Shown here piece after piece: positions 1 to 64,000 of a stretch of DNA of 64,000 bases. Below the pieces are notes generated by a model. It was not told the origin of the DNA and made no database searches. It was given only the letters and a program-made list of their open reading frames with translations. The translations under genes and the position numbers were made by a program. Source of the stretch: Gemmatimonadaceae bacterium (GTDB lineage Bacteria > Gemmatimonadota > Gemmatimonadetes > Gemmatimonadales > Gemmatimonadaceae); NCBI GenBank assembly GCA_036560025.1, contig DATBRZ010000259.1, positions 96-64,095 of the forward strand, given 5' to 3'. The first letter of the stretch is position 1. Each line of letters opens with the position of its first letter.

Positions 1-41
1 CGGATCCAAAGACCGATGTCCTGCCATTGGACGAGGGGGCA
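1..41 (-). tRNA. tRNA-Gln(TTG), 5' half; truncated by the window edge
   Basis: Reverse complement TGCCCCCTCGTCCAATGGCAGGACATCGGTCTTTGGATCCG: D-arm GTCC/GGAC, anticodon loop CT-TTG-GA; ispE followed by tRNA-Gln is a common arrangement. Confidence 0.88.
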
Positions 42-54
42 AGGTGGTCGAAAG

Positions 55-963
55 CTATCCGAGTCCAATGGGTTGAACAACGCTCGTCGCTGTACGCGTC
101 GGAGTGATTTGAGCGTCGCGAAGCGCCGTGTCGTGCGGAATCGGTGGGTCGATATCGTATACCGAAAAAAGTGCGGAACCCGAACCTGTCATTGATGCGA
201 ATACCGGTTCGGTTTCGCGAAGCGCCGCCAGCATTCCGGCCAGCGCCGGATAACGTCGAGTCACCGACTCCAGGAAATCGTTGCGCGCGAAGTCAGCGAC
301 GTCTCTCCAGCTGGCGAGAGCCGACGGATCAATGGGCTTTGGCTGCCCTGCGGCGGCAACGAGGCCGGCTTCGCGATCCTGGTCCAGCCACGTGTAGGCG
401 TCTTTTGTCGGGACTGAAAAACGCGGCACGACAATCAGTGCGTTTCGTTGCAGCAGCAGAGGCAGCGGCGAGATCCGATCGCCGCGTCCGGTTGCGCTTG
501 CGATCACTTCATTGCTGACGAGAAACGGGACGTCGGATCCGAGAGTTGCGGCAATCCCGTGCAGTTTCTCGGCTGACAACGGCCGAACAGCAAGAAAGTT
601 GAGGAGTCTGAGAACGCCGGCGGCATCAGCACTGCCGCCGCCAAGGCCGGCACCGACCGGGATCCATTTTGTCAGCTGTATCTCGAACCCGGGCGGCCAT
701 TTCGCTGCCTCTGCGTACGCCTCCGCTGCCCGGTAAGCGAGATTCTGCTCCGGCGGACCGAGATCTAGCGCTTCATTCCCGAGCGACGACATCACATCGA
801 GCGTTTGACGCCCCTCAGTTACTTTGAGCGTCAACCAGTCGCTCAGCTCGATACGCTGAAAAACAGTTTCGATCGCATGATACCCGGACGAATCGCGATC
901 GAACACACGCAGGTGAAGGTTGATCTTTCCCTGCGCTTTGATGCGCCCTGCGAGACCGCTCAT
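55..963 (-). CDS. ispE: 4-diphosphocytidyl-2-C-methyl-D-erythritol kinase
   Basis: KINLHL, GYHAIET, IPVGAGLGGGSADAA, GSDVPF, MTGSGS motifs. Confidence 0.95.
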   Translation of the reverse strand: MSGLAGRIKAQGKINLHLRVFDRDSSGYHAIETVFQRIELSDWLTLKVTEGRQTLDVMSSLGNEALDLGPPEQNLAYRAAEAYAEAAKWPPGFEIQLTKWIPVGAGLGGGSADAAGVLRLLNFLAVRPLSAEKLHGIAATLGSDVPFLVSNEVIASATGRGDRISPLPLLLQRNALIVVPRFSVPTKDAYTWLDQDREAGLVAAAGQPKPIDPSALASWRDVADFARNDFLESVTRRYPALAGMLAALRETEPVFASMTGSGSALFSVYDIDPPIPHDTALRDAQITPTRTATSVVQPIGLG

Positions 964-1970
964 TGCGCGGTCTCCGGAGCTGTGCGCAGCTCCTTGAAGT
1001 GCAATCCAAGGCGCGAGAAGTAGTACATCCCGATCGCGGTGATCGGGATGAACGAGAGAATGTGAAAGCCAATCGCCCAGCTGGTGGCCTGAGTCGCGGA
1101 AATCCCGTAGATCGCAAGACCGACGGTCGCAAGCTTCTCAAACACACCGAAGAAACCAGGCGCTGACGGCACGGCCACACCAATAGCGACGAGCATCTGG
1201 AGGAAAAGCGCGGCGGCGAAAGAGAGGTTGATGCCTACCGCCAAGAAGCCGAGCCAGAATGCCAAACCATTCAGCAGCCAATGAGCAATCGTCCAGCCAA
1301 GCACCACCGTGAAGCGTCGCGGGCTGCGCAGCACACTCAAACCCTGGCTGAACTTGAGCAGCACGGCCTTCCCTCGTTCCTCCACAGACGGTGAGACTCG
1401 TCGCGCGAAAATCTCAAAAATGCGAACGAGCTGCACCGGGAATACAGCCAGCGCGTAGAGTGCCCCCACGAGCAGGACGACCAGGACAATCGATCCCTGG
1501 GCGATGCTTCCCATCGACTGCCCGGCAATTTTCGCCGAATGCGGGAACGCCGGATCGAGTAAGCCGAGGGCTCCGAGCATAAGTAGAACCAGCATGTCGA
1601 ACACACGGTCAACGGCAAGTGACGCGAGACTAGTCGCGAATGAAACCGACGTCTCCCGCGTAAGCGCGTACGCCCGAGCGATTTCCCCTGCGCGCGCGGG
1701 GAGCACGTTGTTGACCATTATTCCGATTGCAATCGACCGCCACAGGGCACCGAGAGGCTGACCGGGAGCAACCGGCTCTAGAATCGCGCGCCATCGAATC
1801 GCCCGTAGCGGGAAGATCGCTGTAGCGCAGAACGCGGATGCGAGGAACAGGGGAAGGTTCGAACGCGAAAGCTCACCCCACACTGCGTTGAGCGACACAT
1901 CGCGCAGCACCCACGCAAGCAGCGCAGCGCTGAGCGCGATACCGACCGCGCTCCGCCATCCGGCCTTCAT
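960..1970 (-). CDS. lysylphosphatidylglycerol synthase TM-domain / flippase-like membrane protein (UPF0104)
   Basis: Multi-TM; RW, NNVLPARAGE, DRVFD, PSAPGFFG motifs. Confidence 0.85.
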   Translation of the reverse strand: MKAGWRSAVGIALSAALLAWVLRDVSLNAVWGELSRSNLPLFLASAFCATAIFPLRAIRWRAILEPVAPGQPLGALWRSIAIGIMVNNVLPARAGEIARAYALTRETSVSFATSLASLAVDRVFDMLVLLMLGALGLLDPAFPHSAKIAGQSMGSIAQGSIVLVVLLVGALYALAVFPVQLVRIFEIFARRVSPSVEERGKAVLLKFSQGLSVLRSPRRFTVVLGWTIAHWLLNGLAFWLGFLAVGINLSFAAALFLQMLVAIGVAVPSAPGFFGVFEKLATVGLAIYGISATQATSWAIGFHILSFIPITAIGMYYFSRLGLHFKELRTAPETAQ

Positions 1971-1973
1971 GCT

Positions 1974-2327
1974 CTACTCCTCGACGGCGAGCTGAATGAG
2001 ATCGAGGAGCTCCTCGACTTTGTCGGGCGTGGGAAGCGTGCCTGAGTCTCTTGCCTCTTGTCCGATCTCGATCGCCCGCTCGAGAGCCGCTCGACCGCGA
2101 TAGACAAGATTCTCGATCGGCACCAGTGCGGAAGCGGGTGTGCGACGAATTCCGGAGACTGCGCCAAGCTGCGCGATGCTCGCGCCGAGGAGATCCTGAA
2201 GCTCACGCCCTCGCGCGGGACTGAAGCGGGCCGGGTTGAGCGGGATTGCCCCGGCCGAGACGATATGTGGTCCCGCGTCATCGTAAAAGAGATCGGAGAT
2301 GGGAATCACGGCGGTGTCGGATGTCAT
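1974..2327 (-). CDS. hypothetical protein
   Basis: Fills the gap between pdxJ and the flippase-like gene with a 4-nt overlap; helical C-terminus. Confidence 0.7.
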   Translation of the reverse strand: MTSDTAVIPISDLFYDDAGPHIVSAGAIPLNPARFSPARGRELQDLLGASIAQLGAVSGIRRTPASALVPIENLVYRGRAALERAIEIGQEARDSGTLPTPDKVEELLDLIQLAVEE

Positions 2328-3070
2328 GCCGCGCCCCGCACCGAATCACGAGCGGCGTCCATCGCCTCGCGAATCTCACGCACTGCGGCCTCGAGTCCTA
2401 CAAACACAGCGCGGCTTACGATCGAGTGTCCAATGTTGAGCTCCTCGATCTCTGTGATTGCAGCGACCGGCCCGACATTATCGACCGTCAGCCCGTGTCC
2501 CGCATGAACAGCAAGCCCGAGCTCTCGACCCAGCCGCGCCGCTTTACGAATTGCATCCAACGCCGCGGATCGATCAGTCGCGCGCGAGTATTCGCCAGTG
2601 TGGAGCTCAATCGCTTCGGCGTCCAGATCGCGCGATGCGCGCACGGCTTCGTCATCCGGGTCGATGAACAGACTGGTCCGAATCCCTGCGGTGCGGAGCC
2701 GACTGACGGAGTCTCGCACCGCCTGCGGTCTTGCCACAACCGCGAGGCCGCCCTCTGTGGTTACTTCTTGACGTCGCTCCGGAACGAGCGTCACCTGTTG
2801 CGGACGCAACCGGAGAGCAATCGAGATCATCTCCGGCACGCAGGCGCTCTCGAGATTGAAGTATGTGCGCACATTCGTTGCGAGCCGCTCCACGTCCGCG
2901 TCCTGGATGTGTCGTCGGTCTTCGCGCAGATGCGCGGTGATGCCATCGGCGCCGGCGCGCTCGCAAAGCGCAGCCGCTTCGACAGGATCCGGCTCATCAC
3001 CCCGCCGCGCCTGCCTGAGAGTCGCGACGTGATCGACGTTCACGTACAGGCGCAAATGTCTTGCTGCCAT
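2324..3070 (-). CDS. pdxJ: pyridoxine 5'-phosphate synthase
   Basis: VNVDHVATLRQAR, HLREDRRHI, TTEGGL, HAGHGL, ELNIGHSI. Confidence 0.97.
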   Translation of the reverse strand: MAARHLRLYVNVDHVATLRQARRGDEPDPVEAAALCERAGADGITAHLREDRRHIQDADVERLATNVRTYFNLESACVPEMISIALRLRPQQVTLVPERRQEVTTEGGLAVVARPQAVRDSVSRLRTAGIRTSLFIDPDDEAVRASRDLDAEAIELHTGEYSRATDRSAALDAIRKAARLGRELGLAVHAGHGLTVDNVGPVAAITEIEELNIGHSIVSRAVFVGLEAAVREIREAMDAARDSVRGAA

Positions 3071-3112
3071 TGATACCCGCCGTTAGGTTCGCACCGAATT
3101 ACCGGAGAAAAC

Positions 3113-3589
3113 TTGGTGAAGAGATTAGCAATCGTGCTGCTCGTGCTCGCCGCATGCCGCACGGCTACGACTACGACGACTACCAGCGGCACTGCGGCAC
3201 CCGCGCCGACAACCGGTCCGCAGTCCGTCGGCGGAGCCACGCCTCGCGGCGCCGTCGAGCAGTTCCTTGCCGCTGTTCGCGCGCAGGACCTTCAGGCGAT
3301 GTCCACCGTGTTCGGCACCTCGCGCGGACCGTCACGCGACAACATGGATCGGGAGCAGCTCGAGAAAAGACTCATCATTCTGCAGTGCTACTTCAATCAC
3401 GACAAATTTCGCATTCTCGGGGAAGCTGCGGGAGAAGCTTCGCATCGCATCCTGACTGTCGAGCTCACACGCGGGAGACTCGTCCGATCACCGCGATTCT
3501 ATGCCATCCGCGGACCTGGTGATCGCTGGTTCGTGGATAACATGGAGATTGCCGCGGTTGCCCAGTTCTGCGCACAGCCGCCGCGTTAA
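3113..3589 (+). CDS. hypothetical lipoprotein
   Basis: KRLAIVLLVLAAC lipobox, Thr-rich linker, small alpha/beta domain; start may be GTG 3116. Confidence 0.75.
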   Translation: MVKRLAIVLLVLAACRTATTTTTTSGTAAPAPTTGPQSVGGATPRGAVEQFLAAVRAQDLQAMSTVFGTSRGPSRDNMDREQLEKRLIILQCYFNHDKFRILGEAAGEASHRILTVELTRGRLVRSPRFYAIRGPGDRWFVDNMEIAAVAQFCAQPPR

Positions 3590-4000
3590 CTAGCGCTCAC
3601 TGAGCTCCACCAGCACGCCGCCCGTTGACGACGGGTTGAGAAACGCAATTCGCTTTCCCTCCGCGCCGATACGCGGAGTCTCGTCGATGAGCCTCACACC
3701 CGCAGATCGACAGCGCGTCAATGCCGCATCGAGATCGTCGACGGAAAAGCAGATGTGATGGATCCCAGGACCGCGGCGAGCAACGAAGCGCCCGACTGGA
3801 GAATCGTCTTCCCCTGCCTCGAGCAGCTCGACGAGTGATCCATCGGCGTCAAAGCCCGTAATTCGGGCGCCGTCCGTATCGGAAAGCTCCACAGTCTCCA
3901 TCTGCAGAACATCGCGACAAAAGGGCGCGAGATCGTCGAGCGATCTGAGAGCGATTCCAACATGCGCGATTCGCGCGCCCTTGGGGGTTCCCGGCGGCAT
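3590..4000 (-). CDS. mce: methylmalonyl-CoA epimerase (VOC family)
   Basis: HVGIA, VELLE, GPGIHHICF, PRIGAEG, GGVLVEL. Confidence 0.85.
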   Translation of the reverse strand: MPPGTPKGARIAHVGIALRSLDDLAPFCRDVLQMETVELSDTDGARITGFDADGSLVELLEAGEDDSPVGRFVARRGPGIHHICFSVDDLDAALTRCRSAGVRLIDETPRIGAEGKRIAFLNPSSTGGVLVELSER

Positions 4001-4066
4001 TAGATTTCGAGAAAGGAAAACAAAAGTTAGCCAATAGAACAGGGCGTATTACGCCGGAGAACGATA

Positions 4067-4393
4067 ATGTCGAATTCAGTGGACGTGACCGATAGCGACT
4101 TCGAGAACGAGATCGAGAACCATCAAGGGCTGGCAGTGGTCGACTTCTGGGCGACCTGGTGCGGTCCGTGCCGCATCATCGCGCCCGCGCTCGATCAGCT
4201 GGCAGTCGAGTACGCCGGTAAGGCGAAGGTGGCAAAGCTCGACGTCGATACGAATATCAAGACCGCGTCGCGGTTCGGCGTCCGCTCAATTCCTGCCATT
4301 CTTTTCTTCAAGGATGGCAAGCTCGTCGATCAGGTGATCGGCGCAGTGCCGAAGGCGCACCTCGACCAGAAGTTCCGTCAGCACGCGGCGTAA
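4067..4393 (+). CDS. trxA: thioredoxin
   Basis: DFWATWCGPC, GVRSIP; GGAGA RBS. Confidence 0.97.
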   Translation: MSNSVDVTDSDFENEIENHQGLAVVDFWATWCGPCRIIAPALDQLAVEYAGKAKVAKLDVDTNIKTASRFGVRSIPAILFFKDGKLVDQVIGAVPKAHLDQKFRQHAA

Positions 4394-4408
4394 CGCGGCC
4401 GCCATTCA

Positions 4409-5245
4409 GTGACTGTCGGCGCCGAGTCGGGGTCGCTCTACGTGGTGAGCACCCCGATCGGCAACCTCGGGGATCTCTCGTATCGCGCGGTCGAGGTTCT
4501 GTCGTCTGCCTCGATGATCGTTGCCGAAGACACGCGCCACTCTCGGCGTCTTCTCGACCACTACGAGATAAAGACCCGGTGTTACGCATACCACGAGCAT
4601 AACGAAGCGCGGGAGACTCCGAAGCTCATCCGCCGCCTCAAGGCGGGCGAATCGATCGCGCTCATCACCGATGCGGGCACGCCGCTGGTATCTGATCCCG
4701 GCTCGCGGCTCGTGGGTGCGGCAATCGACGCGGGCATTGCCGTCGTTCCGATTCCGGGAGCATCGGCGCTCCTCGCGGCGCTCGTGGCTTCGGGTCTCGC
4801 CGGCGAAACCTTCACCTTCCTCGGATTCCTGCCGAGAAAGGGAAAGGAGAGATTCGCAGCGCTTACCGAATTGATGCGGTCGCGACATGCGGCTGTGATT
4901 TACGAAGCACCATCGCGCGTGGGCGCGACACTCGGCGAGATTGCAGACGCCGGAGCAGGCGCGCGCACCGCTGTCGTTGCGCGCGAATTGACGAAGAAAT
5001 TCGAGGAATTCGCGCGCGGCAACGTATCCGAGCTCGCTCAGCGCTTCCGTGCCGAACCAGCGCGCGGCGAGGTCGTGATTCTGATTGGCCCTGCTACCGC
5101 TCAAGCGCCGGACGAAGCCAATCTCCGTTCCAGCGCGCTCCGCCTTCGCGAACAGGGCTCATCGCCGCGCGAAATAGCCGAGCGATTGACCGTCGAGCTG
5201 GGCGCGCCGCGAAATCTCGCTTATCGCATTGCCCACGAGACGTGA
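4409..5245 (+). CDS. rsmI: 16S rRNA C1402 2'-O-methyltransferase
   Basis: LYVVSTPIGNLGD, AEDTR, DAGTPLVSDPG, RELTKKFEE. Confidence 0.96.
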   Translation: MTVGAESGSLYVVSTPIGNLGDLSYRAVEVLSSASMIVAEDTRHSRRLLDHYEIKTRCYAYHEHNEARETPKLIRRLKAGESIALITDAGTPLVSDPGSRLVGAAIDAGIAVVPIPGASALLAALVASGLAGETFTFLGFLPRKGKERFAALTELMRSRHAAVIYEAPSRVGATLGEIADAGAGARTAVVARELTKKFEEFARGNVSELAQRFRAEPARGEVVILIGPATAQAPDEANLRSSALRLREQGSSPREIAERLTVELGAPRNLAYRIAHET

Positions 5246-7443
5246 TCGCGTTTCCTGAAGTCGAGCCGGTAGCGGAGGAGCTCGATCCGGATCGAGTTGC
5301 CGACGACCTCGGCCCGCATGGGCCGATCGCGGTTGCCATGCGCCGTTACGAGGACCGTCCGTCGCAGCGAGACATGGCAAGAACGATCACGTCGCTCTAC
5401 AACGACGGTGGCACTGGTCTTCTCGAGGCCGGCACCGGCGTCGGGAAATCGCTTGCGTACCTCGTGCCCGCGCTCCGATGGGCTGCGCTCACGGGAGAGC
5501 GCACAGTCGTATCGACGAACACAATCAACCTTCAGGAGCAGCTCGTCGGGAAGGATCTCCCCTTTCTCGCTACGGCCCTGGAGGGCGAACAGCCCGTGCG
5601 ATTCGCGCTGCTCAAGGGCTGGCGAAACTATCTGTGTCTGCTTCGTCTCGACCAGGCGCGGATGTTCGGCGACGCGCTTCTCGACAACGGTAACGGAGAT
5701 TTTCAGGCGCTCGCCGCGTGGGCAGCCACTACGACCGACGGGACAGTAAGCGATCTACCGAAAGTTCTTGCGCGCGAGACATGGGACGAGGTCGCCGCCG
5801 AGCCGGATCTCTGTGTGCGGAATGAGTGCCCGCATTTCGAGCGCTGCTTCTTTTTTCGCTCGCGACGACAGGCGGCGAACGCGGATGTAGTCGTGGCGAA
5901 TCATCACCTGCTGATGTCCGATGTGGCGATTCGTCGCATGCAGGGGAATTGGGAGGAAGCCGCGGTTCTTCCGCCGTACAATCGATTGGTGATCGATGAA
6001 GGCCATCACCTCGAGGACGCAGCCGCCGCCCACCTCGGCGCAACAGCGACGCGCGCTGGATTGCTGCGTCTGCTCTCACGGCTCAACCGGCCGGCATCGG
6101 GACTGCGTGCGGCGCGCGGGCTGATCCCACTTCTGGAGCAAAGGCTTCGCGCGGGAACGGATCTCTTCAGTCACGCGAGCCTTCAGCTGATCGAGGAGAA
6201 AATCAGTCCGGCTGTCGCCACGATTCGTGAGAAAGGCGCGACACTGTTCAACCTGATGGAGTCTGTGCTGAGAGAATCGCCGCAGCAGCCCGTCGTGCGG
6301 CTGACTCCCGACTTCGCGATGCATCCGGTGTGGCGTGCGGGGCTCGATGCCACATTCAATGACCTGCTCACCGAAATCGCGCGACTCGTCGATGCACTTG
6401 CGCTCATACGCGACCGATGGGCGTCGAAGCTTGCCGAGGATGAGGGCCTTGCCGCACTCGTAAGTGAGATGCGCGGCGTAGGACGTCGGCTCGAAGCGTT
6501 CGGTATCGCTCTCGACGGAGCTCTCGACTCGGGGCCCGGTTCGCACCAGCGAATACGCTGGGTCGAATTGCGGGGTCGCGACAACGTCGCACTCACCTGG
6601 GTTCCGTTGGACCTCGCGCCGATCCTTCGTGAAGATCTCTTCTCGCGGCTGCGCACGACGGTGGTGACGAGCGCTACTCTTGCGCCGGACGGCGGCTTCG
6701 ATTTTCTCGCCGCCCGGATCGGTGCAGACGGTCTCGAGATTCCACCGGTAGCCAAGTCGTTTCCTTCACCCTTCGATTTTGCGCGGCAGGCGGTGCTCGC
6801 AATTCCCACGGATACTCCGCCTCCGAACGCAGATGCGGAAATGCATCTCGCAGCGGTCACGCGAATGGTCGCAGACTTCGCGGACGCAAGCGACGGCGGA
6901 TTATTCGCGCTGTTCACGAGCCACCGTGACGTCCGCGAAGTCGCAGTGCGACTCCGCGCTATCGGGCTCGAAGCAAATCGTCCGCTGCTGGTGCATGGAG
7001 ACGAGAGCCGCGACATCCTGCTGACGAAGTTCCGCCAATCGGGCAGAGCCGTGCTTGTCGGAACCTCTTCCTACTGGGAAGGCGTCGACGTCCCCGGGCA
7101 TGCACTGCGCGGATTGTTGATCGCCCGACTTCCGTTCCGCGTTCCCACCGAGCCGGTTACAGCCGCTCATTGCGAGGCGATCATCGAGCGCGGCGGAGAC
7201 CCGTTCGCCGAGTACATGGTACCGCACGCGGCGCTGCGCCTGAAGCAGGGATTCGGCCGACTGATTCGAACCGCAACGGACAGAGGCGCTATCGTAATCG
7301 CCGATTCCCGCGTCGTAACGAAGGATTACGGTGCAACGCTGTTACGCGCCCTGCCTCCCGCGCGTAGACTGCTGTTACCCTGGCCGGAAATCGTGGGGCA
7401 ACTCAGGGAGTTCTACACGGTGTCCGATCATGCGACCAGGTAA
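5242..7443 (+). CDS. DinG/YoaA-family ATP-dependent Fe-S helicase
   Basis: EAGTGVGKS, Fe-S Cys residues (NYLC...CVRNECPHFERC), DEGH, TSAT, WEGVD, QGFGRLIR. Confidence 0.93.
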   Translation: MIAFPEVEPVAEELDPDRVADDLGPHGPIAVAMRRYEDRPSQRDMARTITSLYNDGGTGLLEAGTGVGKSLAYLVPALRWAALTGERTVVSTNTINLQEQLVGKDLPFLATALEGEQPVRFALLKGWRNYLCLLRLDQARMFGDALLDNGNGDFQALAAWAATTTDGTVSDLPKVLARETWDEVAAEPDLCVRNECPHFERCFFFRSRRQAANADVVVANHHLLMSDVAIRRMQGNWEEAAVLPPYNRLVIDEGHHLEDAAAAHLGATATRAGLLRLLSRLNRPASGLRAARGLIPLLEQRLRAGTDLFSHASLQLIEEKISPAVATIREKGATLFNLMESVLRESPQQPVVRLTPDFAMHPVWRAGLDATFNDLLTEIARLVDALALIRDRWASKLAEDEGLAALVSEMRGVGRRLEAFGIALDGALDSGPGSHQRIRWVELRGRDNVALTWVPLDLAPILREDLFSRLRTTVVTSATLAPDGGFDFLAARIGADGLEIPPVAKSFPSPFDFARQAVLAIPTDTPPPNADAEMHLAAVTRMVADFADASDGGLFALFTSHRDVREVAVRLRAIGLEANRPLLVHGDESRDILLTKFRQSGRAVLVGTSSYWEGVDVPGHALRGLLIARLPFRVPTEPVTAAHCEAIIERGGDPFAEYMVPHAALRLKQGFGRLIRTATDRGAIVIADSRVVTKDYGATLLRALPPARRLLLPWPEIVGQLREFYTVSDHATR

Positions 7444-8041
7444 GATCGTCTGCATCGGTCGGAATTACCGCGATCACGCGAAGGAGATGGGGAATGAGGT
7501 TCCGACCGAGCCATTGTTCTTTCTCAAGCCTTCGACGAGCGTGATCGGAAACGGCGATGCAATCGTGCTTCCACCGCAGTCGGACCAGGTTGAGTTCGAA
7601 GGTGAGATTGGAGTCGTAGTGGGACGAAAGCTTACTCGTGCGTCCGAGGCAGAAGCAGTCGCGGCCATCGAGGGAATAGTCGCATTGAACGACGTCACCG
7701 CGCGCGATCTTCAACGCAAGGACAGTCAATGGACACGCGCAAAGGGGTTCGACACGTTCTGCCCGATCGGAGCGATTGCAGCTGCGCCCTCGGATTTTTC
7801 GACGCTGACAGTCGTCACCCGGGTCAATGATGTCGAGCGCCAGCGCGCTTCGTGTGCGGACATGGTTTTCTCGATTCCGTTTCTTCTCTCGTACATCTCG
7901 CACGTCATGACGCTCGAGCCGGGTGACGTGCTTGCGACAGGCACTCCAGCCGGCGTGGGACCTCTTTCCGGCGGCGACTCGGTTGTAGTCGAAGTCGAAG
8001 GCATCAGCACGGTCTCCAATCCGGTCGAGGCGGGGCGCTGA
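7430..8041 (+). CDS. fumarylacetoacetate hydrolase family protein
   Basis: KIVCIGRNY, EFEGE, NDVTARD, KGFDTFCP, TGTPAGVG; start moved to ATG 7430. Confidence 0.92.
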   Translation: MRPGKIVCIGRNYRDHAKEMGNEVPTEPLFFLKPSTSVIGNGDAIVLPPQSDQVEFEGEIGVVVGRKLTRASEAEAVAAIEGIVALNDVTARDLQRKDSQWTRAKGFDTFCPIGAIAAAPSDFSTLTVVTRVNDVERQRASCADMVFSIPFLLSYISHVMTLEPGDVLATGTPAGVGPLSGGDSVVVEVEGISTVSNPVEAGR

Positions 8042-9222
8042 TGCCACCTCTCTCTCGGCGAATCGGAGAGCTTCCGGACTATCCGCTTGCGCGCGTGCCG
8101 GCGAAAAAGCGCGAGCTCATCGCGCGAGGAATGGACGTGATCGATCTCGGAGCTGGCGACGCCGATCTTGCGCCGCCGCCGGCAGCTGTCAAACGACTGA
8201 GTGAAGCGGCGGCTCAACCTGCGATGAGCCGTTACGGCTTTGGGTTGGGACTTGTTGCATTTCGGGAAGCAGTCACGCGCTGGATGAAAAAAAGATTCGG
8301 TGTGGAATTCGATCCTATTCGCGAAATCGTTCCGCTCATCGGATCGAAGGAAGGGATCGCGCATCTCGCGCTCGCGTACGTCGGTCCAGGCGATGTGACG
8401 ATCGTCCCGGAGCCGGGATATCTTGCTTATCTGGGCGGAACGGTACTTTCCGACGGCGTGCCGTACCTCTATCCCCTGAGACCGGAAAACGATTTTCTGG
8501 TCGATCTCGATGAGATTCCCGCCGACATCCTGAAGAAGACGCGCATCGTTTACCTCAACTACCCGAACAATCCAACGGCCGCAGTCGCGCCGCCGTATTA
8601 CCTGGAGAAGGTTGTCCGGCGTTGCAAGGAACTGGACATCCTGCTGGTGTACGACAATGCATACTCCGAGCTGGCATTCGACGGATACCGGCCGCCAAGC
8701 ATTTTCGAGATCGACGGTGCGCGCGACGTTGCAGTCGAGTTTCACTCGGTGTCCAAGACCTACAACATGACTGGTTGGCGCTGCGGTTGGGCAGCCGGCC
8801 GGTCAGACGTTATGACGGCGCTGGCGCAGGTGAAGTCTTTTACCGATACCGGCGCTTTTCAGGCTGTGCAGGCGGCGGCGATTGCGGCAATCGAAAGCTG
8901 GGAGGAGTTCGTTCCGCGCAACGTCGCGACTTTTCAGGAGCGACGCGACGCCGCCGTCGAGGCGTTTCGCGAAAACGGATTCGACTGCGAGTCGCCGAAG
9001 GCAACGATGTATTTGTGGATCCCGCTGCCCGAGCACATTACCAGCGCCGAGTTCGTGGAGTTTCTCATGGAGGAAGAGGGAGTGGTCGTGCTGCCGGGCT
9101 CAGGATTCGGTCGGGGAGGGGAAGGCTTCTTTCGCGTGTCTTTCGTACAGTCGCCGGAAAGAATTCGCGAGGCGGCAAAGCGTGCCGGGCGCGTGCTTGC
9201 GCGTCTGAGCGTGGGCGCCTGA
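8041..9222 (+). CDS. class I/II PLP aminotransferase (LL-diaminopimelate aminotransferase-like)
   Basis: GSKEG, NYPNNPT, DNAY, SVSKTYNMTGWR. Confidence 0.9.
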   Translation: MPPLSRRIGELPDYPLARVPAKKRELIARGMDVIDLGAGDADLAPPPAAVKRLSEAAAQPAMSRYGFGLGLVAFREAVTRWMKKRFGVEFDPIREIVPLIGSKEGIAHLALAYVGPGDVTIVPEPGYLAYLGGTVLSDGVPYLYPLRPENDFLVDLDEIPADILKKTRIVYLNYPNNPTAAVAPPYYLEKVVRRCKELDILLVYDNAYSELAFDGYRPPSIFEIDGARDVAVEFHSVSKTYNMTGWRCGWAAGRSDVMTALAQVKSFTDTGAFQAVQAAAIAAIESWEEFVPRNVATFQERRDAAVEAFRENGFDCESPKATMYLWIPLPEHITSAEFVEFLMEEEGVVVLPGSGFGRGGEGFFRVSFVQSPERIREAAKRAGRVLARLSVGA

Positions 9223-9238
9223 CGATCAGGGATCTTTC

Positions 9239-10129
9239 TTGAACACACTGCGGAACAGTCGAAGTGAGCATCGCGATCGGGGACCGGTGCGCCGACCGTC
9301 GGCGCCTTTTTTCGTGTCGCTCGTCGTGCACATTGCTCTCGCGGTGCTGTTCGTGCGATTCCTCGTTGCGCCGTCGGAGTTCCTCAACATTTTCGGCCGC
9401 CGCGCTTCGGAGCCCGTACCGGTTGAGCGCATCGGATTTCTCGCTCTTCCAAAGGCGAAGGGCAAGCCGATCGAAGGGAGGAGCGGAGGCGACAATCGAC
9501 CCGCCGTCGTCAAGCCTCCACAGCGAATTGTCGCGCCGTCCGAAGTGCCAGGTGAGCTTCCGCCCCCGTCGGCCGCGCCGACTCCTGCTACACCTGAAGA
9601 AGGAAGCGGCCCACTCGTCGGCACCGGTGGTCCGGCGAAGGGAATTCGTCCGACGTACGCTGATCCTCGCTTGTGGCCGGCGCCCGGCGACGTCGTCGCC
9701 GCGCCGAAGACGCCAACTCAGCGACTCGATTCCGTAATCGCGACAATCATCCAGCCGTTCAACGACACGCTCGCAGCTCGCGCTGCACAGCGGAAACCCG
9801 GTGACTGGACAATCGAAAAGGATGGTCGCAAGTACGGCATCGACCAGAAGTACATCCACCTCGGCAAGGCCAAGATTCCAACCGCTATTCTCGCACTGCT
9901 TCCATTGAACCTGCAGGCGAACCCGATCGCAGCCGAGCGGAATCGCATGCAGGATCAGCTTCACTCCGACATCATGTCACAGGCGCAGCGCGGAATGAAC
10001 GAGGCTGATTTCCGCAAGGCGGTTAAGAGCATTCGCGAGAGAAAGGAAAGAGAGCGCGCTCAGGAAGAGGCAAAAAAGAAAGGGCCGACTGATCAGCCGG
10101 CCCCTGCGTCGGGAGCAAGCAGAAACTAG
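9239..10129 (+). CDS. hypothetical single-TM Pro-rich protein
   Basis: SLVVH TM segment like TonB-type anchors, Pro-rich spacer, charged C-terminal helix; start uncertain. Confidence 0.7.
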   Translation: MNTLRNSRSEHRDRGPVRRPSAPFFVSLVVHIALAVLFVRFLVAPSEFLNIFGRRASEPVPVERIGFLALPKAKGKPIEGRSGGDNRPAVVKPPQRIVAPSEVPGELPPPSAAPTPATPEEGSGPLVGTGGPAKGIRPTYADPRLWPAPGDVVAAPKTPTQRLDSVIATIIQPFNDTLAARAAQRKPGDWTIEKDGRKYGIDQKYIHLGKAKIPTAILALLPLNLQANPIAAERNRMQDQLHSDIMSQAQRGMNEADFRKAVKSIRERKERERAQEEAKKKGPTDQPAPASGASRN

Positions 10130-10779
10130 CTCGTCTTTCCGTTCGTCGCGCCCACGGAATCCATCGTCACGAACGGCCTGAACACTCCGCAGATCACTCC
10201 GAGAATCGCGAAGTCGTCGTCGTCGCGAATATGAATGTCGCGCTCCGACGGATTGGCTGCCTCGAGCACCATCCGTCCGTTCTGATGGGTGAGCGTCTTG
10301 ATCGTTGCCTCATCACCCAGACGCGCCGCTACGATGTCTTTGTCTTTCGGGTTCGCGCCGGGATTTATCATTACATAATCGCCGTCAGAGATCGCCTTGC
10401 CGATCATGCTGTCGCCTTTCACTCTGAGGAAGAACACTTCCTCACCGGGAACGAATCGTCGGTCGACGGTGATGAATGCTTCACGATGCTCGGGGATCAG
10501 CGCCGGCTCGCCGGCGTGAATCTTCCCATAGTAGGGAACGGGCTTCGTCTTGCTACCGCCCGTGAATCCAAGAAGACGAACACCGCGTGAGCGCGCTGGG
10601 TCACGCTCGATGTATCCCTTCCTCGCCAGCGACTGAAGAAGATCGGAAACGGTCTTCGTCGACTTGATCTGAAACTGCTTCCCAATGTCTCGGATGCTCG
10701 GCTGATAGGTGTTCTCTGCTGTGAAATCCAGCAGGTATTTGTATACTGAGCCCTCGAGTTGTGTGAGCGCGTCAGCCAT
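10126..10779 (-). CDS. lexA: SOS repressor LexA
   Basis: PSIRDIG HTH, HAG cleavage site, GDSM catalytic Ser, ATIK catalytic Lys; GGGAG RBS favours ATG 10779. Confidence 0.95.
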   Translation of the reverse strand: MADALTQLEGSVYKYLLDFTAENTYQPSIRDIGKQFQIKSTKTVSDLLQSLARKGYIERDPARSRGVRLLGFTGGSKTKPVPYYGKIHAGEPALIPEHREAFITVDRRFVPGEEVFFLRVKGDSMIGKAISDGDYVMINPGANPKDKDIVAARLGDEATIKTLTHQNGRMVLEAANPSERDIHIRDDDDFAILGVICGVFRPFVTMDSVGATNGKTS

Positions 10780-10847
10780 TGCCACTCCCAGTAGAAAGTC
10801 GAAATCCCGGGAGACACCAGGCCCGGGAACTTACGTTGTGCGCCACT

Positions 10848-10876
10848 AATCTGTTCGAGTATGGGGGCAGCGTCAA
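10848..10876 (-). promoter_or_regulatory. putative sigma70 promoter of lexA
   Basis: TTGACG-17 nt-CAGATT on the minus strand. Confidence 0.45.
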
Positions 10877-10878
10877 CG

Positions 10879-12336
10879 CTATTGTTGCGTTTCTGTTACC
10901 CATACGGTCGCCTCTCGTACCCTTTTCAGGGCTAGATCCCGACCCATAAGGACAAGCACATCGAAGATACCGGGGCTGACTGCCAGGCCGGTTAAGGCGA
11001 CCCTGAGGGGTTGAAACACCTTTCCCCCGCTCAATCCCTTCGCTTCGGCGAGGTCGCGGAGCAGGGTTTCGAGGCTCGCGTGGTCCCAGTCCCGAGCAGT
11101 CTCCAGGGCTTTCGCAACGGACGCCAAGAGGTCCGCCGTTTCTGCGCGATTCTTCCAATGTTTTCCTACAACATCCGTATCGTAGGTAATAATAACCGGA
11201 AAATACGGCGCTGCCTGGCGGACGATATCGTCGATCGTTCTCGCGCGTACGCGAAGGAGATCGAGAAGCTGCAAGTACCAGTCGTGTCGAGCCGCGAGCT
11301 GTTCCGTCGTCGCGAGTCCGGCCGCGACGATCGCAGGGGTGACGCGCGGCTCGAGCTCGCTGAGTGAGACGAGTGACAGATGCTGGCCATTCATCCACTC
11401 GAGCTTCTTCGGATCGAAGATCGCGGCCTTCTTCTGAAGGCCATCGGTTGAAAACAGCTGGATCATCTCGTCAACCGTCATTATCTCACGATCACCGCCG
11501 GGTGACCAGCCAAGCAAGGCGAGGAAGTTGAGCATCGCGCCCGGCAGCATTCCCTGATGCTGATAATCGCCGACGGCGGTAGCGCCGTGGCGCTTGCTCA
11601 GCTTCTTCCCATCCATGCCGTGAATCATCGGTAGATGGGCGAACTGCGGCAGTTCAACGCCCAGCGCGCGATAGAGAAGGATCTGCTTCGGTGTGTTCGA
11701 GATGTGATCGTCACCGCGCATCACCAGCGTGATTCCCATAGCGACATCGTCGGACACTACGGCCAGGTTGTAGATCGGCGTCCCATCCGATCGCAGAATG
11801 ACGAAGTCGTCGAGATCCTTATTCGGAAACGCGATTCTCTCGTGCACCAGATCGTCCCACTCCGTTGTTCCATCGGGAATGCGGAAGCGGATGACGTACG
11901 GCTCGCCTGACGCAACGCGTCGCTCAATCTGTGCGACGTCGAGTCGGTCGCAGCGTCGATCGTACTTGAAGCTCTCCCTGCGCGACTCCGCTTCGCGCCG
12001 GCGCTCCTCGAGCTCGGCGGGAGTACAGAAGCAGCGATACGCGTATCCGCGCTCCAGAAGCAGTCGCGCGTCACGCTGATGCGCGGCGAGGTTCGCGCCC
12101 TGGTACACGACCTCCTCGTCCCAGTTGAGACCGAGCCATCCGAGTCCGTCGAAGATCGCGCGCGTGCTCTCTTCCGTGCTGCGCGCCTTGTCGGTGTCTT
12201 CGATGCGCAGGAGGAACTTTCCGTCGAAATGTCGCGCGTAGAGCCAGTTGATGAGCGCCGTGCGCGCGCCGCCGACATGGAGATAGCCGGTGGGCGATGG
12301 AGCGAAGCGGAGGCGCGGCTGTCTGTCGGACGGCAT
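10879..12336 (-). CDS. gltX: glutamate--tRNA ligase
   Basis: RFAPSPTGYLHVGGART, KLSKRH; the longer track ORF runs through the tRNA, so start set at ATG 12336. Confidence 0.97.
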   Translation of the reverse strand: MPSDRQPRLRFAPSPTGYLHVGGARTALINWLYARHFDGKFLLRIEDTDKARSTEESTRAIFDGLGWLGLNWDEEVVYQGANLAAHQRDARLLLERGYAYRCFCTPAELEERRREAESRRESFKYDRRCDRLDVAQIERRVASGEPYVIRFRIPDGTTEWDDLVHERIAFPNKDLDDFVILRSDGTPIYNLAVVSDDVAMGITLVMRGDDHISNTPKQILLYRALGVELPQFAHLPMIHGMDGKKLSKRHGATAVGDYQHQGMLPGAMLNFLALLGWSPGGDREIMTVDEMIQLFSTDGLQKKAAIFDPKKLEWMNGQHLSLVSLSELEPRVTPAIVAAGLATTEQLAARHDWYLQLLDLLRVRARTIDDIVRQAAPYFPVIITYDTDVVGKHWKNRAETADLLASVAKALETARDWDHASLETLLRDLAEAKGLSGGKVFQPLRVALTGLAVSPGIFDVLVLMGRDLALKRVREATVWVTETQQ

Positions 12337-12340
12337 GAAA

Positions 12341-12384
12341 GACGATTGCGGACTGCGCACGGGGACGACTGCGGACTGCGTACG
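12341..12384. repeat. 21-bp direct repeat x2
   Basis: GACGATTGCGGACTGCGCACG (12341-12361) and GACGACTGCGGACTGCGTACG (12364-12384), 19/21 identical. Confidence 0.8.
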
Positions 12385-12390
12385 TGGCAA

Positions 12391-12424
12391 ATGAAACGGG
12401 CCCGCACGACCGTGAGCGGACCCC
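12391..12424 (-). terminator. putative terminator after tRNA-Ser(GCT)
   Basis: Minus-strand stem GGGTCCGC/GCGGGCCC followed by GTTTCATTT. Confidence 0.55.
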
Positions 12425-12431
12425 TTGATAA

Positions 12432-12520
12432 CGGAGAGAGAGGGATTCGAACCCTCGATACGCGTTTCCACGTATGCCGGTTTAGCAAACCGGTGCCTTC
12501 AGCCTCTCGGCCATCTCTCC
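12432..12520 (-). tRNA. tRNA-Ser(GCT)
   Basis: GGAGAGA acceptor, CCGGT-TTGCTAA-ACCGG anticodon arm, long variable arm, GTTCGAATC; CCA not encoded. Confidence 0.96.
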
Positions 12521-12674
12521 GGAGGTCACGCAAGGTATTGTAGCCGGCGGGGTCGTTCAACCCCGCGCGAAACATACGGCCCACATTGTGCATTTGGGCG
12601 CTCCGACCGATCAAAAAATCGGTCGCGGAACCGCAGTCAGCGTCCACCACTGAAATGCACGCCATCCCGCAGCG

Positions 12675-13388
12675 ATGACTCCACAATCGAGCCATGGTGA
12701 AACGGAGGTCCGCAATCAGATAATCAGGAACCTGCCTGCTGCGGAAGCCCTGCTCCTCCAGTCCGCTGGCCGTATGGTGGACATCGCGCCAAAGGTCGTC
12801 ATCACTGAGGCGAATCAGCGGATACAGCATATCTACTTCCCCGAAACAGCGGTGATCTCGCTGGTGACGGTCGTAAGCGAGGGCGCGATCGAAGCGATGA
12901 CGGTCGGAAACGACGGCTTCTACGGAATCCCAATCTTTCACGGTCTGGATTCCACGTGCAGTCGGGCGATCTGTCAGATCGCCGGCCGCGCGCTTCGGAT
13001 CGACGTCGATCAGTTTCGCAAGGTTATTTCAGAATCGCAGTCGATCTCTCGTTTGCTTGCGCGTTATGCGCAGCTCCTGATCGAAGTGCTCTCGCAATCA
13101 GCGGCTTGCAACAGACTTCACGTGATCGAGCAGCGGTGCGCGAGATGGCTATTGATGTCGCACGACCGCGTAGGTCGCGATGACTTCGCACTCACGCAGG
13201 TTTTCCTCGCGCAGATGCTCGGTGTACGGCGCCCCGGAGTGACTGTCGCGATCGGGATCCTGGAGCGCGCGGGCCTGATATCGCATACGCGAGGACGCAT
13301 CAGGATCGAGGATCGCGCGGGGCTCGAGAAGGTGACGTGCGAATGCTACGCCACGATACTGAAGAGGCAGAAGGCGCTGCTCGGTTGA
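12675..13388 (+). CDS. Crp/Fnr-family transcriptional regulator
   Basis: cNMP-binding fold, QSAACNRLH, LTQVFLAQMLGVRRPGV HTH, terminal CECY. Confidence 0.92.
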   Translation: MTPQSSHGETEVRNQIIRNLPAAEALLLQSAGRMVDIAPKVVITEANQRIQHIYFPETAVISLVTVVSEGAIEAMTVGNDGFYGIPIFHGLDSTCSRAICQIAGRALRIDVDQFRKVISESQSISRLLARYAQLLIEVLSQSAACNRLHVIEQRCARWLLMSHDRVGRDDFALTQVFLAQMLGVRRPGVTVAIGILERAGLISHTRGRIRIEDRAGLEKVTCECYATILKRQKALLG

Positions 13389-13389
13389 A

Positions 13390-13467
13390 GCGGTACGGGT
13401 TACGGGTTTCGGGGTGCGGGTAACGGCAAACGCTACCCGCACCGCGTACCACACAACCCGTACCCGC
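13390..13467. repeat. REP-like inverted repeat built from 6-7 nt units
   Basis: GCGGTACGGGTT...GGTGCGGGTA / TACCCGCACC...AACCCGTACCCGC between convergent genes; related to 24243-24298. Confidence 0.75.
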
Positions 13468-13468
13468 A

Positions 13469-14158
13469 TCAACCGTTGTGCATGTAGCTCGCGCCGGCCT
13501 CCTTCGCCTGGTTGATAGCGATGACCATCGCCGGCACGATCGTAATACCGGGCAGCATGTTGGCGACGAGGTCATTTCTGATGGTCGCGACGTTCCCGCC
13601 ACTACCCGCGGCAAGGCGGCCGACCCAGAAATTCAATGCGTTGTTGCACAGAATGAAGCGGACGTTGCGCGCTTGAAGCGAAGCAATGCTCGCTGTGCCG
13701 GGAACGTCAAAGCCAGCATCGACGCCGAGCAGTCCACCGGCCGCCGGCTTGGCGAACACATTGACCGACGCGGCTGCCTTGGTCGCTTTGTCGTTGACGT
13801 TCGTTGCAGCGCCGAGATTGTATTTCGCCCACATCGCATCGTTCACGCCGAGCGGGATCGCCATTCCAAAGAGACCGACGATCGCGATAACCTGCGGATA
13901 GGACTGCCCGAAAGCTTCCTTGAACGTGTCGACGTAGTTCAGAACGTGGAGAAAGGGAATGGCGCCCGGCGTCGGCGAAACGAAGAGCTGCGCGTGCGCG
14001 CCCTTCACTCCGTTGAGCCACGCCATGTCGGGCTTCACTGTCGGCGCCGTCATTCCCGCTGCTGCGGTGAGTGGCACGGCACTTCCCATTCCCGCTGCAA
14101 TCGCGCCGGCGGTCATTCTCTCGACGAACTCCCGTCGGGTTGTGTTATTGTCGCTCAC
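13469..14158 (-). CDS. Tat-exported DsrE-like protein
   Basis: TRREFV twin-arginine signal; FILCNNAL, VPAMVIAI and GASY resemble the DsrE-fold C-terminus; AGGAGG RBS. Confidence 0.75.
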   Translation of the reverse strand: MSDNNTTRREFVERMTAGAIAAGMGSAVPLTAAAGMTAPTVKPDMAWLNGVKGAHAQLFVSPTPGAIPFLHVLNYVDTFKEAFGQSYPQVIAIVGLFGMAIPLGVNDAMWAKYNLGAATNVNDKATKAAASVNVFAKPAAGGLLGVDAGFDVPGTASIASLQARNVRFILCNNALNFWVGRLAAGSGGNVATIRNDLVANMLPGITIVPAMVIAINQAKEAGASYMHNG

Positions 14159-14194
14159 ATCTTCCTCCTGGTGGAATTGGGGGGTTCAACAAAA

Positions 14195-15097
14195 TCACTG
14201 TGTGCGCGGCCGCTCGGAGCTCGACGTCTTCGCGGACAAAGTCTTGTATGCAACGTCGGGCGGCTGGCCGCCATGCGGCCAGTCTTTCTCCTTCCCTCGA
14301 AAATCCGGTCGCGGACGGCTGTTAATGTACGTCGCGAGATCGAATGCCTGCTGCGGCGTGAGAGTCAACGGCCGGTCTCGCGGCATGAGCTGGCGAATGA
14401 ATGCCGCCGCGGTCCGTACCCTCGCCATTCCAGCGCCGATGTTGTACGACTGCGGTCCCCAGAGCGGCGGTGCTGCAGCAGTTCCTTCGCCATTCGCGCC
14501 GTGACATGCGACACAGCGCGCAGCGAAGATCTCTTTGCCGCTGGTCGTGTCGCCCGGCAGCGGGTCGAGCTTTGGTATCCCCTGACCCTCCATGTCGATT
14601 CCAACGGGAAATCCCGTCGACAGGAATGCGATGTATGCAACCATGTCGCGCATTTCTGCGCTCGATCGATCGAGCGCCTTTCCGTTCATGCTGCGGAGAA
14701 AGCAGTCGTTGATCCGATCCTCGAGCAGGTCGACCTTGCCGCTGCGGGCGCGGTACTGCGGAAATCTCGAGTAAGCTCCGACTAACGGCATTGCATTGGC
14801 TACCGTGCCGTCGGCCATGTGGCAATTGGCGCAATTGAGCGCATTGCCGACATGCTTGGGAAGACTGTCGCGCGTGCTGTGAATGAGAGCGCGGCCGCGA
14901 CGCACCGACGCCAGCGTCACCGAATCGGTGATCTCCGATTCAGCCGGGACGCGGTACCGTACGGGAGCGGCGACTGGAGCTGACCGCGATGCGAAATCAC
15001 TCGATTGTGCGGCACGAGCCGTATCGCGAGCCACCGGCGATGACTCGGTGCATGCGCAAATTCCCGCGAAAACGAGAGCAGCTGCGCGCAGATTCAT
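14195..15097 (-). CDS. tsdA: diheme cytochrome c, thiosulfate dehydrogenase TsdA-like
   Basis: CANCH and CVACH, RINDCFLRSMNG (Cys ligand motif), PPLWGPQSYNIGAGM, RPRP; lipoprotein-like signal. Confidence 0.82.
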   Translation of the reverse strand: MNLRAAALVFAGICACTESSPVARDTARAAQSSDFASRSAPVAAPVRYRVPAESEITDSVTLASVRRGRALIHSTRDSLPKHVGNALNCANCHMADGTVANAMPLVGAYSRFPQYRARSGKVDLLEDRINDCFLRSMNGKALDRSSAEMRDMVAYIAFLSTGFPVGIDMEGQGIPKLDPLPGDTTSGKEIFAARCVACHGANGEGTAAAPPLWGPQSYNIGAGMARVRTAAAFIRQLMPRDRPLTLTPQQAFDLATYINSRPRPDFRGKEKDWPHGGQPPDVAYKTLSAKTSSSERPRTQ

Positions 15098-15345
15098 GAT
15101 ATCGAGCGCATACTAGAGTCTGTACACGACCATCGCAACTCACGTTTCTGCTTGTGTAAGCAACGGGGGGAAGAAACCTCTCGCAGCAGGGACCGAAACC
15201 GCTCGTATTATTGTAAAAGACCGTTAGTGACTGTCGACTGCCGCGCTGTTATCCTCCCGGCTCTTCGATCGTCTTGAAAATGGTATCGGCGCCCGTCGGA
15301 TACGGCGCCCTTGATGGCTTCAATCATCTCGAGAAGGAAACGGCA

Positions 15346-15870
15346 GTGAGACGCACAACGATTTTCCTGATGACTCTCGCTCTTGCCGGCTGCAAGGCGA
15401 CCGACACGACGATCGCTCCGCTACCGGAAGGCATTCCGATGACGTTCAGCGTGACGGATAAGGGGGTCTGCACGGTTCAGATCGAGAATCACACATACAC
15501 GTCTGTGGGCCAGGTCCGCTATGACTCGCCGCCTGCGTTCATTGGTACGATTCAGAACATGGGATACCATGGCTTCTCGTGCTGGGTCGGCACCCCCGGC
15601 GGCGACGGAGAGATCAAGGTCGTTTTCGCAGGCGACAACTACGGCAAGCCGCTGGCTGTCGGGAAGTACATACCGCGTCTCGAGTTCCGCTACGACGAGC
15701 CGGGCTTCGCGTGGGTGACGTTCCGGAGCGCGATGCTTGGCACACGGTTGCTTCAGACATACGACGCTCAGGGAAGTGTGGACGTGACCGCGACGTCAGA
15801 CGGCGGCCGCGTCATTACAGGTGATCTGCGCGTCCTGCCACTCGATATGGGATTCTCGTTAGGTATCTGA
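15346..15870 (+). CDS. hypothetical lipoprotein
   Basis: GTG after AAGGA; RRTTIFLMTLALAGC lipobox; beta-rich; followed by a terminator. Confidence 0.75.
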   Translation: MRRTTIFLMTLALAGCKATDTTIAPLPEGIPMTFSVTDKGVCTVQIENHTYTSVGQVRYDSPPAFIGTIQNMGYHGFSCWVGTPGGDGEIKVVFAGDNYGKPLAVGKYIPRLEFRYDEPGFAWVTFRSAMLGTRLLQTYDAQGSVDVTATSDGGRVITGDLRVLPLDMGFSLGI

Positions 15871-15889
15871 GCTGCCCGATCAGTCGACC

Positions 15890-15927
15890 AAAAAAAGGGA
15901 GCGCCCGCGGGCGCTCCCTCGTTGTTT
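15890..15927. terminator. bidirectional intrinsic terminator
   Basis: A-tract, AGGGAGCGCCC/GGGCGCTCCCT stem, then GTTGTTT. Confidence 0.85.
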
Positions 15928-15941
15928 CAGTGAGGCATCAG

Positions 15942-16025
15942 CGGAGGGAGAGGGACTCGAACCCCCAAGCGCTTGCGCGCGGCGGTTTTCAAGACCGCTG
16001 CCTTACCAATTAGGACTATCCCTCC
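15942..16025 (-). tRNA. tRNA-Ser(TGA)
   Basis: GGAGGGA acceptor, GCGGT-CTTGAAA-ACCGC anticodon arm, variable arm, GTTCGAGTC, discriminator G. Confidence 0.93.
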
Positions 16026-16127
16026 AGTCTTCTCAAAATAATCGAGCCTGAAAGTCTTTCCAATTCGGAACGACGTGCTAATGGCCAATAGCCTGAGGCC
16101 AATAGCTGTTGGCTCGTTTTTTAGCAG

Positions 16128-17660
16128 TTAGTGCCGGAACTGTCTCCTTCCCGTGAATACCATCGCGATATCGTGCTCGTTCGCTGCCTGGATCACTTCC
16201 TCATCGCGCACTGATCCACCCGGCTGAATTATCGCGGTGATGCCGGCTTCGGCTGCCTGATCGACGCCGTCGCGGAACGGAAAGAACGCATCCGAGCCAA
16301 GCACAGCTCCTTTCGTCTCGTGACCGGCCAGGCGCGCCTTGTGGACCGACAGAAATGCTGCATCCACCCGCGACATCTGCCCCGCACCGATACCGATCGT
16401 CGCCCCGTCGCGGGCCAGAACGATCGCGTTCGATTTAACGCTCGCCACTGCACGCCAGACGAAGACCATGTCCTTCTGCTCGACGTCCGTGGGAGTCCGG
16501 GTCGTCATGACTGTCCATCCGTCCATGACCGGCAGTGGCTTCGCTCGCTCCTGCAACAGGAAGCCTCCCCGCACGCGCTTGTAATCGAGCGCATGATCCT
16601 TCCACCCAGCATGTCCCTCCAGCACTCGCAGATTCTTCTTCCTGCCGAGTATGTCGATCGCCTCCGGCGTGAACTCCGGTGCTACGATGCACTCGACGAA
16701 GAGACTCGACACTGCTTCGGCGGTCTCGTTATCGACGGGCACGGTGAATGAGATCACCGAGCCGAATGCCGAGACTGGATCGCACGCCAGCGCCTTACGA
16801 TAGGAGTCAATCGCGGACTCTCCGACGGCGAGTCCACATGGTGTGGTGTGTTTCACTATCGCGCAGCACGTCTCGCCCTCGAATGGATCGGTCGCCAGGA
16901 GTGCTCCCTCGAGGTCGAGCAGATTGTTGAACGACAGCTCCTTCCCCCCCTTTTGAGTCAGCGCTGCAAGGCCTCGGGCACCATGCTCGACATAGAACGC
17001 CGCGCGTTGACCCGGGTTCTCGCCGTATCTGAGCGTTTGCTGCCGCTCCATCACGACAGTCTGCCGGTCAGGGAATTCTTCAGCGCGCTCACATGCGAAC
17101 CAGTGCGCTATCGCCGCGTCGTACGCCGCTGTGTGCGCATACACCTTCTCGGCCAGTAATCGTCGCAGGTCTATGTCGTCGTGCTCGGCTTCGAGCGCAG
17201 CGATGACACGCGTGTAATCCGATGGATCGACGATGACGGTCACGGCTTCGAAGTTTTTCGCGGCAGAGCGGAGCATCGATGGACCGCCGATGTCGATGTT
17301 GTCGATGACCTCTTCGGAAGTCACACCTGATCGAGCTGCAGTCGCCGCGAATGGATAGAGGTTCACTGCGACGAGCGATATCGGCGCGATACCGTGCTCG
17401 GCGATCGTCGTGAGATGGTCGGGGCGATCGCGTCGGGCGAGCAATCCTGCGTGCACAGCTGGATGCAAAGTCTTGACGCGTCCATCGAGTATCTCGGGAA
17501 ACCCGGTCAGCTCGCTGACGTCTTTGACGTTGAGACCTGCATTACGGAGCGCAGCCGCCGTACCACCGGTCGAGACGAGATCCCAGCCGAGCTTCTTAAG
17601 GGAAGCGGCAAATTCGGGTAGCCCGGTCTTGTCGGAGACTGAGAGAAGGGCAGTGGGCAT
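16128..17660 (-). CDS. purH: bifunctional AICAR transformylase/IMP cyclohydrolase
   Basis: [38 protein letters not shown]; start ATG 17660. Confidence 0.97.
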
Positions 17661-18256
17661 TAGAAGTCGGCCGACAGGCCCGCATCGTCGAGTGCAGCGA
17701 TCATCTCGATCACGCGAGGATAAACGATGTGCTCCGCCTCGAGGACGCGGTCCGCCAGTGTCTCGGGCGTATCGTCGACGCGGACGCGAACAGGCCACTG
17801 GGCGATGACTGCACCATGATCGTATTCGTCGTCGACGAAATGAACCGTGACTCCAGTCGTAGTAGCACCCGATGCGAGAACCGCCGCATGCACCCTGGAG
17901 CCGTACATCCCGCGACCGCCAAAGTGAGGCAGAAGTCCGGGATGAACGTTGATAATCCGGCCGCGAAATCGACGCGTGACGAGCGGTGGAATTCTTTTGA
18001 GGTACCCTGCGAGCGCGACTATCTGAGCTGAGTGCCGCTCCAGGACTTCGACGAGAGCCGCTCCGTCATCGGTTGCGTCAAAAACCTCAGCCGCAACGCC
18101 GTGCTTGCGAGCGCGCTCGAGTGCTCCTGCGTCAGGACGATTGGATGCGACGACAACGACTTGAGCTCCCGGCGCGCCCTTGCGAGAGAGATGATCGATG
18201 ATCGCCTGGAGATTCGTGCCGCTTCCGGAAGCAAGAACTGCAATGCGCGACTTCAC
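17660..18256 (-). CDS. purN: phosphoribosylglycinamide formyltransferase
   Basis: SGSGTNLQA, NVHPGLLP, GVTVHFVD. Confidence 0.96.
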   Translation of the reverse strand: MKSRIAVLASGSGTNLQAIIDHLSRKGAPGAQVVVVASNRPDAGALERARKHGVAAEVFDATDDGAALVEVLERHSAQIVALAGYLKRIPPLVTRRFRGRIINVHPGLLPHFGGRGMYGSRVHAAVLASGATTTGVTVHFVDDEYDHGAVIAQWPVRVRVDDTPETLADRVLEAEHIVYPRVIEMIAALDDAGLSADF

Positions 18257-18342
18257 GCCGCGATTTTATTGTCCCGAATCGGCCGCAGTAAGACCCGAAC
18301 ATCGTTCGGGATGATCTTGACAATCGTCGAATTCGTGGCCCG

Positions 18343-18888
18343 CTAATTGGTGCAGAGATTTCGATCGAGCGCGGCACCGAGGGACTCGTCGACGAACGCA
18401 TGCAAGCGCGCCCACTCGATTTCATCGGCGGGCGTATTCTCCGACGGCACCAGCGCTGCCAGCGCTCCGAGCGCGACACCCGGCTCTATGTCGCGCCGCC
18501 GATCGCCGATGAACAGCGCGCCGTGAACATCGAATCCGAGATCTCGAGCTGCTCGACGGAATAGAAGATCACCCGGCTTGCGACATTCGCAGGCTGCGTC
18601 CGGCGGGTGCGGACAATAGTACGACGCATCGATTCGTGCACCATGAGTCGAAAGCTCATCGGCAAGTCGTGAATTCACGCGATCGTAATCGGCGATAGTG
18701 AAGTAGCCCCGCCCGATCCCGGATTGATTCGTTACCATGATCACCGGAATCAGCAAAGCGTTCACTCTGGCGATTGCCTGCGCGGCACCCGGGATGAGCT
18801 CTACCTGTTCCGGGTGCGACACATAGTGCAGGTCCTTCATTATCGTGCCGTCGCGGTCGACAAACACCGCGCTCGGTAGAGCATTCAC
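18343..18888 (-). CDS. gmhB: HAD IIIA phosphatase, GmhB/HisB-N-like
   Basis: DRDGT, TNQSGIGRG, CPH...CECRKP, GD. Confidence 0.8.
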   Translation of the reverse strand: MNALPSAVFVDRDGTIMKDLHYVSHPEQVELIPGAAQAIARVNALLIPVIMVTNQSGIGRGYFTIADYDRVNSRLADELSTHGARIDASYYCPHPPDAACECRKPGDLLFRRAARDLGFDVHGALFIGDRRRDIEPGVALGALAALVPSENTPADEIEWARLHAFVDESLGAALDRNLCTN

Positions 18889-20237
18889 TTGTACGCCTCG
18901 ATGATCGTTTCGAGAAGCAGTGAGTCCGATTCCGGCGGAACAGAGCGGAGATCGAGAAGCACGGCATCGTCGGCGACGCGCGCGATTATCGGGGGTGTCG
19001 CGCGTCGCAGGCTCGATTCAGTCTCGGGTGCTTTTCCTCCGAGGCGCACAGCGAATGAAGGAATGTCGTGTGCCGGAAATGCTCCGGCGCCAACGCTAGC
19101 CGCCGTGGCCACAACACTCGCGTGGATCCCGTTTCTGGAGAGAGCGCCCGCTACGGTATCGCAGCGCTGGCGCACACTTTCGGGATCGGCTGTGATCATC
19201 GCCAATGCAGGAATCTCCCGAGTTGCGCGCGCAGGATCGCGATACAGCTCGAGTGTGGCGCCGAGTGCGGCGATTGTCATCTTGTCTACGCGCATCGCAC
19301 GGGCGAAGGGATCTTTTCTCAACCGAGCAACTGCACGAGCTCGGCCCGCGACAATGCCGGCCTGGGGCCCGCCGAGCAGCTTGTCACCGCTCATCAGGAC
19401 GATCGTTGCGCCCGCGTTGAGGGCCTCGCGGGCAGTCGGCTCACCGCGCAGGCCCCAATCCTCCAGCGACATGAGGAGACCGCTCCCAAGATCGTGAACG
19501 ATCGGAAGATCATGTTCGGCCGCAATGGGAACGAGCCGCTCAATGGAGACATCGGTGACGAAGCCCTGCATCGAGAAATTGCTTCGATGCACCTTGGCGA
19601 TCGCACCGGTTCGGTCGGTGATCGCGCCGATGTAATCCTCGAGATGCGTTCGATTGGTAGTCCCGACTTCGACCAGTGTTGCTCCGCTCCGTTGCATGAT
19701 GTCGGGAACACGAAAGCTGCCGCCGATCTCGACGAGCTCACCCCGCGATACGATCACCTCACGTCCTCGCGCGAGCGCGCTCAGAGACAGCACCAGCGCT
19801 GCGGCGCAGTTGTTGACAACGATCGCGTCTTCGGCTCCAGTGAGCTCACGTATCAAAGAGACGCAGTGGGTGTAGCGCGAGCCGCGCTCTCCGCGCTCGA
19901 GATCGTACTCGAGATTCGTGTACCCTTCCGCCGCGTCGCGCACAGCATCGATTGCAACAGCGGGGAGAGGTGCGCGACCGAGGTTCGTGTGAAGCACGAC
20001 GCCTGTGGCGTTGATCACCGGAACGAGGGAACGTTCGAGTGAACGCGACAGCGCGAGCTCGATCTTGCGCTCCAATTCGCCAGCGTCGGTTTCGGCGCTC
20101 GATGCGCGTGCTTCGGCGACCGCGGTTCTGACCGCGTCGACCACGAGTTGGCGCGGATGGTGTGCGAGCAGCTCGCGTACTCGATCGTTCTCGAGCAGCG
20201 AGTTGACGCTGGGCAGCCGGCGACGCGGATCGATCAT
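18885..20237 (-). CDS. selA: L-seryl-tRNA(Sec) selenium transferase
   Basis: VINATGVVLHTNLGRAPL, VNNCAAA, EIGGSFR, SGDKLLGGPQAG. Confidence 0.96.
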   Translation of the reverse strand: MIDPRRRLPSVNSLLENDRVRELLAHHPRQLVVDAVRTAVAEARASSAETDAGELERKIELALSRSLERSLVPVINATGVVLHTNLGRAPLPAVAIDAVRDAAEGYTNLEYDLERGERGSRYTHCVSLIRELTGAEDAIVVNNCAAALVLSLSALARGREVIVSRGELVEIGGSFRVPDIMQRSGATLVEVGTTNRTHLEDYIGAITDRTGAIAKVHRSNFSMQGFVTDVSIERLVPIAAEHDLPIVHDLGSGLLMSLEDWGLRGEPTAREALNAGATIVLMSGDKLLGGPQAGIVAGRARAVARLRKDPFARAMRVDKMTIAALGATLELYRDPARATREIPALAMITADPESVRQRCDTVAGALSRNGIHASVVATAASVGAGAFPAHDIPSFAVRLGGKAPETESSLRRATPPIIARVADDAVLLDLRSVPPESDSLLLETIIEAYK

Positions 20238-21334
20238 CGCTTGATTGGCGCGGGTGGCGGCGGCGGAGGTGTCACAGTCGGCGATACTCCGGCCGGAGCT
20301 GGAGCGAGGCGAACGATGCGTTCACTCGTCGTGGGAGTTCCTTCCAGACTTCGAATCTCGATCGCGCGAACTCGAAATTCCCGCGCGGTCAGAATCGGTG
20401 TGCCCACCTTCACGAGCAGACTTCGCGCCGGCGGCGGACGCGACGGCTTGAATCCGAGAGCTCCGGCGGTATCGACGGGAGATCTCGTTACTGACGTTAC
20501 GGCGATGCGCGTGGAATCGGACGCCGTCACGCTGACATTGGCGTCGGTGAGCTGCTGAGCCGGATCGACGGGGGAATCGAGTAAGAGCTCGAGCGTGACT
20601 GAATCACGAAGCACGACGCTCGACAACGTCGTTGCGACGGAATCGTGGACAAAAGTCAGAAGCTCTCGTTGCGCGTTGTCGGTCAGCGTAACCGTCGTTG
20701 TATCCCACGCCTCGCGGCGGTCGAGAGCATGATTGTTGTTGTCGTCGATCACGCCTCTGAGCCGATACGACCCTGGAGCGAGATTCGTGACACTGTACGC
20801 GCCCGAGGAATCCGCGACCGCCACGAAGGCGACTGACGTGTCAGCGGCCGGTCGCGCTTCTACCAACGCCCTTGGTGCGGGGGATCCCGCGACCCAGTTA
20901 AAAACCCTTCCGCTGATCTGGCCCGTGGCGATCGCCGAGCCGGTGGAAAAAACGACGGTCGCACCGGTGTTCCGAACATTGCCTCTCAGATCGGTGATTC
21001 CCGGCAACAGCGATACCGTATATGTAGTATTGGGCCGCCAGCCGCGACGCAGGCGCACGGTCACTTCGTTCCGATGCCAGTCGACGTTGGGAGCTCCCTG
21101 GCGCGGCGAAACGACGAACAGCGCGTCCAGCGTACCACCCGCGGGGCGCTCACTCACTACTTCGTCGAACCTGAAGACCACTTCGCGCGGCGTGACTCCT
21201 GTCTTACCGCTGTCGGGCGCGACATTGACGACTTTGGGCCCCTCAGTATCCGTCGGGCCGCCCGGAGGCATGCCTGGAGATGCACAGGCAGACGCAAGTG
21301 CGCCAAGGACGATCACTGATGTGAACCGAGGCAT
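20234..21334 (-). CDS. Ig-like (Big_5) domain lipoprotein
   Basis: LASAC lipobox, PPGGPTD.EGP, FDEVV, TTYTV, DLRGN. Confidence 0.82.
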   Translation of the reverse strand: MPRFTSVIVLGALASACASPGMPPGGPTDTEGPKVVNVAPDSGKTGVTPREVVFRFDEVVSERPAGGTLDALFVVSPRQGAPNVDWHRNEVTVRLRRGWRPNTTYTVSLLPGITDLRGNVRNTGATVVFSTGSAIATGQISGRVFNWVAGSPAPRALVEARPAADTSVAFVAVADSSGAYSVTNLAPGSYRLRGVIDDNNNHALDRREAWDTTTVTLTDNAQRELLTFVHDSVATTLSSVVLRDSVTLELLLDSPVDPAQQLTDANVSVTASDSTRIAVTSVTRSPVDTAGALGFKPSRPPPARSLLVKVGTPILTAREFRVRAIEIRSLEGTPTTSERIVRLAPAPAGVSPTVTPPPPPPAPIKR

Positions 21335-21410
21335 AGGACCGCCCAAAATCACACTGTAGCGGAGTGTCGGAAAGGTCCGCTACACGCCCGGAGCCGGGGT
21401 TTTGTGTCGC

Positions 21411-22226
21411 TTACGAAGAAGTACTCTCGGTTGAATCGAGCGGATCCGCGACGTGATCGGCCTTTGGAACGCCCGTCGGCGCGATCGGCGATCCATCAGT
21501 GCGGCCGGCACGGGTTGCGCGCTTCGCCGTGCGCTGCCGTCGCTCAGCCTTCACTTCCGCCGCCTCATCAGCGTCCAGATAGTCCTTGCCGAGCGCTTTT
21601 TCTTCCAGCGGCTGCCGAGGGTCTTCGTGCCGATCCGGCTCACTCGAGTTTCCCTGGCGTCTCCGCCCGGTTCCCACGCCCTGACCCTCCCAATGTGATT
21701 CCGTAAGCGACGGGTCACCTTCGTCGTACCGATCGGCCAATTCGTCGTACATGTCCTCTTCGCTCCTTACGGCGAGGCGGTTCACGACCGTGTCGACTCC
21801 TGGAACTCCGCGCGCGATGACAACCGCCTGATCCGTTTCATCCTCGGCGTTGACCCAGCCGGTGAGCTCGATAATCCCCTGCTCGATGGCCCCGATGTCG
21901 ATTGCGCGCTCGCTGAGAATCGGATCGTTCCGGAAAGCTTCGAGCACCCGCTCCTCCAGCTCTTCCGTCGGCGTAAGCGGTCGGTGGTGATCGTCATCGG
22001 CGTCGAACTCGGCGGCGTCTTCGTAGTCCTCTTCGTGTATATCGGTGCCGTCCTTGCGACCGAGCTTCTGCCGAATTCGATCGGTGAGTCCGCCGATTCC
22101 GCCGTAATGCTGGGCGACTACGACGCCGGCCGCGAAACCGGCAAGAGCTCCGAGCGCGACGTAGAGTGCGCCCGTCGCACTCGATTCCTCATCGCGATAT
22201 GTGAATGGCGAGCTGTAGCGTGACAC
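21411..22226 (-). CDS. BON domain membrane-anchored protein
   Basis: N-terminal TM, acidic linker, IELTGWV...ARGVPGVDTVVNRL. Confidence 0.85.
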   Translation of the reverse strand: MSRYSSPFTYRDEESSATGALYVALGALAGFAAGVVVAQHYGGIGGLTDRIRQKLGRKDGTDIHEEDYEDAAEFDADDDHHRPLTPTEELEERVLEAFRNDPILSERAIDIGAIEQGIIELTGWVNAEDETDQAVVIARGVPGVDTVVNRLAVRSEEDMYDELADRYDEGDPSLTESHWEGQGVGTGRRRQGNSSEPDRHEDPRQPLEEKALGKDYLDADEAAEVKAERRQRTAKRATRAGRTDGSPIAPTGVPKADHVADPLDSTESTSS

Positions 22227-22311
22227 GTGTACTCACCTGTGGCGAAGGGTATTTGTGAACTATACCTTACGCGGGAGCAAGTTAAAGGCCACCCGCGGCC
22301 CTCTAATTCCG

Positions 22312-24237
22312 ATGTCAGACAAGTTGAAGTTGATACTCCCCGACGGCTCGGTGCGCGAGGTCGAGGAGGGAACTGTGCCGCGCGACGTAGTGGCCTCGAT
22401 CGGGCCACGATTGCTTCGCGATGCGATCGCCACGGAAGTGAGCGGCGAGATCGTGGATCTGGGAACTCCGCTCCGAAAGGGCGGATCTTTCCGCGTTCTG
22501 ACGCAGAAAGATCCGACGGCGCTCGACGTGCTCAGGCATTCCGGTGCGCACATTCTCGCGACGGCGGTTCGACGTCTTCGCCCGGATGCGAAAATCGGCT
22601 TCGGTCCAGCGATCGAGGATGGCTTCTACTACGACTTCGAGGTCGAAGAGCCGTTCACTCCGGATGACCTCGAGCGCTTCGAAGCCGAGATGCGGAAGGT
22701 CGCCGATGAGAAGCTTCCGTTCGTGCGCGAGGAAGTCAGCCAGGCCGAAGCGCGGAAGCGATTCGCCGACGATCCGCTCAAGCTCGAACGGCTCGAGGAG
22801 CTTGGCGACGGCGAGATAATCTCGACTTACACGGACGGTCCCTTCATCGATCTATGTCGAGGACCGCACGTTCCCGACACGTCGTATCTGAAGCACTTCA
22901 AGCTTCTTCACACCGCGGGAGCGTACTGGCGGGGCGATGAGCGCCGACAGATGCTGCAGCGGATCTATGCGACCGCGTGGTTCTCGAAGGAAGATCTCGA
23001 GGCGTACTTGCATCGTCTCGAAGAGGCGAGGCGGCGCGACCATCGCCTCCTAGCGCAACAGCTCGATCTCTACTCGACGGATCAGCGGGTTGGTCCCGGT
23101 CTTATTCTTTGGCATCCGCGTGGCGCGATCATCCGGAATGAGATCGAGATTTTCGAGCGCGAGCTGATTCTTCGACACGGATACGAGCTCGTCTACACTC
23201 CGCACATCGTCAGCGAGAAGCTTTTCCAGATCTCCGGGCACCTCGAGAATTTCAAGGAGAGCATGTTCGGGGCGATGGACGTGGAAGGTGCGGCGTATCG
23301 CCCGAAGCCGATGAATTGTCCGGGGCACATCTGCATCTACCAATCGCATTCCCGTTCCTATCGGGATCTCCCGATCCGGTACGCCGAATTCGGAACTGTG
23401 TATCGGTACGAGAGAAGCGGCGTGCTGCACGGAATGCTTCGCGTGCGGGGCTTCACGCAGGACGACGCTCACGTGTTCTGTACTCCGGAGCAGGTGCCGG
23501 ACGAGATCGCGCGACTGCTGGATCTCGTGCACGAGATGCTGTCCGCGTTCGGTTATCCGTACACGATCGAGCTGTCGACGATGCCCGACAAAGCGCTCGG
23601 ATCGGTCGAGCAATGGCGGAAGGCCGAGCAGACGTTGGCCGCGGTGATGAAGGAGCGCGGTCAGGCGTACGAGATGGATGAAGGAGGAGGAGCGTTCTAC
23701 GGACCGAAGCTCGACTTCAAGCTGATTGACGCGATCGGCAGAAAGTGGCAGGGGCCGACGGTGCAGCTCGATTTCAACTTGCCGGAGCGGTTCGAGCTCG
23801 AGTACACGGGTCCGGACAACACTCCGCACCGTCCGACGATGCTGCATCGCGTGCTCGTCGGCTCAATGGAGCGATTTGTCGGCGGGCTCATCGAGCACTA
23901 CGCCGGTGCGTTCCCTCTTTGGCTAGCGCCCGAGCAGGTGCGCGTTATTCCGATCTCGGACGAGGCGCATGACGCAGCGCTGGCGATAGCAGACCGGTTA
24001 CGTGCCGGCAACGTTCGCGTGCATCTCGACGACCGCGCCGAGACGTTGAATTACCGGATACGCGAAGCGGAGACGCTGAAGATTCCGTACATGGCGATCG
24101 TCGGTAAGCGCGAGGCGGAGACGGATTCACTCGCGTTGCGGGTGCGCGGTGCGGGGAAGAAGCAGGAGCTGATGCCGGTTACAGACTTTATCGCTCAGGT
24201 GCAGGACGATATCGCGACACGTACGTTAAAACCCTAA
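22312..24237 (+). CDS. thrS: threonine--tRNA ligase
   Basis: TGS domain, RHSGAH, DLCRGPH, KPMNCPGH, RVRGFTQDDAH; start ATG 22312. Confidence 0.98.
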   Translation: MSDKLKLILPDGSVREVEEGTVPRDVVASIGPRLLRDAIATEVSGEIVDLGTPLRKGGSFRVLTQKDPTALDVLRHSGAHILATAVRRLRPDAKIGFGPAIEDGFYYDFEVEEPFTPDDLERFEAEMRKVADEKLPFVREEVSQAEARKRFADDPLKLERLEELGDGEIISTYTDGPFIDLCRGPHVPDTSYLKHFKLLHTAGAYWRGDERRQMLQRIYATAWFSKEDLEAYLHRLEEARRRDHRLLAQQLDLYSTDQRVGPGLILWHPRGAIIRNEIEIFERELILRHGYELVYTPHIVSEKLFQISGHLENFKESMFGAMDVEGAAYRPKPMNCPGHICIYQSHSRSYRDLPIRYAEFGTVYRYERSGVLHGMLRVRGFTQDDAHVFCTPEQVPDEIARLLDLVHEMLSAFGYPYTIELSTMPDKALGSVEQWRKAEQTLAAVMKERGQAYEMDEGGGAFYGPKLDFKLIDAIGRKWQGPTVQLDFNLPERFELEYTGPDNTPHRPTMLHRVLVGSMERFVGGLIEHYAGAFPLWLAPEQVRVIPISDEAHDAALAIADRLRAGNVRVHLDDRAETLNYRIREAETLKIPYMAIVGKREAETDSLALRVRGAGKKQELMPVTDFIAQVQDDIATRTLKP

Positions 24238-24242
24238 TGACA

Positions 24243-24298
24243 GGTACGGGGTACGCGGTGCGGGTTCGCACACCTCGTAACCCGTACCCCGTACCCGC
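24243..24298. repeat. heptamer-unit inverted repeat
   Basis: GGTACGG-GGTACGC-GGTGCGG then CCCGTAC-CCCGTAC-CC; shares GGTACGCGGTGCGGGT with the reverse complement of 13435-13450. Confidence 0.78.
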
Positions 24299-24306
24299 CT
24301 TTATCC

Positions 24307-24981
24307 ATGTTCATCGGACATTTCGCCGTCGGCTTTGCCGGAAAACGTGCAGCACCGAAAGCATCGTTGCAGATGCTGTTCTTTGCTGCGCTGTTCGCAG
24401 ACATCCTATGGCCGATACTTGTCGGCGCGGGTGTGGAGAAGGTGAGAATAGCGCCGGGCGACACTGCCTATACTCCACTCGAGTTCATCAGTTACCCGTG
24501 GTCGCACAGCTTGCTGATGTTGTGCGTGTGGGGTCTCGTGCTGGGTCTCTTCTATCGTTCGCGCACCGCGAGCGGACGGGCGGGACTTGTAGTCGGCTTA
24601 CTCGTGGTCAGCCACTGGGTACTCGACTGGATCACGCACCGCGCCGACATGCCGCTTTATCCGGGTGGGCCAAAGGTTGGCTTGGGCCTCTGGAACTCCG
24701 TTCCCGGCACCATGATCGTCGAAATCGGGATGTTCCTGGTCGGCGCATGGCTGTACGCGAGCGCAACGCGCGCGCGTGACAAGCGCGGAAAGTGGGCGTT
24801 CATTGCGCTTGTCGTATTTCTCCTCGGTTTCTACATCGCCGATTCGTTGGCGGGGTCTCCGCCGCCGTCAATAAATGCGATATGGATTTCGGCGCTTGTT
24901 GCTACCGCGATACTGCTTCTCTGGGCTGCTTGGATTAATCAACATCGGCAGAACCGAGACATCGTCGAAAACAAAAGTTGA
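24307..24981 (+). CDS. membrane-bound metal-dependent hydrolase (YdjM-like)
   Basis: MFIGH, D, SHSL, SHWVLD motifs; multi-TM. Confidence 0.85.
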   Translation: MFIGHFAVGFAGKRAAPKASLQMLFFAALFADILWPILVGAGVEKVRIAPGDTAYTPLEFISYPWSHSLLMLCVWGLVLGLFYRSRTASGRAGLVVGLLVVSHWVLDWITHRADMPLYPGGPKVGLGLWNSVPGTMIVEIGMFLVGAWLYASATRARDKRGKWAFIALVVFLLGFYIADSLAGSPPPSINAIWISALVATAILLLWAAWINQHRQNRDIVENKS

Positions 24982-25322
24982 GAGTTGGGCGAGAAGCACA
25001 GCTGGGAAGTGGGAGTCGAACCACGAATAATGTTTTGCGCTCCTACACGATGCGACGTCATGTACCTGAACTGCCATCGCGTGCGCCTTTTCCCGCACCC
25101 ATAGTCTGGTGAAATCGCTCATCTCCTAATGCTCGGAGCAGAGCCCGGCATTGGTCGCACCGTTCGTTTAGGAGCGTGGGCAAAGATCCGCACATCGTTC
25201 AACACAAAAGTTGAGCGTTCGGAGAGAAGCTCAGGTCGGAGGTAGGAGCCAGCGCATCAATCGAGCGCGTTACTAATCTCCCACCGGCTGACTGCGCTTC
25301 TCTCCCAACGCTCAACTTTTGT
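24971..25322. repeat. three copies of a ~48-bp repeat (two direct, one inverted)
   Basis: ACAAAAGTTGAG(A/C)GTT(G/C)GG(C/A)GAGAAGC.CAG at 24971(+), 25204(+) and ending 25322(-). Confidence 0.85.
25020..25122 (-). pseudogene. truncated four-helix-bundle (23S rRNA IVP-like) gene
   Basis: MSDFTRLWVREKAHAMAVQVH resembles the family N-terminus (F..L.VW.KA); similarity ends after ~34 codons at the repeat. Confidence 0.55.
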
Positions 25323-25378
25323 ATCATCGAGGCTTCGGCAACGAATCCAATGTCTTTACACACGAATTAACTTTCAGT

Positions 25379-26587
25379 ATGCCTGACCTCGACCGTTCAC
25401 CCGTAATTGTTTCCGCGGCCCGAACTCCGATCGGCCGCTTCCTCGGCGGTCTTTCTCCGCTGACGGCACCTGAGCTTGGCGCCGTCGCGATTCGTGCCGC
25501 ACTCGAGCGTGCCGGCGTCGATCCGGCGACGGTCGAAGAAGTGATCATGGGCCAGGTCATTCAGGGTGGAACGGGCCAGGCGCCGGCACGACAGGCTGCG
25601 CTCAAGTCGGGAATTCCAGCGACGGTTCCATCGGTCACCATCAACAAGGTCTGCGGATCGGGATTGAAAGCGGTGATGCTTGCCGCGCAATCCATCAAAG
25701 CAGGTGACAACCAGGTCGTTGTCGCGGGTGGACAGGAATCGATGTCGAATGCGCCGTACTACGTCTATGGAATGCGGAACGGCGTGAAGCTCGGCGACCA
25801 GAAAATCGTTGACGGAATGATCAAGGACGGACTCTGGTGCTCATCGTGCGACGTTCACATGGGCGGCCACGCCGAGCATACGGCGAGGAAGGCGGGCGTT
25901 ACTCGCCAGGAGCAGGATAAGTTCGCCGCCGAGTCGCATCGCAAGGCGGTGGAGGCGATCGAGCAGGGAAGATTCAAGGACGAGATCACACCGGTTGAGA
26001 TTGCGGGGAAGAAAGGTCCAACCATCGTCGATACCGACGAAGGTCCGCGCAAGGACACGACAGTCGAAAGTCTCGCCAAGCTGAGGCCTGCATTTCCCGG
26101 AAAGGGCGATCAATCCAGCCTTTCGGTCACCGCCGGAAATGCGTCGAGCCTCAACGACGGTGCGTCGGCGCTGGTCGTGACATCCGAAGCCTACGCGCAG
26201 GAAAACGGACTCGACATCATGGGACGTATCACAGCTTACGCGACGAGCGGAACAGAGCCGCAGGATTTGTTTTTCGCTCCGATCTACGCCGTGCAGAATC
26301 TCATGGGCAAAGCAGGAACGAAGATCTGCGATTACGATCTCATCGAGGCAAATGAGGCGTTTGCATCACAGGCGCTTGCGAACGGCTCTGGACTCGGATG
26401 GGACTGGGATCGCGTGAACGTGAACGGTGGAGCAATCGCGCTGGGCCATCCGATCGGGGCAAGTGGGGCGCGAGTTCTCACCACGCTCCTTTACGCGATG
26501 AAGAACCGCGGCGCGCGCACCGGATTGGCCACGTTGTGCCTCGGCGGAGGAAACGCCGTCGCTCTGAGCGTCGAGCGCGCAGCCTGA
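25379..26587 (+). CDS. acetyl-CoA C-acetyltransferase (thiolase)
   Basis: [30 protein letters not shown]; start ATG 25379. Confidence 0.96.
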
Positions 26588-26606
26588 ACAAAACAGCGGG
26601 AGCGAA

Positions 26607-27473
26607 ATGAGCGCGCGCGCGCTCTTCGCGAACGAGGACGGGCGGATCCGCGCCGGCTGGCGCGTCCTCATCTTCATTATCGTTTTTCTCTTCTGCTTCA
26701 CCGTCGCGGCTGTCGCCGAGTACGGGCTGACGATCATGGCAGAGTCGCGCGGATACAGGCCGCTGGTTGCCCAGTGGAGCTTTCCGCTGTCGCTAGTCGT
26801 CGCTCACTGGATCGTGTTGCGCTGGATCGAGAACGGCAGCTGGGATTATGTCGCGCTCGGGCGCAAGGCTGCGCGTCCGCAACTCATGATCGGTGGATTG
26901 GCTCTCGGCGTACTGGCGATTGGTATTCCATCGCTACTCCTCATCGCTGCGGGTCAGCTTGCGATAAGGCCGATGCCTGATGGCAGCTCCACTGGCGTAG
27001 CCGCAATCGCTCTTGCGAATCTCCTGCCGGCGGCGTTCGGCGAAGAGATGCTGCTCAGAGGTTACATCTTCGCCGCGTTGCGCGATGGAATCGGGTGGAA
27101 ATGGACACTGATTGTCACCAGCATCGTCTTCGGTTTGATGCACATGATAAATCCGGGTGCTGATGCGCAGTCGATCCTGCTGGTCATACTCGCCGGCTTT
27201 TTCCTCGGGTCAATTCTTCTTGCAACGCGCAGTCTCTACGCCGCCGGCATGGTTCATTTCGGCTGGAACTGGGCGATGGCTGCGGGAATGCATACGCCGG
27301 TGAGCGGAATTCGCGTGCAGACTCCGGACTATCGAGTTATCGACAACGGACCCGACTGGCTCACTGGCGGACAGTGGGGACCCGAAGGAGGATTCCCTTC
27401 CGCGTTGGCGATGTTCGTGGTGATGATCTACATCTACTCGCGGTACTTGCGACGCATGGAGCCAGGAGCATGA
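26607..27473 (+). CDS. CPBP (CAAX/Abi) intramembrane protease
   Basis: EEMLLRG, FGLMH, HFGWN, GPEGG. Confidence 0.9.
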
Positions 27474-28318
27474 GCGAGAAGGTCGCTGTCATAGGCGCCG
27501 GTCAGATGGGAAACGGAATCGCGCATGTATTCGCGCAATCCGGATTTCCGGTCTCCATGATCGACGTGTCGGCGGATGCTCTCGAGCACGGACGCGCCAC
27601 CATCCGGAAGAATCTCGACCGGCAGGTCAAGAAGGGGACAATCTCCGAAAGTGCGCCGGACGAGATTCTTGGTCGCATCGCAACGAGCGATTCGCTGGAT
27701 GCAGCAAATGATGCGACGCTCGTCGTCGAAGCGGCGACGGAAAACAGTGAGCTCAAGTTCAACATCTTTACACAGCTCGACCGTGTTGCCCCTCCGTCCG
27801 CAATTCTCGCGACCAACACCAGCTCCATCTCGATCACCGAGATAGCCCGCCGAACGAAGCGTCCGGAGCAGGTTGTCGGAATGCACTTCATGAATCCTGT
27901 GCCGGTGATGAAGCTCGTCGAGATCATTCGCGGCCTCGCTACATCCGACGAAACGACGAGGCGCGTTGTCGAGCTGAGCAAGGCGCTCGGCAAGGTTCCT
28001 GTCGAAGTCAACGATTATCCCGGCTTCGTGTCGAACAGAGTGCTGATGCCGATGATCAACGAGGCAGTGTATTGCCTGATGGAAGGCGTTGGAACTCCGG
28101 AAGCGATCGATCAGGTAATGACACTCGGAATGAATCATCCGATGGGGCCACTCGCCCTCGCCGATCTGATCGGACTCGACACCTGCGTTGCGATTCTCGA
28201 AGTCCTGCGAGACGGACTCGGCGATCCGAAATACCGTCCCTGTCCGCTGTTGAAGAAGTACGTCGCGGCGGGGTGGCTCGGTCGAAAGACCGGACGCGGA
28301 TTCTACACGTACAAGTAG
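27470..28318 (+). CDS. hbd: 3-hydroxybutyryl-CoA dehydrogenase
   Basis: [28 protein letters not shown]; start ATG 27470 after AGGAG. Confidence 0.94.
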
Positions 28319-28327
28319 CAGGTCAGT

Positions 28328-29491
28328 TTGAGCATCGATCTGCTGGACCTTACCGAGGAGCAGCGCGAGATCCAGAAGCTTGCGCGCGATTTCGCTCGTC
28401 AGGAAATCGCACCGCATTCGGCTGACTGGGACGAGAGATCCTACTTCGAGCCGGCACTGGTTCAGAAAATGGGTGAGCTTGGATTCCTCGGAATGCTGTT
28501 GCCCGAGGAATACGATGGATTAGGCGTCGACACTTCGACTTATCTGCTTGCACTCGAGGAGATAGCAGCGGTCGATGCATCGGTCGCGGTAATGATGAGC
28601 GTCCACAACTCGCTGCCGACCTCGATGATTCTTCGCTTCGGTAGTCAGGAGCAGCGCGATCGTTTTCTGAGACCGATGGCGCGCGGTGACATCCTGGGTG
28701 CCTTCGCCTTGTCGGAGCCCGAAGCTGGATCGGACGCCGCTGCACTAACGACCCAGGCCGTTCGCGACGGCAATGACTGGCTGCTGACCGGAACGAAGAG
28801 CTGGGTGACGAACGGGAACACGGCCGGCGTGATCGTGACGATGGCGCGCACCGACACGCGCCAGGAACGTCGCGGGGCACGCGGCATCGGCGCATTTCTC
28901 ATCACACCCGATCTTCCCGGCTTCCATGTCGGAAAAAAGGAAGAGAAGATGGGTCTTCGTGCGTCACCGACCGTTCAACTCACGTTCGATTCGATGCGCG
29001 TACCGTCCGCGAATCTCCTCGGCGAGCCGGGAATGGGATTTGTCTACGCGATGCAGTCTTTGTCCGCCGGCCGGCTAGGCATTGCAGCGCAGGCGATCGG
29101 AATTGCGCGCGCAGCTCTGGAAGCTGCGACTGCATACGCAGCGGAGCGACGTCAGTTCGGCACGGCGATTCGCGATTTTCAGGCGATTCAGTTCAAGCTA
29201 GCCGACATGGCGATGAAGGTTGCAGCCGCGCGAACTCTCACACACGCGGCTGCTGCCGCGAAGGATCGCGGACACAACGTGGTTCAGGCTTGCTCGATGG
29301 CGAAGCTGTTTGCGAGTGAAACCGCGATGTTCTGCACGAACCAGGCGGTTCAGATCTTTGGCGGGTATGGATATGTAAAGGACTATCCGGTGGAGCGACT
29401 GTTCCGCGACGCGAAAGTCACCGAGATTTATGAAGGCACTTCGGAAATTCAAAGAATTGTCATCGCGAGACACTTATACGCGCGTGACTAA
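28328..29491 (+). CDS. acyl-CoA dehydrogenase (short/branched chain)
   Basis: FALSEPEAGSD, RRQFG, GGYGY, IYEGTSEIQ. Confidence 0.95.
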   Translation: MSIDLLDLTEEQREIQKLARDFARQEIAPHSADWDERSYFEPALVQKMGELGFLGMLLPEEYDGLGVDTSTYLLALEEIAAVDASVAVMMSVHNSLPTSMILRFGSQEQRDRFLRPMARGDILGAFALSEPEAGSDAAALTTQAVRDGNDWLLTGTKSWVTNGNTAGVIVTMARTDTRQERRGARGIGAFLITPDLPGFHVGKKEEKMGLRASPTVQLTFDSMRVPSANLLGEPGMGFVYAMQSLSAGRLGIAAQAIGIARAALEAATAYAAERRQFGTAIRDFQAIQFKLADMAMKVAAARTLTHAAAAAKDRGHNVVQACSMAKLFASETAMFCTNQAVQIFGGYGYVKDYPVERLFRDAKVTEIYEGTSEIQRIVIARHLYARD

Positions 29492-29526
29492 CAATGCCCG
29501 CTGTTGCGAACGATAACTTCGAAATA

Positions 29527-30567
29527 ATGGAAATCTTTGAAACTTTGGCTGAGATGGGTCACGAGCAGGTGATGCTGTGCAGCGATCCGTCATGCGGATA
29601 TCGCGGCATCATCGCGGTTCACAGCACCCGCCTCGGCCCGGCCCTCGGCGGCACGCGCTTCTGGAGTTATGCCTCGGATGAAGAAGCACTCATCGACGCG
29701 CTTCGGCTGGCTCGCGGAATGACCTACAAGAACGCCGTTGCCGGCCTGCATCTCGGCGGCGGTAAATCCGTGATCATCGGTGACAACAAGACGCGCGATC
29801 GCGAGCCGATTTTTCGCGCGCATGGACGATTCGTCGAGAGTCTCGGCGGCCGGTATATCACGGCCGAGGACGTGGGAACGAGCACGAAGGACATGGATTT
29901 CGTTCACATGGAGACCGATCACGTAGCTGGACTCGCTTCGAGGTCCGGTGATCCGTCGCCGGTCACTGCGCACGGCGTCTTTCGCTCGATTCAGGCATCT
30001 GCGAAGGAGCGCTGGGGGTCCGACGACCTCACAGGAAAGACCGTCGCGCTTCAAGGGTGTGGACACGTAGGGCACTGTCTCGCGTTGGAGCTGCATGAAG
30101 CGGGAGCGAAGCTCATCGTCTGCGACATCGATCAGGATCGCGCGAAGCGCGTAGCGGCGGACACGCGTGCTCGCATCGCCGACACTGAAGCCATCTATGA
30201 CGTTGACGCCGATATCTTCGCGCCGTGCGCACTCGGCGGAATAATCAACGACGACACACTGCCGAGATTCAAATTCGAGATTATCGCAGGCGGTGCAAAC
30301 AATCAGCTTCTCGAGGAAAGGCACGGCGGCGCGCTCGAAGAACTGGGAATCCTCTACGCTCCGGATTACGTCGCCAACGCAGGCGGTGTGATCAACGTTT
30401 ACGGAGAGGTTGCGGGATGGGATGCAAAGCGGGCGCTGCGAAAGGCTGACGATATCTACGACACGGTTCTTCGCGTCTACGAGATCGCCCGGACGGAGCG
30501 GATTCCTACGTATGAAGCCGCCGACAGGCTGGCCGAAGAGCGGCTCGGCTCGCCGTTGCCAGTTTAG
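29527..30567 (+). CDS. Glu/Leu/Phe/Val dehydrogenase (leucine dehydrogenase-like)
   Basis: GPALGGTR, MTYK, GGGK, AEDVG, NAGGVI; alternative start 29494. Confidence 0.93.
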   Translation: MEIFETLAEMGHEQVMLCSDPSCGYRGIIAVHSTRLGPALGGTRFWSYASDEEALIDALRLARGMTYKNAVAGLHLGGGKSVIIGDNKTRDREPIFRAHGRFVESLGGRYITAEDVGTSTKDMDFVHMETDHVAGLASRSGDPSPVTAHGVFRSIQASAKERWGSDDLTGKTVALQGCGHVGHCLALELHEAGAKLIVCDIDQDRAKRVAADTRARIADTEAIYDVDADIFAPCALGGIINDDTLPRFKFEIIAGGANNQLLEERHGGALEELGILYAPDYVANAGGVINVYGEVAGWDAKRALRKADDIYDTVLRVYEIARTERIPTYEAADRLAEERLGSPLPV

Positions 30568-30576
30568 CAAGAACGT

Positions 30577-31053
30577 ATGACAGCCAATACATCCGCCGCG
30601 GAGATAATTCCTATCGCATCCGACCACGCCGGCTTCGCGATGAAGAACCGGCTCGTGACCGAGTTGCGACAGATGGGATTCGAGCCGGAGGATCTCGGTC
30701 CGCACAAGGAAATTCCCGACGACGATTATCCGGATTACGCTCATCCGCTTGCGCGCAAGGTCTCGCGGGGGGATGCACGGCGCGGTATTCTGCTTTGTGG
30801 CAGCGGAATCGGAGTCGATATCGTTGCCAATCGGTATCCCCACGTCCGCGCCGCCCTGGCGTGGATTCCGGAGATCGCCGAGCTGTCGAGACGTCACAAC
30901 GACTCCAATGTGCTCGTCCTTCCATCGAGGTTCATGAGCGACGACACGGCAGTGGAGACGTTGCGGCGTTGGCTTACAACCGATTTCGAGAATGGTCGTC
31001 ACACTCGGCGAGTGAAAAAGATCGATGAGGGAGAAGTGAATGCAGGAAGTTGA
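30577..31053 (+). CDS. rpiB: ribose-5-phosphate isomerase B
   Basis: SDHAG, DYPD, CGSGIG, HNDSN, GRH. Confidence 0.93.
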
Positions 31054-32332
31054 GCAGTCCTCGGCACTACAACTTCAGAACGTTTCGGAAGTCGATCCGG
31101 ACGTCGCGGCGATCATTCGCCGCGAAGTCGACCGGCAGCGTGATGGTCTCGAGCTCATCGCCAGTGAGAACTTCGTGTCCGAAGCGGTTCTCGAAGCAAT
31201 GGGAACGCCGCTCACGAACAAGTACGCTGAGGGTTTGCCCGGAAAGCGCTATTACGGCGGCTGTGAATTCGTCGATCAGGCCGAGCAGCTTGCGATCGAC
31301 AGAGCGAAGCAGCTTTTCGGAGCGGAGCACGCGAACGTGCAGGCGCATTCAGGCGCACAGGCGAATGCGGCAGTGTATCTCGCGTTCCTCAAGCCGGGCG
31401 ACAAGGTGCTGGGACTCGATCTGTCACAGGGTGGACACCTTACGCACGGATCGCCGGTCAATTTTTCGGGGCTGCTTTATCACGCGATTCATTATGGTGT
31501 CGGCGACGACGGGCGCATCGACTACAAGCGCATGCAGGAGATCGCGCTCGCCGAGCGTCCGAAGCTCATCATCGCCGGTGCAAGCGCCTACGCGCGAATC
31601 ATCGAGTTCGAGCCGTTTGCCGAAGTCGCTCGAGAAATCGACGCAAAGTTCATCGTCGACATGGCGCACTTCGCCGGGCTCGTAGCAACCGGATATCATC
31701 CGTCGCCCATTCCGCACGCGGATGCGGTCACTACCACCACGCACAAGACGCTGCGAGGTCCGCGTGGAGGTTTGATCCTGTGCAGGGCCGAGCACGCCAA
31801 GGTGATCGACAAGGCGATGTTCCCGGGAACGCAGGGTGGTCCACTCGAGCACATCATTGCAGCAAAAGCCGTTGCTCTGCGTGAAGCATTACAACCCGAA
31901 TTCAAGGTTTACTGCGGTCACATTGTTGCGAATGCGCGCGCCCTCGCGGACGCCCTCAGCCACCGCGGCTTTGACATTGTCTCGGGGGGAACCGACAATC
32001 ATCTGATGCTGGTGGACCTTCGAAACCGCGGTTTGACCGGAAAAGTCGCTGAGAAGGCGCTGGATGCGGCCGCAATCACGGTCAACAAGAACACTGTGCC
32101 GAAAGAGACTCAGTCTCCCTTCGTCACTAGCGGAATCCGAATCGGAACTCCTGCGGTTACCACTCGCGGCATGCGAGTCCCCGAAATGCTGCAGATTGCG
32201 GAAATGATCGATCGCATTCTGTCGGCGCCGGATGATACGGACCTTGCGATGAGCATTCGCGACGATGTCCGCGACCTCGCGCGCCGGTTCCCGCTATATC
32301 CGACCTCGTTTCGCGAGCGCGGGGACGAGTAG
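31040..32332 (+). CDS. glyA: serine hydroxymethyltransferase
   Basis: [33 protein letters not shown]. Confidence 0.98.
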
Positions 32333-32719
32333 ATGCCTGAGCTCGCTTTCCGCGACGGTGTGATGGACCGGATCCGAATGCGCGAGCCGCGCTACGATGA
32401 GCAGGCGTATCTGTTCGTTCTGGCTGCTCTCGAGTTCTGCCAGAACCGGCTCGAGGTGCGGCGGCATATCTCCGCTGTCGAGCTCGCCAATGCGTGTCGC
32501 GAGCTCGCACTGGAGCGATTCGGCCTGATGACCCGGCTCGTGCTGGAGCGTTGGGGAATAACCGCGACATCGGACATCGGCGAAATAGTCTTCGCGCTTG
32601 TGGAGCTCGGATTGCTCGTCAAGCAGCCGGCGGACACACGGGAAGAATTCGCTTCAGTCTTCGACTTTCACGAAGCGTTCGAGCGCAATTATCCCTGGGG
32701 CTGCGCCGTCCGAGCGTAG
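32333..32719 (+). CDS. Minf_1886-like conserved hypothetical protein
   Basis: RY..AY.FV, RHISA.EL, FG, WGI...DIGEIVF.LV pattern. Confidence 0.78.
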   Translation: MPELAFRDGVMDRIRMREPRYDEQAYLFVLAALEFCQNRLEVRRHISAVELANACRELALERFGLMTRLVLERWGITATSDIGEIVFALVELGLLVKQPADTREEFASVFDFHEAFERNYPWGCAVRA

Positions 32720-32740
32720 CACGAGAGCTCGAGAGAAGCG

Positions 32741-34339
32741 ATGGTCGTTCGCGTAGTAACTGCGGCCGACGCCGCGGAATGCGAGCGGGCGACGATCGAG
32801 GCGGGGACACCGGCAATCGAGCTGATGGAGCGCGCCGGTAAGGCAGCCGCGACTGAGATTCTCGCTTGTGCAACCGACGCTGATATGGTCTCCGTAATCA
32901 CCGGCCCCGGCAACAACGGCGGTGACGGATGGGTCGTTGCGCGGGAGCTCGCGCTCGCCGGCCTGCTGGTGCGGGTCATCGAGTCGGCGCCACCAAAAAC
33001 ACAGGAAGCCCTGGAAGCGCGAGAGCGCGCGTTGAAGCCGGGAGGATCGCGGCGCATCGATCTCGCAGACTCTCTTGCCGACGAGCAGATCGTGGTGGAC
33101 GCACTTCTCGGGACTGGATCCAAAGGGTCACCGCGCGGACGAATTCGCGAGCTCGTCACCGCAATCAACGATGCAGGTGATAACGGCGCTCAGGTATTCG
33201 CACTGGATCTGCCCACCGGTGTCGATGCGGATCTGGGGGCGAACGGCCAGTCGGTTCGGGCCACCCATACTGTCACATTCGGCCTGATGAAACGCGGCGC
33301 GCTGCTCTCGCGGGATCGGTGCGGCTCCATCGCCGTGCTCGACATCGGATTGCAGGGAGAAGCGGTGGCGGATCTACCGATGCTCATCGATGGCGCGTGG
33401 GCGCATGAAAGAGTTCCTCCGATCCGATTCGACGCCCACAAAGGGACACGCGGACGAATCGTGGTTTTCGGCGGGGGAGAAGGGATGGCGGGCGCTGCGA
33501 TCCTCGCTGGAATGGGAGCCCTTCGATCGGGCGCGGGTCTGGCGCACCTCGTTGTTCACGAGTCCAATGTGGAGTCGGTGCACGCCGGGCTTCCCGAGGC
33601 GATCGTCAGCGCCTGGTCCCGTGATCCGGCGATTGTTGCGTCGATTCTTTCTCGCGCAGACGCGATCGCAATCGGCCCCGGCCTCGGACAGGGTCGGAAC
33701 GCGCGAAATCTTGTTGAACAGGTTCTTCTCGCCACCGCCGCTCCCGCTGTAGTGGACGCCGACGCGTTGAATGCATTCACTGGCGATCCGGCGTCATTGG
33801 CCGCGTTGCTTCACGGTCGACCCGCAGTGCTGACGCCGCATCCAGCGGAGCTCGCAAGAATCCTGAACGTCGAGACGGACACCGTGACGAATGCAAGATT
33901 CGAAATTGGAAGTGACCTCTCACGGGCGAGCGGTGCCGCACTACTCCTGAAGGGAGCGCCAACGGTGGTGTTCGCTCCCAACGGGGATCGTTACATCTCG
34001 GCGGCCGGCACTGCAGCGCTGGCGACTGGAGGCAGCGGCGACGTTCTCACCGGAATAACAGCGACTCTTCTTGCCCACCGACTGCTGTCGGGACGGGGCA
34101 AGCGAACGCGACTCAATACTCCCGCTCGTCGCCGTGCTCGCGATCAGAAGGTTGGCGCGCACCGAATTGCCGAAGTAGCAGCGACCGCGGCGTACTTCCA
34201 CGGTCGCGCCGCCGAGCTTTGCGGGCCGGTGAGAGGCACGACGCTTTCCGACGTGCTGCAGGCGCTTCCCGATGCATGGAACGAGACGATTCCACCTGAG
34301 CGTCCGGGAGTGCTCGCACGCTTACCGGCGGTAGCCTGA
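32741..34339 (+). CDS. nnr: bifunctional NAD(P)HX epimerase/dehydratase
   Basis: LMERAG, GNNGGDG, DALLGTG, HKG..G, GPGLG, TPHPAE, GGSGDVL. Confidence 0.93.
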   Translation: MVVRVVTAADAAECERATIEAGTPAIELMERAGKAAATEILACATDADMVSVITGPGNNGGDGWVVARELALAGLLVRVIESAPPKTQEALEARERALKPGGSRRIDLADSLADEQIVVDALLGTGSKGSPRGRIRELVTAINDAGDNGAQVFALDLPTGVDADLGANGQSVRATHTVTFGLMKRGALLSRDRCGSIAVLDIGLQGEAVADLPMLIDGAWAHERVPPIRFDAHKGTRGRIVVFGGGEGMAGAAILAGMGALRSGAGLAHLVVHESNVESVHAGLPEAIVSAWSRDPAIVASILSRADAIAIGPGLGQGRNARNLVEQVLLATAAPAVVDADALNAFTGDPASLAALLHGRPAVLTPHPAELARILNVETDTVTNARFEIGSDLSRASGAALLLKGAPTVVFAPNGDRYISAAGTAALATGGSGDVLTGITATLLAHRLLSGRGKRTRLNTPARRRARDQKVGAHRIAEVAATAAYFHGRAAELCGPVRGTTLSDVLQALPDAWNETIPPERPGVLARLPAVA

Positions 34340-34362
34340 CTGCCGCGAACTGAGAAAGCCGC

Positions 34363-35291
34363 ATGCACACGCGATTGCGCGACGGTGCTGAGTTTGACCT
34401 CGTACGCAGGTTCCTCGACGTGTGGGGTGATGATGCGGCCGGTATCGGCGACGACGCGGCAGTGTTACCGGCTGTTAAGAATGCTCGATTGGTTGCAACC
34501 ATCGATTCAAGCGTCGAGAACGTTCATTTCCGACGAGATTGGTTGACGCCCGCCGAGATTGGATATCGCGCCGCTGCTGCCGCGCTGAGCGACCTGGCGG
34601 CGATGGCCGCATCGCCGCTCGGGATTCTCACTGCGATCGTTCTACCGGAAACCTGGCTTGCCGATGCCGATCAGATCGCAAATGGAATCGCCGAGGCCGC
34701 GAGCGGTTGTGATGCGAAAGTCCTCGGCGGCGATCTGTCCGGCGGAGGCGAGCTTGCCATCACGATATCAGCGCTCGGCGCAGCTCAACGTCCTTTGCTG
34801 CGTTCCGGCGCTCGTATCGGAGACTTCATTTACGTGACGGGCAGGCTTGGTGGGCCCGCCGCGGCTGTGCGCGCATTTCGAAGCGGAGCTTCGCCTCAGG
34901 GAAAACATCGCGGGCGTTTCGCTCACCCGATTCCGCGACTGCGTGAGGCAATCTGGCTCGCTCAATCCGGGATCTCGGCGGGGATCGATATTTCGGATGG
35001 CCTCGTTGCCGATCTCGAGCACGTCGCGGCAGCGAGCGATGTTTCGATATCAGTCGACCTCGAGCACGTTCCCGCAATCGACGGAGTGTCACAGCTCGAT
35101 GCGGCGGGCAGCGGTGAGGAATACGAGCTGGCGGTGACGTCCGGCTCCGAGCTCGACACGAAGGAATTCGAGCGGCGTTTCGGAATCGAGCTGACACGAA
35201 TTGGGATGGTCGAAAAGGGGGCGGCGCGTGTAACTCTGCTTGACCGCGGCACTCGGGTTGCTTCGCCATCCGGTTACCTTCATTTCTCTAA

Positions 35292-35295
<4 letters not shown>
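34363..35295 (+). CDS. thiL: thiamine-monophosphate kinase
   Basis: GIGDDAA, VHF, LSDLAAM, DISDGL, GEEYEL. Confidence 0.94.
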
Positions 35296-37377
<2,082 letters not shown>

Positions 37378-37386
37378 AGAGGTTTC

Positions 37387-37683
37387 GTGGCAAAGCGAAT
37401 CATCTGGGCACTGATCATTCTTGGGGCACTCGTGTTCGCGGTGCACGGCGGTGAATACAGCACCTACGATCTCTGGCGCCAGCGAGAGCGAAAGGCGCGA
37501 CTTCAGGCCGAGACGGATTCGCTCCAGCGAGAGGTGGACTCGCTGCGCGGGGTTGCGCGTGCAATCGCCACTGATCCGGCGACGCAGGAGCGAATCGCGC
37601 GTGAAGAATTCGGGATGGTGCGGGGAGACAAGGAAATTCTCTACCGGCTCACGGACCCAACGGACAGCTCCGCGAGCCGGTAG
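37387..37683 (+). CDS. ftsB: septum formation initiator FtsB/DivIC
   Basis: TM plus coiled coil, ERIAREEFGM; directly after eno. Confidence 0.85.
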   Translation: MAKRIIWALIILGALVFAVHGGEYSTYDLWRQRERKARLQAETDSLQREVDSLRGVARAIATDPATQERIAREEFGMVRGDKEILYRLTDPTDSSASR

Positions 37684-37692
37684 GGCCACGCT

Positions 37693-38094
37693 CTACTTCT
37701 TCTGCTTGTTTTCCTTTGCTTCCATCTTCGGCGTCTCGTGCTCCTTCGAAACGACAGCGCCGGTAACTGCGTCGATGTTCACTTCCTCGAAGCCGGTTGC
37801 TCCGGGCACCTTGATTTCGAATGAGTAGATAAGTTTGCCGTTCTCGCGCTCGAGCTTCGACTTCTTCACCTTGCCGTTCGGAACTTCCTTCAGTGCCGTT
37901 GCGCGGGCGGTCGCCATGGCGATCTTCGCCTTCGGCTTCGGTGCGACGGTCGTGCGTTTGACGGGCGTTTTAGCCATCGTCGACTTCGCGGGCGTGGGCT
38001 TAGCCGGCGTCTGAGGCTTGTTGTAGGTAGGCGTCTGCGCGGCGAGCACCGTCGCAGCGCAGAGAAGGATCGCGGTGGTGGTTGGTTTGAGCAT
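37693..38094 (-). CDS. secreted PepSY domain protein
   Basis: Signal peptide, Lys/Pro linker, ARATAL...LERENG...YSFE...IDAVTG. Confidence 0.88.
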   Translation of the reverse strand: MLKPTTTAILLCAATVLAAQTPTYNKPQTPAKPTPAKSTMAKTPVKRTTVAPKPKAKIAMATARATALKEVPNGKVKKSKLERENGKLIYSFEIKVPGATGFEEVNIDAVTGAVVSKEHETPKMEAKENKQKK

Positions 38095-38175
38095 GGTTCC
38101 TCCGAAACGTGGATGGTGGAGGCGCCTCGCCTCCTGCGTACGGCGGGAACCTAGCCCGCGAACCTTTCACCACGA

Positions 38176-39507
38176 TTACAAAGCGCGCGTAATTGGAGAT
38201 GCCGCCAAGGACCTCACGGCGAGAGGGAAGGCGACCGTAACCGTGCTCCCCTGATTGAGTATGGAGTCGATCGTTATCGTCGCGCCGTGCTCATCGGCAA
38301 TCCATTTTGCGATGGAGAGCCCGAGGCCGGCCCCGTCGTGCTGGGCTCCATCGTGCGCGCCCCGATAAAAGCGGTCGAACACGCGAGGTAAATCGTCGGA
38401 GTCAATACCAACGCCGGTGTCCGCAAGAGTCATCGTCGGGCGACCCGACTTCATTGACAGGCTCATTGTGACTCGTCCGCCCTGCGGCGTGAACTTGATC
38501 GCGTTGTCGAGCAGGATGATGATCAGATCACGAATGAGAGTGGGATCACCGACTATCGGCGATTCCTCGAACGCATCGACATCCAACTGAATGCCCTTGC
38601 GCGTTGCCATTGCGCGCGCAACGCTGAGGCAATCAGAGACGATGTCATCGAGGTAGAGAGGCCGTTGCGCAATCTGCTGGTCGCCTGCATCCGCCCGCGC
38701 GAGCACGAGCAGATGATCGACGATTGCGCCAAGCCGCCGCGATTCATCCTCGACGGTCTTGAGCGCCGAGCGGTATTCGTCCGCGTCCCGCTGTCGCTGA
38801 AGCGCCACGTCGGCATTCGTGCGCAGGATTGCAATCGGCGTTTTCAGCTGATGCGCCGCGTCGGCCATGAACCTGCGCATGTTGTCGATCGTCGCTTCGA
38901 TCGGTGCGGTCGACTTGCGCGCCAGCATGTAGCCCCCAATCGCGACGAGCACGATTGCGATCAGCGCAGCGCCGGCGAAGACGCCGATCAACTGTGCGTA
39001 TCGATCCTCGAGCTCGAGCTGATCCGCGATCGCCGCCGCAACGAGAACGCGACCCCTCGGCGTCCGAAAGCGTCTCGCCTCGAGGCGAAGAGTTCGACCG
39101 TCATCCGTATTGTACTGCGCCGATGCACGGCCGGTTTTCACTGCGGTAGTTGCGCTCTGCCTGATCCAGCCCTCGGCTTCCGTCGGAACGAGCGGTGTTC
39201 CGCGTTCATCGAGCAGGTACATCGTGCGCTCGGGAATGCGGAGCTCATCTACCGCATCCAGCAGTGCGGAATCGCCCCTTTCTTCCTGGAGCTGGCGGCT
39301 CGAGGCGACACTTGCAAGCTCGATGGTTGCGGCGGAAAGTGAATCATCGAGCTGACGAGAGACCTGGCGTCTCAATGCGACAAACAGGCCCGCGCCGAGG
39401 AGGAGCAGAATTACGGTGAACGTTCCGGCATACCATAGTGTGAGCCGCGTTCGTACACGCTCGACGTGAGGGTCGCGTGATGAGCTGCCGCCGTCGTTAC
39501 GGGCCAA
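38176..39507 (-). CDS. membrane sensor histidine kinase
   Basis: Two TMs, AHQLKTP H-box, NAIKF, DTGVG, GAGLGL. Confidence 0.94.
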   Translation of the reverse strand: MARNDGGSSSRDPHVERVRTRLTLWYAGTFTVILLLLGAGLFVALRRQVSRQLDDSLSAATIELASVASSRQLQEERGDSALLDAVDELRIPERTMYLLDERGTPLVPTEAEGWIRQSATTAVKTGRASAQYNTDDGRTLRLEARRFRTPRGRVLVAAAIADQLELEDRYAQLIGVFAGAALIAIVLVAIGGYMLARKSTAPIEATIDNMRRFMADAAHQLKTPIAILRTNADVALQRQRDADEYRSALKTVEDESRRLGAIVDHLLVLARADAGDQQIAQRPLYLDDIVSDCLSVARAMATRKGIQLDVDAFEESPIVGDPTLIRDLIIILLDNAIKFTPQGGRVTMSLSMKSGRPTMTLADTGVGIDSDDLPRVFDRFYRGAHDGAQHDGAGLGLSIAKWIADEHGATITIDSILNQGSTVTVAFPLAVRSLAASPITRAL

Positions 39508-40165
39508 AGCGGTAACCCGCTCCCCTCAGGGTCTGAAGGAGCTTGGGATTGAAGTCGTCGTCGATCTTTCTTCTGAGGCGCGCGACGAGAACCTCGAGCG
39601 CATTGGTGAATGGGTCGTGGTTCTCGTCCCACACATGCGCGGTGATCGCGGCGCGATCCACGACCTGTCCCGCGTGAAGCACCAGAAATTCGAGGAGACT
39701 GAACTCCTTCGCGGTTAAATCGATCCGGCGTCCGCCTCGTGCGACACGTTGCGATTCGATGCTCACCTCGAGATCCGCAATTCTGATGACAGTAGGGATA
39801 GGTGGTGCTTTGCGTCGAGACAGCGCGCGGAGTCGCGCGACGAGCTCGCGAAAGGCGAACGGTTTCGCGAGGTAATCATCCGCGCCCGACTCGAGTCCCG
39901 ACACGCGATCGTCAACTGAGTTGCGCGCGGTGAGCATGAGTATAGGTGTCGCGATCTGTCGTTTGCGGAGATGGGCGCAGAGGTCGAATCCGCTGCCGCC
40001 CGGCAGCATCACATCGAGGACGATTACGTCGAAGGTTCCGAGAGCGGCCTGGGTTTTTCCGTTGTCGAACGTGTGAGCGACAGTGACGCGGATGTCCTGC
40101 TCCTCGAGCCCCAAGCGCACGAGATCGGCGAGGTTTCTGTCGTCTTCAACGAGGAGAATTCGCAC
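39497..40165 (-). CDS. OmpR-family response regulator
   Basis: ILLVEDD, LDVMLP, GADDYL, LRGAGY. Confidence 0.95.
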   Translation of the reverse strand: MRILLVEDDRNLADLVRLGLEEQDIRVTVAHTFDNGKTQAALGTFDVIVLDVMLPGGSGFDLCAHLRKRQIATPILMLTARNSVDDRVSGLESGADDYLAKPFAFRELVARLRALSRRKAPPIPTVIRIADLEVSIESQRVARGGRRIDLTAKEFSLLEFLVLHAGQVVDRAAITAHVWDENHDPFTNALEVLVARLRRKIDDDFNPKLLQTLRGAGYRFGP

Positions 40166-40190
40166 ACTTCGAATGTAATCGTCGGTCGCC

Positions 40191-40218
40191 TTGACTTGGC
40201 TCCATGGCTTTCTAGATT
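40191..40218 (+). promoter_or_regulatory. putative sigma70 promoter of tRNA-fMet
   Basis: TTGACT-16 nt-TAGATT just upstream of the tRNA. Confidence 0.55.
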
Positions 40219-40229
40219 GCGTGATCTAC

Positions 40230-40303
<74 letters not shown>

Positions 40304-40304
40304 T

Positions 40305-40333
40305 GGACGGCCGCCTTCGGGCGGCCGTTTTTC
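40305..40333 (+). terminator. intrinsic terminator
   Basis: ACGGCCGCC-TTCG-GGCGGCCGT followed by a T-tract. Confidence 0.9.
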
Positions 40334-40408
40334 GTTGCGTCGGCAGATTGAAGCTGGTGACGGCGTCCGAGGATTGAGCTTCTCGCCGCTAACTATATTT
40401 GATCGTCT

Positions 40409-40482
40409 GGCAGGGTAGCTCAGCCGGTTAGAGCACGGCACTCATAATGCCGGGGTCGCGGGTTCGAGTCCCGCCCCTGCTA
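40409..40482 (+). tRNA. tRNA-Met(CAT), probably elongator
   Basis: GGCAGGG acceptor, CGGCA-CTCATAA-TGCCG anticodon arm, GTTCGAGTC; Ile2 not fully excluded. Confidence 0.9.
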
Positions 40483-40528
40483 TCAGCGAGCCAATCACTT
40501 ACCGGTGGTTGGCTCGAATTGCTCCATG

Positions 40529-41644
40529 CTATGCGACCTGTTCGTGCACCGTGCGCGTGAAAACCAGGACGCCGATGCCGCCGACTGCGGCAGCGATGTA
40601 GAACGGCAACTGCGGCGAACACCGCCATAACAGGCCGCCGATGAACGCCGCCGGCGCGATCGCGAGGCTTCGAACGAGATAGTACAGCCCCACTACTCGC
40701 GCGCGGAGCGAGGGAGTGGCGAGATCAATGATCAATGCTTTTCGCGCCGGCTCTCCCACCTCGCGCAGGCCACCAACGACGAAGGCACCCACAAGCCACG
40801 CAAAGTTCGACGCCCAGACGACGGCGAGCGGCATCAGCGCAAAGCAGCAAAATGTCGCGATCACGAAGGGCTTCTTTCCGGTGTATTCGGCGATGCGTGC
40901 CGCCGGGACATAGACGAGCATCGCGGTTGCCGCTTGCACCGCGACGAGAATGCCAAACTGCAGTGCGTCAATGTGCACGACATTGATGGCATAGATGACG
41001 AGAAACACGTCAACCATCCCTTCGCAGGTGCGGATGAAGATGTCCGACGCGAGCAACCAACGCAGCGAATCCGGAAACGACTTCCACACGTGCCGCACGT
41101 TGATCGTCGGGTCATCACGAAGCACCGGAATGCGAACGCGCGCGGCGACCAGTAGCGTCACGAGGCCCAAGGCGATGGAGATAACGAGCCCGAGTCGAAC
41201 GCCACCGCGTAGTCCGAGAGCAGCGATGGCGAAGCCGCCGAGCGTCGGTGCAATGACGATCGGTATTCTTCGGAGGATTGACTGGACTGTAAAGCCCATC
41301 GTTCGCTTCTCGCGCGGCAACGCATCACCCACGACGGCGAACAAAGCGGGACTTGCCATCGCGTCCCACGCCATGATGAACGCGAGTGCGAGAAACGCCA
41401 GCGGCCAGCTCGGAAGGATCGCGAACAGCGTGTAGCCGATCATTGTCAGTGATACGAAGAGCAGCAACGCCGCGCGCCGCCCGTATCGATCGGCGATCCA
41501 ACCGCCTGGGTACTGATACACTCCGTCCAGAAAGTCCTCGGCCGTTCCAAACAGACCAATGACCGCAATCGGAGCGCCGAGGTTTTGCAAATACTTCGGG
41601 AGGAAGCGGCGCCAGAGATTCTCGCCGAGATTCATGAGCAACAT
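40529..41644 (-). CDS. MFS transporter
   Basis: GGWIADRYGRR motif A, many TMs; the reading frame continues upstream of the ATG. Confidence 0.9.
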   Translation of the reverse strand: MLLMNLGENLWRRFLPKYLQNLGAPIAVIGLFGTAEDFLDGVYQYPGGWIADRYGRRAALLLFVSLTMIGYTLFAILPSWPLAFLALAFIMAWDAMASPALFAVVGDALPREKRTMGFTVQSILRRIPIVIAPTLGGFAIAALGLRGGVRLGLVISIALGLVTLLVAARVRIPVLRDDPTINVRHVWKSFPDSLRWLLASDIFIRTCEGMVDVFLVIYAINVVHIDALQFGILVAVQAATAMLVYVPAARIAEYTGKKPFVIATFCCFALMPLAVVWASNFAWLVGAFVVGGLREVGEPARKALIIDLATPSLRARVVGLYYLVRSLAIAPAAFIGGLLWRCSPQLPFYIAAAVGGIGVLVFTRTVHEQVA

Positions 41645-41754
41645 TGCCGTCGAAACGGCAATGATTTCAGGCGTTAGGCCGAAGAATGCCCGCGCGCGTG
41701 CTCGGCGAGAATCGCTTTCGGTTGTCTCCCGCGACTGATGCCGACCTCTGTGGC

Positions 41755-41975
41755 TCAGCTTCGCTTGACGTTCGTGCGGGCGAGTGCCGCATGGAGGCCG
41801 CTGGCTAACTTGGTCGCGTCATCGTTCGCCCAGAAATGCATGAAGAAAAGTCGCGGAGAGTCCTGCAGCATGTGGCTGTGGACGGCTGTCACCTGGATTC
41901 CATTCTCGTGGAAGGTGCGGAGCACCGGATTCACTTCGCTCCCGATGAGGACGAAGTCACCAGTGATTGCGATTC
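41755..41975 (-). pseudogene. C-terminal fragment of a DUF1259 (LppY/LpqO) protein
   Basis: AITGDFVL..EVNPV...GI.VTAVHSHM...PRLFFMHFWA; N-terminal part absent. Confidence 0.75.
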
Positions 41976-42042
41976 GTGGCGTGGCGCTACCCACATGGGC
42001 TCGTTAGGCGTTTCTTCAATCGTGACGCCCAGTTCTCTTCGG

Positions 42043-42105
42043 GCGGCGTACCTCTACGACGCCCTTTATGCGTCGCTAGAGCTCGAACTTCAAGAGAGGC
42101 CATGA
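42043..42105 (+). pseudogene. possible C-terminal remnant of a ChrB-like gene
   Basis: LYDALYA then a TGA overlapping (ATGA) the next start; very short match. Confidence 0.4.
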
Positions 42106-43187
42106 GACACATGAAGATGCACTCTGTCTTGCGAGTCTCGACTACCTCAGCGGTAGTCACGTGCATCCTACCGACGTTTCTCGTCGCGCAAAACAACAAC
42201 TGTGTCGCGACTGCGAACTCGCTGACACCTGCCGGTTGGCGGGCGCCGGCTGCGCCCCCGAGTGCCGGCGGACCCCTGCGGCTGGTGCAGGACATTTCGC
42301 TGCCCGGTCCAGCGAATCGATTCGACTACCAAAGCATCGATCCCGTTAGGCGGCGGCTGTACATCAGCCATATGAATGCCGGACGGGTCGTCGTCTTCGG
42401 CCTCGACTCCTCGCGCGTCGTCGGCGAGGTCGCCGGAACACCACGGGTGACGGGTATATGGGCATTGCCGGCGCACCACATGATCTATGCTTCGGCCGCC
42501 GGCAACCACGAGGTGGTTGGCATCGATGAGCAAACGCTCAGGATCTCGGCTCGCATTGGCGGCATCCGCTTCCCGGACGGCATCGCCTACGCACCATCCG
42601 AGCTCAAGGTATTCGTGTCGGACGAGTCAGGTAGGGCCGATGTGGTGATCGACGCGCGCACGAACAAAAAGCTGGCGACGATCGACCTCGATGGCGAGGC
42701 AGGGAACACGCATTACGACTCCATTTCGCATTGCATTCTCGTCGCTGTGCAGACGCGTAACCAGCTCGTCGCCATCGATCCAGCGAGGGAGAAGATCGTG
42801 GCACGCTACGACCTGCTTGGTTCCGATCACCCACACGGATTCACTCTCGATGAGCCTGGCCGCCTCGCGTTCATCTCGAACGAGGGCAATGGGAAGCTCC
42901 TCGTCGTCGACCTGCGGACGATGCGTGTGCTGTCCACCCATCGGGTCGGTGACGATCCGGACGTCCTAGCCTGGGACCCTGCCTGGCAGCGACTCTACGT
43001 CGCCTCGGAATCCGGCGTCCTCAGCACCTTCCGCGTCGATGGCTCCAAGTTGCAGCCGCTCCCCGAAGTACGCGCCGCACACGCGCATACCGTCTCAGTG
43101 GATCCCCGCACGCATCGAGTGTATCTCCCGCTCGAAAACGTTGGCGGCCGGCCGGTGCTTCGGATCATGGTACCCGAACCACGCTGA
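42102..43187 (+). CDS. secreted YncE/YVTN beta-propeller protein
   Basis: RFDY..IDP..RRLYI, repeated V.VID blades, AHTVSVDP. Confidence 0.87.
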   Translation: MRHMKMHSVLRVSTTSAVVTCILPTFLVAQNNNCVATANSLTPAGWRAPAAPPSAGGPLRLVQDISLPGPANRFDYQSIDPVRRRLYISHMNAGRVVVFGLDSSRVVGEVAGTPRVTGIWALPAHHMIYASAAGNHEVVGIDEQTLRISARIGGIRFPDGIAYAPSELKVFVSDESGRADVVIDARTNKKLATIDLDGEAGNTHYDSISHCILVAVQTRNQLVAIDPAREKIVARYDLLGSDHPHGFTLDEPGRLAFISNEGNGKLLVVDLRTMRVLSTHRVGDDPDVLAWDPAWQRLYVASESGVLSTFRVDGSKLQPLPEVRAAHAHTVSVDPRTHRVYLPLENVGGRPVLRIMVPEPR

Positions 43188-43211
43188 CCTGGATTTAGCT
43201 AACGATAAACG

Positions 43212-45470
43212 TTGCCCAGTTTCGTCAGTTCGACTCGCTATCTCCGACTGGCTGCCCGAGCGCGCAGTTGGTGCGCGACGAGCGCGCTGCTGTACGTTCC
43301 GCTCACGCTCGTCTTGGGGGATTCCGCCGCCGCGCAGAGCCAGCAAGCGATCGGCCGACAGGTGGTGAGGATTACCGAGATTGATGACCAAATGCGGATC
43401 GACGGCCGCCTATCCGAGTCTGTATGGAGCACCGCCGATTCCATCAGCGATCTCACCCAAGTGGAGCCCCGGGAAGGTGCACGTCCCTCGGCACGCACGG
43501 TCGTGCGGATACTCACGACCGAGGACGCAGTGGTAATTGGCGTGCGGGCCGACGATCCCGAGCCGTCCCGTATCGTGAGCTTCGCGCGCCAGCGCGACGC
43601 GATTTTGGACAGCGAGGACCACATCAAGATCGTGCTCGACACGTACCTCGATGGCCGATCCGGATACGTCTTCGCGGTCAATCCGAATGGTGCGCGGTAC
43701 GATGCCCTGATCACGAATCAGGGGGCGGGTGAGAACGCGACCTGGGACGCCGTCTGGCAGGCTGCGACGGTGCGCACCGCGACCGGTTGGTCTGCGGAGA
43801 TCCTGATTCCGCTGAAGAGTCTTCTCTTTCGGCCAGGTCTTACAGAGTGGGGCTTCAACCTGCAGCGGCGGATCCAGCGGCTGCAGGAGACGGATCGCTG
43901 GGCGAGTGCAGAGCGCGACTACAAGGTCACGCAGCCCAGCCGTGCCGGCTTGCTCACGCATCTTCCGCACTTTGAACTCGGCATCGGTCTTAGCGTGCGC
44001 CCGTCCGTGACCGGCGGCCGCGTGCGTGACAGCGCGAGCGCGTCAATGCAGAGCACGAGCAAGACGAGCCTCGACGCGACGCAGCGGCTCGGCGCCAACA
44101 CGCTTGCTTCGCTGACCGTGAACACCGATTTCGCCGAGACCGAGGTCGACGCTCGGCAAGTGAATCTCACCCGCTTTCCGCTCTTCTTCCCCGAGAAGCG
44201 CACATTCTTTCTCGAGGGCGCCGACATCTTCGAATTCGGCCTCGGGCTCACCTCCGATCTCGATGCGCTTCCGTTCTTCAGCCGCAGCATTGGCCTGATT
44301 GCCGGCGAGCAAGTGCCGATTACTGCAGGTGCGAAGATAAATGGCCGAGTCGCTGGAACGAATTTCGGCGCGCTCGCGGTTCGTACGCGGGACACGGACA
44401 CCCTATCCAGCGCGAGCACGATGGCGGTCGTCCGCGTCAAGCAGAATGTCCTGAGTGAATCATCGGTGGGCTTCATTGCAACTGCAGGCGACCCGGTCGG
44501 CCGCTCGCGCAGCTGGCTCTTTGGCCCGGACCTAACCTACCAGACGTCGCACTTCCGGGGTAACAAGAACTTTCTCATTGGCGTGTGGGGCTTGGCCGTC
44601 GGGCGCGAGGATCTGACGCGCGGCGATCGCACAGCAGCCGGCATCAAGGTCGATTATCCCAACGATCTCTGGAACATCAGCCTCAAATACAACCGCATCG
44701 GCGACGCGTTCGATCCCTCGTTAGGCTTCGTCCCACGGCCTGGCGTCCACATCGCGAACGTCGGCGTGGATTGGCAGCCCCGGCCAACGCAGCCCATCGG
44801 GCGGTTACACATTCGCCAATGCTTTTGGGAGAATCAGCTCCGGTATGTCGCCGGACTTAGCGGCGGCTGGCAGAGCTACCGCTATTTCATGGCGCCGGTC
44901 AACTGCCGTTTGGAGAGCGGCGATCGATTCGAGTTCAACTTCGTTCCGACCGGGGAGCGACTCCTTACTCCGTTCGAGTTGACCGACAAAATCACCATCC
45001 CTGTCGGCGCGTATGAATTCATCCGGTTTCGGCTGGAGGGCGGACTTGCCGCAAAGCGTCGGTTCAGCGCACAAGCGACGTGGTGGTTCGGCCAATTCTA
45101 CGATGGACGGCTCGATCAGTACGAATTAACCGGCGCGTGGAAGCCGTCATCGCTCATAATCGTGGAATTCACTGGCGAGCACGATGTGGGTCGGCTCCGG
45201 GAGGGCAACTTCACGCACGATCTGTTTGGTACACGTCTCGGGCTCAATGTCTCGCCCGACCTGCAGCTCACAAGCTTCGTGCAGTATGACACCGAGTCTG
45301 AATCGTTCGGTACGAATACCCGGCTCCGTTGGACCTTCAATCCACTCGGGGATTTCTTTGTTGTTTATAACCACAACCTGCGGACACGCGATCCGTTAAC
45401 ACTTCGGCGTGAGCTTGTGTTCGCGTCGAATCAGCTCCTGGTCAAGGCGCAGTACGCGTTTCGGTACTGA
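43212..45470 (+). CDS. CBM9-like + DUF5916 outer-membrane protein
   Basis: IDG.L.E..W, VNTDFAETEVD, FPEKRTFFLEG, terminal YAFRY. Confidence 0.88.
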   Translation: MPSFVSSTRYLRLAARARSWCATSALLYVPLTLVLGDSAAAQSQQAIGRQVVRITEIDDQMRIDGRLSESVWSTADSISDLTQVEPREGARPSARTVVRILTTEDAVVIGVRADDPEPSRIVSFARQRDAILDSEDHIKIVLDTYLDGRSGYVFAVNPNGARYDALITNQGAGENATWDAVWQAATVRTATGWSAEILIPLKSLLFRPGLTEWGFNLQRRIQRLQETDRWASAERDYKVTQPSRAGLLTHLPHFELGIGLSVRPSVTGGRVRDSASASMQSTSKTSLDATQRLGANTLASLTVNTDFAETEVDARQVNLTRFPLFFPEKRTFFLEGADIFEFGLGLTSDLDALPFFSRSIGLIAGEQVPITAGAKINGRVAGTNFGALAVRTRDTDTLSSASTMAVVRVKQNVLSESSVGFIATAGDPVGRSRSWLFGPDLTYQTSHFRGNKNFLIGVWGLAVGREDLTRGDRTAAGIKVDYPNDLWNISLKYNRIGDAFDPSLGFVPRPGVHIANVGVDWQPRPTQPIGRLHIRQCFWENQLRYVAGLSGGWQSYRYFMAPVNCRLESGDRFEFNFVPTGERLLTPFELTDKITIPVGAYEFIRFRLEGGLAAKRRFSAQATWWFGQFYDGRLDQYELTGAWKPSSLIIVEFTGEHDVGRLREGNFTHDLFGTRLGLNVSPDLQLTSFVQYDTESESFGTNTRLRWTFNPLGDFFVVYNHNLRTRDPLTLRRELVFASNQLLVKAQYAFRY

Positions 45471-45578
45471 GCACAAGCTGGGCACGAGTGTCTTCCGCCT
45501 GCGCCTAATCGAGAGCTGAAGAAAAGTTCCTTGAGGGCGTCAACTGGCGCCATGCGGGGCTCAAGCCTTGCGGCGTGC

Positions 45579-46244
45579 CTAACTCGCCGATCCGGGCTGC
45601 CCGATTCGATTGGATGCGGCGAGCGGCTCGTGCTCCGAGAGGAGTTTCGTAACGAATCGCTGACCCTCGGAAATCCGCTCGATCTCGACCGCAATCGCTT
45701 CCATTCCGTGTTCCAGCCGCTCGAGCCGCGCAGCGGATTCGGCGGGTAGCTGATCCCGGCGCGGTGCGCTGCGGCGCCAGCGGCGGCGCATGAAGAAGTA
45801 CACGATGAGTGCGCCAAGGAAAGCGAACCCCCCGCCGAACGCGAATCCTTCTTCCCAACCGTCGCTTTGGTTGGCTTGACGCGTTTGGGTGAATTCGACC
45901 AGATCACCGGGAGCAGACGCAAGCTGGCTTCCAACCGCAGCGATGTCGGTCTCTAGCTGCAGGATGCGATCATCCAGCACTCGAATTCTGTTTTCGAGAC
46001 CCGTTCGACTCACTCCGTTCGGCGCAGTCTTTATTTCCTCGGAGAGCTCACTTCGGCGCTCGGTGGCGCTCGTGAGCTGATCGGAGAGCTGACTGCGTCG
46101 TGCGAGTAACCCCTCGACCTCCGATGACGTTCGCGGAACTGTGATCGTTAGCGGTTTTCCATCCGCTCCGACTGTCGTAATCGAAATGGGAGGCGACGGC
46201 GCTTGGGGCGCGGCAGGTGTCTGGCCTTGTGTCGAAGCTTGCAT
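45579..46244 (-). CDS. hypothetical coiled-coil/TM protein
   Basis: Coiled coil, TM, RRRWRR, RLERLE...EIERISEGQRFVTKLL; GAGG RBS. Confidence 0.8.
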   Translation of the reverse strand: MQASTQGQTPAAPQAPSPPISITTVGADGKPLTITVPRTSSEVEGLLARRSQLSDQLTSATERRSELSEEIKTAPNGVSRTGLENRIRVLDDRILQLETDIAAVGSQLASAPGDLVEFTQTRQANQSDGWEEGFAFGGGFAFLGALIVYFFMRRRWRRSAPRRDQLPAESAARLERLEHGMEAIAVEIERISEGQRFVTKLLSEHEPLAASNRIGQPGSAS

Positions 46245-46292
46245 TGAAACCTCTACGGTGCCCGCGCCAGGCGAGTTACAAGAAAGAGCGCG

Positions 46293-46901
46293 TTATCTCT
46301 TGATCGTCACGTACTGCTCGAGGCGCGCCACCTCGGCGTTATCGACGTACTTGCCAATCTCGCGGCGAAAGCGCGCGATATCGCTATACGGTCGATACTC
46401 CTCGAATTCGTGACGCATTCTGGGACCGACACCAGGGATCAACAGTATCTCGTCGCCGATTGCGGTATTGAGATCGATCGGGATCCAGAGCCGCCCATAC
46501 ACGGCTTTGCGCTGGTCGGCATTGAGGCGCGTTGAAAGCACGCGGTTGACCGCGAGATTGTCGCTGTAGGGACGACCGGCAACGATCGCGTCCGCGACGG
46601 CGCCGTCGATTCCCGCGATTGCCAGCAGCTGCTCGCGAGTGGCTGAATTCGGATTGACCAGTCCGGACGATGTCGAGGCCGCACCGGTCGATGCGGCGGC
46701 TCCGCCCGAGGCAGCTTGCGTTGCGCTTCCTGCTTCGGCTGCAGCACTTGGCGCGGGCATCGTGCCTGCCGCAGTGGCGGCAGGAGTTACAGCCGCGGTA
46801 TCGACCGCGACACTATCCACACTCTTCTTTTGTGCTGTGCACGCCAGCGCTAACGCAAGCAGGGCCGCCGCTGCCGCAGACTTCCAGAAATTGCTGTTCA
46901 T
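46293..46901 (-). CDS. helix-hairpin-helix (ComEA-like) lipoprotein
   Basis: LALAC lipobox, Ala-rich linker, VNPNSA...IAGID and IDLNTA...IPGVG; start ATG 46901. Confidence 0.85.
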   Translation of the reverse strand: MNSNFWKSAAAAALLALALACTAQKKSVDSVAVDTAAVTPAATAAGTMPAPSAAAEAGSATQAASGGAAASTGAASTSSGLVNPNSATREQLLAIAGIDGAVADAIVAGRPYSDNLAVNRVLSTRLNADQRKAVYGRLWIPIDLNTAIGDEILLIPGVGPRMRHEFEEYRPYSDIARFRREIGKYVDNAEVARLEQYVTIKR

Positions 46902-47344
46902 CGATCGTCTCCGTTTGTGCGATTCTTGGCTCTCATCGATGGGTGACGATACGCAAAAGCGAAACCAACGAGCGCAAGCTGCACCAACGCGCCCGGCGCG
47001 AGCGACGGCGTTGCGCCACGCAGCGCTTCCCATACGAGTCGCGGTCCATGGAGCGTGCTGTCACGCTCCGTTTCGAATTCAACATTACCGCGATAGTGCA
47101 GAATGACTCCAAGTACTCCGGCAACAAGGCCGGCCACCATGGCAGCCTGAAACAATCGCAAAGTGTTCGGCGATGGACGGCGCCATACGATCGCAGTCGC
47201 AACGAGAATGAATGCGAGGACAAAAAAAGGAATCCACTGCGTCGCCGAGTCGCGGTGATCGAGAAGCGACAGCTCGAGCAGTAACCCGAGTGCGCCGATA
47301 GCAACAATTGCGAGAAGTATTGCTCGGAGCCGCGAAGAATCCAT
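46898..47344 (-). CDS. 4-TM hypothetical membrane protein
   Basis: Four hydrophobic segments, LLDH, LHYRGN, PSLAPG; GGAAGG RBS; ATGA-coupled to the HhH gene. Confidence 0.8.
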   Translation of the reverse strand: MDSSRLRAILLAIVAIGALGLLLELSLLDHRDSATQWIPFFVLAFILVATAIVWRRPSPNTLRLFQAAMVAGLVAGVLGVILHYRGNVEFETERDSTLHGPRLVWEALRGATPSLAPGALVQLALVGFAFAYRHPSMRAKNRTNGDDR

Positions 47345-47358
47345 CGAGCCTTCCACCG

Positions 47359-49056
47359 TTACGGCCTCCTGGCGGGCGGCGCGCGACGTTGCGACAGAGG
47401 ACAACCTCGGAACGAATTCGGGGCAGTCACATTTTTCCTGGGAGGCGCGCTTGTATCGATTTGCGCGAGTGAAGCGTTCGACCAGCTCAGCTCGTTGATG
47501 ACGCAGAAATCATCGCGTCGCGCCAGGAGGATCGGATGTAGGTAGTGTGGTCCCAGACCTGGAATCTGATCAACAACGACGTAGTTCGCTCCGACAGAAT
47601 CCGCCGCGCGGTAGAATTGTTCCGGGTCGCTGCTCAGCGGATAAAGTGCGCTGCGATATCCGGATCGCATGAAGAAAATCGACGGTTTCCTCGAAAGAAC
47701 GACCGAGCCGGCCGGGAGCTTGCCGCGCGTTTCGTCGGCAAGATGGAAAAAGGCAGCGTAGGTCGAATCCGTGCATGCCAAGGTCACATCTGCCGTCTCA
47801 GCTCGACATCCTGCGCTGTTGCGAAACTCGCGTGACAGATCGGGAATCAGCAGCACCACCAGTATGGCGCAAGCAGTAACTGGCACCAGCGCTTCCGCCT
47901 TGGGCACCGGACGCAGCATCCACGGGAGTGTCTGGCACGCGTACAACAGGAGAAGGGGCAGAAGCGGCAGGATGAATCGCTCGCTCGACCACGTCGAAGG
48001 CCAGAGCAGAATCAATCCGACGTAAAGCACAACCCAGATCTCTGGAAGGGCGGGCTTTCGAAGCCGGCGTATCCATCCACTGACCGCCAAGGCGGCCACG
48101 GGAATTCCGAGCCACATCCCAGGCCATCTCCGTCCGGTGAGACTCGTCGGAATGCCTGTTCCAAGGTAGTAGGTCAGGTTGCGTCCGATTCGCTCGGGAA
48201 GATCGGAAAGCCCAATCGTTCCCTGCGACGGGTCGTACGGATTCCGTGCCATGAATGGTGCGACGTAACCGCCATGACCAGCTGACTGTGTGCGTATCCA
48301 CCAAAGCAGGATCGGGGGCAGCACGACTGCGAGGAGCACGGCGAGTGCGGCCGGCCGACGGCGATACAGCACCCAGATCGCTGCGGCCGCAACGAGCGGC
48401 AGCCCCGCCGACCTCGTAAAGTTCGCCAGCACTATTGCTGCAGCGGCAACTGCAACATCCAGTTTTTCGTCTCGCGGCGAGACAAATGCGCCCGCATCGA
48501 CATTTTCCTGATATCGCTGCCACAACAGCAGGGCGAGCATCGTCATCGCCCAGAACGGAACGTCCGATAATACCGCGTGGCTGATCGTCGCAAGGCCGGG
48601 TGACAGTGCGAGTGCGAAACCCACCGCCGCCGAGATCACTGTGCCTGCGATTTTCCGCATCCAGGCGACAGAGAGTCCGATCGCACACGCCGAGAAAACG
48701 ATGATGATCATCTTCAGGCCAAACGCGGGAGTAAGTCCGACAGCGAGACCGCCGGCGAGTATCAGCGGGAAGACCGGCGGATACTGAACATGCGGCGGCG
48801 TGAGCGGATCCCAGATGTCTCTGTATGTCCCAGTTGTCAGGAGCGACCGCGCTAGCGCGAGGTACGTCGCATCATCTCCGCCAGTTGGCGGTGCTGGATT
48901 GTATGCCGCGAGGAGGACAAAGAAGTGGAGCACGGCGAGCGCGACCGGCAACGCCCACGACGGCCACGGGCGCGTCGCCGTTTGTTTTTCGGCCGTCGCT
49001 TGCGGTTTGGCGGCTGCCGCTCGCCGTCGGCGAGTGGCGCGTGAGCGCGCCGTCAT
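47359..49056 (-). CDS. GT-C (ArnT/PMT-like) membrane glycosyltransferase
   Basis: GDDATY after TM1, YPPVFP, SDVPF, ERFILP; multi-TM; start ATG 49056. Confidence 0.85.
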   Translation of the reverse strand: MTARSRATRRRRAAAAKPQATAEKQTATRPWPSWALPVALAVLHFFVLLAAYNPAPPTGGDDATYLALARSLLTTGTYRDIWDPLTPPHVQYPPVFPLILAGGLAVGLTPAFGLKMIIIVFSACAIGLSVAWMRKIAGTVISAAVGFALALSPGLATISHAVLSDVPFWAMTMLALLLWQRYQENVDAGAFVSPRDEKLDVAVAAAAIVLANFTRSAGLPLVAAAAIWVLYRRRPAALAVLLAVVLPPILLWWIRTQSAGHGGYVAPFMARNPYDPSQGTIGLSDLPERIGRNLTYYLGTGIPTSLTGRRWPGMWLGIPVAALAVSGWIRRLRKPALPEIWVVLYVGLILLWPSTWSSERFILPLLPLLLLYACQTLPWMLRPVPKAEALVPVTACAILVVLLIPDLSREFRNSAGCRAETADVTLACTDSTYAAFFHLADETRGKLPAGSVVLSRKPSIFFMRSGYRSALYPLSSDPEQFYRAADSVGANYVVVDQIPGLGPHYLHPILLARRDDFCVINELSWSNASLAQIDTSAPPRKNVTAPNSFRGCPLSQRRAPPARRP

Positions 49057-49760
49057 TGTGCGGATTCTGTAATTCCGGCGAAGAACGCGTCGAGCTTCGC
49101 CCCATCTAGGCGCCCGCCTGTGCGAACGCCGCTGCAAATATCCACTCCGAATGGACGAACAGTTGCGACAGCCTCAGCCACGTTCGAGGCATTGAGTCCG
49201 CCCGCAAGAAATACGGGAACCTGCACCGCGTCGCGAATGCGCCTGCTGATCTGCCAGTCATGGCGCCTTCCCGTTCCGCCAAGCTCTTTTACGGCGAGGG
49301 AGGGATTGCCCGAATCGAGCAAAATGCCATCGACGTGGGAGCTCACCGCATTTGCCTCGTCGATCGAATTTTCACCCGTTACGTGAATCACCTGAACGAT
49401 TGCGACAGCCGGCAAGAGCTCGCGGAGCCGTCGATGGCCATCGGGCTCGATTCTGTCGACCAGCTGGACCGTGTTGACGCCGGAACGACGCACCTGTCGA
49501 GCGATCGACTCGGCGCTCGTTTCGCACGTAAGCAGAAACGTTGCAATGCTGGGAGGCACGCTCCGCGCAATCTGATCGATCAGATCGTCGTCGATCACGC
49601 CGGGTCCGCTTGGCATTGCCGAGACGAGTCCGATTGCATCTGCGCCGCTAGCGATTGCTAGCTCGGCCTCAGCGACGCTTCCCATGCAGCAGATCTTTAC
49701 GCGCGTGCGACCGACGTCGTGGTCGTTGCGCTCACGATCTCCAAAAAGCGGATGAATCAT
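49053..49760 (-). CDS. trpF: phosphoribosylanthranilate isomerase-like protein
   Basis: RVKICC, GADAIG, LLDS, GGTG..HDW, LAGGL, GVDICSGV; start uncertain. Confidence 0.8.
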   Translation of the reverse strand: MIHPLFGDRERNDHDVGRTRVKICCMGSVAEAELAIASGADAIGLVSAMPSGPGVIDDDLIDQIARSVPPSIATFLLTCETSAESIARQVRRSGVNTVQLVDRIEPDGHRRLRELLPAVAIVQVIHVTGENSIDEANAVSSHVDGILLDSGNPSLAVKELGGTGRRHDWQISRRIRDAVQVPVFLAGGLNASNVAEAVATVRPFGVDICSGVRTGGRLDGAKLDAFFAGITESAQ

Positions 49761-49882
49761 GGCGAACAGTAACACGAAGCTCGCCGGCACCTCAATGAAA
49801 GCAACTTCGGAGCACTTCTCGCATCTGCTGACTAAGCTTCTGTGATCTCGGATCTCTGATTTTCGAAGTTTGCCATTCTCAG

Positions 49883-51709
49883 ATGAGCACCTACGTCCTC
49901 GGTCTATCCGCCTTCTATCACGACAGTGCCGCGTGCCTGCTGCGTGACGGTGAAATAGTCGCCGCCGCGCAGGAGGAAAGATTTACGCGAAAGAAGGGAG
50001 ACGAATCGTTTCCGTCGAACGCGGCGCGCTACTGCCTGACCGCTTCCGGAATCGAGATCAAGGATCTGACGGCCGTCGCATTCTACGACAAACCGTTGCT
50101 CAAATTCGAGCGAATCATAGAGACCTACCTCAGCGTGGCCCCCAGCGGGTTTCAGTCGTTCAGGAAAGCCGGCCCGCTGTGGATGAAAGAGAAGCTCTAC
50201 ACCGACAACGCGATTCGTGAAGGACTCGGCGGATTCAAAGGTCGCGTGTTGTACGCCGAGCACCACGAGTCACACGCAGCGAGTGCTTTCCTCGCTTCAC
50301 CGTTCGAGCGGTCAGCGATACTCACGATCGACGGGGTTGGGGAATGGGCGACGGCGTCTATCGGCGTCGGTCAGGGCGCAGACTTCGAGCTTCTGCGCGA
50401 GCTCGATTGGCCTGACTCTCTCGGACTGCTCTACTCCGCGTTCACCTATCACATCGGATTCAAGGTGAACTCCGGCGAGTACAAGGTGATGGGTCTCGCA
50501 CCGTATGGATCGCCGCGCTACGTCGACGCGATCTTGAGCGAGCTTGTCGATCTCCGTGACGACGGCTCGTTCCGCCTCAATCAGGAATACTTCGATTACC
50601 TCTCGGGACTGACGATGACGAACAACGCGTTCAGTCGGCTGTTCGACGGACCCCCGAGACTGCCTGAGTCGCTGCTGACGCAGCGTGAGATGGATATGGC
50701 GCACAGTATCCAGCACGTCTGCGAACAAATCGTTTTGCGGATGGCGCGGTCAGCGCATTCACTGACCGGAGAGCGGAACCTCTGCCTCGCGGGAGGCGTT
50801 GCTCTCAATGCGGTCGCGAACGGACGAGTTCTACGCGAATCACGATTCGATGGTCTCTGGATTCAGCCGGCTGCAGGCGATGCGGGCGGAGCGGTTGGTG
50901 CGGCTCTGATAGTGTGGCACCGCTACTTGAACGGCGGGCGTGACGTCCAGGCTCTACAGACGGACGCGATGAAGGGAAGCTTCCTCGGCCCCGAATACAG
51001 CGATGCCGAAATAGAGAGAGCACTTACGGACGAGAAGGCAACATTCGAGCAGCTCGGCCGAGATGAGATGATCGAGAGTGTGGCATCGCTTATCGCCGCC
51101 GGAGCGGTCGTTGGCTGGTTCCAGGGCAGGATGGAATTCGGACCGCGCGCGTTGGGAGCTCGCAGCATTCTCGCCGATCCACGGAACCCGAAGATGCAGG
51201 CGCTGATCAATCTCAAGATCAAGTTTCGCGAGGGCTTCAGGCCGTTTGCGCCGAGTGTTCTGCTCGAGCGCGCGAAGGAGTACTTCGATCTGGACGGTGA
51301 GTCACCGTACATGCTCATCGTCGTGCCGGTTTGCGAAGAGCGACGGCTGCCGCCGCCCGAGAATATCAGTGAGCTGTGGGGAATAGATCAGCTGAACGTG
51401 CCGAGGTCAGACATACCTGCCGTTACGCATCTCGATTATTCAGCGCGAATTCAGACCGTCACCCGCGACCGCAGCCCGCTCTATTACGGCCTCATCAAGT
51501 CGTTCGAGCGACAAACGGGATGTGCGGTACTCGTCAACACCTCATTCAATGTGAGAGGCGAGCCGATAGTGTGCACACCGCGCGACGCGTATCGGTGCTT
51601 CATGCGAACGGAGCTCGATTATCTGGCGATCGGTTCATTTCTGCTGGCGAAATCGACTCAACCACAACGAGCGGAGGGCGCCTGGAAGCAGCCAGTTCAG
51701 CTGGATTGA
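49883..51709 (+). CDS. O-carbamoyltransferase (NodU/CmcH/TobZ/SxtI family)
   Basis: HDSAA, EERF.R.K, HHESHA, DGVGE, GEYKVMGLA, EFGPRALG.RS, RPFAP, NTSFN. Confidence 0.96.
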   Translation: MSTYVLGLSAFYHDSAACLLRDGEIVAAAQEERFTRKKGDESFPSNAARYCLTASGIEIKDLTAVAFYDKPLLKFERIIETYLSVAPSGFQSFRKAGPLWMKEKLYTDNAIREGLGGFKGRVLYAEHHESHAASAFLASPFERSAILTIDGVGEWATASIGVGQGADFELLRELDWPDSLGLLYSAFTYHIGFKVNSGEYKVMGLAPYGSPRYVDAILSELVDLRDDGSFRLNQEYFDYLSGLTMTNNAFSRLFDGPPRLPESLLTQREMDMAHSIQHVCEQIVLRMARSAHSLTGERNLCLAGGVALNAVANGRVLRESRFDGLWIQPAAGDAGGAVGAALIVWHRYLNGGRDVQALQTDAMKGSFLGPEYSDAEIERALTDEKATFEQLGRDEMIESVASLIAAGAVVGWFQGRMEFGPRALGARSILADPRNPKMQALINLKIKFREGFRPFAPSVLLERAKEYFDLDGESPYMLIVVPVCEERRLPPPENISELWGIDQLNVPRSDIPAVTHLDYSARIQTVTRDRSPLYYGLIKSFERQTGCAVLVNTSFNVRGEPIVCTPRDAYRCFMRTELDYLAIGSFLLAKSTQPQRAEGAWKQPVQLD

Positions 51710-52095
51710 CGAGCGCTGAGGGACGGAGGTTCGCGTGGACTCTGGCGGCGGCGTTCGCCGTACTTGGCGCGCTCCTCTGGTGGAGACATCGCGCCACGCC
51801 GGCAATTGTCGCGGCGAGCCTGTCTCTTCTAATGTTGCTGGCCGGAGCTTTTGTCCCGTCGCGGCTCGGACCGGTCCAGCGCGCCTGGATGGGACTCGCG
51901 CACGCGATCTCCAGGGTTACAACGCCGATATTTCTGGCAATCGTGTACTTTCTGGTTCTCACTCCAGCGGGATTCATGAGACGGACAGTTGGAGGGAATC
52001 CGCTCGTGCGCGACGCGAAAGCGGGAAGCTTCTGGGTCGAGCGCGACCGGCTGTCTCAGGACCGGAAACGGCAGCGACTCGAGCGTCAGTTCTAA
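51706..52095 (+). CDS. SxtJ-family membrane protein
   Basis: RRF, TMs, P..L.P..RAWM, YFLVLTP.G, SFW..R, terminal ERQF; start approximate. Confidence 0.85.
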   Translation: MTSAEGRRFAWTLAAAFAVLGALLWWRHRATPAIVAASLSLLMLLAGAFVPSRLGPVQRAWMGLAHAISRVTTPIFLAIVYFLVLTPAGFMRRTVGGNPLVRDAKAGSFWVERDRLSQDRKRQRLERQF

Positions 52096-52107
52096 AGGAA
52101 GAGCGCG

Positions 52108-52266
52108 ATGGGATTCGGCGGACTGTTGCGAGAGCTATGGGCATTCATGCGTGAGCGGAAGAAGTTGTGGCTCCTTCCGATCGTCGTCGTTCTAGTGCTG
52201 GTCGGCGGCCTGCTCGTGCTCGCGCAGGGGTCGGCACTGGCTCCGTTCATCTACACGATCTTCTAG
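52108..52266 (+). CDS. SxtK/DUF5989 single-TM micropeptide (52 aa; not in the ORF track)
   Basis: MGFGGLLRELWAFMRERKKLWLLPIVVVLVLVGGLLVLAQGSALAPFIYTIF*; AAGGAA upstream; stop overlaps the next GTG. Confidence 0.92.
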   Translation: MGFGGLLRELWAFMRERKKLWLLPIVVVLVLVGGLLVLAQGSALAPFIYTIF

Positions 52267-54233
52267 TGGCGCGCCGCAAGGCGTCGAAGAACAGGAACGC
52301 GACGCGTGAGCGCGAAGAGCGCCCCAGTGCTGCAGCGGAGCCTGCACCGAACTCGCAAAAACTCAGCACCGGAAAGAAGGCTGCGTTCACTGCGATTGCG
52401 CTTCTTTTCCCGTTCATCGTCCTTGGATTGCTCGAGGCTGGACTGCGAATCGCAGGGTATGGCGCTCAGCCTCCGCTGTTCGATTCGCCCGAATTCGTCC
52501 GCGGAACACTGCTCGTTCCGAATCAGGATGTCGGCGCTCGCTATTTCCCACGCGAAAAATTCCCGCCATCACCACCGGGCGATTTTTTCCTAGCGAACAA
52601 GCCGCCGAATGCGTTGCGGCTGTTCCTGATGGGAGAATCCGCCGCTGCAGGATTCCCATATCCACGCAACGGAACATTCTCGCGCGTGCTTCAGGATGCG
52701 CTGCAGGATGTACTGCCGAACGACACAGTCGAAGTGATCAACCTCGGCATCGCAGCGACGAACAGCTACACCATTGCTGATCTCGCGCGCGAAGTAGTCG
52801 AGCAGCATCCCGATGCCGTTCTCATCTACGCCGGCCACAACGAGTACTACGGCGCGCTTGGTGTGGGGTCGACCGAAACACTCGGTCAGTTTCCCGGCTT
52901 CGTGCGGCTCTACCTGCGGCTTCAGCGATTTAGAACTGTGCACCTGGTGCGGGCAGGTCTTGGAAGAATCCTTTCCGCATTTCGCGGCGGGTCACCAGTC
53001 CCAGGGACCGAGGATGATCCGAGCAGAATGGCCAGCGTCGTCGCCAATCAGAACATCGCGCTTGGAAGTGCGGCCTTCGACGCCGGGAAGAGACAGTACG
53101 AGAGCAATCTGCGGTATGCGATCGGAGTCTTTCGTCGCGCCGGCGTGCCCGTATTCGTTGCGAGCACGCCAAGCAATCTTCGAGACTTGCGGCCGTTTGA
53201 CGCCGTTCAGAACGGAAACGCCAGACCGTCGGCGGTCGTTTTCGACTCGGCAAACTCGGCGCTCGCCAAGTCGGATTCGGCGAGCGCTCGAAGACTGTAC
53301 GAGAGAGCGCGCGATCTCGATGCAATTCGCTTTCGCGCGCCCGGCGAGTTCCGCACGATCGTTCAGCGAGTCGCATCTGAGTCAGGATCGACGTACGTAC
53401 CCGCGGATGAGCTGGTAAGCCGCGCGTCGAAATTCGGAATTCCGGGCAGCGATCTCTTCCTCGAGCACGTTCACCCGAATCACACCGGATACGCGCTGCT
53501 TGCGCGGATCTTTTATGAGGCGATCGCGCGCAGGAATTTCCTCGGTCACCGCGCGGATACGCTGCGGCTTGCGGCGTGGCCCGAGTACGAGCGCCGAATG
53601 AGTCTGACCGACCTAGATGAGCGGATTGCGTTTCACACTGTGCGGACAATCATGCTTCGCTGGCCGTTCGTCCCGATTCGGGCACAAGCCGATTATCGCG
53701 GGACGTACCATCCTGTCGGCTTCATCGACTCGCTTGCGCTTTCGGTCTCTCGGGGCGGGATGCCCTGGGTCGCAGCAAAAACAGCGGCCGGCGAAAGGTT
53801 CGAAAAAGATCATGAGCCTCAGCGCGCCCTCGCGGAGTATCGCGGGCTTCTCCACAATCAGCCGCGATCAGAGCAACCCTGGAGATTGATTGGTCGTGCA
53901 TTCCTCGAAGCCGGACAGCTCGATTCAGCGGAGACTTACCTCACACGCGCGCAGAACATTCGACCTTCGGGGTTTTCCGCGTATGCGCTCGGCCTGATCG
54001 CCTCCAGGCGGAAGGACCTTCCGCGCGCGATGGTGATGCTCGAGGAATCTTTGCGGCTTCAGCCTGACAATCCTCCCACGCTATACGAGCTATCGCTCGC
54101 GTATGCACTGTCGCACAATCTCGATGCAGCACGAGGCGCAGCGCTCCGGCTCGCACAGGTCGCGCCCAGTTATCCGGGGCTCAGTCAATGGCTGACTACG
54201 CTAGGCATCGCTCCGCCGTCGCCTCAACGGTAG
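52266..54233 (+). CDS. membrane-anchored SGNH/GDSL protein with TPR repeats
   Basis: TM...LEAGLR, GES (block I), INLG, GHNE (block III), EHVHP (block V), C-terminal TPRs. Confidence 0.87.
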   Translation: MARRKASKNRNATREREERPSAAAEPAPNSQKLSTGKKAAFTAIALLFPFIVLGLLEAGLRIAGYGAQPPLFDSPEFVRGTLLVPNQDVGARYFPREKFPPSPPGDFFLANKPPNALRLFLMGESAAAGFPYPRNGTFSRVLQDALQDVLPNDTVEVINLGIAATNSYTIADLAREVVEQHPDAVLIYAGHNEYYGALGVGSTETLGQFPGFVRLYLRLQRFRTVHLVRAGLGRILSAFRGGSPVPGTEDDPSRMASVVANQNIALGSAAFDAGKRQYESNLRYAIGVFRRAGVPVFVASTPSNLRDLRPFDAVQNGNARPSAVVFDSANSALAKSDSASARRLYERARDLDAIRFRAPGEFRTIVQRVASESGSTYVPADELVSRASKFGIPGSDLFLEHVHPNHTGYALLARIFYEAIARRNFLGHRADTLRLAAWPEYERRMSLTDLDERIAFHTVRTIMLRWPFVPIRAQADYRGTYHPVGFIDSLALSVSRGGMPWVAAKTAAGERFEKDHEPQRALAEYRGLLHNQPRSEQPWRLIGRAFLEAGQLDSAETYLTRAQNIRPSGFSAYALGLIASRRKDLPRAMVMLEESLRLQPDNPPTLYELSLAYALSHNLDAARGAALRLAQVAPSYPGLSQWLTTLGIAPPSPQR

Positions 54234-54289
54234 TACGTTTTGAATGGCAGTCACCGCACATGGAATGTCGTGAACGGAAAGGAGAAACG

Positions 54290-54847
54290 ATGACGAGGTC
54301 GATTCTGCGTGTAGCTGTCGTAGTCGCGTTTCTGTTTGTCGTATCGAGCTGTGCGCATGCTCCGTCGCCGCTGAATCGCGTAGGAGTCGCTTACGTGACG
54401 TTTGCCGATGCAGCCGGAGCGCCGCGCGGCACGGCCGAGCTGTGGCAGGATACCGATAACGTCGTCCACGTCCAGCTGCAGCTACTCGGTCTGCCTGCCG
54501 GGACGCACGGCATTCACTTTCACGCGGTGGGAAGGTGCGAGGGAAGCGGCACGACGCCGTTCAGCACGGCCGGCTCGCACTTCAATCCGCTCGGACGCCA
54601 GCACGGACTGGAAAATCCTGCTGGTCCGCACGGCGGAGATCTGCCGAACATCGTGGCTTCGAATGACGGCAGCGTGAGCGTCGGACTAGCGACCGATCGC
54701 GTGTCGCTCACCGCAGGATCCACCACCTTGTTCGATGCCGACGGCACGGCGATGGTAATCCACGCCGCCGCGGACGATCAGGTATCTCAGCCGGCGGGGA
54801 ACAGTGGGGCGCGAATCGCGTGTGGAGTTGTCAGGCGCACCCTTTAG
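54290..54847 (+). CDS. sodC: Cu/Zn superoxide dismutase lipoprotein
   Basis: HGIHFH, HFNP, HG, HGGD, IH..DD, GARIACG; lipobox SSC; start ATG 54290. Confidence 0.93.
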   Translation: MTRSILRVAVVVAFLFVVSSCAHAPSPLNRVGVAYVTFADAAGAPRGTAELWQDTDNVVHVQLQLLGLPAGTHGIHFHAVGRCEGSGTTPFSTAGSHFNPLGRQHGLENPAGPHGGDLPNIVASNDGSVSVGLATDRVSLTAGSTTLFDADGTAMVIHAAADDQVSQPAGNSGARIACGVVRRTL

Positions 54848-54888
54848 AGTTCCGGGCGCTGCATCGGTAACGCTTCGATGCCATTCGC

Positions 54889-57594
54889 TTACTGATCGGA
54901 GCTAGTTCTCCCTAGGGCGGCGAAGGCCTGCCCACGGTAATAATCCGATCCGATCGAATTCGCGGCGCGCTCGTACGCTGTTCTGAGCCCGGAGTCGAGC
55001 CGGTAGCTCCGCGCAACACGAGTGAGAAGACCGGCAAGCTCGTGATCTGATCGGATCGTCGGCGCCGCGGCGAGCAGCGCTGCAACAGTCTCACGTGTGA
55101 GCGGACGCTCGGCGAGAGCCTGTGACATTGCTGCGGCCTTGTAGTAGTCCGAGCCGATGCTGCGGACCGCGTTGAAGTACCAGTCACGGCTCGATCCCTT
55201 GAGTCGCCCGTGCTGAATGAGCGCCTGGAGCGACTCGGATTTGTAGTAATCCGACTTGATTCCGGAGATCGCGTTGATGATCGACGATGAAATCCCTTCG
55301 TCCCATTCGGTTCCGGTATCGAGCGTCTTGATCACCTCGTACCTGTAGTAGTCCGATCCGATCTTGTCGAGCGCGTCCATGTAGTACTGCCGCGTCTGCG
55401 GATTGATCGCGTACTTCCGCGCGACACCCTTGAGAATCTCCGCCTGGTAGTAATCCGATTTGATCGTACCTGCGGTGCGCAGCAGGAACGACAGAGTCGT
55501 CGAGCTCAGGCGATCGTTCACGAGCACTTTTCCGATCGCCTCCGACTTGTAGTAATCGGATGTCATCCGGCCGGTCGCTTCGGCAAACGCACGCCAGACG
55601 CTTTCGTCTGCGTATCGTTGAGAGGAAAGCTTGCCCAGTGTCTCCGACAGGTAGTAATCGGAAGAGATCTCGCTCGCTGCCTGATTGATCAGACGAACGA
55701 GGGTCGGCGCGTCGAAATTCATCCCCATGCTCAAGAGGACGCTGTAGTATCGGTGACGCGCGTAATCACCTTCGAGCCGCGAGATCTCGTCAGTTACGGA
55801 ACGAATGCCGTTCTGCTCGAACAGCATTGGCACTCGCGTGTCGGCAGCGAACGCGGTTCGACGCTCGAGTGCTAGCAATGCATCCGCTAACCAGCGCCGC
55901 GCCCCAGCGTCAAACTCACTGCGCCTGCCATTGACATAGTAGACATGATCCAGGCCACCGCGTGCCGGCCGAATCTCGATTCGCCGGGTGGTGCCGCCGT
56001 CGCGCTCCTCCATCCAGAACGATCCATCGGATTCGAGCGAGGCGACGTCAGTGAGATCGGGGCGCAGCGTGAACTTGCCATCTATCTGCATCTCCATCCG
56101 GCATCCGCCGCGCTCGAATTTGACGGAGAATGAACGCCGGCCGCGACGTGAATCGTCGTCGTTGCTGCTGATGCTGGTCGAGCCCTTCTCGCCCTCTTTG
56201 CTTCGCGTTTGCCAGCAGACTTGCGCTGACGACACAGTCATCGTGAGATCGGGCGTTGCGAGCGTCACCAATCCAGCCGGTGCCTGCATCGCCTTGATGA
56301 AGGGAACGGCAGCGGTGATGAACGTGCTGCTGAGAGAGGGCACGCCGTTGGTCGCAGCAGTAGCTGCGGGCGCATCCGTTTTTGCAGGAACTGCCGGGGA
56401 GACCGATCTCGGCATCGCCGCGGACACAGTTCCCTTAGTGACGGAACCGGGCACAGGGGTTCCGACTTCTCGAGGAGCCGGGGATGCAACCGACCACGGC
56501 GCGAGTGCGGCCAAGGGAGCGATGAGCAGCGTTACTGCCGTACCGGCAAGAGAGCGGAAGCGGCGCGAGACTCCGTTGCGCGGCCGCGATGGATCAAGCA
56601 CTGCGATCACGCGACCGGACAGCTGTGACGGACGAGCCATTGCAATCGCTGCATGCGCCGTCGCCGGGATTGCCCGTAACGACCGAGCGACGTCGAGAAG
56701 CTGGTCAGCGTAGTCTGACGGACGAGATCCTGCGCTGATGACTCGATCATCGCAGGCGAGCTCACGTTCGACACGCATCCGCCGCGCCGCGACCCAGACC
56801 AGTGGATTGAACCAATAGACAGCGCACGCAACCTGGGCGATCAGCTGTGTCAGGCAATCAAACCGATCCGTGTGCGCAAGCTCGTGCATTACGACGTTTC
56901 GAATCTTCCATCTTGGCCAGTCGCTGACGCGAGCGGGGAGAAGCAGCACTGGTGAAGCGAGTCCCCATGTCATTGGCATCGCTGCAGCATGACTCTCGAG
57001 GACGCGCACCTTGCGCGTGATTCCGTAAAGCGCGGTCACTACCGCAACGACTTCGGCAACCGGACCCGACTCGATCGAGACTGCTCGGCGAGCGACGAGC
57101 GAAAGCCGGATGCGAGCGACGAGAATTGGAACGAATACGGCGATGAAACCGGCAAACCAGAGAAGGGCGAGACGCATCGACAAGGGAACCGGCTGCGGAT
57201 CGAGAACCCTTCCGGACTCAGGACTAACGGCCATCGACGATCGACGACTAATTGCGGATTGCAGACTGACTGCGGACTGCTGATCAAGCGCGGGAACACG
57301 ACGCGCAAGGTTGTCCGCAGGACCAGTTACCGGCGGCAGAACCGTGGCAGAACGAACGATCGGCTCATCGACGATCACACCACTCGGTGGAGAAAGAAGC
57401 GATACTCGGAGCGGAGGGAGCGCACGCATCAACAGGGGCAACGCAAGTGTTCCGACAACTGCGAAAGTCCAGACGAGGTGTCGCGAGGCCGCTGGGGATC
57501 GCCGCATTGCAAGCGTCGCAACTCCCGCGGCGGCGAGAACCACGATGCTCTTGAGAGCGAGATCAATGAGGAAAACAACCGAGGTGCTCATCAC
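54889..57594 (-). CDS. BlaR1-like M56 metallopeptidase with C-terminal helical repeats
   Basis: RHLVW, HELAH, YWFNPLVW, ERELACD; nine SDYY-type repeats. Confidence 0.92.
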   Translation of the reverse strand: MMSTSVVFLIDLALKSIVVLAAAGVATLAMRRSPAASRHLVWTFAVVGTLALPLLMRALPPLRVSLLSPPSGVIVDEPIVRSATVLPPVTGPADNLARRVPALDQQSAVSLQSAISRRSSMAVSPESGRVLDPQPVPLSMRLALLWFAGFIAVFVPILVARIRLSLVARRAVSIESGPVAEVVAVVTALYGITRKVRVLESHAAAMPMTWGLASPVLLLPARVSDWPRWKIRNVVMHELAHTDRFDCLTQLIAQVACAVYWFNPLVWVAARRMRVERELACDDRVISAGSRPSDYADQLLDVARSLRAIPATAHAAIAMARPSQLSGRVIAVLDPSRPRNGVSRRFRSLAGTAVTLLIAPLAALAPWSVASPAPREVGTPVPGSVTKGTVSAAMPRSVSPAVPAKTDAPAATAATNGVPSLSSTFITAAVPFIKAMQAPAGLVTLATPDLTMTVSSAQVCWQTRSKEGEKGSTSISSNDDDSRRGRRSFSVKFERGGCRMEMQIDGKFTLRPDLTDVASLESDGSFWMEERDGGTTRRIEIRPARGGLDHVYYVNGRRSEFDAGARRWLADALLALERRTAFAADTRVPMLFEQNGIRSVTDEISRLEGDYARHRYYSVLLSMGMNFDAPTLVRLINQAASEISSDYYLSETLGKLSSQRYADESVWRAFAEATGRMTSDYYKSEAIGKVLVNDRLSSTTLSFLLRTAGTIKSDYYQAEILKGVARKYAINPQTRQYYMDALDKIGSDYYRYEVIKTLDTGTEWDEGISSSIINAISGIKSDYYKSESLQALIQHGRLKGSSRDWYFNAVRSIGSDYYKAAAMSQALAERPLTRETVAALLAAAPTIRSDHELAGLLTRVARSYRLDSGLRTAYERAANSIGSDYYRGQAFAALGRTSSDQ

Positions 57595-57974
57595 TTGCCC
57601 TCCTTCTTCGCCTGCTCGACGAGCTCGCTCAATCGATCGAGCTCCTCGCCTGAAAGATCCCGCGCGGAAAGGTCGAGCAATGCGGCAACAGCCTGCGTCG
57701 CTGACCCGTCGAAGAATGTCTTCACCATCTGTCTGAGCGCGGATTTTTGCGCTGCCGGCCGCGATACAGTAGGAGTGAAAACGTAGCGCGGTCCATCGTA
57801 CTTGTGAGTGAGATGCCCTTTCTCCTCGAGAATGCGAAGCAGTGACCTCACCGCCGAATAACTCGGTGCATCCGGGAGATTGTCACGCACTTCGGCGGCA
57901 GTAGCCGAGCCGGCGCGGTAGACAATGTCCATGATCTGGCGTTCGCGGCGCGAAAGGTTGGCGAGTGGCGGCAT
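57591..57974 (-). CDS. BlaI/MecI/CopY-family repressor
   Basis: LSRRERQIM, YSAVRSLL.ILEEKG, FFDGS. Confidence 0.94.
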   Translation of the reverse strand: MPPLANLSRRERQIMDIVYRAGSATAAEVRDNLPDAPSYSAVRSLLRILEEKGHLTHKYDGPRYVFTPTVSRPAAQKSALRQMVKTFFDGSATQAVAALLDLSARDLSGEELDRLSELVEQAKKEGK

Positions 57975-57990
57975 GGTCTAATCAGCTTGG

Positions 57991-58045
57991 GTGCTAAAGG
58001 TTTGGCACTATGCCAAAAAATTAGCATCAGGCCTGAGGCTGTCAA
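57991..58045 (-). promoter_or_regulatory. promoter with two tandem palindromic operators
   Basis: GTGCTAA-AGGT-TTGGCAC (57991-58008), ATGCCAA-AAAA-TTAGCAT (58010-58027); minus-strand TTGACA-16 nt-TAATTT. Confidence 0.78.
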
Positions 58046-58091
58046 GTGGACTCCTCCTCAGACCGTAGTTAGTTCGCAGTTCGTAATCGTT

Positions 58092-60815
58092 TTACATCGC
58101 GGGAATCCAGAAATTGGCTTTCACCGCAAAGAAGTTGGTTCCTCGCTCCTTGTATCCGCTGAACAGGTCCGTCACTCGAACGAGATCGCCATTCGGCTCG
58201 AAGCCTGACCTGTTCTGCTGCCAGACGAAGAACATCGTACTTCCCGGCCGGTATTCCCATCGCACCACGAAGTTGCTTCTCACCGATCGAACGTTGAAGT
58301 CGGGGAAGGGAATTGTGAACGTGCTCGGGGCACCGCCAGCTCCTGGCACCGCAGGATCGGTTATCAGGTATCGCCCATCGGTCTGGCGAACGATCGTTGT
58401 GCCGTCGTCGCCGTATGTCCGCAAGTCTCGACTTCGCGGTGCGAGCAGCTCGCCAAAATCGTAATAGTGTCCGCTTGCCGCGAACGGCTCAGCCCAGAAC
58501 TCGAGTGTCAGATCCGGCTTGATCGTGTAATTCAGGCGAATGTCGGTGAAGAAAGTCGCCTGGTCGATGAACGAAAAGACGTAACGACGACCATACGTCT
58601 CTGTCCGACCATTCTGAAGCGTGGCGACATACTGCCGTGAGTTGACTGCCCTTAGATAATTCGGCTCGAGCGACAGCTGCCACTGAGGAACCGGCCGAAT
58701 CGAGAACAACCCGCTGATCCGATTGACCGGAGATCCATACTCATCCTTCCCGTAGTAAACGCGGCCGGACCAACGCGTTTTCGAAGCAAAGCTGTTGCTC
58801 AGCTGAATGATGCCGTAGAGGAAAGAACCCGTACCCATTGAAGGTCCGCCACGCGTGAGTCGCTCATCCTGAGCCCGCGCGTTGTAGCTGGAGAAGAAGC
58901 TCAAAGTCCAGAAGTTCTTGAACGTTGCATCGGCCTGAGCGTAGGGGGCCCTGTACTGCACATCGTTGTCGAAGTTGAGCTCGGTGTCCAATCCGCCGCC
59001 GACCGAGTAATTACGGAACCGCTTCCCCGGCTGTGTATCGCGGTAGCGCAGGTTGAATCCGCCGAATCGGCCGTCGCTCGTCCCTAGCCGCCCGACATCG
59101 TTCGTCTCGAAGGCGGGTGATTCGAATCCACTGTAGATGTAGCCGAGCCACTTACCGGTGTTCTTGTCGAGCTCGACAGTTCCCGCGCCGCCGGTAAGCG
59201 AAGTGCGCGACGGATCGACGTGATACGCCTTCGCATCGAGACGCTGGAAATACCGCGCGCTCGAACGTTGCGCGAGAAGAATTGCAGCCGAGTCGCCTGA
59301 TATATGGCTGAAACCGAGGTAGTGTCTCACGCTCCACGCGCCACCCTGAAACCGCCAGAGAAGATCGTAGCCGCCTGAATACGCACGACGATTGAGGATC
59401 TGTGCCAGCGGCTCTCCGGTCTCGAGATCGCGCTGCATTCCGGTCAGACTCAGTCCGACAGTCGAAGCATCCTTCCCGAACTGCTTCTGCACGCGGCTCA
59501 CGCCATACATCGTGAGCGGAGCAACGACGGTTTTGCTGAATTGCTTCGAGACAGTGTCGTAGGTCTCGGCTTTCTCTCTCGCCGTAACCGCGGTCAGAGC
59601 GCCAAGCGAAGTTCCATTCGGGAATCTTCCCGTGATTTTCGCCGCGCCAAGAATCGTCGACGCCTGCGGATAATCGACGAATGACCCGCTCGCTGGTCCG
59701 CGGGGGCGCGCTCCGATTCGGCGGGAGTAGAAGTAGTTCGCCCCGTTACCGCGAAGCAGCTGAATCCCCTCGAGAAAGAACGGCCGCTTCTCGGTGAAAA
59801 ACGTCTCGAAGGCAGAGAGATTCACCTCGGCTGGATCAGCTTCCACTTGTCCGAAATCGGGATTCACAGTGCCTTCGAGAGTAAGACTGGGGCCAAGCCC
59901 CATTTTGAGATCGCCTCCAAAGCGACCCCTGACATTCCTGCCGTTATCGAATGGATTTTGTCCGTCGCGGTTCGCATTTACCGTCGCGTCGCTCGCGACG
60001 TAGGGAAGCAACTCGAGCCGTCGCGAGGGCTTGATCCCGCTGATTCCTTCCAGTGCGCCCATTCGGGATGACCAGCCCGTGCCCTGGCGAGGAATTGGAA
60101 TCCAGAAAACGTCCTCGTTCTTGGATGGCACCCAGTGGTCGATGTTGAGTCCCCAGTGCTGCACCTCCGCTGCATTGAAGCGGAGTTGACTGAATGGAAT
60201 ACGCATCTCGGCCGTCCACCCGGTCGAATCGATGCGCGACGCAGCTTCCCATACCGGATCGAACCCGGTGTCGATGTTCGTCTCGTTATCGGTGGGGTGA
60301 TACCAGTCGCCGCGAACTCCTGAGGCGCTGACGCCGAAGCTGTAGGCGGTGCGCCGGTCGCGATACGAATCGAGCGATATCCAGATGTGCTCGGCCTGAC
60401 TGATGTTGTCGCGCCTGGCAATGGGTGCCTGAATCGTCCTCGGCGTGCGAGTGATGACGCGCGTCGCGACGAAGAGAGCGTCGTCATCGTACAGGAATCG
60501 GACCTCCATGCTGTCGCTGGGTCTGCCGCCTTCGACCGGTTCCTTCTGAACGAAATCGGTGATTGGTCGTGCTGTCGCCCAGAGGGGTTCGTCGAGTTTT
60601 CCGTCGACGTTGATGCTTCCTCCGCGAATGCGTGTCGCTGTCGCGACTTTGTTCGCGCTTGTCGCTTGAGTGATAGGAGCCGTCGTCTGTGCTGTCAGTT
60701 GCCCGAAGGCGACGAGCGAGGTGATTCCAATTACCAGGAGAGATTTCATGACCTGAGCGGCGTGGTTGATGGCGTGTCCTTTGACGGCAGATGCGTTCGA
60801 ACCGTTCCTTGACAC
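58092..60815 (-). CDS. CBM9-like + DUF5916 outer-membrane protein
   Basis: VDGKLDE..W, EMRIPFSQLRF, VNPDFGQVEAD, EKRPFFLEG, RWEYRPGS; likely start ATG 60749. Confidence 0.9.
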   Translation of the reverse strand: MSRNGSNASAVKGHAINHAAQVMKSLLVIGITSLVAFGQLTAQTTAPITQATSANKVATATRIRGGSINVDGKLDEPLWATARPITDFVQKEPVEGGRPSDSMEVRFLYDDDALFVATRVITRTPRTIQAPIARRDNISQAEHIWISLDSYRDRRTAYSFGVSASGVRGDWYHPTDNETNIDTGFDPVWEAASRIDSTGWTAEMRIPFSQLRFNAAEVQHWGLNIDHWVPSKNEDVFWIPIPRQGTGWSSRMGALEGISGIKPSRRLELLPYVASDATVNANRDGQNPFDNGRNVRGRFGGDLKMGLGPSLTLEGTVNPDFGQVEADPAEVNLSAFETFFTEKRPFFLEGIQLLRGNGANYFYSRRIGARPRGPASGSFVDYPQASTILGAAKITGRFPNGTSLGALTAVTAREKAETYDTVSKQFSKTVVAPLTMYGVSRVQKQFGKDASTVGLSLTGMQRDLETGEPLAQILNRRAYSGGYDLLWRFQGGAWSVRHYLGFSHISGDSAAILLAQRSSARYFQRLDAKAYHVDPSRTSLTGGAGTVELDKNTGKWLGYIYSGFESPAFETNDVGRLGTSDGRFGGFNLRYRDTQPGKRFRNYSVGGGLDTELNFDNDVQYRAPYAQADATFKNFWTLSFFSSYNARAQDERLTRGGPSMGTGSFLYGIIQLSNSFASKTRWSGRVYYGKDEYGSPVNRISGLFSIRPVPQWQLSLEPNYLRAVNSRQYVATLQNGRTETYGRRYVFSFIDQATFFTDIRLNYTIKPDLTLEFWAEPFAASGHYYDFGELLAPRSRDLRTYGDDGTTIVRQTDGRYLITDPAVPGAGGAPSTFTIPFPDFNVRSVRSNFVVRWEYRPGSTMFFVWQQNRSGFEPNGDLVRVTDLFSGYKERGTNFFAVKANFWIPAM

Positions 60816-60834
60816 GTCGGCAGATTGGAGCGTA

Positions 60835-60863
60835 AGTGTGCTGAAAAATCAACACACTGTCAA
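60835..60863 (-). promoter_or_regulatory. palindromic operator adjoining a TTGACA -35
   Basis: AGTGTGCTGA-AAAA-TCAACACACT; resembles the blaI-proximal boxes. Confidence 0.6.
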
Positions 60864-61027
60864 GGCTCGCCGTTTTTTGCTCCTGCTGGCTCGTACGAAG
60901 TGTTGCGGCATCCGTTTCACTTATGGGCGCAGTTCCTGCCTGTTTTTGTCCTGTGCATAACCAACGTGAATATCACAAAGATGTGTTGACGCTATTCGGC
61001 GATGCCCCGTCGAAAGGGGGTGCCGCA

Positions 61028-62368
61028 GTGGAGCAACTCGACAAGCCGCTAAGACGGCAGGAGCGACGGCGACCGGAACGCCGCGCGCTATTCCTCGCTC
61101 AGATCAGCCGCTCGCTCAACGACTCACTGGATTACGAGCAAACACTCGACAGGATTGCGCGGCTCGCGATGCCGGAGCTCGGCGCCTGGTGCATGGTGGA
61201 CCTGCTAGAGCCCAATGGAACAGTTCGGCGGCTCGAGATCATTCATCCCGATCCAAAGCTTCAGAAGCTCGTGCGCGAGCTCGAGCAGCGATATCCGCCG
61301 CAGCGCGATGATGCACTCGGCGCCCCGCGACTGCTCGAGACACAACAGCCAGAGCTGGTGCCTGAGGTTTCGGATGAATTGCTGGAGAGAGAAGCGAGAG
61401 ACGCCCGCCATCTCGAGATCCTCCGGGCGCTCCGCATCGGCTCATACATGGTCGTGCCGCTCAAGCGGCGCGGCAAACTACTGGGAACGCTCACATTCGT
61501 CAGCGCCGACAACGGTCTGCGATATGCGCCGCGTGATCTGCTGTTTGCGGAAGATCTCGCCGATCGTGCGGCGGTCGCGATGGACAACGCGCGACTCTAC
61601 CGCGAAGCCGAGAATTCGCGTCAGGAAGCAATTGCGGCCCTTGCGCACGCGGCGGAGTCGGATCGCGCCAAGGCAGACTTTCTCTCGGTGATGAGCCATG
61701 AGCTGCACACCCCGCTGAACGCGATCGGCGGATATGCGGAATTGCTCGAGCTCGGCATGCGTGGCCCGATCACCGACCAGCAGCGCGAAGCCATCAATCG
61801 GATAAAGCAGAGTCAGCAGCAGCTGCTGGCAGTCGTGAACGACATTCTCACCTTCTCGCGAACCGAGCATGGCCGCCTTTCCGTTCGTCGGGAGAACGTC
61901 AACGTGAACGACGCGCTGGAAGCAGTTCGTTTCATCGCCGAGCCGCTCATTCGAGCGAATGATCTCACGTACGAGTTTCGTCCGTCGGTTCCACCGGCGA
62001 TTGCAGTAGCCGATCGGGAACGCATGCAACACATCGTTGTGAATCTGCTCTCGAATGCGGTGAAGTTCAGTCCGCATGGCTCTCCGATCGTCATCGAGTG
62101 CGCGCAACGCGGGAAAGTCGTGGAGATCAAAGTGATCGACGTGGGTAGCGGCATACCTGCTGAGAAGCATGAGCTCATCTTCCAGCCGTTCACTCAGGCA
62201 TCAACGGGGTTCACGCGTACCGCCGGCGGCAGTGGTCTTGGCCTCGCGATCAGTAGAGATCTCGCGAGGTTGATGGGAGGCGATGTTACCGTCGAGAGTG
62301 AGCCGGGGCGCGGCTCGACATTCACTCTCAGCCTGCCAGTGGCATCGGACGCCAGCACCGCGTTGTAA
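61028..62368 (+). CDS. cytoplasmic GAF-domain histidine kinase
   Basis: SLDYEQTL GAF, DNARLY, SHELHTPL, NAVKF, GSGLGL; GTG start inferred. Confidence 0.92.
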   Translation: MEQLDKPLRRQERRRPERRALFLAQISRSLNDSLDYEQTLDRIARLAMPELGAWCMVDLLEPNGTVRRLEIIHPDPKLQKLVRELEQRYPPQRDDALGAPRLLETQQPELVPEVSDELLEREARDARHLEILRALRIGSYMVVPLKRRGKLLGTLTFVSADNGLRYAPRDLLFAEDLADRAAVAMDNARLYREAENSRQEAIAALAHAAESDRAKADFLSVMSHELHTPLNAIGGYAELLELGMRGPITDQQREAINRIKQSQQQLLAVVNDILTFSRTEHGRLSVRRENVNVNDALEAVRFIAEPLIRANDLTYEFRPSVPPAIAVADRERMQHIVVNLLSNAVKFSPHGSPIVIECAQRGKVVEIKVIDVGSGIPAEKHELIFQPFTQASTGFTRTAGGSGLGLAISRDLARLMGGDVTVESEPGRGSTFTLSLPVASDASTAL

Positions 62369-62399
62369 GCCAAGGTCGGGCCGGTAGATTTCGCGGCCC

Positions 62400-63302
62400 A
62401 TGAACGTTCTCCGCACACTGCTCGCTCGCAGCATCGACTACGCCGGATTGTTTCCCCCGGCGAGGCTCTCGATGTCGGAAGCGGTCTCGTGCTACGCTTC
62501 GTACGTAAAAGGTCCTGACAACGAGCTGCTGGGAAGGTTCGTCGTGGCCGGGCAACGTCTAGGCGAGTTTGCTCGTGCCGCTGAGTCGCAGCTACCGCAC
62601 GGAGAACAATCGACGCCGTGGCGGGTCACAGCGCTTGTCGGATCCGACATCGATTCGGAACGAGAGCAGATACTCGAATTCAATGCGGGTCATACTGCGA
62701 TGTCCGAGCTGGGCCACGTTGTGTGCGACAGCGTCGAGGGGCGAGCAACAACCGCTGCAGAGATCCGTTCGATTCGTGAATCCTTCTCAGATCTGTCGTT
62801 GATGTTCGTCGAGATTCCAGCTGCATCTGCCGAAACCCTGATTCCCGTGATCGCGAGCGAAGGCGCAAAAGCAAAGATCAGAACGGGCGGTGTCGCGCCC
62901 GATGCGTTTCCCCAGCCGCGCGAGATAACCACCTTCATTGCGGCGTGCCATCGCGACGAAGTTGCTTTCAAGGCGACCGCGGGACTGCACCACCCGTTGC
63001 GCGCGGAGTATCCGCTCACGTACGAGCCTCAAAGCGAGCGCGCACCCATGTACGGTTATCTCAATCTTTTTCTTGCAGCCGCCACAATCCTTAGCGGCGA
63101 GGAGATCGAGGTAGCAGAGGAAGCGCTGATGGAGAGCGATCAGCGCGCGATTGAAGCGTCGCACTCCTTTCTCACATGGCGAGGCCACCGCTACGACGAA
63201 CCTCAAATCCGGCGACTGCGCGAGTCCCTGTTTCTTTCGTTCGGGTCTTGCTCCTTCGTCGAACCCGTCACTGAAATACGAGCGATGGGGCTTCTGCCGT
63301 GA
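62400..63302 (+). CDS. conserved hypothetical protein coupled to fahA
   Basis: IDYAGLFPPA, KIRTGG, FKATAGLHHP, SFGSCSF.EP; GTGA overlap with fahA. Confidence 0.82.
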   Translation: MNVLRTLLARSIDYAGLFPPARLSMSEAVSCYASYVKGPDNELLGRFVVAGQRLGEFARAAESQLPHGEQSTPWRVTALVGSDIDSEREQILEFNAGHTAMSELGHVVCDSVEGRATTAAEIRSIRESFSDLSLMFVEIPAASAETLIPVIASEGAKAKIRTGGVAPDAFPQPREITTFIAACHRDEVAFKATAGLHHPLRAEYPLTYEPQSERAPMYGYLNLFLAAATILSGEEIEVAEEALMESDQRAIEASHSFLTWRGHRYDEPQIRRLRESLFLSFGSCSFVEPVTEIRAMGLLP

Positions 63303-64000
63303 ATCGTACGCACGACCCTTCGCTTCGAAGCTGGATCGATTCGGCGAACAAACCGAACGCAGAGTTTCCCATTCAGAGCCTGCCCTTCGGCGTGTTTTCA
63401 CGGGGGAGAGGAAGTGACCGTCGAGTCGGCATCGCAATCGGCGACTTCGTTCTTGACATCACTGAATGCGTTGCGAAAGGATTGATCGAGCCAGGCGAAG
63501 CCCCGAAGAGCTGCGCGGAGCCGACGGTGAATCGGCTGATGTCGCTGGAATCGCGAGACATCTCGGAACTACGGTCGGCGATCAGCGATCTTTTGTCGGC
63601 GAGCGGTGACTCCGCCTCGAATGCACAACGATCCGCAGCGGACCTGCTCGTTCCGCTGAACGAGGTGTCGCTCCACTTGCCAGTCGCGGTGGGCGACTAC
63701 AGTGATTTCTACGCATCCATCCATCATGCGACCAACGTCGGCGCGATGTTCAGGCCCGACAATCCTCTTCTTCCCAACTACAAGTACCTGCCGATCGGGT
63801 ATCACGGACGTGCGTCGTCGATAGTGGTGAGCGGCACGCGAGTGGTACGACCGCGCGGACAGACTAAGGGGGCAAACGATCGGGAACCAAAGTTCGGCCC
63901 GACTCGAATGCTGGATTATGAAATGGAGCTTGGTGCGTACGTGAGGGGCTCCAATTCGCTTGGATCCTCAATTGCGATCGATGACGCGCAGGATCATGTG
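63299..64000 (+). CDS. fahA: fumarylacetoacetase, runs off the window
   Basis: Manual translation: MNRTHDPSLRSW...FPIQSLPFGVF...GDYSDFYASIHHATNVG...YHGRASS...LDYEMELG. Confidence 0.93.
   Translation, partial: MNRTHDPSLRSWIDSANKPNAEFPIQSLPFGVFSRGRGSDRRVGIAIGDFVLDITECVAKGLIEPGEAPKSCAEPTVNRLMSLESRDISELRSAISDLLSASGDSASNAQRSAADLLVPLNEVSLHLPVAVGDYSDFYASIHHATNVGAMFRPDNPLLPNYKYLPIGYHGRASSIVVSGTRVVRPRGQTKGANDREPKFGPTRMLDYEMELGAYVRGSNSLGSSIAIDDAQDHV

Follow-up and report, generated by a model that had tools for sequence, protein, structure and literature searches.

Does the locus at 49,883..54,233 of the window (the whole 64,000-nucleotide stretch of Gemmatimonadaceae DNA analyzed here) encode a trans-membrane carbamoyl relay, in which a carbamoyl group would pass from a cytoplasmic enzyme to the tyrosine of a small membrane peptide, to the serine of an SGNH protein, and finally to an acceptor outside the membrane, probably a glycan? 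We favor this reading with a probability of roughly 0.55. The four tightly coupled genes on the + strand that a preliminary description had named, encoding an O-carbamoyltransferase, an SxtJ-like protein, a 52-aa peptide ending in FIYTIF, and an anchored SGNH/TPR protein, were confirmed at these positions:

49883..51709, + strand: O-carbamoyltransferase of the CmcH/NodU/TobZ type, SxtI-like (608 aa; PF02543 311 bits, PF16861 245 bits)
50093..50194, + strand: clade-specific helical hairpin of the carbamoyltransferase, residues 71-104 (model helices 71-84 and 88-104; clade comparison)
51706..52095, + strand: SxtJ-like small membrane protein (129 aa; PF19588 23.8 bits)
52108..52266, + strand: DUF5989 (SxtK-like) peptide with an amphipathic helix, RERKK, one TM helix, and the tail (52 aa; PF19451 92.7 bits)
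52246..52263, + strand: hexapeptide FIYTIF, C-terminal end of the DUF5989 peptide (last residues APFIYTIF; sequence matching FXYXXF)
52252-52254, + strand: codon of Tyr49, the candidate carbamoyl carrier (Tyr in 95/96 relatives)
52266..54233, + strand: SGNH protein anchored in the membrane, with TPRs at its C-terminus (655 aa; PF13472 37.2 bits; a single TM at the N-terminus)
52638-52640, + strand: codon of SGNH Ser125 (GES motif; Ser in 131/131)
53472-53474, + strand: codon of SGNH His403 (E400-x-x-H403; His in 128/131, 3 gaps)

The SxtJ-like gene likely starts at a TTG codon and overlaps the carbamoyltransferase TGA by 4 nt, 12 nt separate its stop from the DUF5989 gene, and the SGNH gene likely starts at a GTG sharing one base with the DUF5989 TAG stop. 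A promoter and terminator scan gave signals at chance level, and the four-gene operon contained no AT3 gene. The window ORFs scanned (54) showed housekeeping and unrelated families, with no further sxt-type core genes and no polysaccharide cluster, leaving the proposed glycan acceptor without a counterpart at this locus. The window's PMT-like gene had no relative in other peptide loci.

The carbamoyltransferase retains both Pfam domains and the metal and catalytic residues (H13-D14, H127, H131, D150, D333, and K447), and its PDB relatives are labeled decarbamoylnovobiocin carbamoyltransferase, GdmN, and TobZ (E 1e-94 to 1e-75). It has zero predicted TM segments (model pLDDT 90). One clade (support 0.95) holds 99 of the 100 carbamoyltransferases encoded at most 2.6 kb from a peptide gene, and hairpin 71-104 is common to this clade and absent from carbamoyltransferases outside it, with F75, R77, P87, G89, and W100 invariant in 53 sequences. 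Co-folding of the carbamoyltransferase, SxtJ, and peptide gave an ipSAE of 0.88 (best of three controls, 0.00); 116 of 157 solved pairs attain the ipSAE mark, as do 2 of 215 mismatched ones, and the mark is roughly applicable to these runs with their own alignments and three chains. The complex runs agreed on at least 95% of contacts, with a partner pLDDT of 89. SxtJ residues 73-129 lay in the predicted interface, and replacing SxtJ lowered the score to 0.00; neither SxtJ nor the peptide had a PDB relative by sequence. In these models, the hairpin is predicted to be a membrane-docking element touching SxtJ and the peptide TM helix. The confident interface leaves out peptide residues 41-52, and the Tyr was confidently placed in none of the models.

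The SxtJ-like protein scored just below the PF19588 cut-off of 24.4 bits; it was alignable with 97 relatives, one of which reaches 44.2 bits. The alignment of 98 sequences contained no invariant column, and no conserved His was found in the family, so that SxtJ is likely a scaffold, as judged from its sequence family, and the idea that it stands in catalytically for an MBOAT was not upheld. Among 26 long representatives, no SxtJ-peptide fusion was found, the apparent extensions being rejected as resembling miscalled starts or chimeras. In SxtJ fusions from other loci (L157 and L161), the C-terminal part showed no more than a weak match to the DUF5989 profile (3%).

The peptide tail is rare in this genome: FxYxxF ends 3 of the 43,223 stop-terminated frames of at least 45 aa in six frames, namely the DUF5989 peptide, an MBOAT on contig C198 (AFIYFQF), and a 79-aa frame of no assigned family on C68. 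A search with residues 1-44, which lack the tail, yielded 149 aligned relatives, of which 53 diverging from or extending past the tail were set aside. In the 96 in-register relatives, recovered independently of the tail, Tyr49 was kept in 95, as the preliminary description had anticipated, and the position was never Phe; by contrast, F13 was Tyr in eight. The rest of the tail was likewise conserved (P46 in 94, F47 in 93, and F52 in 94 of 96), and Tyr invariance alone therefore does not point to a catalytic role. No peptide relatives were found in viral contigs or in PLSDB plasmids.

The SGNH protein carries a signal-anchor behind a KKLSTGKK-like basic stretch and the residues G-E-S125, G161, N192, and E400-x-x-H403. 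The catalytic Ser and His were intact across 131 relatives (S125 in all, H403 in 128 with 3 gaps), and 54 of 59 linked SGNH proteins have one or three N-terminal TMs. At block II, 121 of the 131 relatives have Gly and the other 10 have Ala, and the PatB/OatA-type non-Gly mark of transferases is absent. Gly at this position is the hydrolase-type residue, replaced in PatB and OatA, which counts against the relay.

We then considered the genomic contexts, in which loci were counted without phylogenetic independence. Among 51 GTDB loci with at least 5 kb on each side, a carbamoyltransferase gene lay near the peptide gene in 47, SxtJ in 46, and SGNH in 33. Within the same phylum, SGNH genes stood beside 27 of 40 peptide-linked carbamoyltransferases vs 4 of 36 others, a strong and specific linkage in line with the proposed SGNH co-occurrence; of those four, two come with SxtJ homologs to which a YTLY tail is fused, and a small ORF ending in PLIYAMF occurs with a third. 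SGNH genes were nevertheless absent within ~10 kb from 18 of the 51 well-flanked and 13 of the 40 same-phylum loci, which argues against the relay, and no GDSL/AlgX match emerged among another 122 TM-anchored ORFs from SGNH-negative loci. The claim that the module is free of MBOATs stood: 119 loci yielded none when 106 of their 107 multi-TM ORFs were scanned, and a control MBOAT was detected. AT3 genes occurred in three of the 119 (L067, L075, and L103). Glycan genes lay near only 25 of the 51 loci and were likewise common near unlinked carbamoyltransferases, which also speaks against the relay. The module spans many phyla and an estimated 13,000 genome stretches.

The SGNH linkage extends to gene fusions. 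A natural SGNH-DUF5989 fusion lies downstream of the carbamoyltransferase gene at locus L045, and its family comprises 593 matches, with an SGNH family present in 118 of the best 120. Its SGNH domain matches AlgX/AlgJ weakly (E 4e-4 to 3e-3). Four TM helices are predicted between the SGNH domain and the tail, which would therefore lie on the same membrane side; three extra TMs of this family were not detectable as SxtJ (HHalign probability 8%). The proposed contact between the Tyr and the SGNH Ser was not supported, the tail having a low-confidence pLDDT of ~50 in the fusion model. The evidence on an outward-facing Tyr was mixed: 116 DUF5989 sequences averaged 3.56 K+R ahead of the TM vs 0.09 behind it, which together with the TM count of the fusion predicts the outer side, but the fused tails of L161, preceded by a short helix with several Arg, fit an outside tail poorly. 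A metagenome scan for the L161 fusion returned one near-identical locus. Separately, a TM-less ORF at L158 matched at the tail only (E 0.011 in a one-sequence search) and occurred in 1 of 301 genomes, in 0 of 5 more, and not in plasmids, with Atlas matches all <0.9; we regard it as a lead only.

Of the results that the preliminary description had named as refuting its reading, none arose among those open to computational testing. The relay could operate as follows. TobZ converts carbamoyl phosphate and ATP to carbamoyl-AMP inside the enzyme, and the carbamoyltransferase would form carbamoyl-AMP from the same substrates. The hairpin is predicted to seat the enzyme on the inner membrane face, where SxtJ and the peptide would hold it. 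Since SxtJ is without a candidate catalytic residue, the enzyme itself likely loads Tyr49; a cleft bounded by the hairpin, SxtJ, and the peptide TM helix would give the mobile tail access to the active site. By analogy with DltX-DltD and PatA-PatB, the resulting aryl carbamate may pass to Ser125 and then to an acceptor hydroxyl. An outside Tyr and an inside active site lie one bilayer apart, which counts against this scheme.

The strongest alternative, which we consider unlikely, is that SxtJ and the peptide merely anchor the enzyme at the inner face and that the enzyme there transfers carbamoyl straight to a lipid-linked or soluble acceptor, the tail being structural and the SGNH protein acting outside as an esterase or decarbamoylase, as has been suggested for SxtL. 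The direct transfer to acceptors by TobZ-type enzymes, a confident interface that takes in the enzyme, SxtJ, and residues 1-40 of the peptide but not the tail, the block II Gly, and the third or so of loci without an SGNH neighbor are all consistent with this explanation, and SxtL was proposed as a decarbamoylase, a role untested in the available part of that study (PMC2679770). It leaves unexplained, however, a C-terminal FIYxxF found otherwise in this genome on an identified MBOAT only, the SGNH-peptide fusions, and the tracking of Tyr-tailed loci by SGNH genes. Less probable still is outside carbamoylation in which the tail merely recruits the SGNH protein and carbamoyl-AMP or another small donor reaches Ser125 through an enzyme-SxtJ-peptide channel, with no Tyr intermediate. 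In the predicted complex, the hairpin, bearing conserved polar K74, R77, E80, and T81, follows a single face of the peptide TM helix (22-40) and SxtJ 73-93, and the conservation of every tail position would suit recruitment; against this stand the lack of any Tyr-to-Phe replacement among the relatives and the role of the Tyr as covalent carrier in two studied MBOAT systems, as described in the available part of the source (PMC12148441). Finally, a DltX-like acyl shuttle serving an MBOAT encoded elsewhere, with the carbamoyltransferase as a bystander, is highly improbable: two MBOAT genes (C194 and C198) and one AT3 gene (C123) do occur in the genome, but carbamoyltransferases accompany 47 of 51 loci vs MBOATs none of 119, a dedicated carbamoyltransferase clade tracks the peptide, and the MBOAT on C198 carries a tail itself (the one on C194 runs off its contig).

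If the relay is correct, carbamoylation of cell-surface molecules would be widespread and unrecognized, and SxtL-type proteins would be transferases rather than decarbamoylases. The relay gives a testable function to SxtJ and DUF5989, families with no assigned role that are common in environmental bacteria, and predicts one deciding residue (Tyr49) and one deciding mass (+43 Da). A search of mostly non-subscription literature found no paper on DUF5989 by name, on cell-envelope polysaccharide carbamoylation by a carbamoyltransferase, or on carbamoyl cargo on an acyl shuttle, and none that puts forward this relay.

Compared with known systems, the module enzyme shares its two-domain fold and catalytic residues with TobZ, NodU, GdmN, NovN-type, and WapO enzymes, which are considered to modify their acceptors directly in the cytoplasm; the module clade differs in its hairpin and small membrane partners. 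WapO is described as a putative carbamoyltransferase for Pseudomonas LPS heptose in the part of the source available (PMC8005017). The crocagin cluster similarly combines a carbamoyltransferase (CgnI) with an SGNH protein (CgnD); in the available sections, CgnD reportedly acts as a slow protease, and cgnJ and cgnK are annotated as neither SxtJ nor DUF5989 (PMC10070186). The fusion model had its best Foldseek match in CgnD (E 5e-8, 14% identity); the L158 SGNH protein had no PDB match and thus showed no link to CgnD.

In the saxitoxin cluster, sxtI-sxtJ-sxtK-sxtL have the same gene order as the module and similar sizes, sxtK being 165 bp and sxtL, a GDSL lipase gene, ~1280 bp; in L. wollei, sxtI is truncated and sxtL missing (PMC2679770, PMC2684587, PMC3037375, PMC12300590). 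As far as the available portions of these papers extend, they give no mechanism for SxtJ or SxtK and a hydrolase role for SxtL; the sxtJ and sxtK papers retrieved concerned toxin clusters and dinoflagellates, with joint action with SxtI as the sole proposal in the portions available. We tentatively equate DUF5989 with SxtK from gene order and size, the two being set side by side by description rather than sequence. The relay could account for sxtJ, sxtK, and sxtL.

DltX has about 50 aa, and because its Pfam family gave no match in the DUF5989 peptide at E 0.01, the likeness to DltX is limited to the hexapeptide. According to the accessible part of one account (PMC12148441), FXYXXF is the acyl-shuttle hexapeptide of MBOAT-SGNH systems, and extracytoplasmic polymers are acylated by two routes, MBOAT-SGNH and AT3-SGNH. 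The module resembles DltB-DltX-DltD of teichoic acid D-alanylation in its single-TM microprotein, FXYXXF end, invariant Tyr, and adjoining anchored SGNH protein, whereas it has neither an MBOAT nor a carrier protein and its donor enzyme is a TobZ-type carbamoyltransferase. PatA-PatB and AlgI-AlgJ/AlgX have the same tail (FIYANF in NgPatA), attached there to an MBOAT that has a catalytic His, whereas module tails are free, SxtJ-fused, or SGNH-fused; the module also differs in its block II Gly. The module would be a route without MBOAT or AT3 that carries carbamoyl as a new cargo and is loaded by a soluble-type enzyme. The chances appear evenly balanced that it adds to these two routes a third class of trans-membrane group transfer, in which a TobZ-type enzyme that gained a membrane-inserting hairpin would form a cleft with SxtJ and a microprotein, load the microprotein Tyr by itself, and feed exchangeable periplasmic SGNH transferases.

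All four genes named in the preliminary description were found, at 49883-54233:

49883-51709 (+), carbamoyltransferase, TobZ-type residues kept
51706-52095 (+), SxtJ-like membrane protein, start read from the sequence
52108-52266 (+), DUF5989 peptide
52266-54233 (+), SGNH/TPR protein, start read from the sequence

Genes 1 and 2 overlap by 4 nt and genes 3 and 4 by 1 nt, with a 12-nt gap between genes 2 and 3, and close relatives are labelled Gemmatimonadaceae. The gene order is that of saxitoxin sxtI-J-K-L in the available text of PMC2679770 and PMC2684587, and from this order and size we infer that DUF5989 is SxtK. The SGNH protein has a single transmembrane (TM) helix preceded by a basic stretch, and its Ser125 and His403 were retained in 131/131 and 128/131 aligned relatives. 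The glycan acceptor proposed earlier found no support at this locus, with no glycan cluster among the 54 window ORFs scanned. Divergent from the operon lie an isolated trpF-like gene (49053-49790, −) and a multi-TM gene (47359-49137, −) that matches the PMT family weakly (E 0.003). A Cu/Zn superoxide dismutase gene (54188-54847, +) immediately follows the module, and then a BlaI-type repressor with an M56 peptidase (54889-57974, −); two DUF5916 genes lie at 43212-45470 and 58092-60815 (−).

We consider it somewhat probable (about 55%) that the four genes form a trans-membrane carbamoyl relay via Tyr49 and Ser125 to an outside hydroxyl. Carbamoyltransferases of this family form carbamoyl-AMP. 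This donor would be made inside the membrane-docked enzyme, which would itself move the carbamoyl group onto Tyr49; by analogy with acyl shuttles, the group would then pass to Ser125 and the outside hydroxyl. Aryl carbamates carbamoylate serine hydrolases, and the resulting intermediates hydrolyse slowly, a property favourable to transfer. Geometry is the weak point, as the outside Tyr49 must reach the inside active site; speculatively, a deep hairpin cleft would bridge the two.

In a tree of 140 carbamoyltransferases, 100 enzymes were encoded no more than 2.6 kb from a peptide gene, and 99 of these fell into a single clade (support 0.95), the exception being a second enzyme in its own locus. 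The clade also included the three loci whose tail is fused or variant, as well as one contig-split gene; 31 enzymes unlinked to a peptide gene and five distant ones fell outside. Common to the clade is a two-helix hairpin at residues 71-104. Co-folding of enzyme, SxtJ and peptide gave an ipSAE of 0.88 in three runs and 0.00 for the best of three controls, which included replacement of SxtJ; the score mark, reached by 116/157 solved and 2/215 mismatched pairs, is only rough for three chains and own alignments. Contacts agreed by at least 95% between runs (partner pLDDT 89). In the model, the hairpin contacts SxtJ residues 73-129 and one face of the peptide TM (22-40), and peptide residues 41-52 had no confident placement. 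Sequence searches of the PDB gave no relatives of SxtJ or the peptide. Because its alignment has neither an invariant column nor a conserved His, SxtJ reads as a scaffold rather than the MBOAT stand-in first suggested.

As a control, carbamoyltransferases were drawn from the same 301 genomes of the phylum, 88 of which encode DUF5989 (a tally including the unpublished genome G157). The control comprised 40 linked loci, taken at roughly every second row, and, on the unlinked side, 35 loci plus contig C13; the unlinked rows omitted were one unpublished genome and two with the peptide on another contig. SGNH genes lay near 27/40 linked versus 4/36 unlinked enzymes, which are counts, not a test, because kin are not independent, and which derive from a profile trained on linked proteins. 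The genomic background was four matches per 3.35 Mb, and a Pfam scan of 59 TM-anchored ORFs from the unlinked loci revealed no additional GDSL. Of the four unlinked exceptions, two had SxtJ homologs bearing a fused YTLY tail and one had a small ORF with the C-terminus PLIYAMF; in the remaining one, the enzyme itself ends DLYTF.

Several loci showed variant arrangements. SxtJ homologs (HHalign 96%) at L157:9788-10384 and L161:5888-6454 and 10406-10960 (+) have a fused extension whose last residues are GIYTLY or NYTLY, and an SGNH gene immediately follows each of them. L158:133-3407 (+), from a single genome, encodes a TM-less SGNH protein, a clade carbamoyltransferase and a TM-less 115-aa ORF ending SPLIYAMF, possibly an all-soluble variant. 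At L174:7824-11372 (−), a carbamoyltransferase just outside the clade has the C-terminus DLYTF, which may be a fused tail, and the next gene encodes an SGNH protein without a clear TM. At L031 (G000:C13:1-7184), two more carbamoyltransferase genes, of which one is partial, are accompanied by GT4, AsnB-like and methyltransferase-like genes and by no SxtJ, peptide or SGNH gene.

The tail pattern occurs in an estimated 13,000 GTDB stretches, extrapolated from one sixty-fourth of the collection. Among 80 GTDB loci with wide flanks from many phyla (79 after one duplicate was dropped), carbamoyltransferase, SxtJ and SGNH genes were present at 68, 68 and 45; the 51 loci with 5 kb on both sides gave 47, 46 and 33, in line with the anticipated SGNH co-occurrence. 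The SGNH calls, based on a local profile, held up under leave-one-locus-out tests, and 54/59 linked SGNH proteins had one or three N-terminal TMs. Glycan genes lay near 25/51 loci, and many unlinked enzymes have them nearby too. The DUF5989 genes of L038, L040, L083 and L089 have neither a carbamoyltransferase nor SxtJ within reach; those of L040 and L083 are surrounded by glycosyltransferase (GT9, GT2) genes, and the L089 peptide is without the usual N-terminal helix. At L047:8551-11657, two DUF5989 copies alternate with two SGNH genes before a fragmented carbamoyltransferase, and the cyanobacterial loci L098:3984-5510 and L105:14917-16566 have three consecutive SGNH genes after the peptide and an upstream DUF1574-type SGNH. 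Two observations speak against the relay: block II of the SGNH protein is Gly, as in hydrolases, and the SGNH neighbour is missing at about a third of loci. It is conceivable, if rather unlikely, that SxtJ and the peptide serve as an anchor, with direct carbamoylation on the cytoplasmic face and the SGNH protein as an editing hydrolase.

For the carbamoyl relay, the relative position of tail and SGNH domain was addressed by a natural fusion:

L045:2806-4371 (−), P0273, Planctomycetota SGNH + three-TM + DUF5989 fusion, directly following a carbamoyltransferase

This 521-aa chain contains, in order, a TM, the SGNH domain, three TMs and DUF5989; no SxtJ was seen in the locus. The family comprises at least 120 clusters. 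The C-terminal part had 593 matches, the best 120 of which, in a ranking that used the tail, all had DUF5989 and a FIYTLF end, 118 with an SGNH family. The AlphaFold2 model (pLDDT 92, pTM 0.88) and conserved basic loops indicated that four TM helices separate the SGNH domain from the tail, so that both are predicted to face the same membrane side. The tail itself had low confidence (about 50), so the model does not confidently place it at the serine. The best fold match was crocagin CgnD (PDB 8a2n); the supplementary table of PMC10070186 shows nothing CgnD-like for those related clusters it lists that lack a carbamoyltransferase, and its entry for cgnK, whose function is unclear, stands next to that for cgnI.

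The acyl-shuttle motif is given as FXYXXF, with covalent acyl-Tyr in DltX and PatA, in the accessible main text of PMC12148441, where the word "carbamoyl" is absent. FXYXXF-type ends occurred in 3 of 43,223 frames of the window's genome, namely the peptide, an MBOAT on contig C198 and one unidentified frame. Relatives were sought with peptide residues 1-44 only, leaving out the tail to avoid circularity. This gave 150 matches, 149 of them aligned; the 96 ending exactly eight residues after residue 44 were counted, and the other 53, which diverged abruptly, extended beyond the tail or ended before it, look like frameshifts, read-throughs or chimeras and were set aside. The expected invariance of Tyr49 was recovered in 95/96 sequences (Cys 1, Phe 0). 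Phe13 is Tyr in 8/96, so aromatic exchange does occur elsewhere in the peptide; P46, F47 and F52 were conserved about as strongly as Tyr49. In 116 sequences chosen by tail pattern, mean K+R fell from 3.56 ahead of the TM to 0.09 beyond it, a charge bias that favours an outside tail. Channelling of the donor through the complex, with no Tyr intermediate, appears improbable. The 119 loci contained 107 ORFs with at least five predicted TMs; the 106 scanned included no MBOAT (a control MBOAT was detected) and three AT3. An MBOAT acting in trans is very improbable.

The available text of the saxitoxin papers assumes a joint action of SxtI, SxtJ and SxtK, giving no mechanism, and reports a truncated sxtI and no sxtL in L. 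wollei (PMC2679770, PMC2684587, PMC3037375, PMC12300590); SxtL is treated there as a hydrolase (PMC2679770), and the L. wollei state fits either a hydrolase or a transferase role. For a known carbamoylated envelope glycan, the putative enzyme named in the accessible part of PMC8005017 is WapO. Our search, thin on subscription journals, found no literature on DUF5989 or a carbamoyl shuttle. By analogy, the module would work like DltX-DltD and PatA-PatB, but it is no member of these systems, having no MBOAT, no AT3 and no DltX homology. The module is real and widespread, and would be a known logic in new form.
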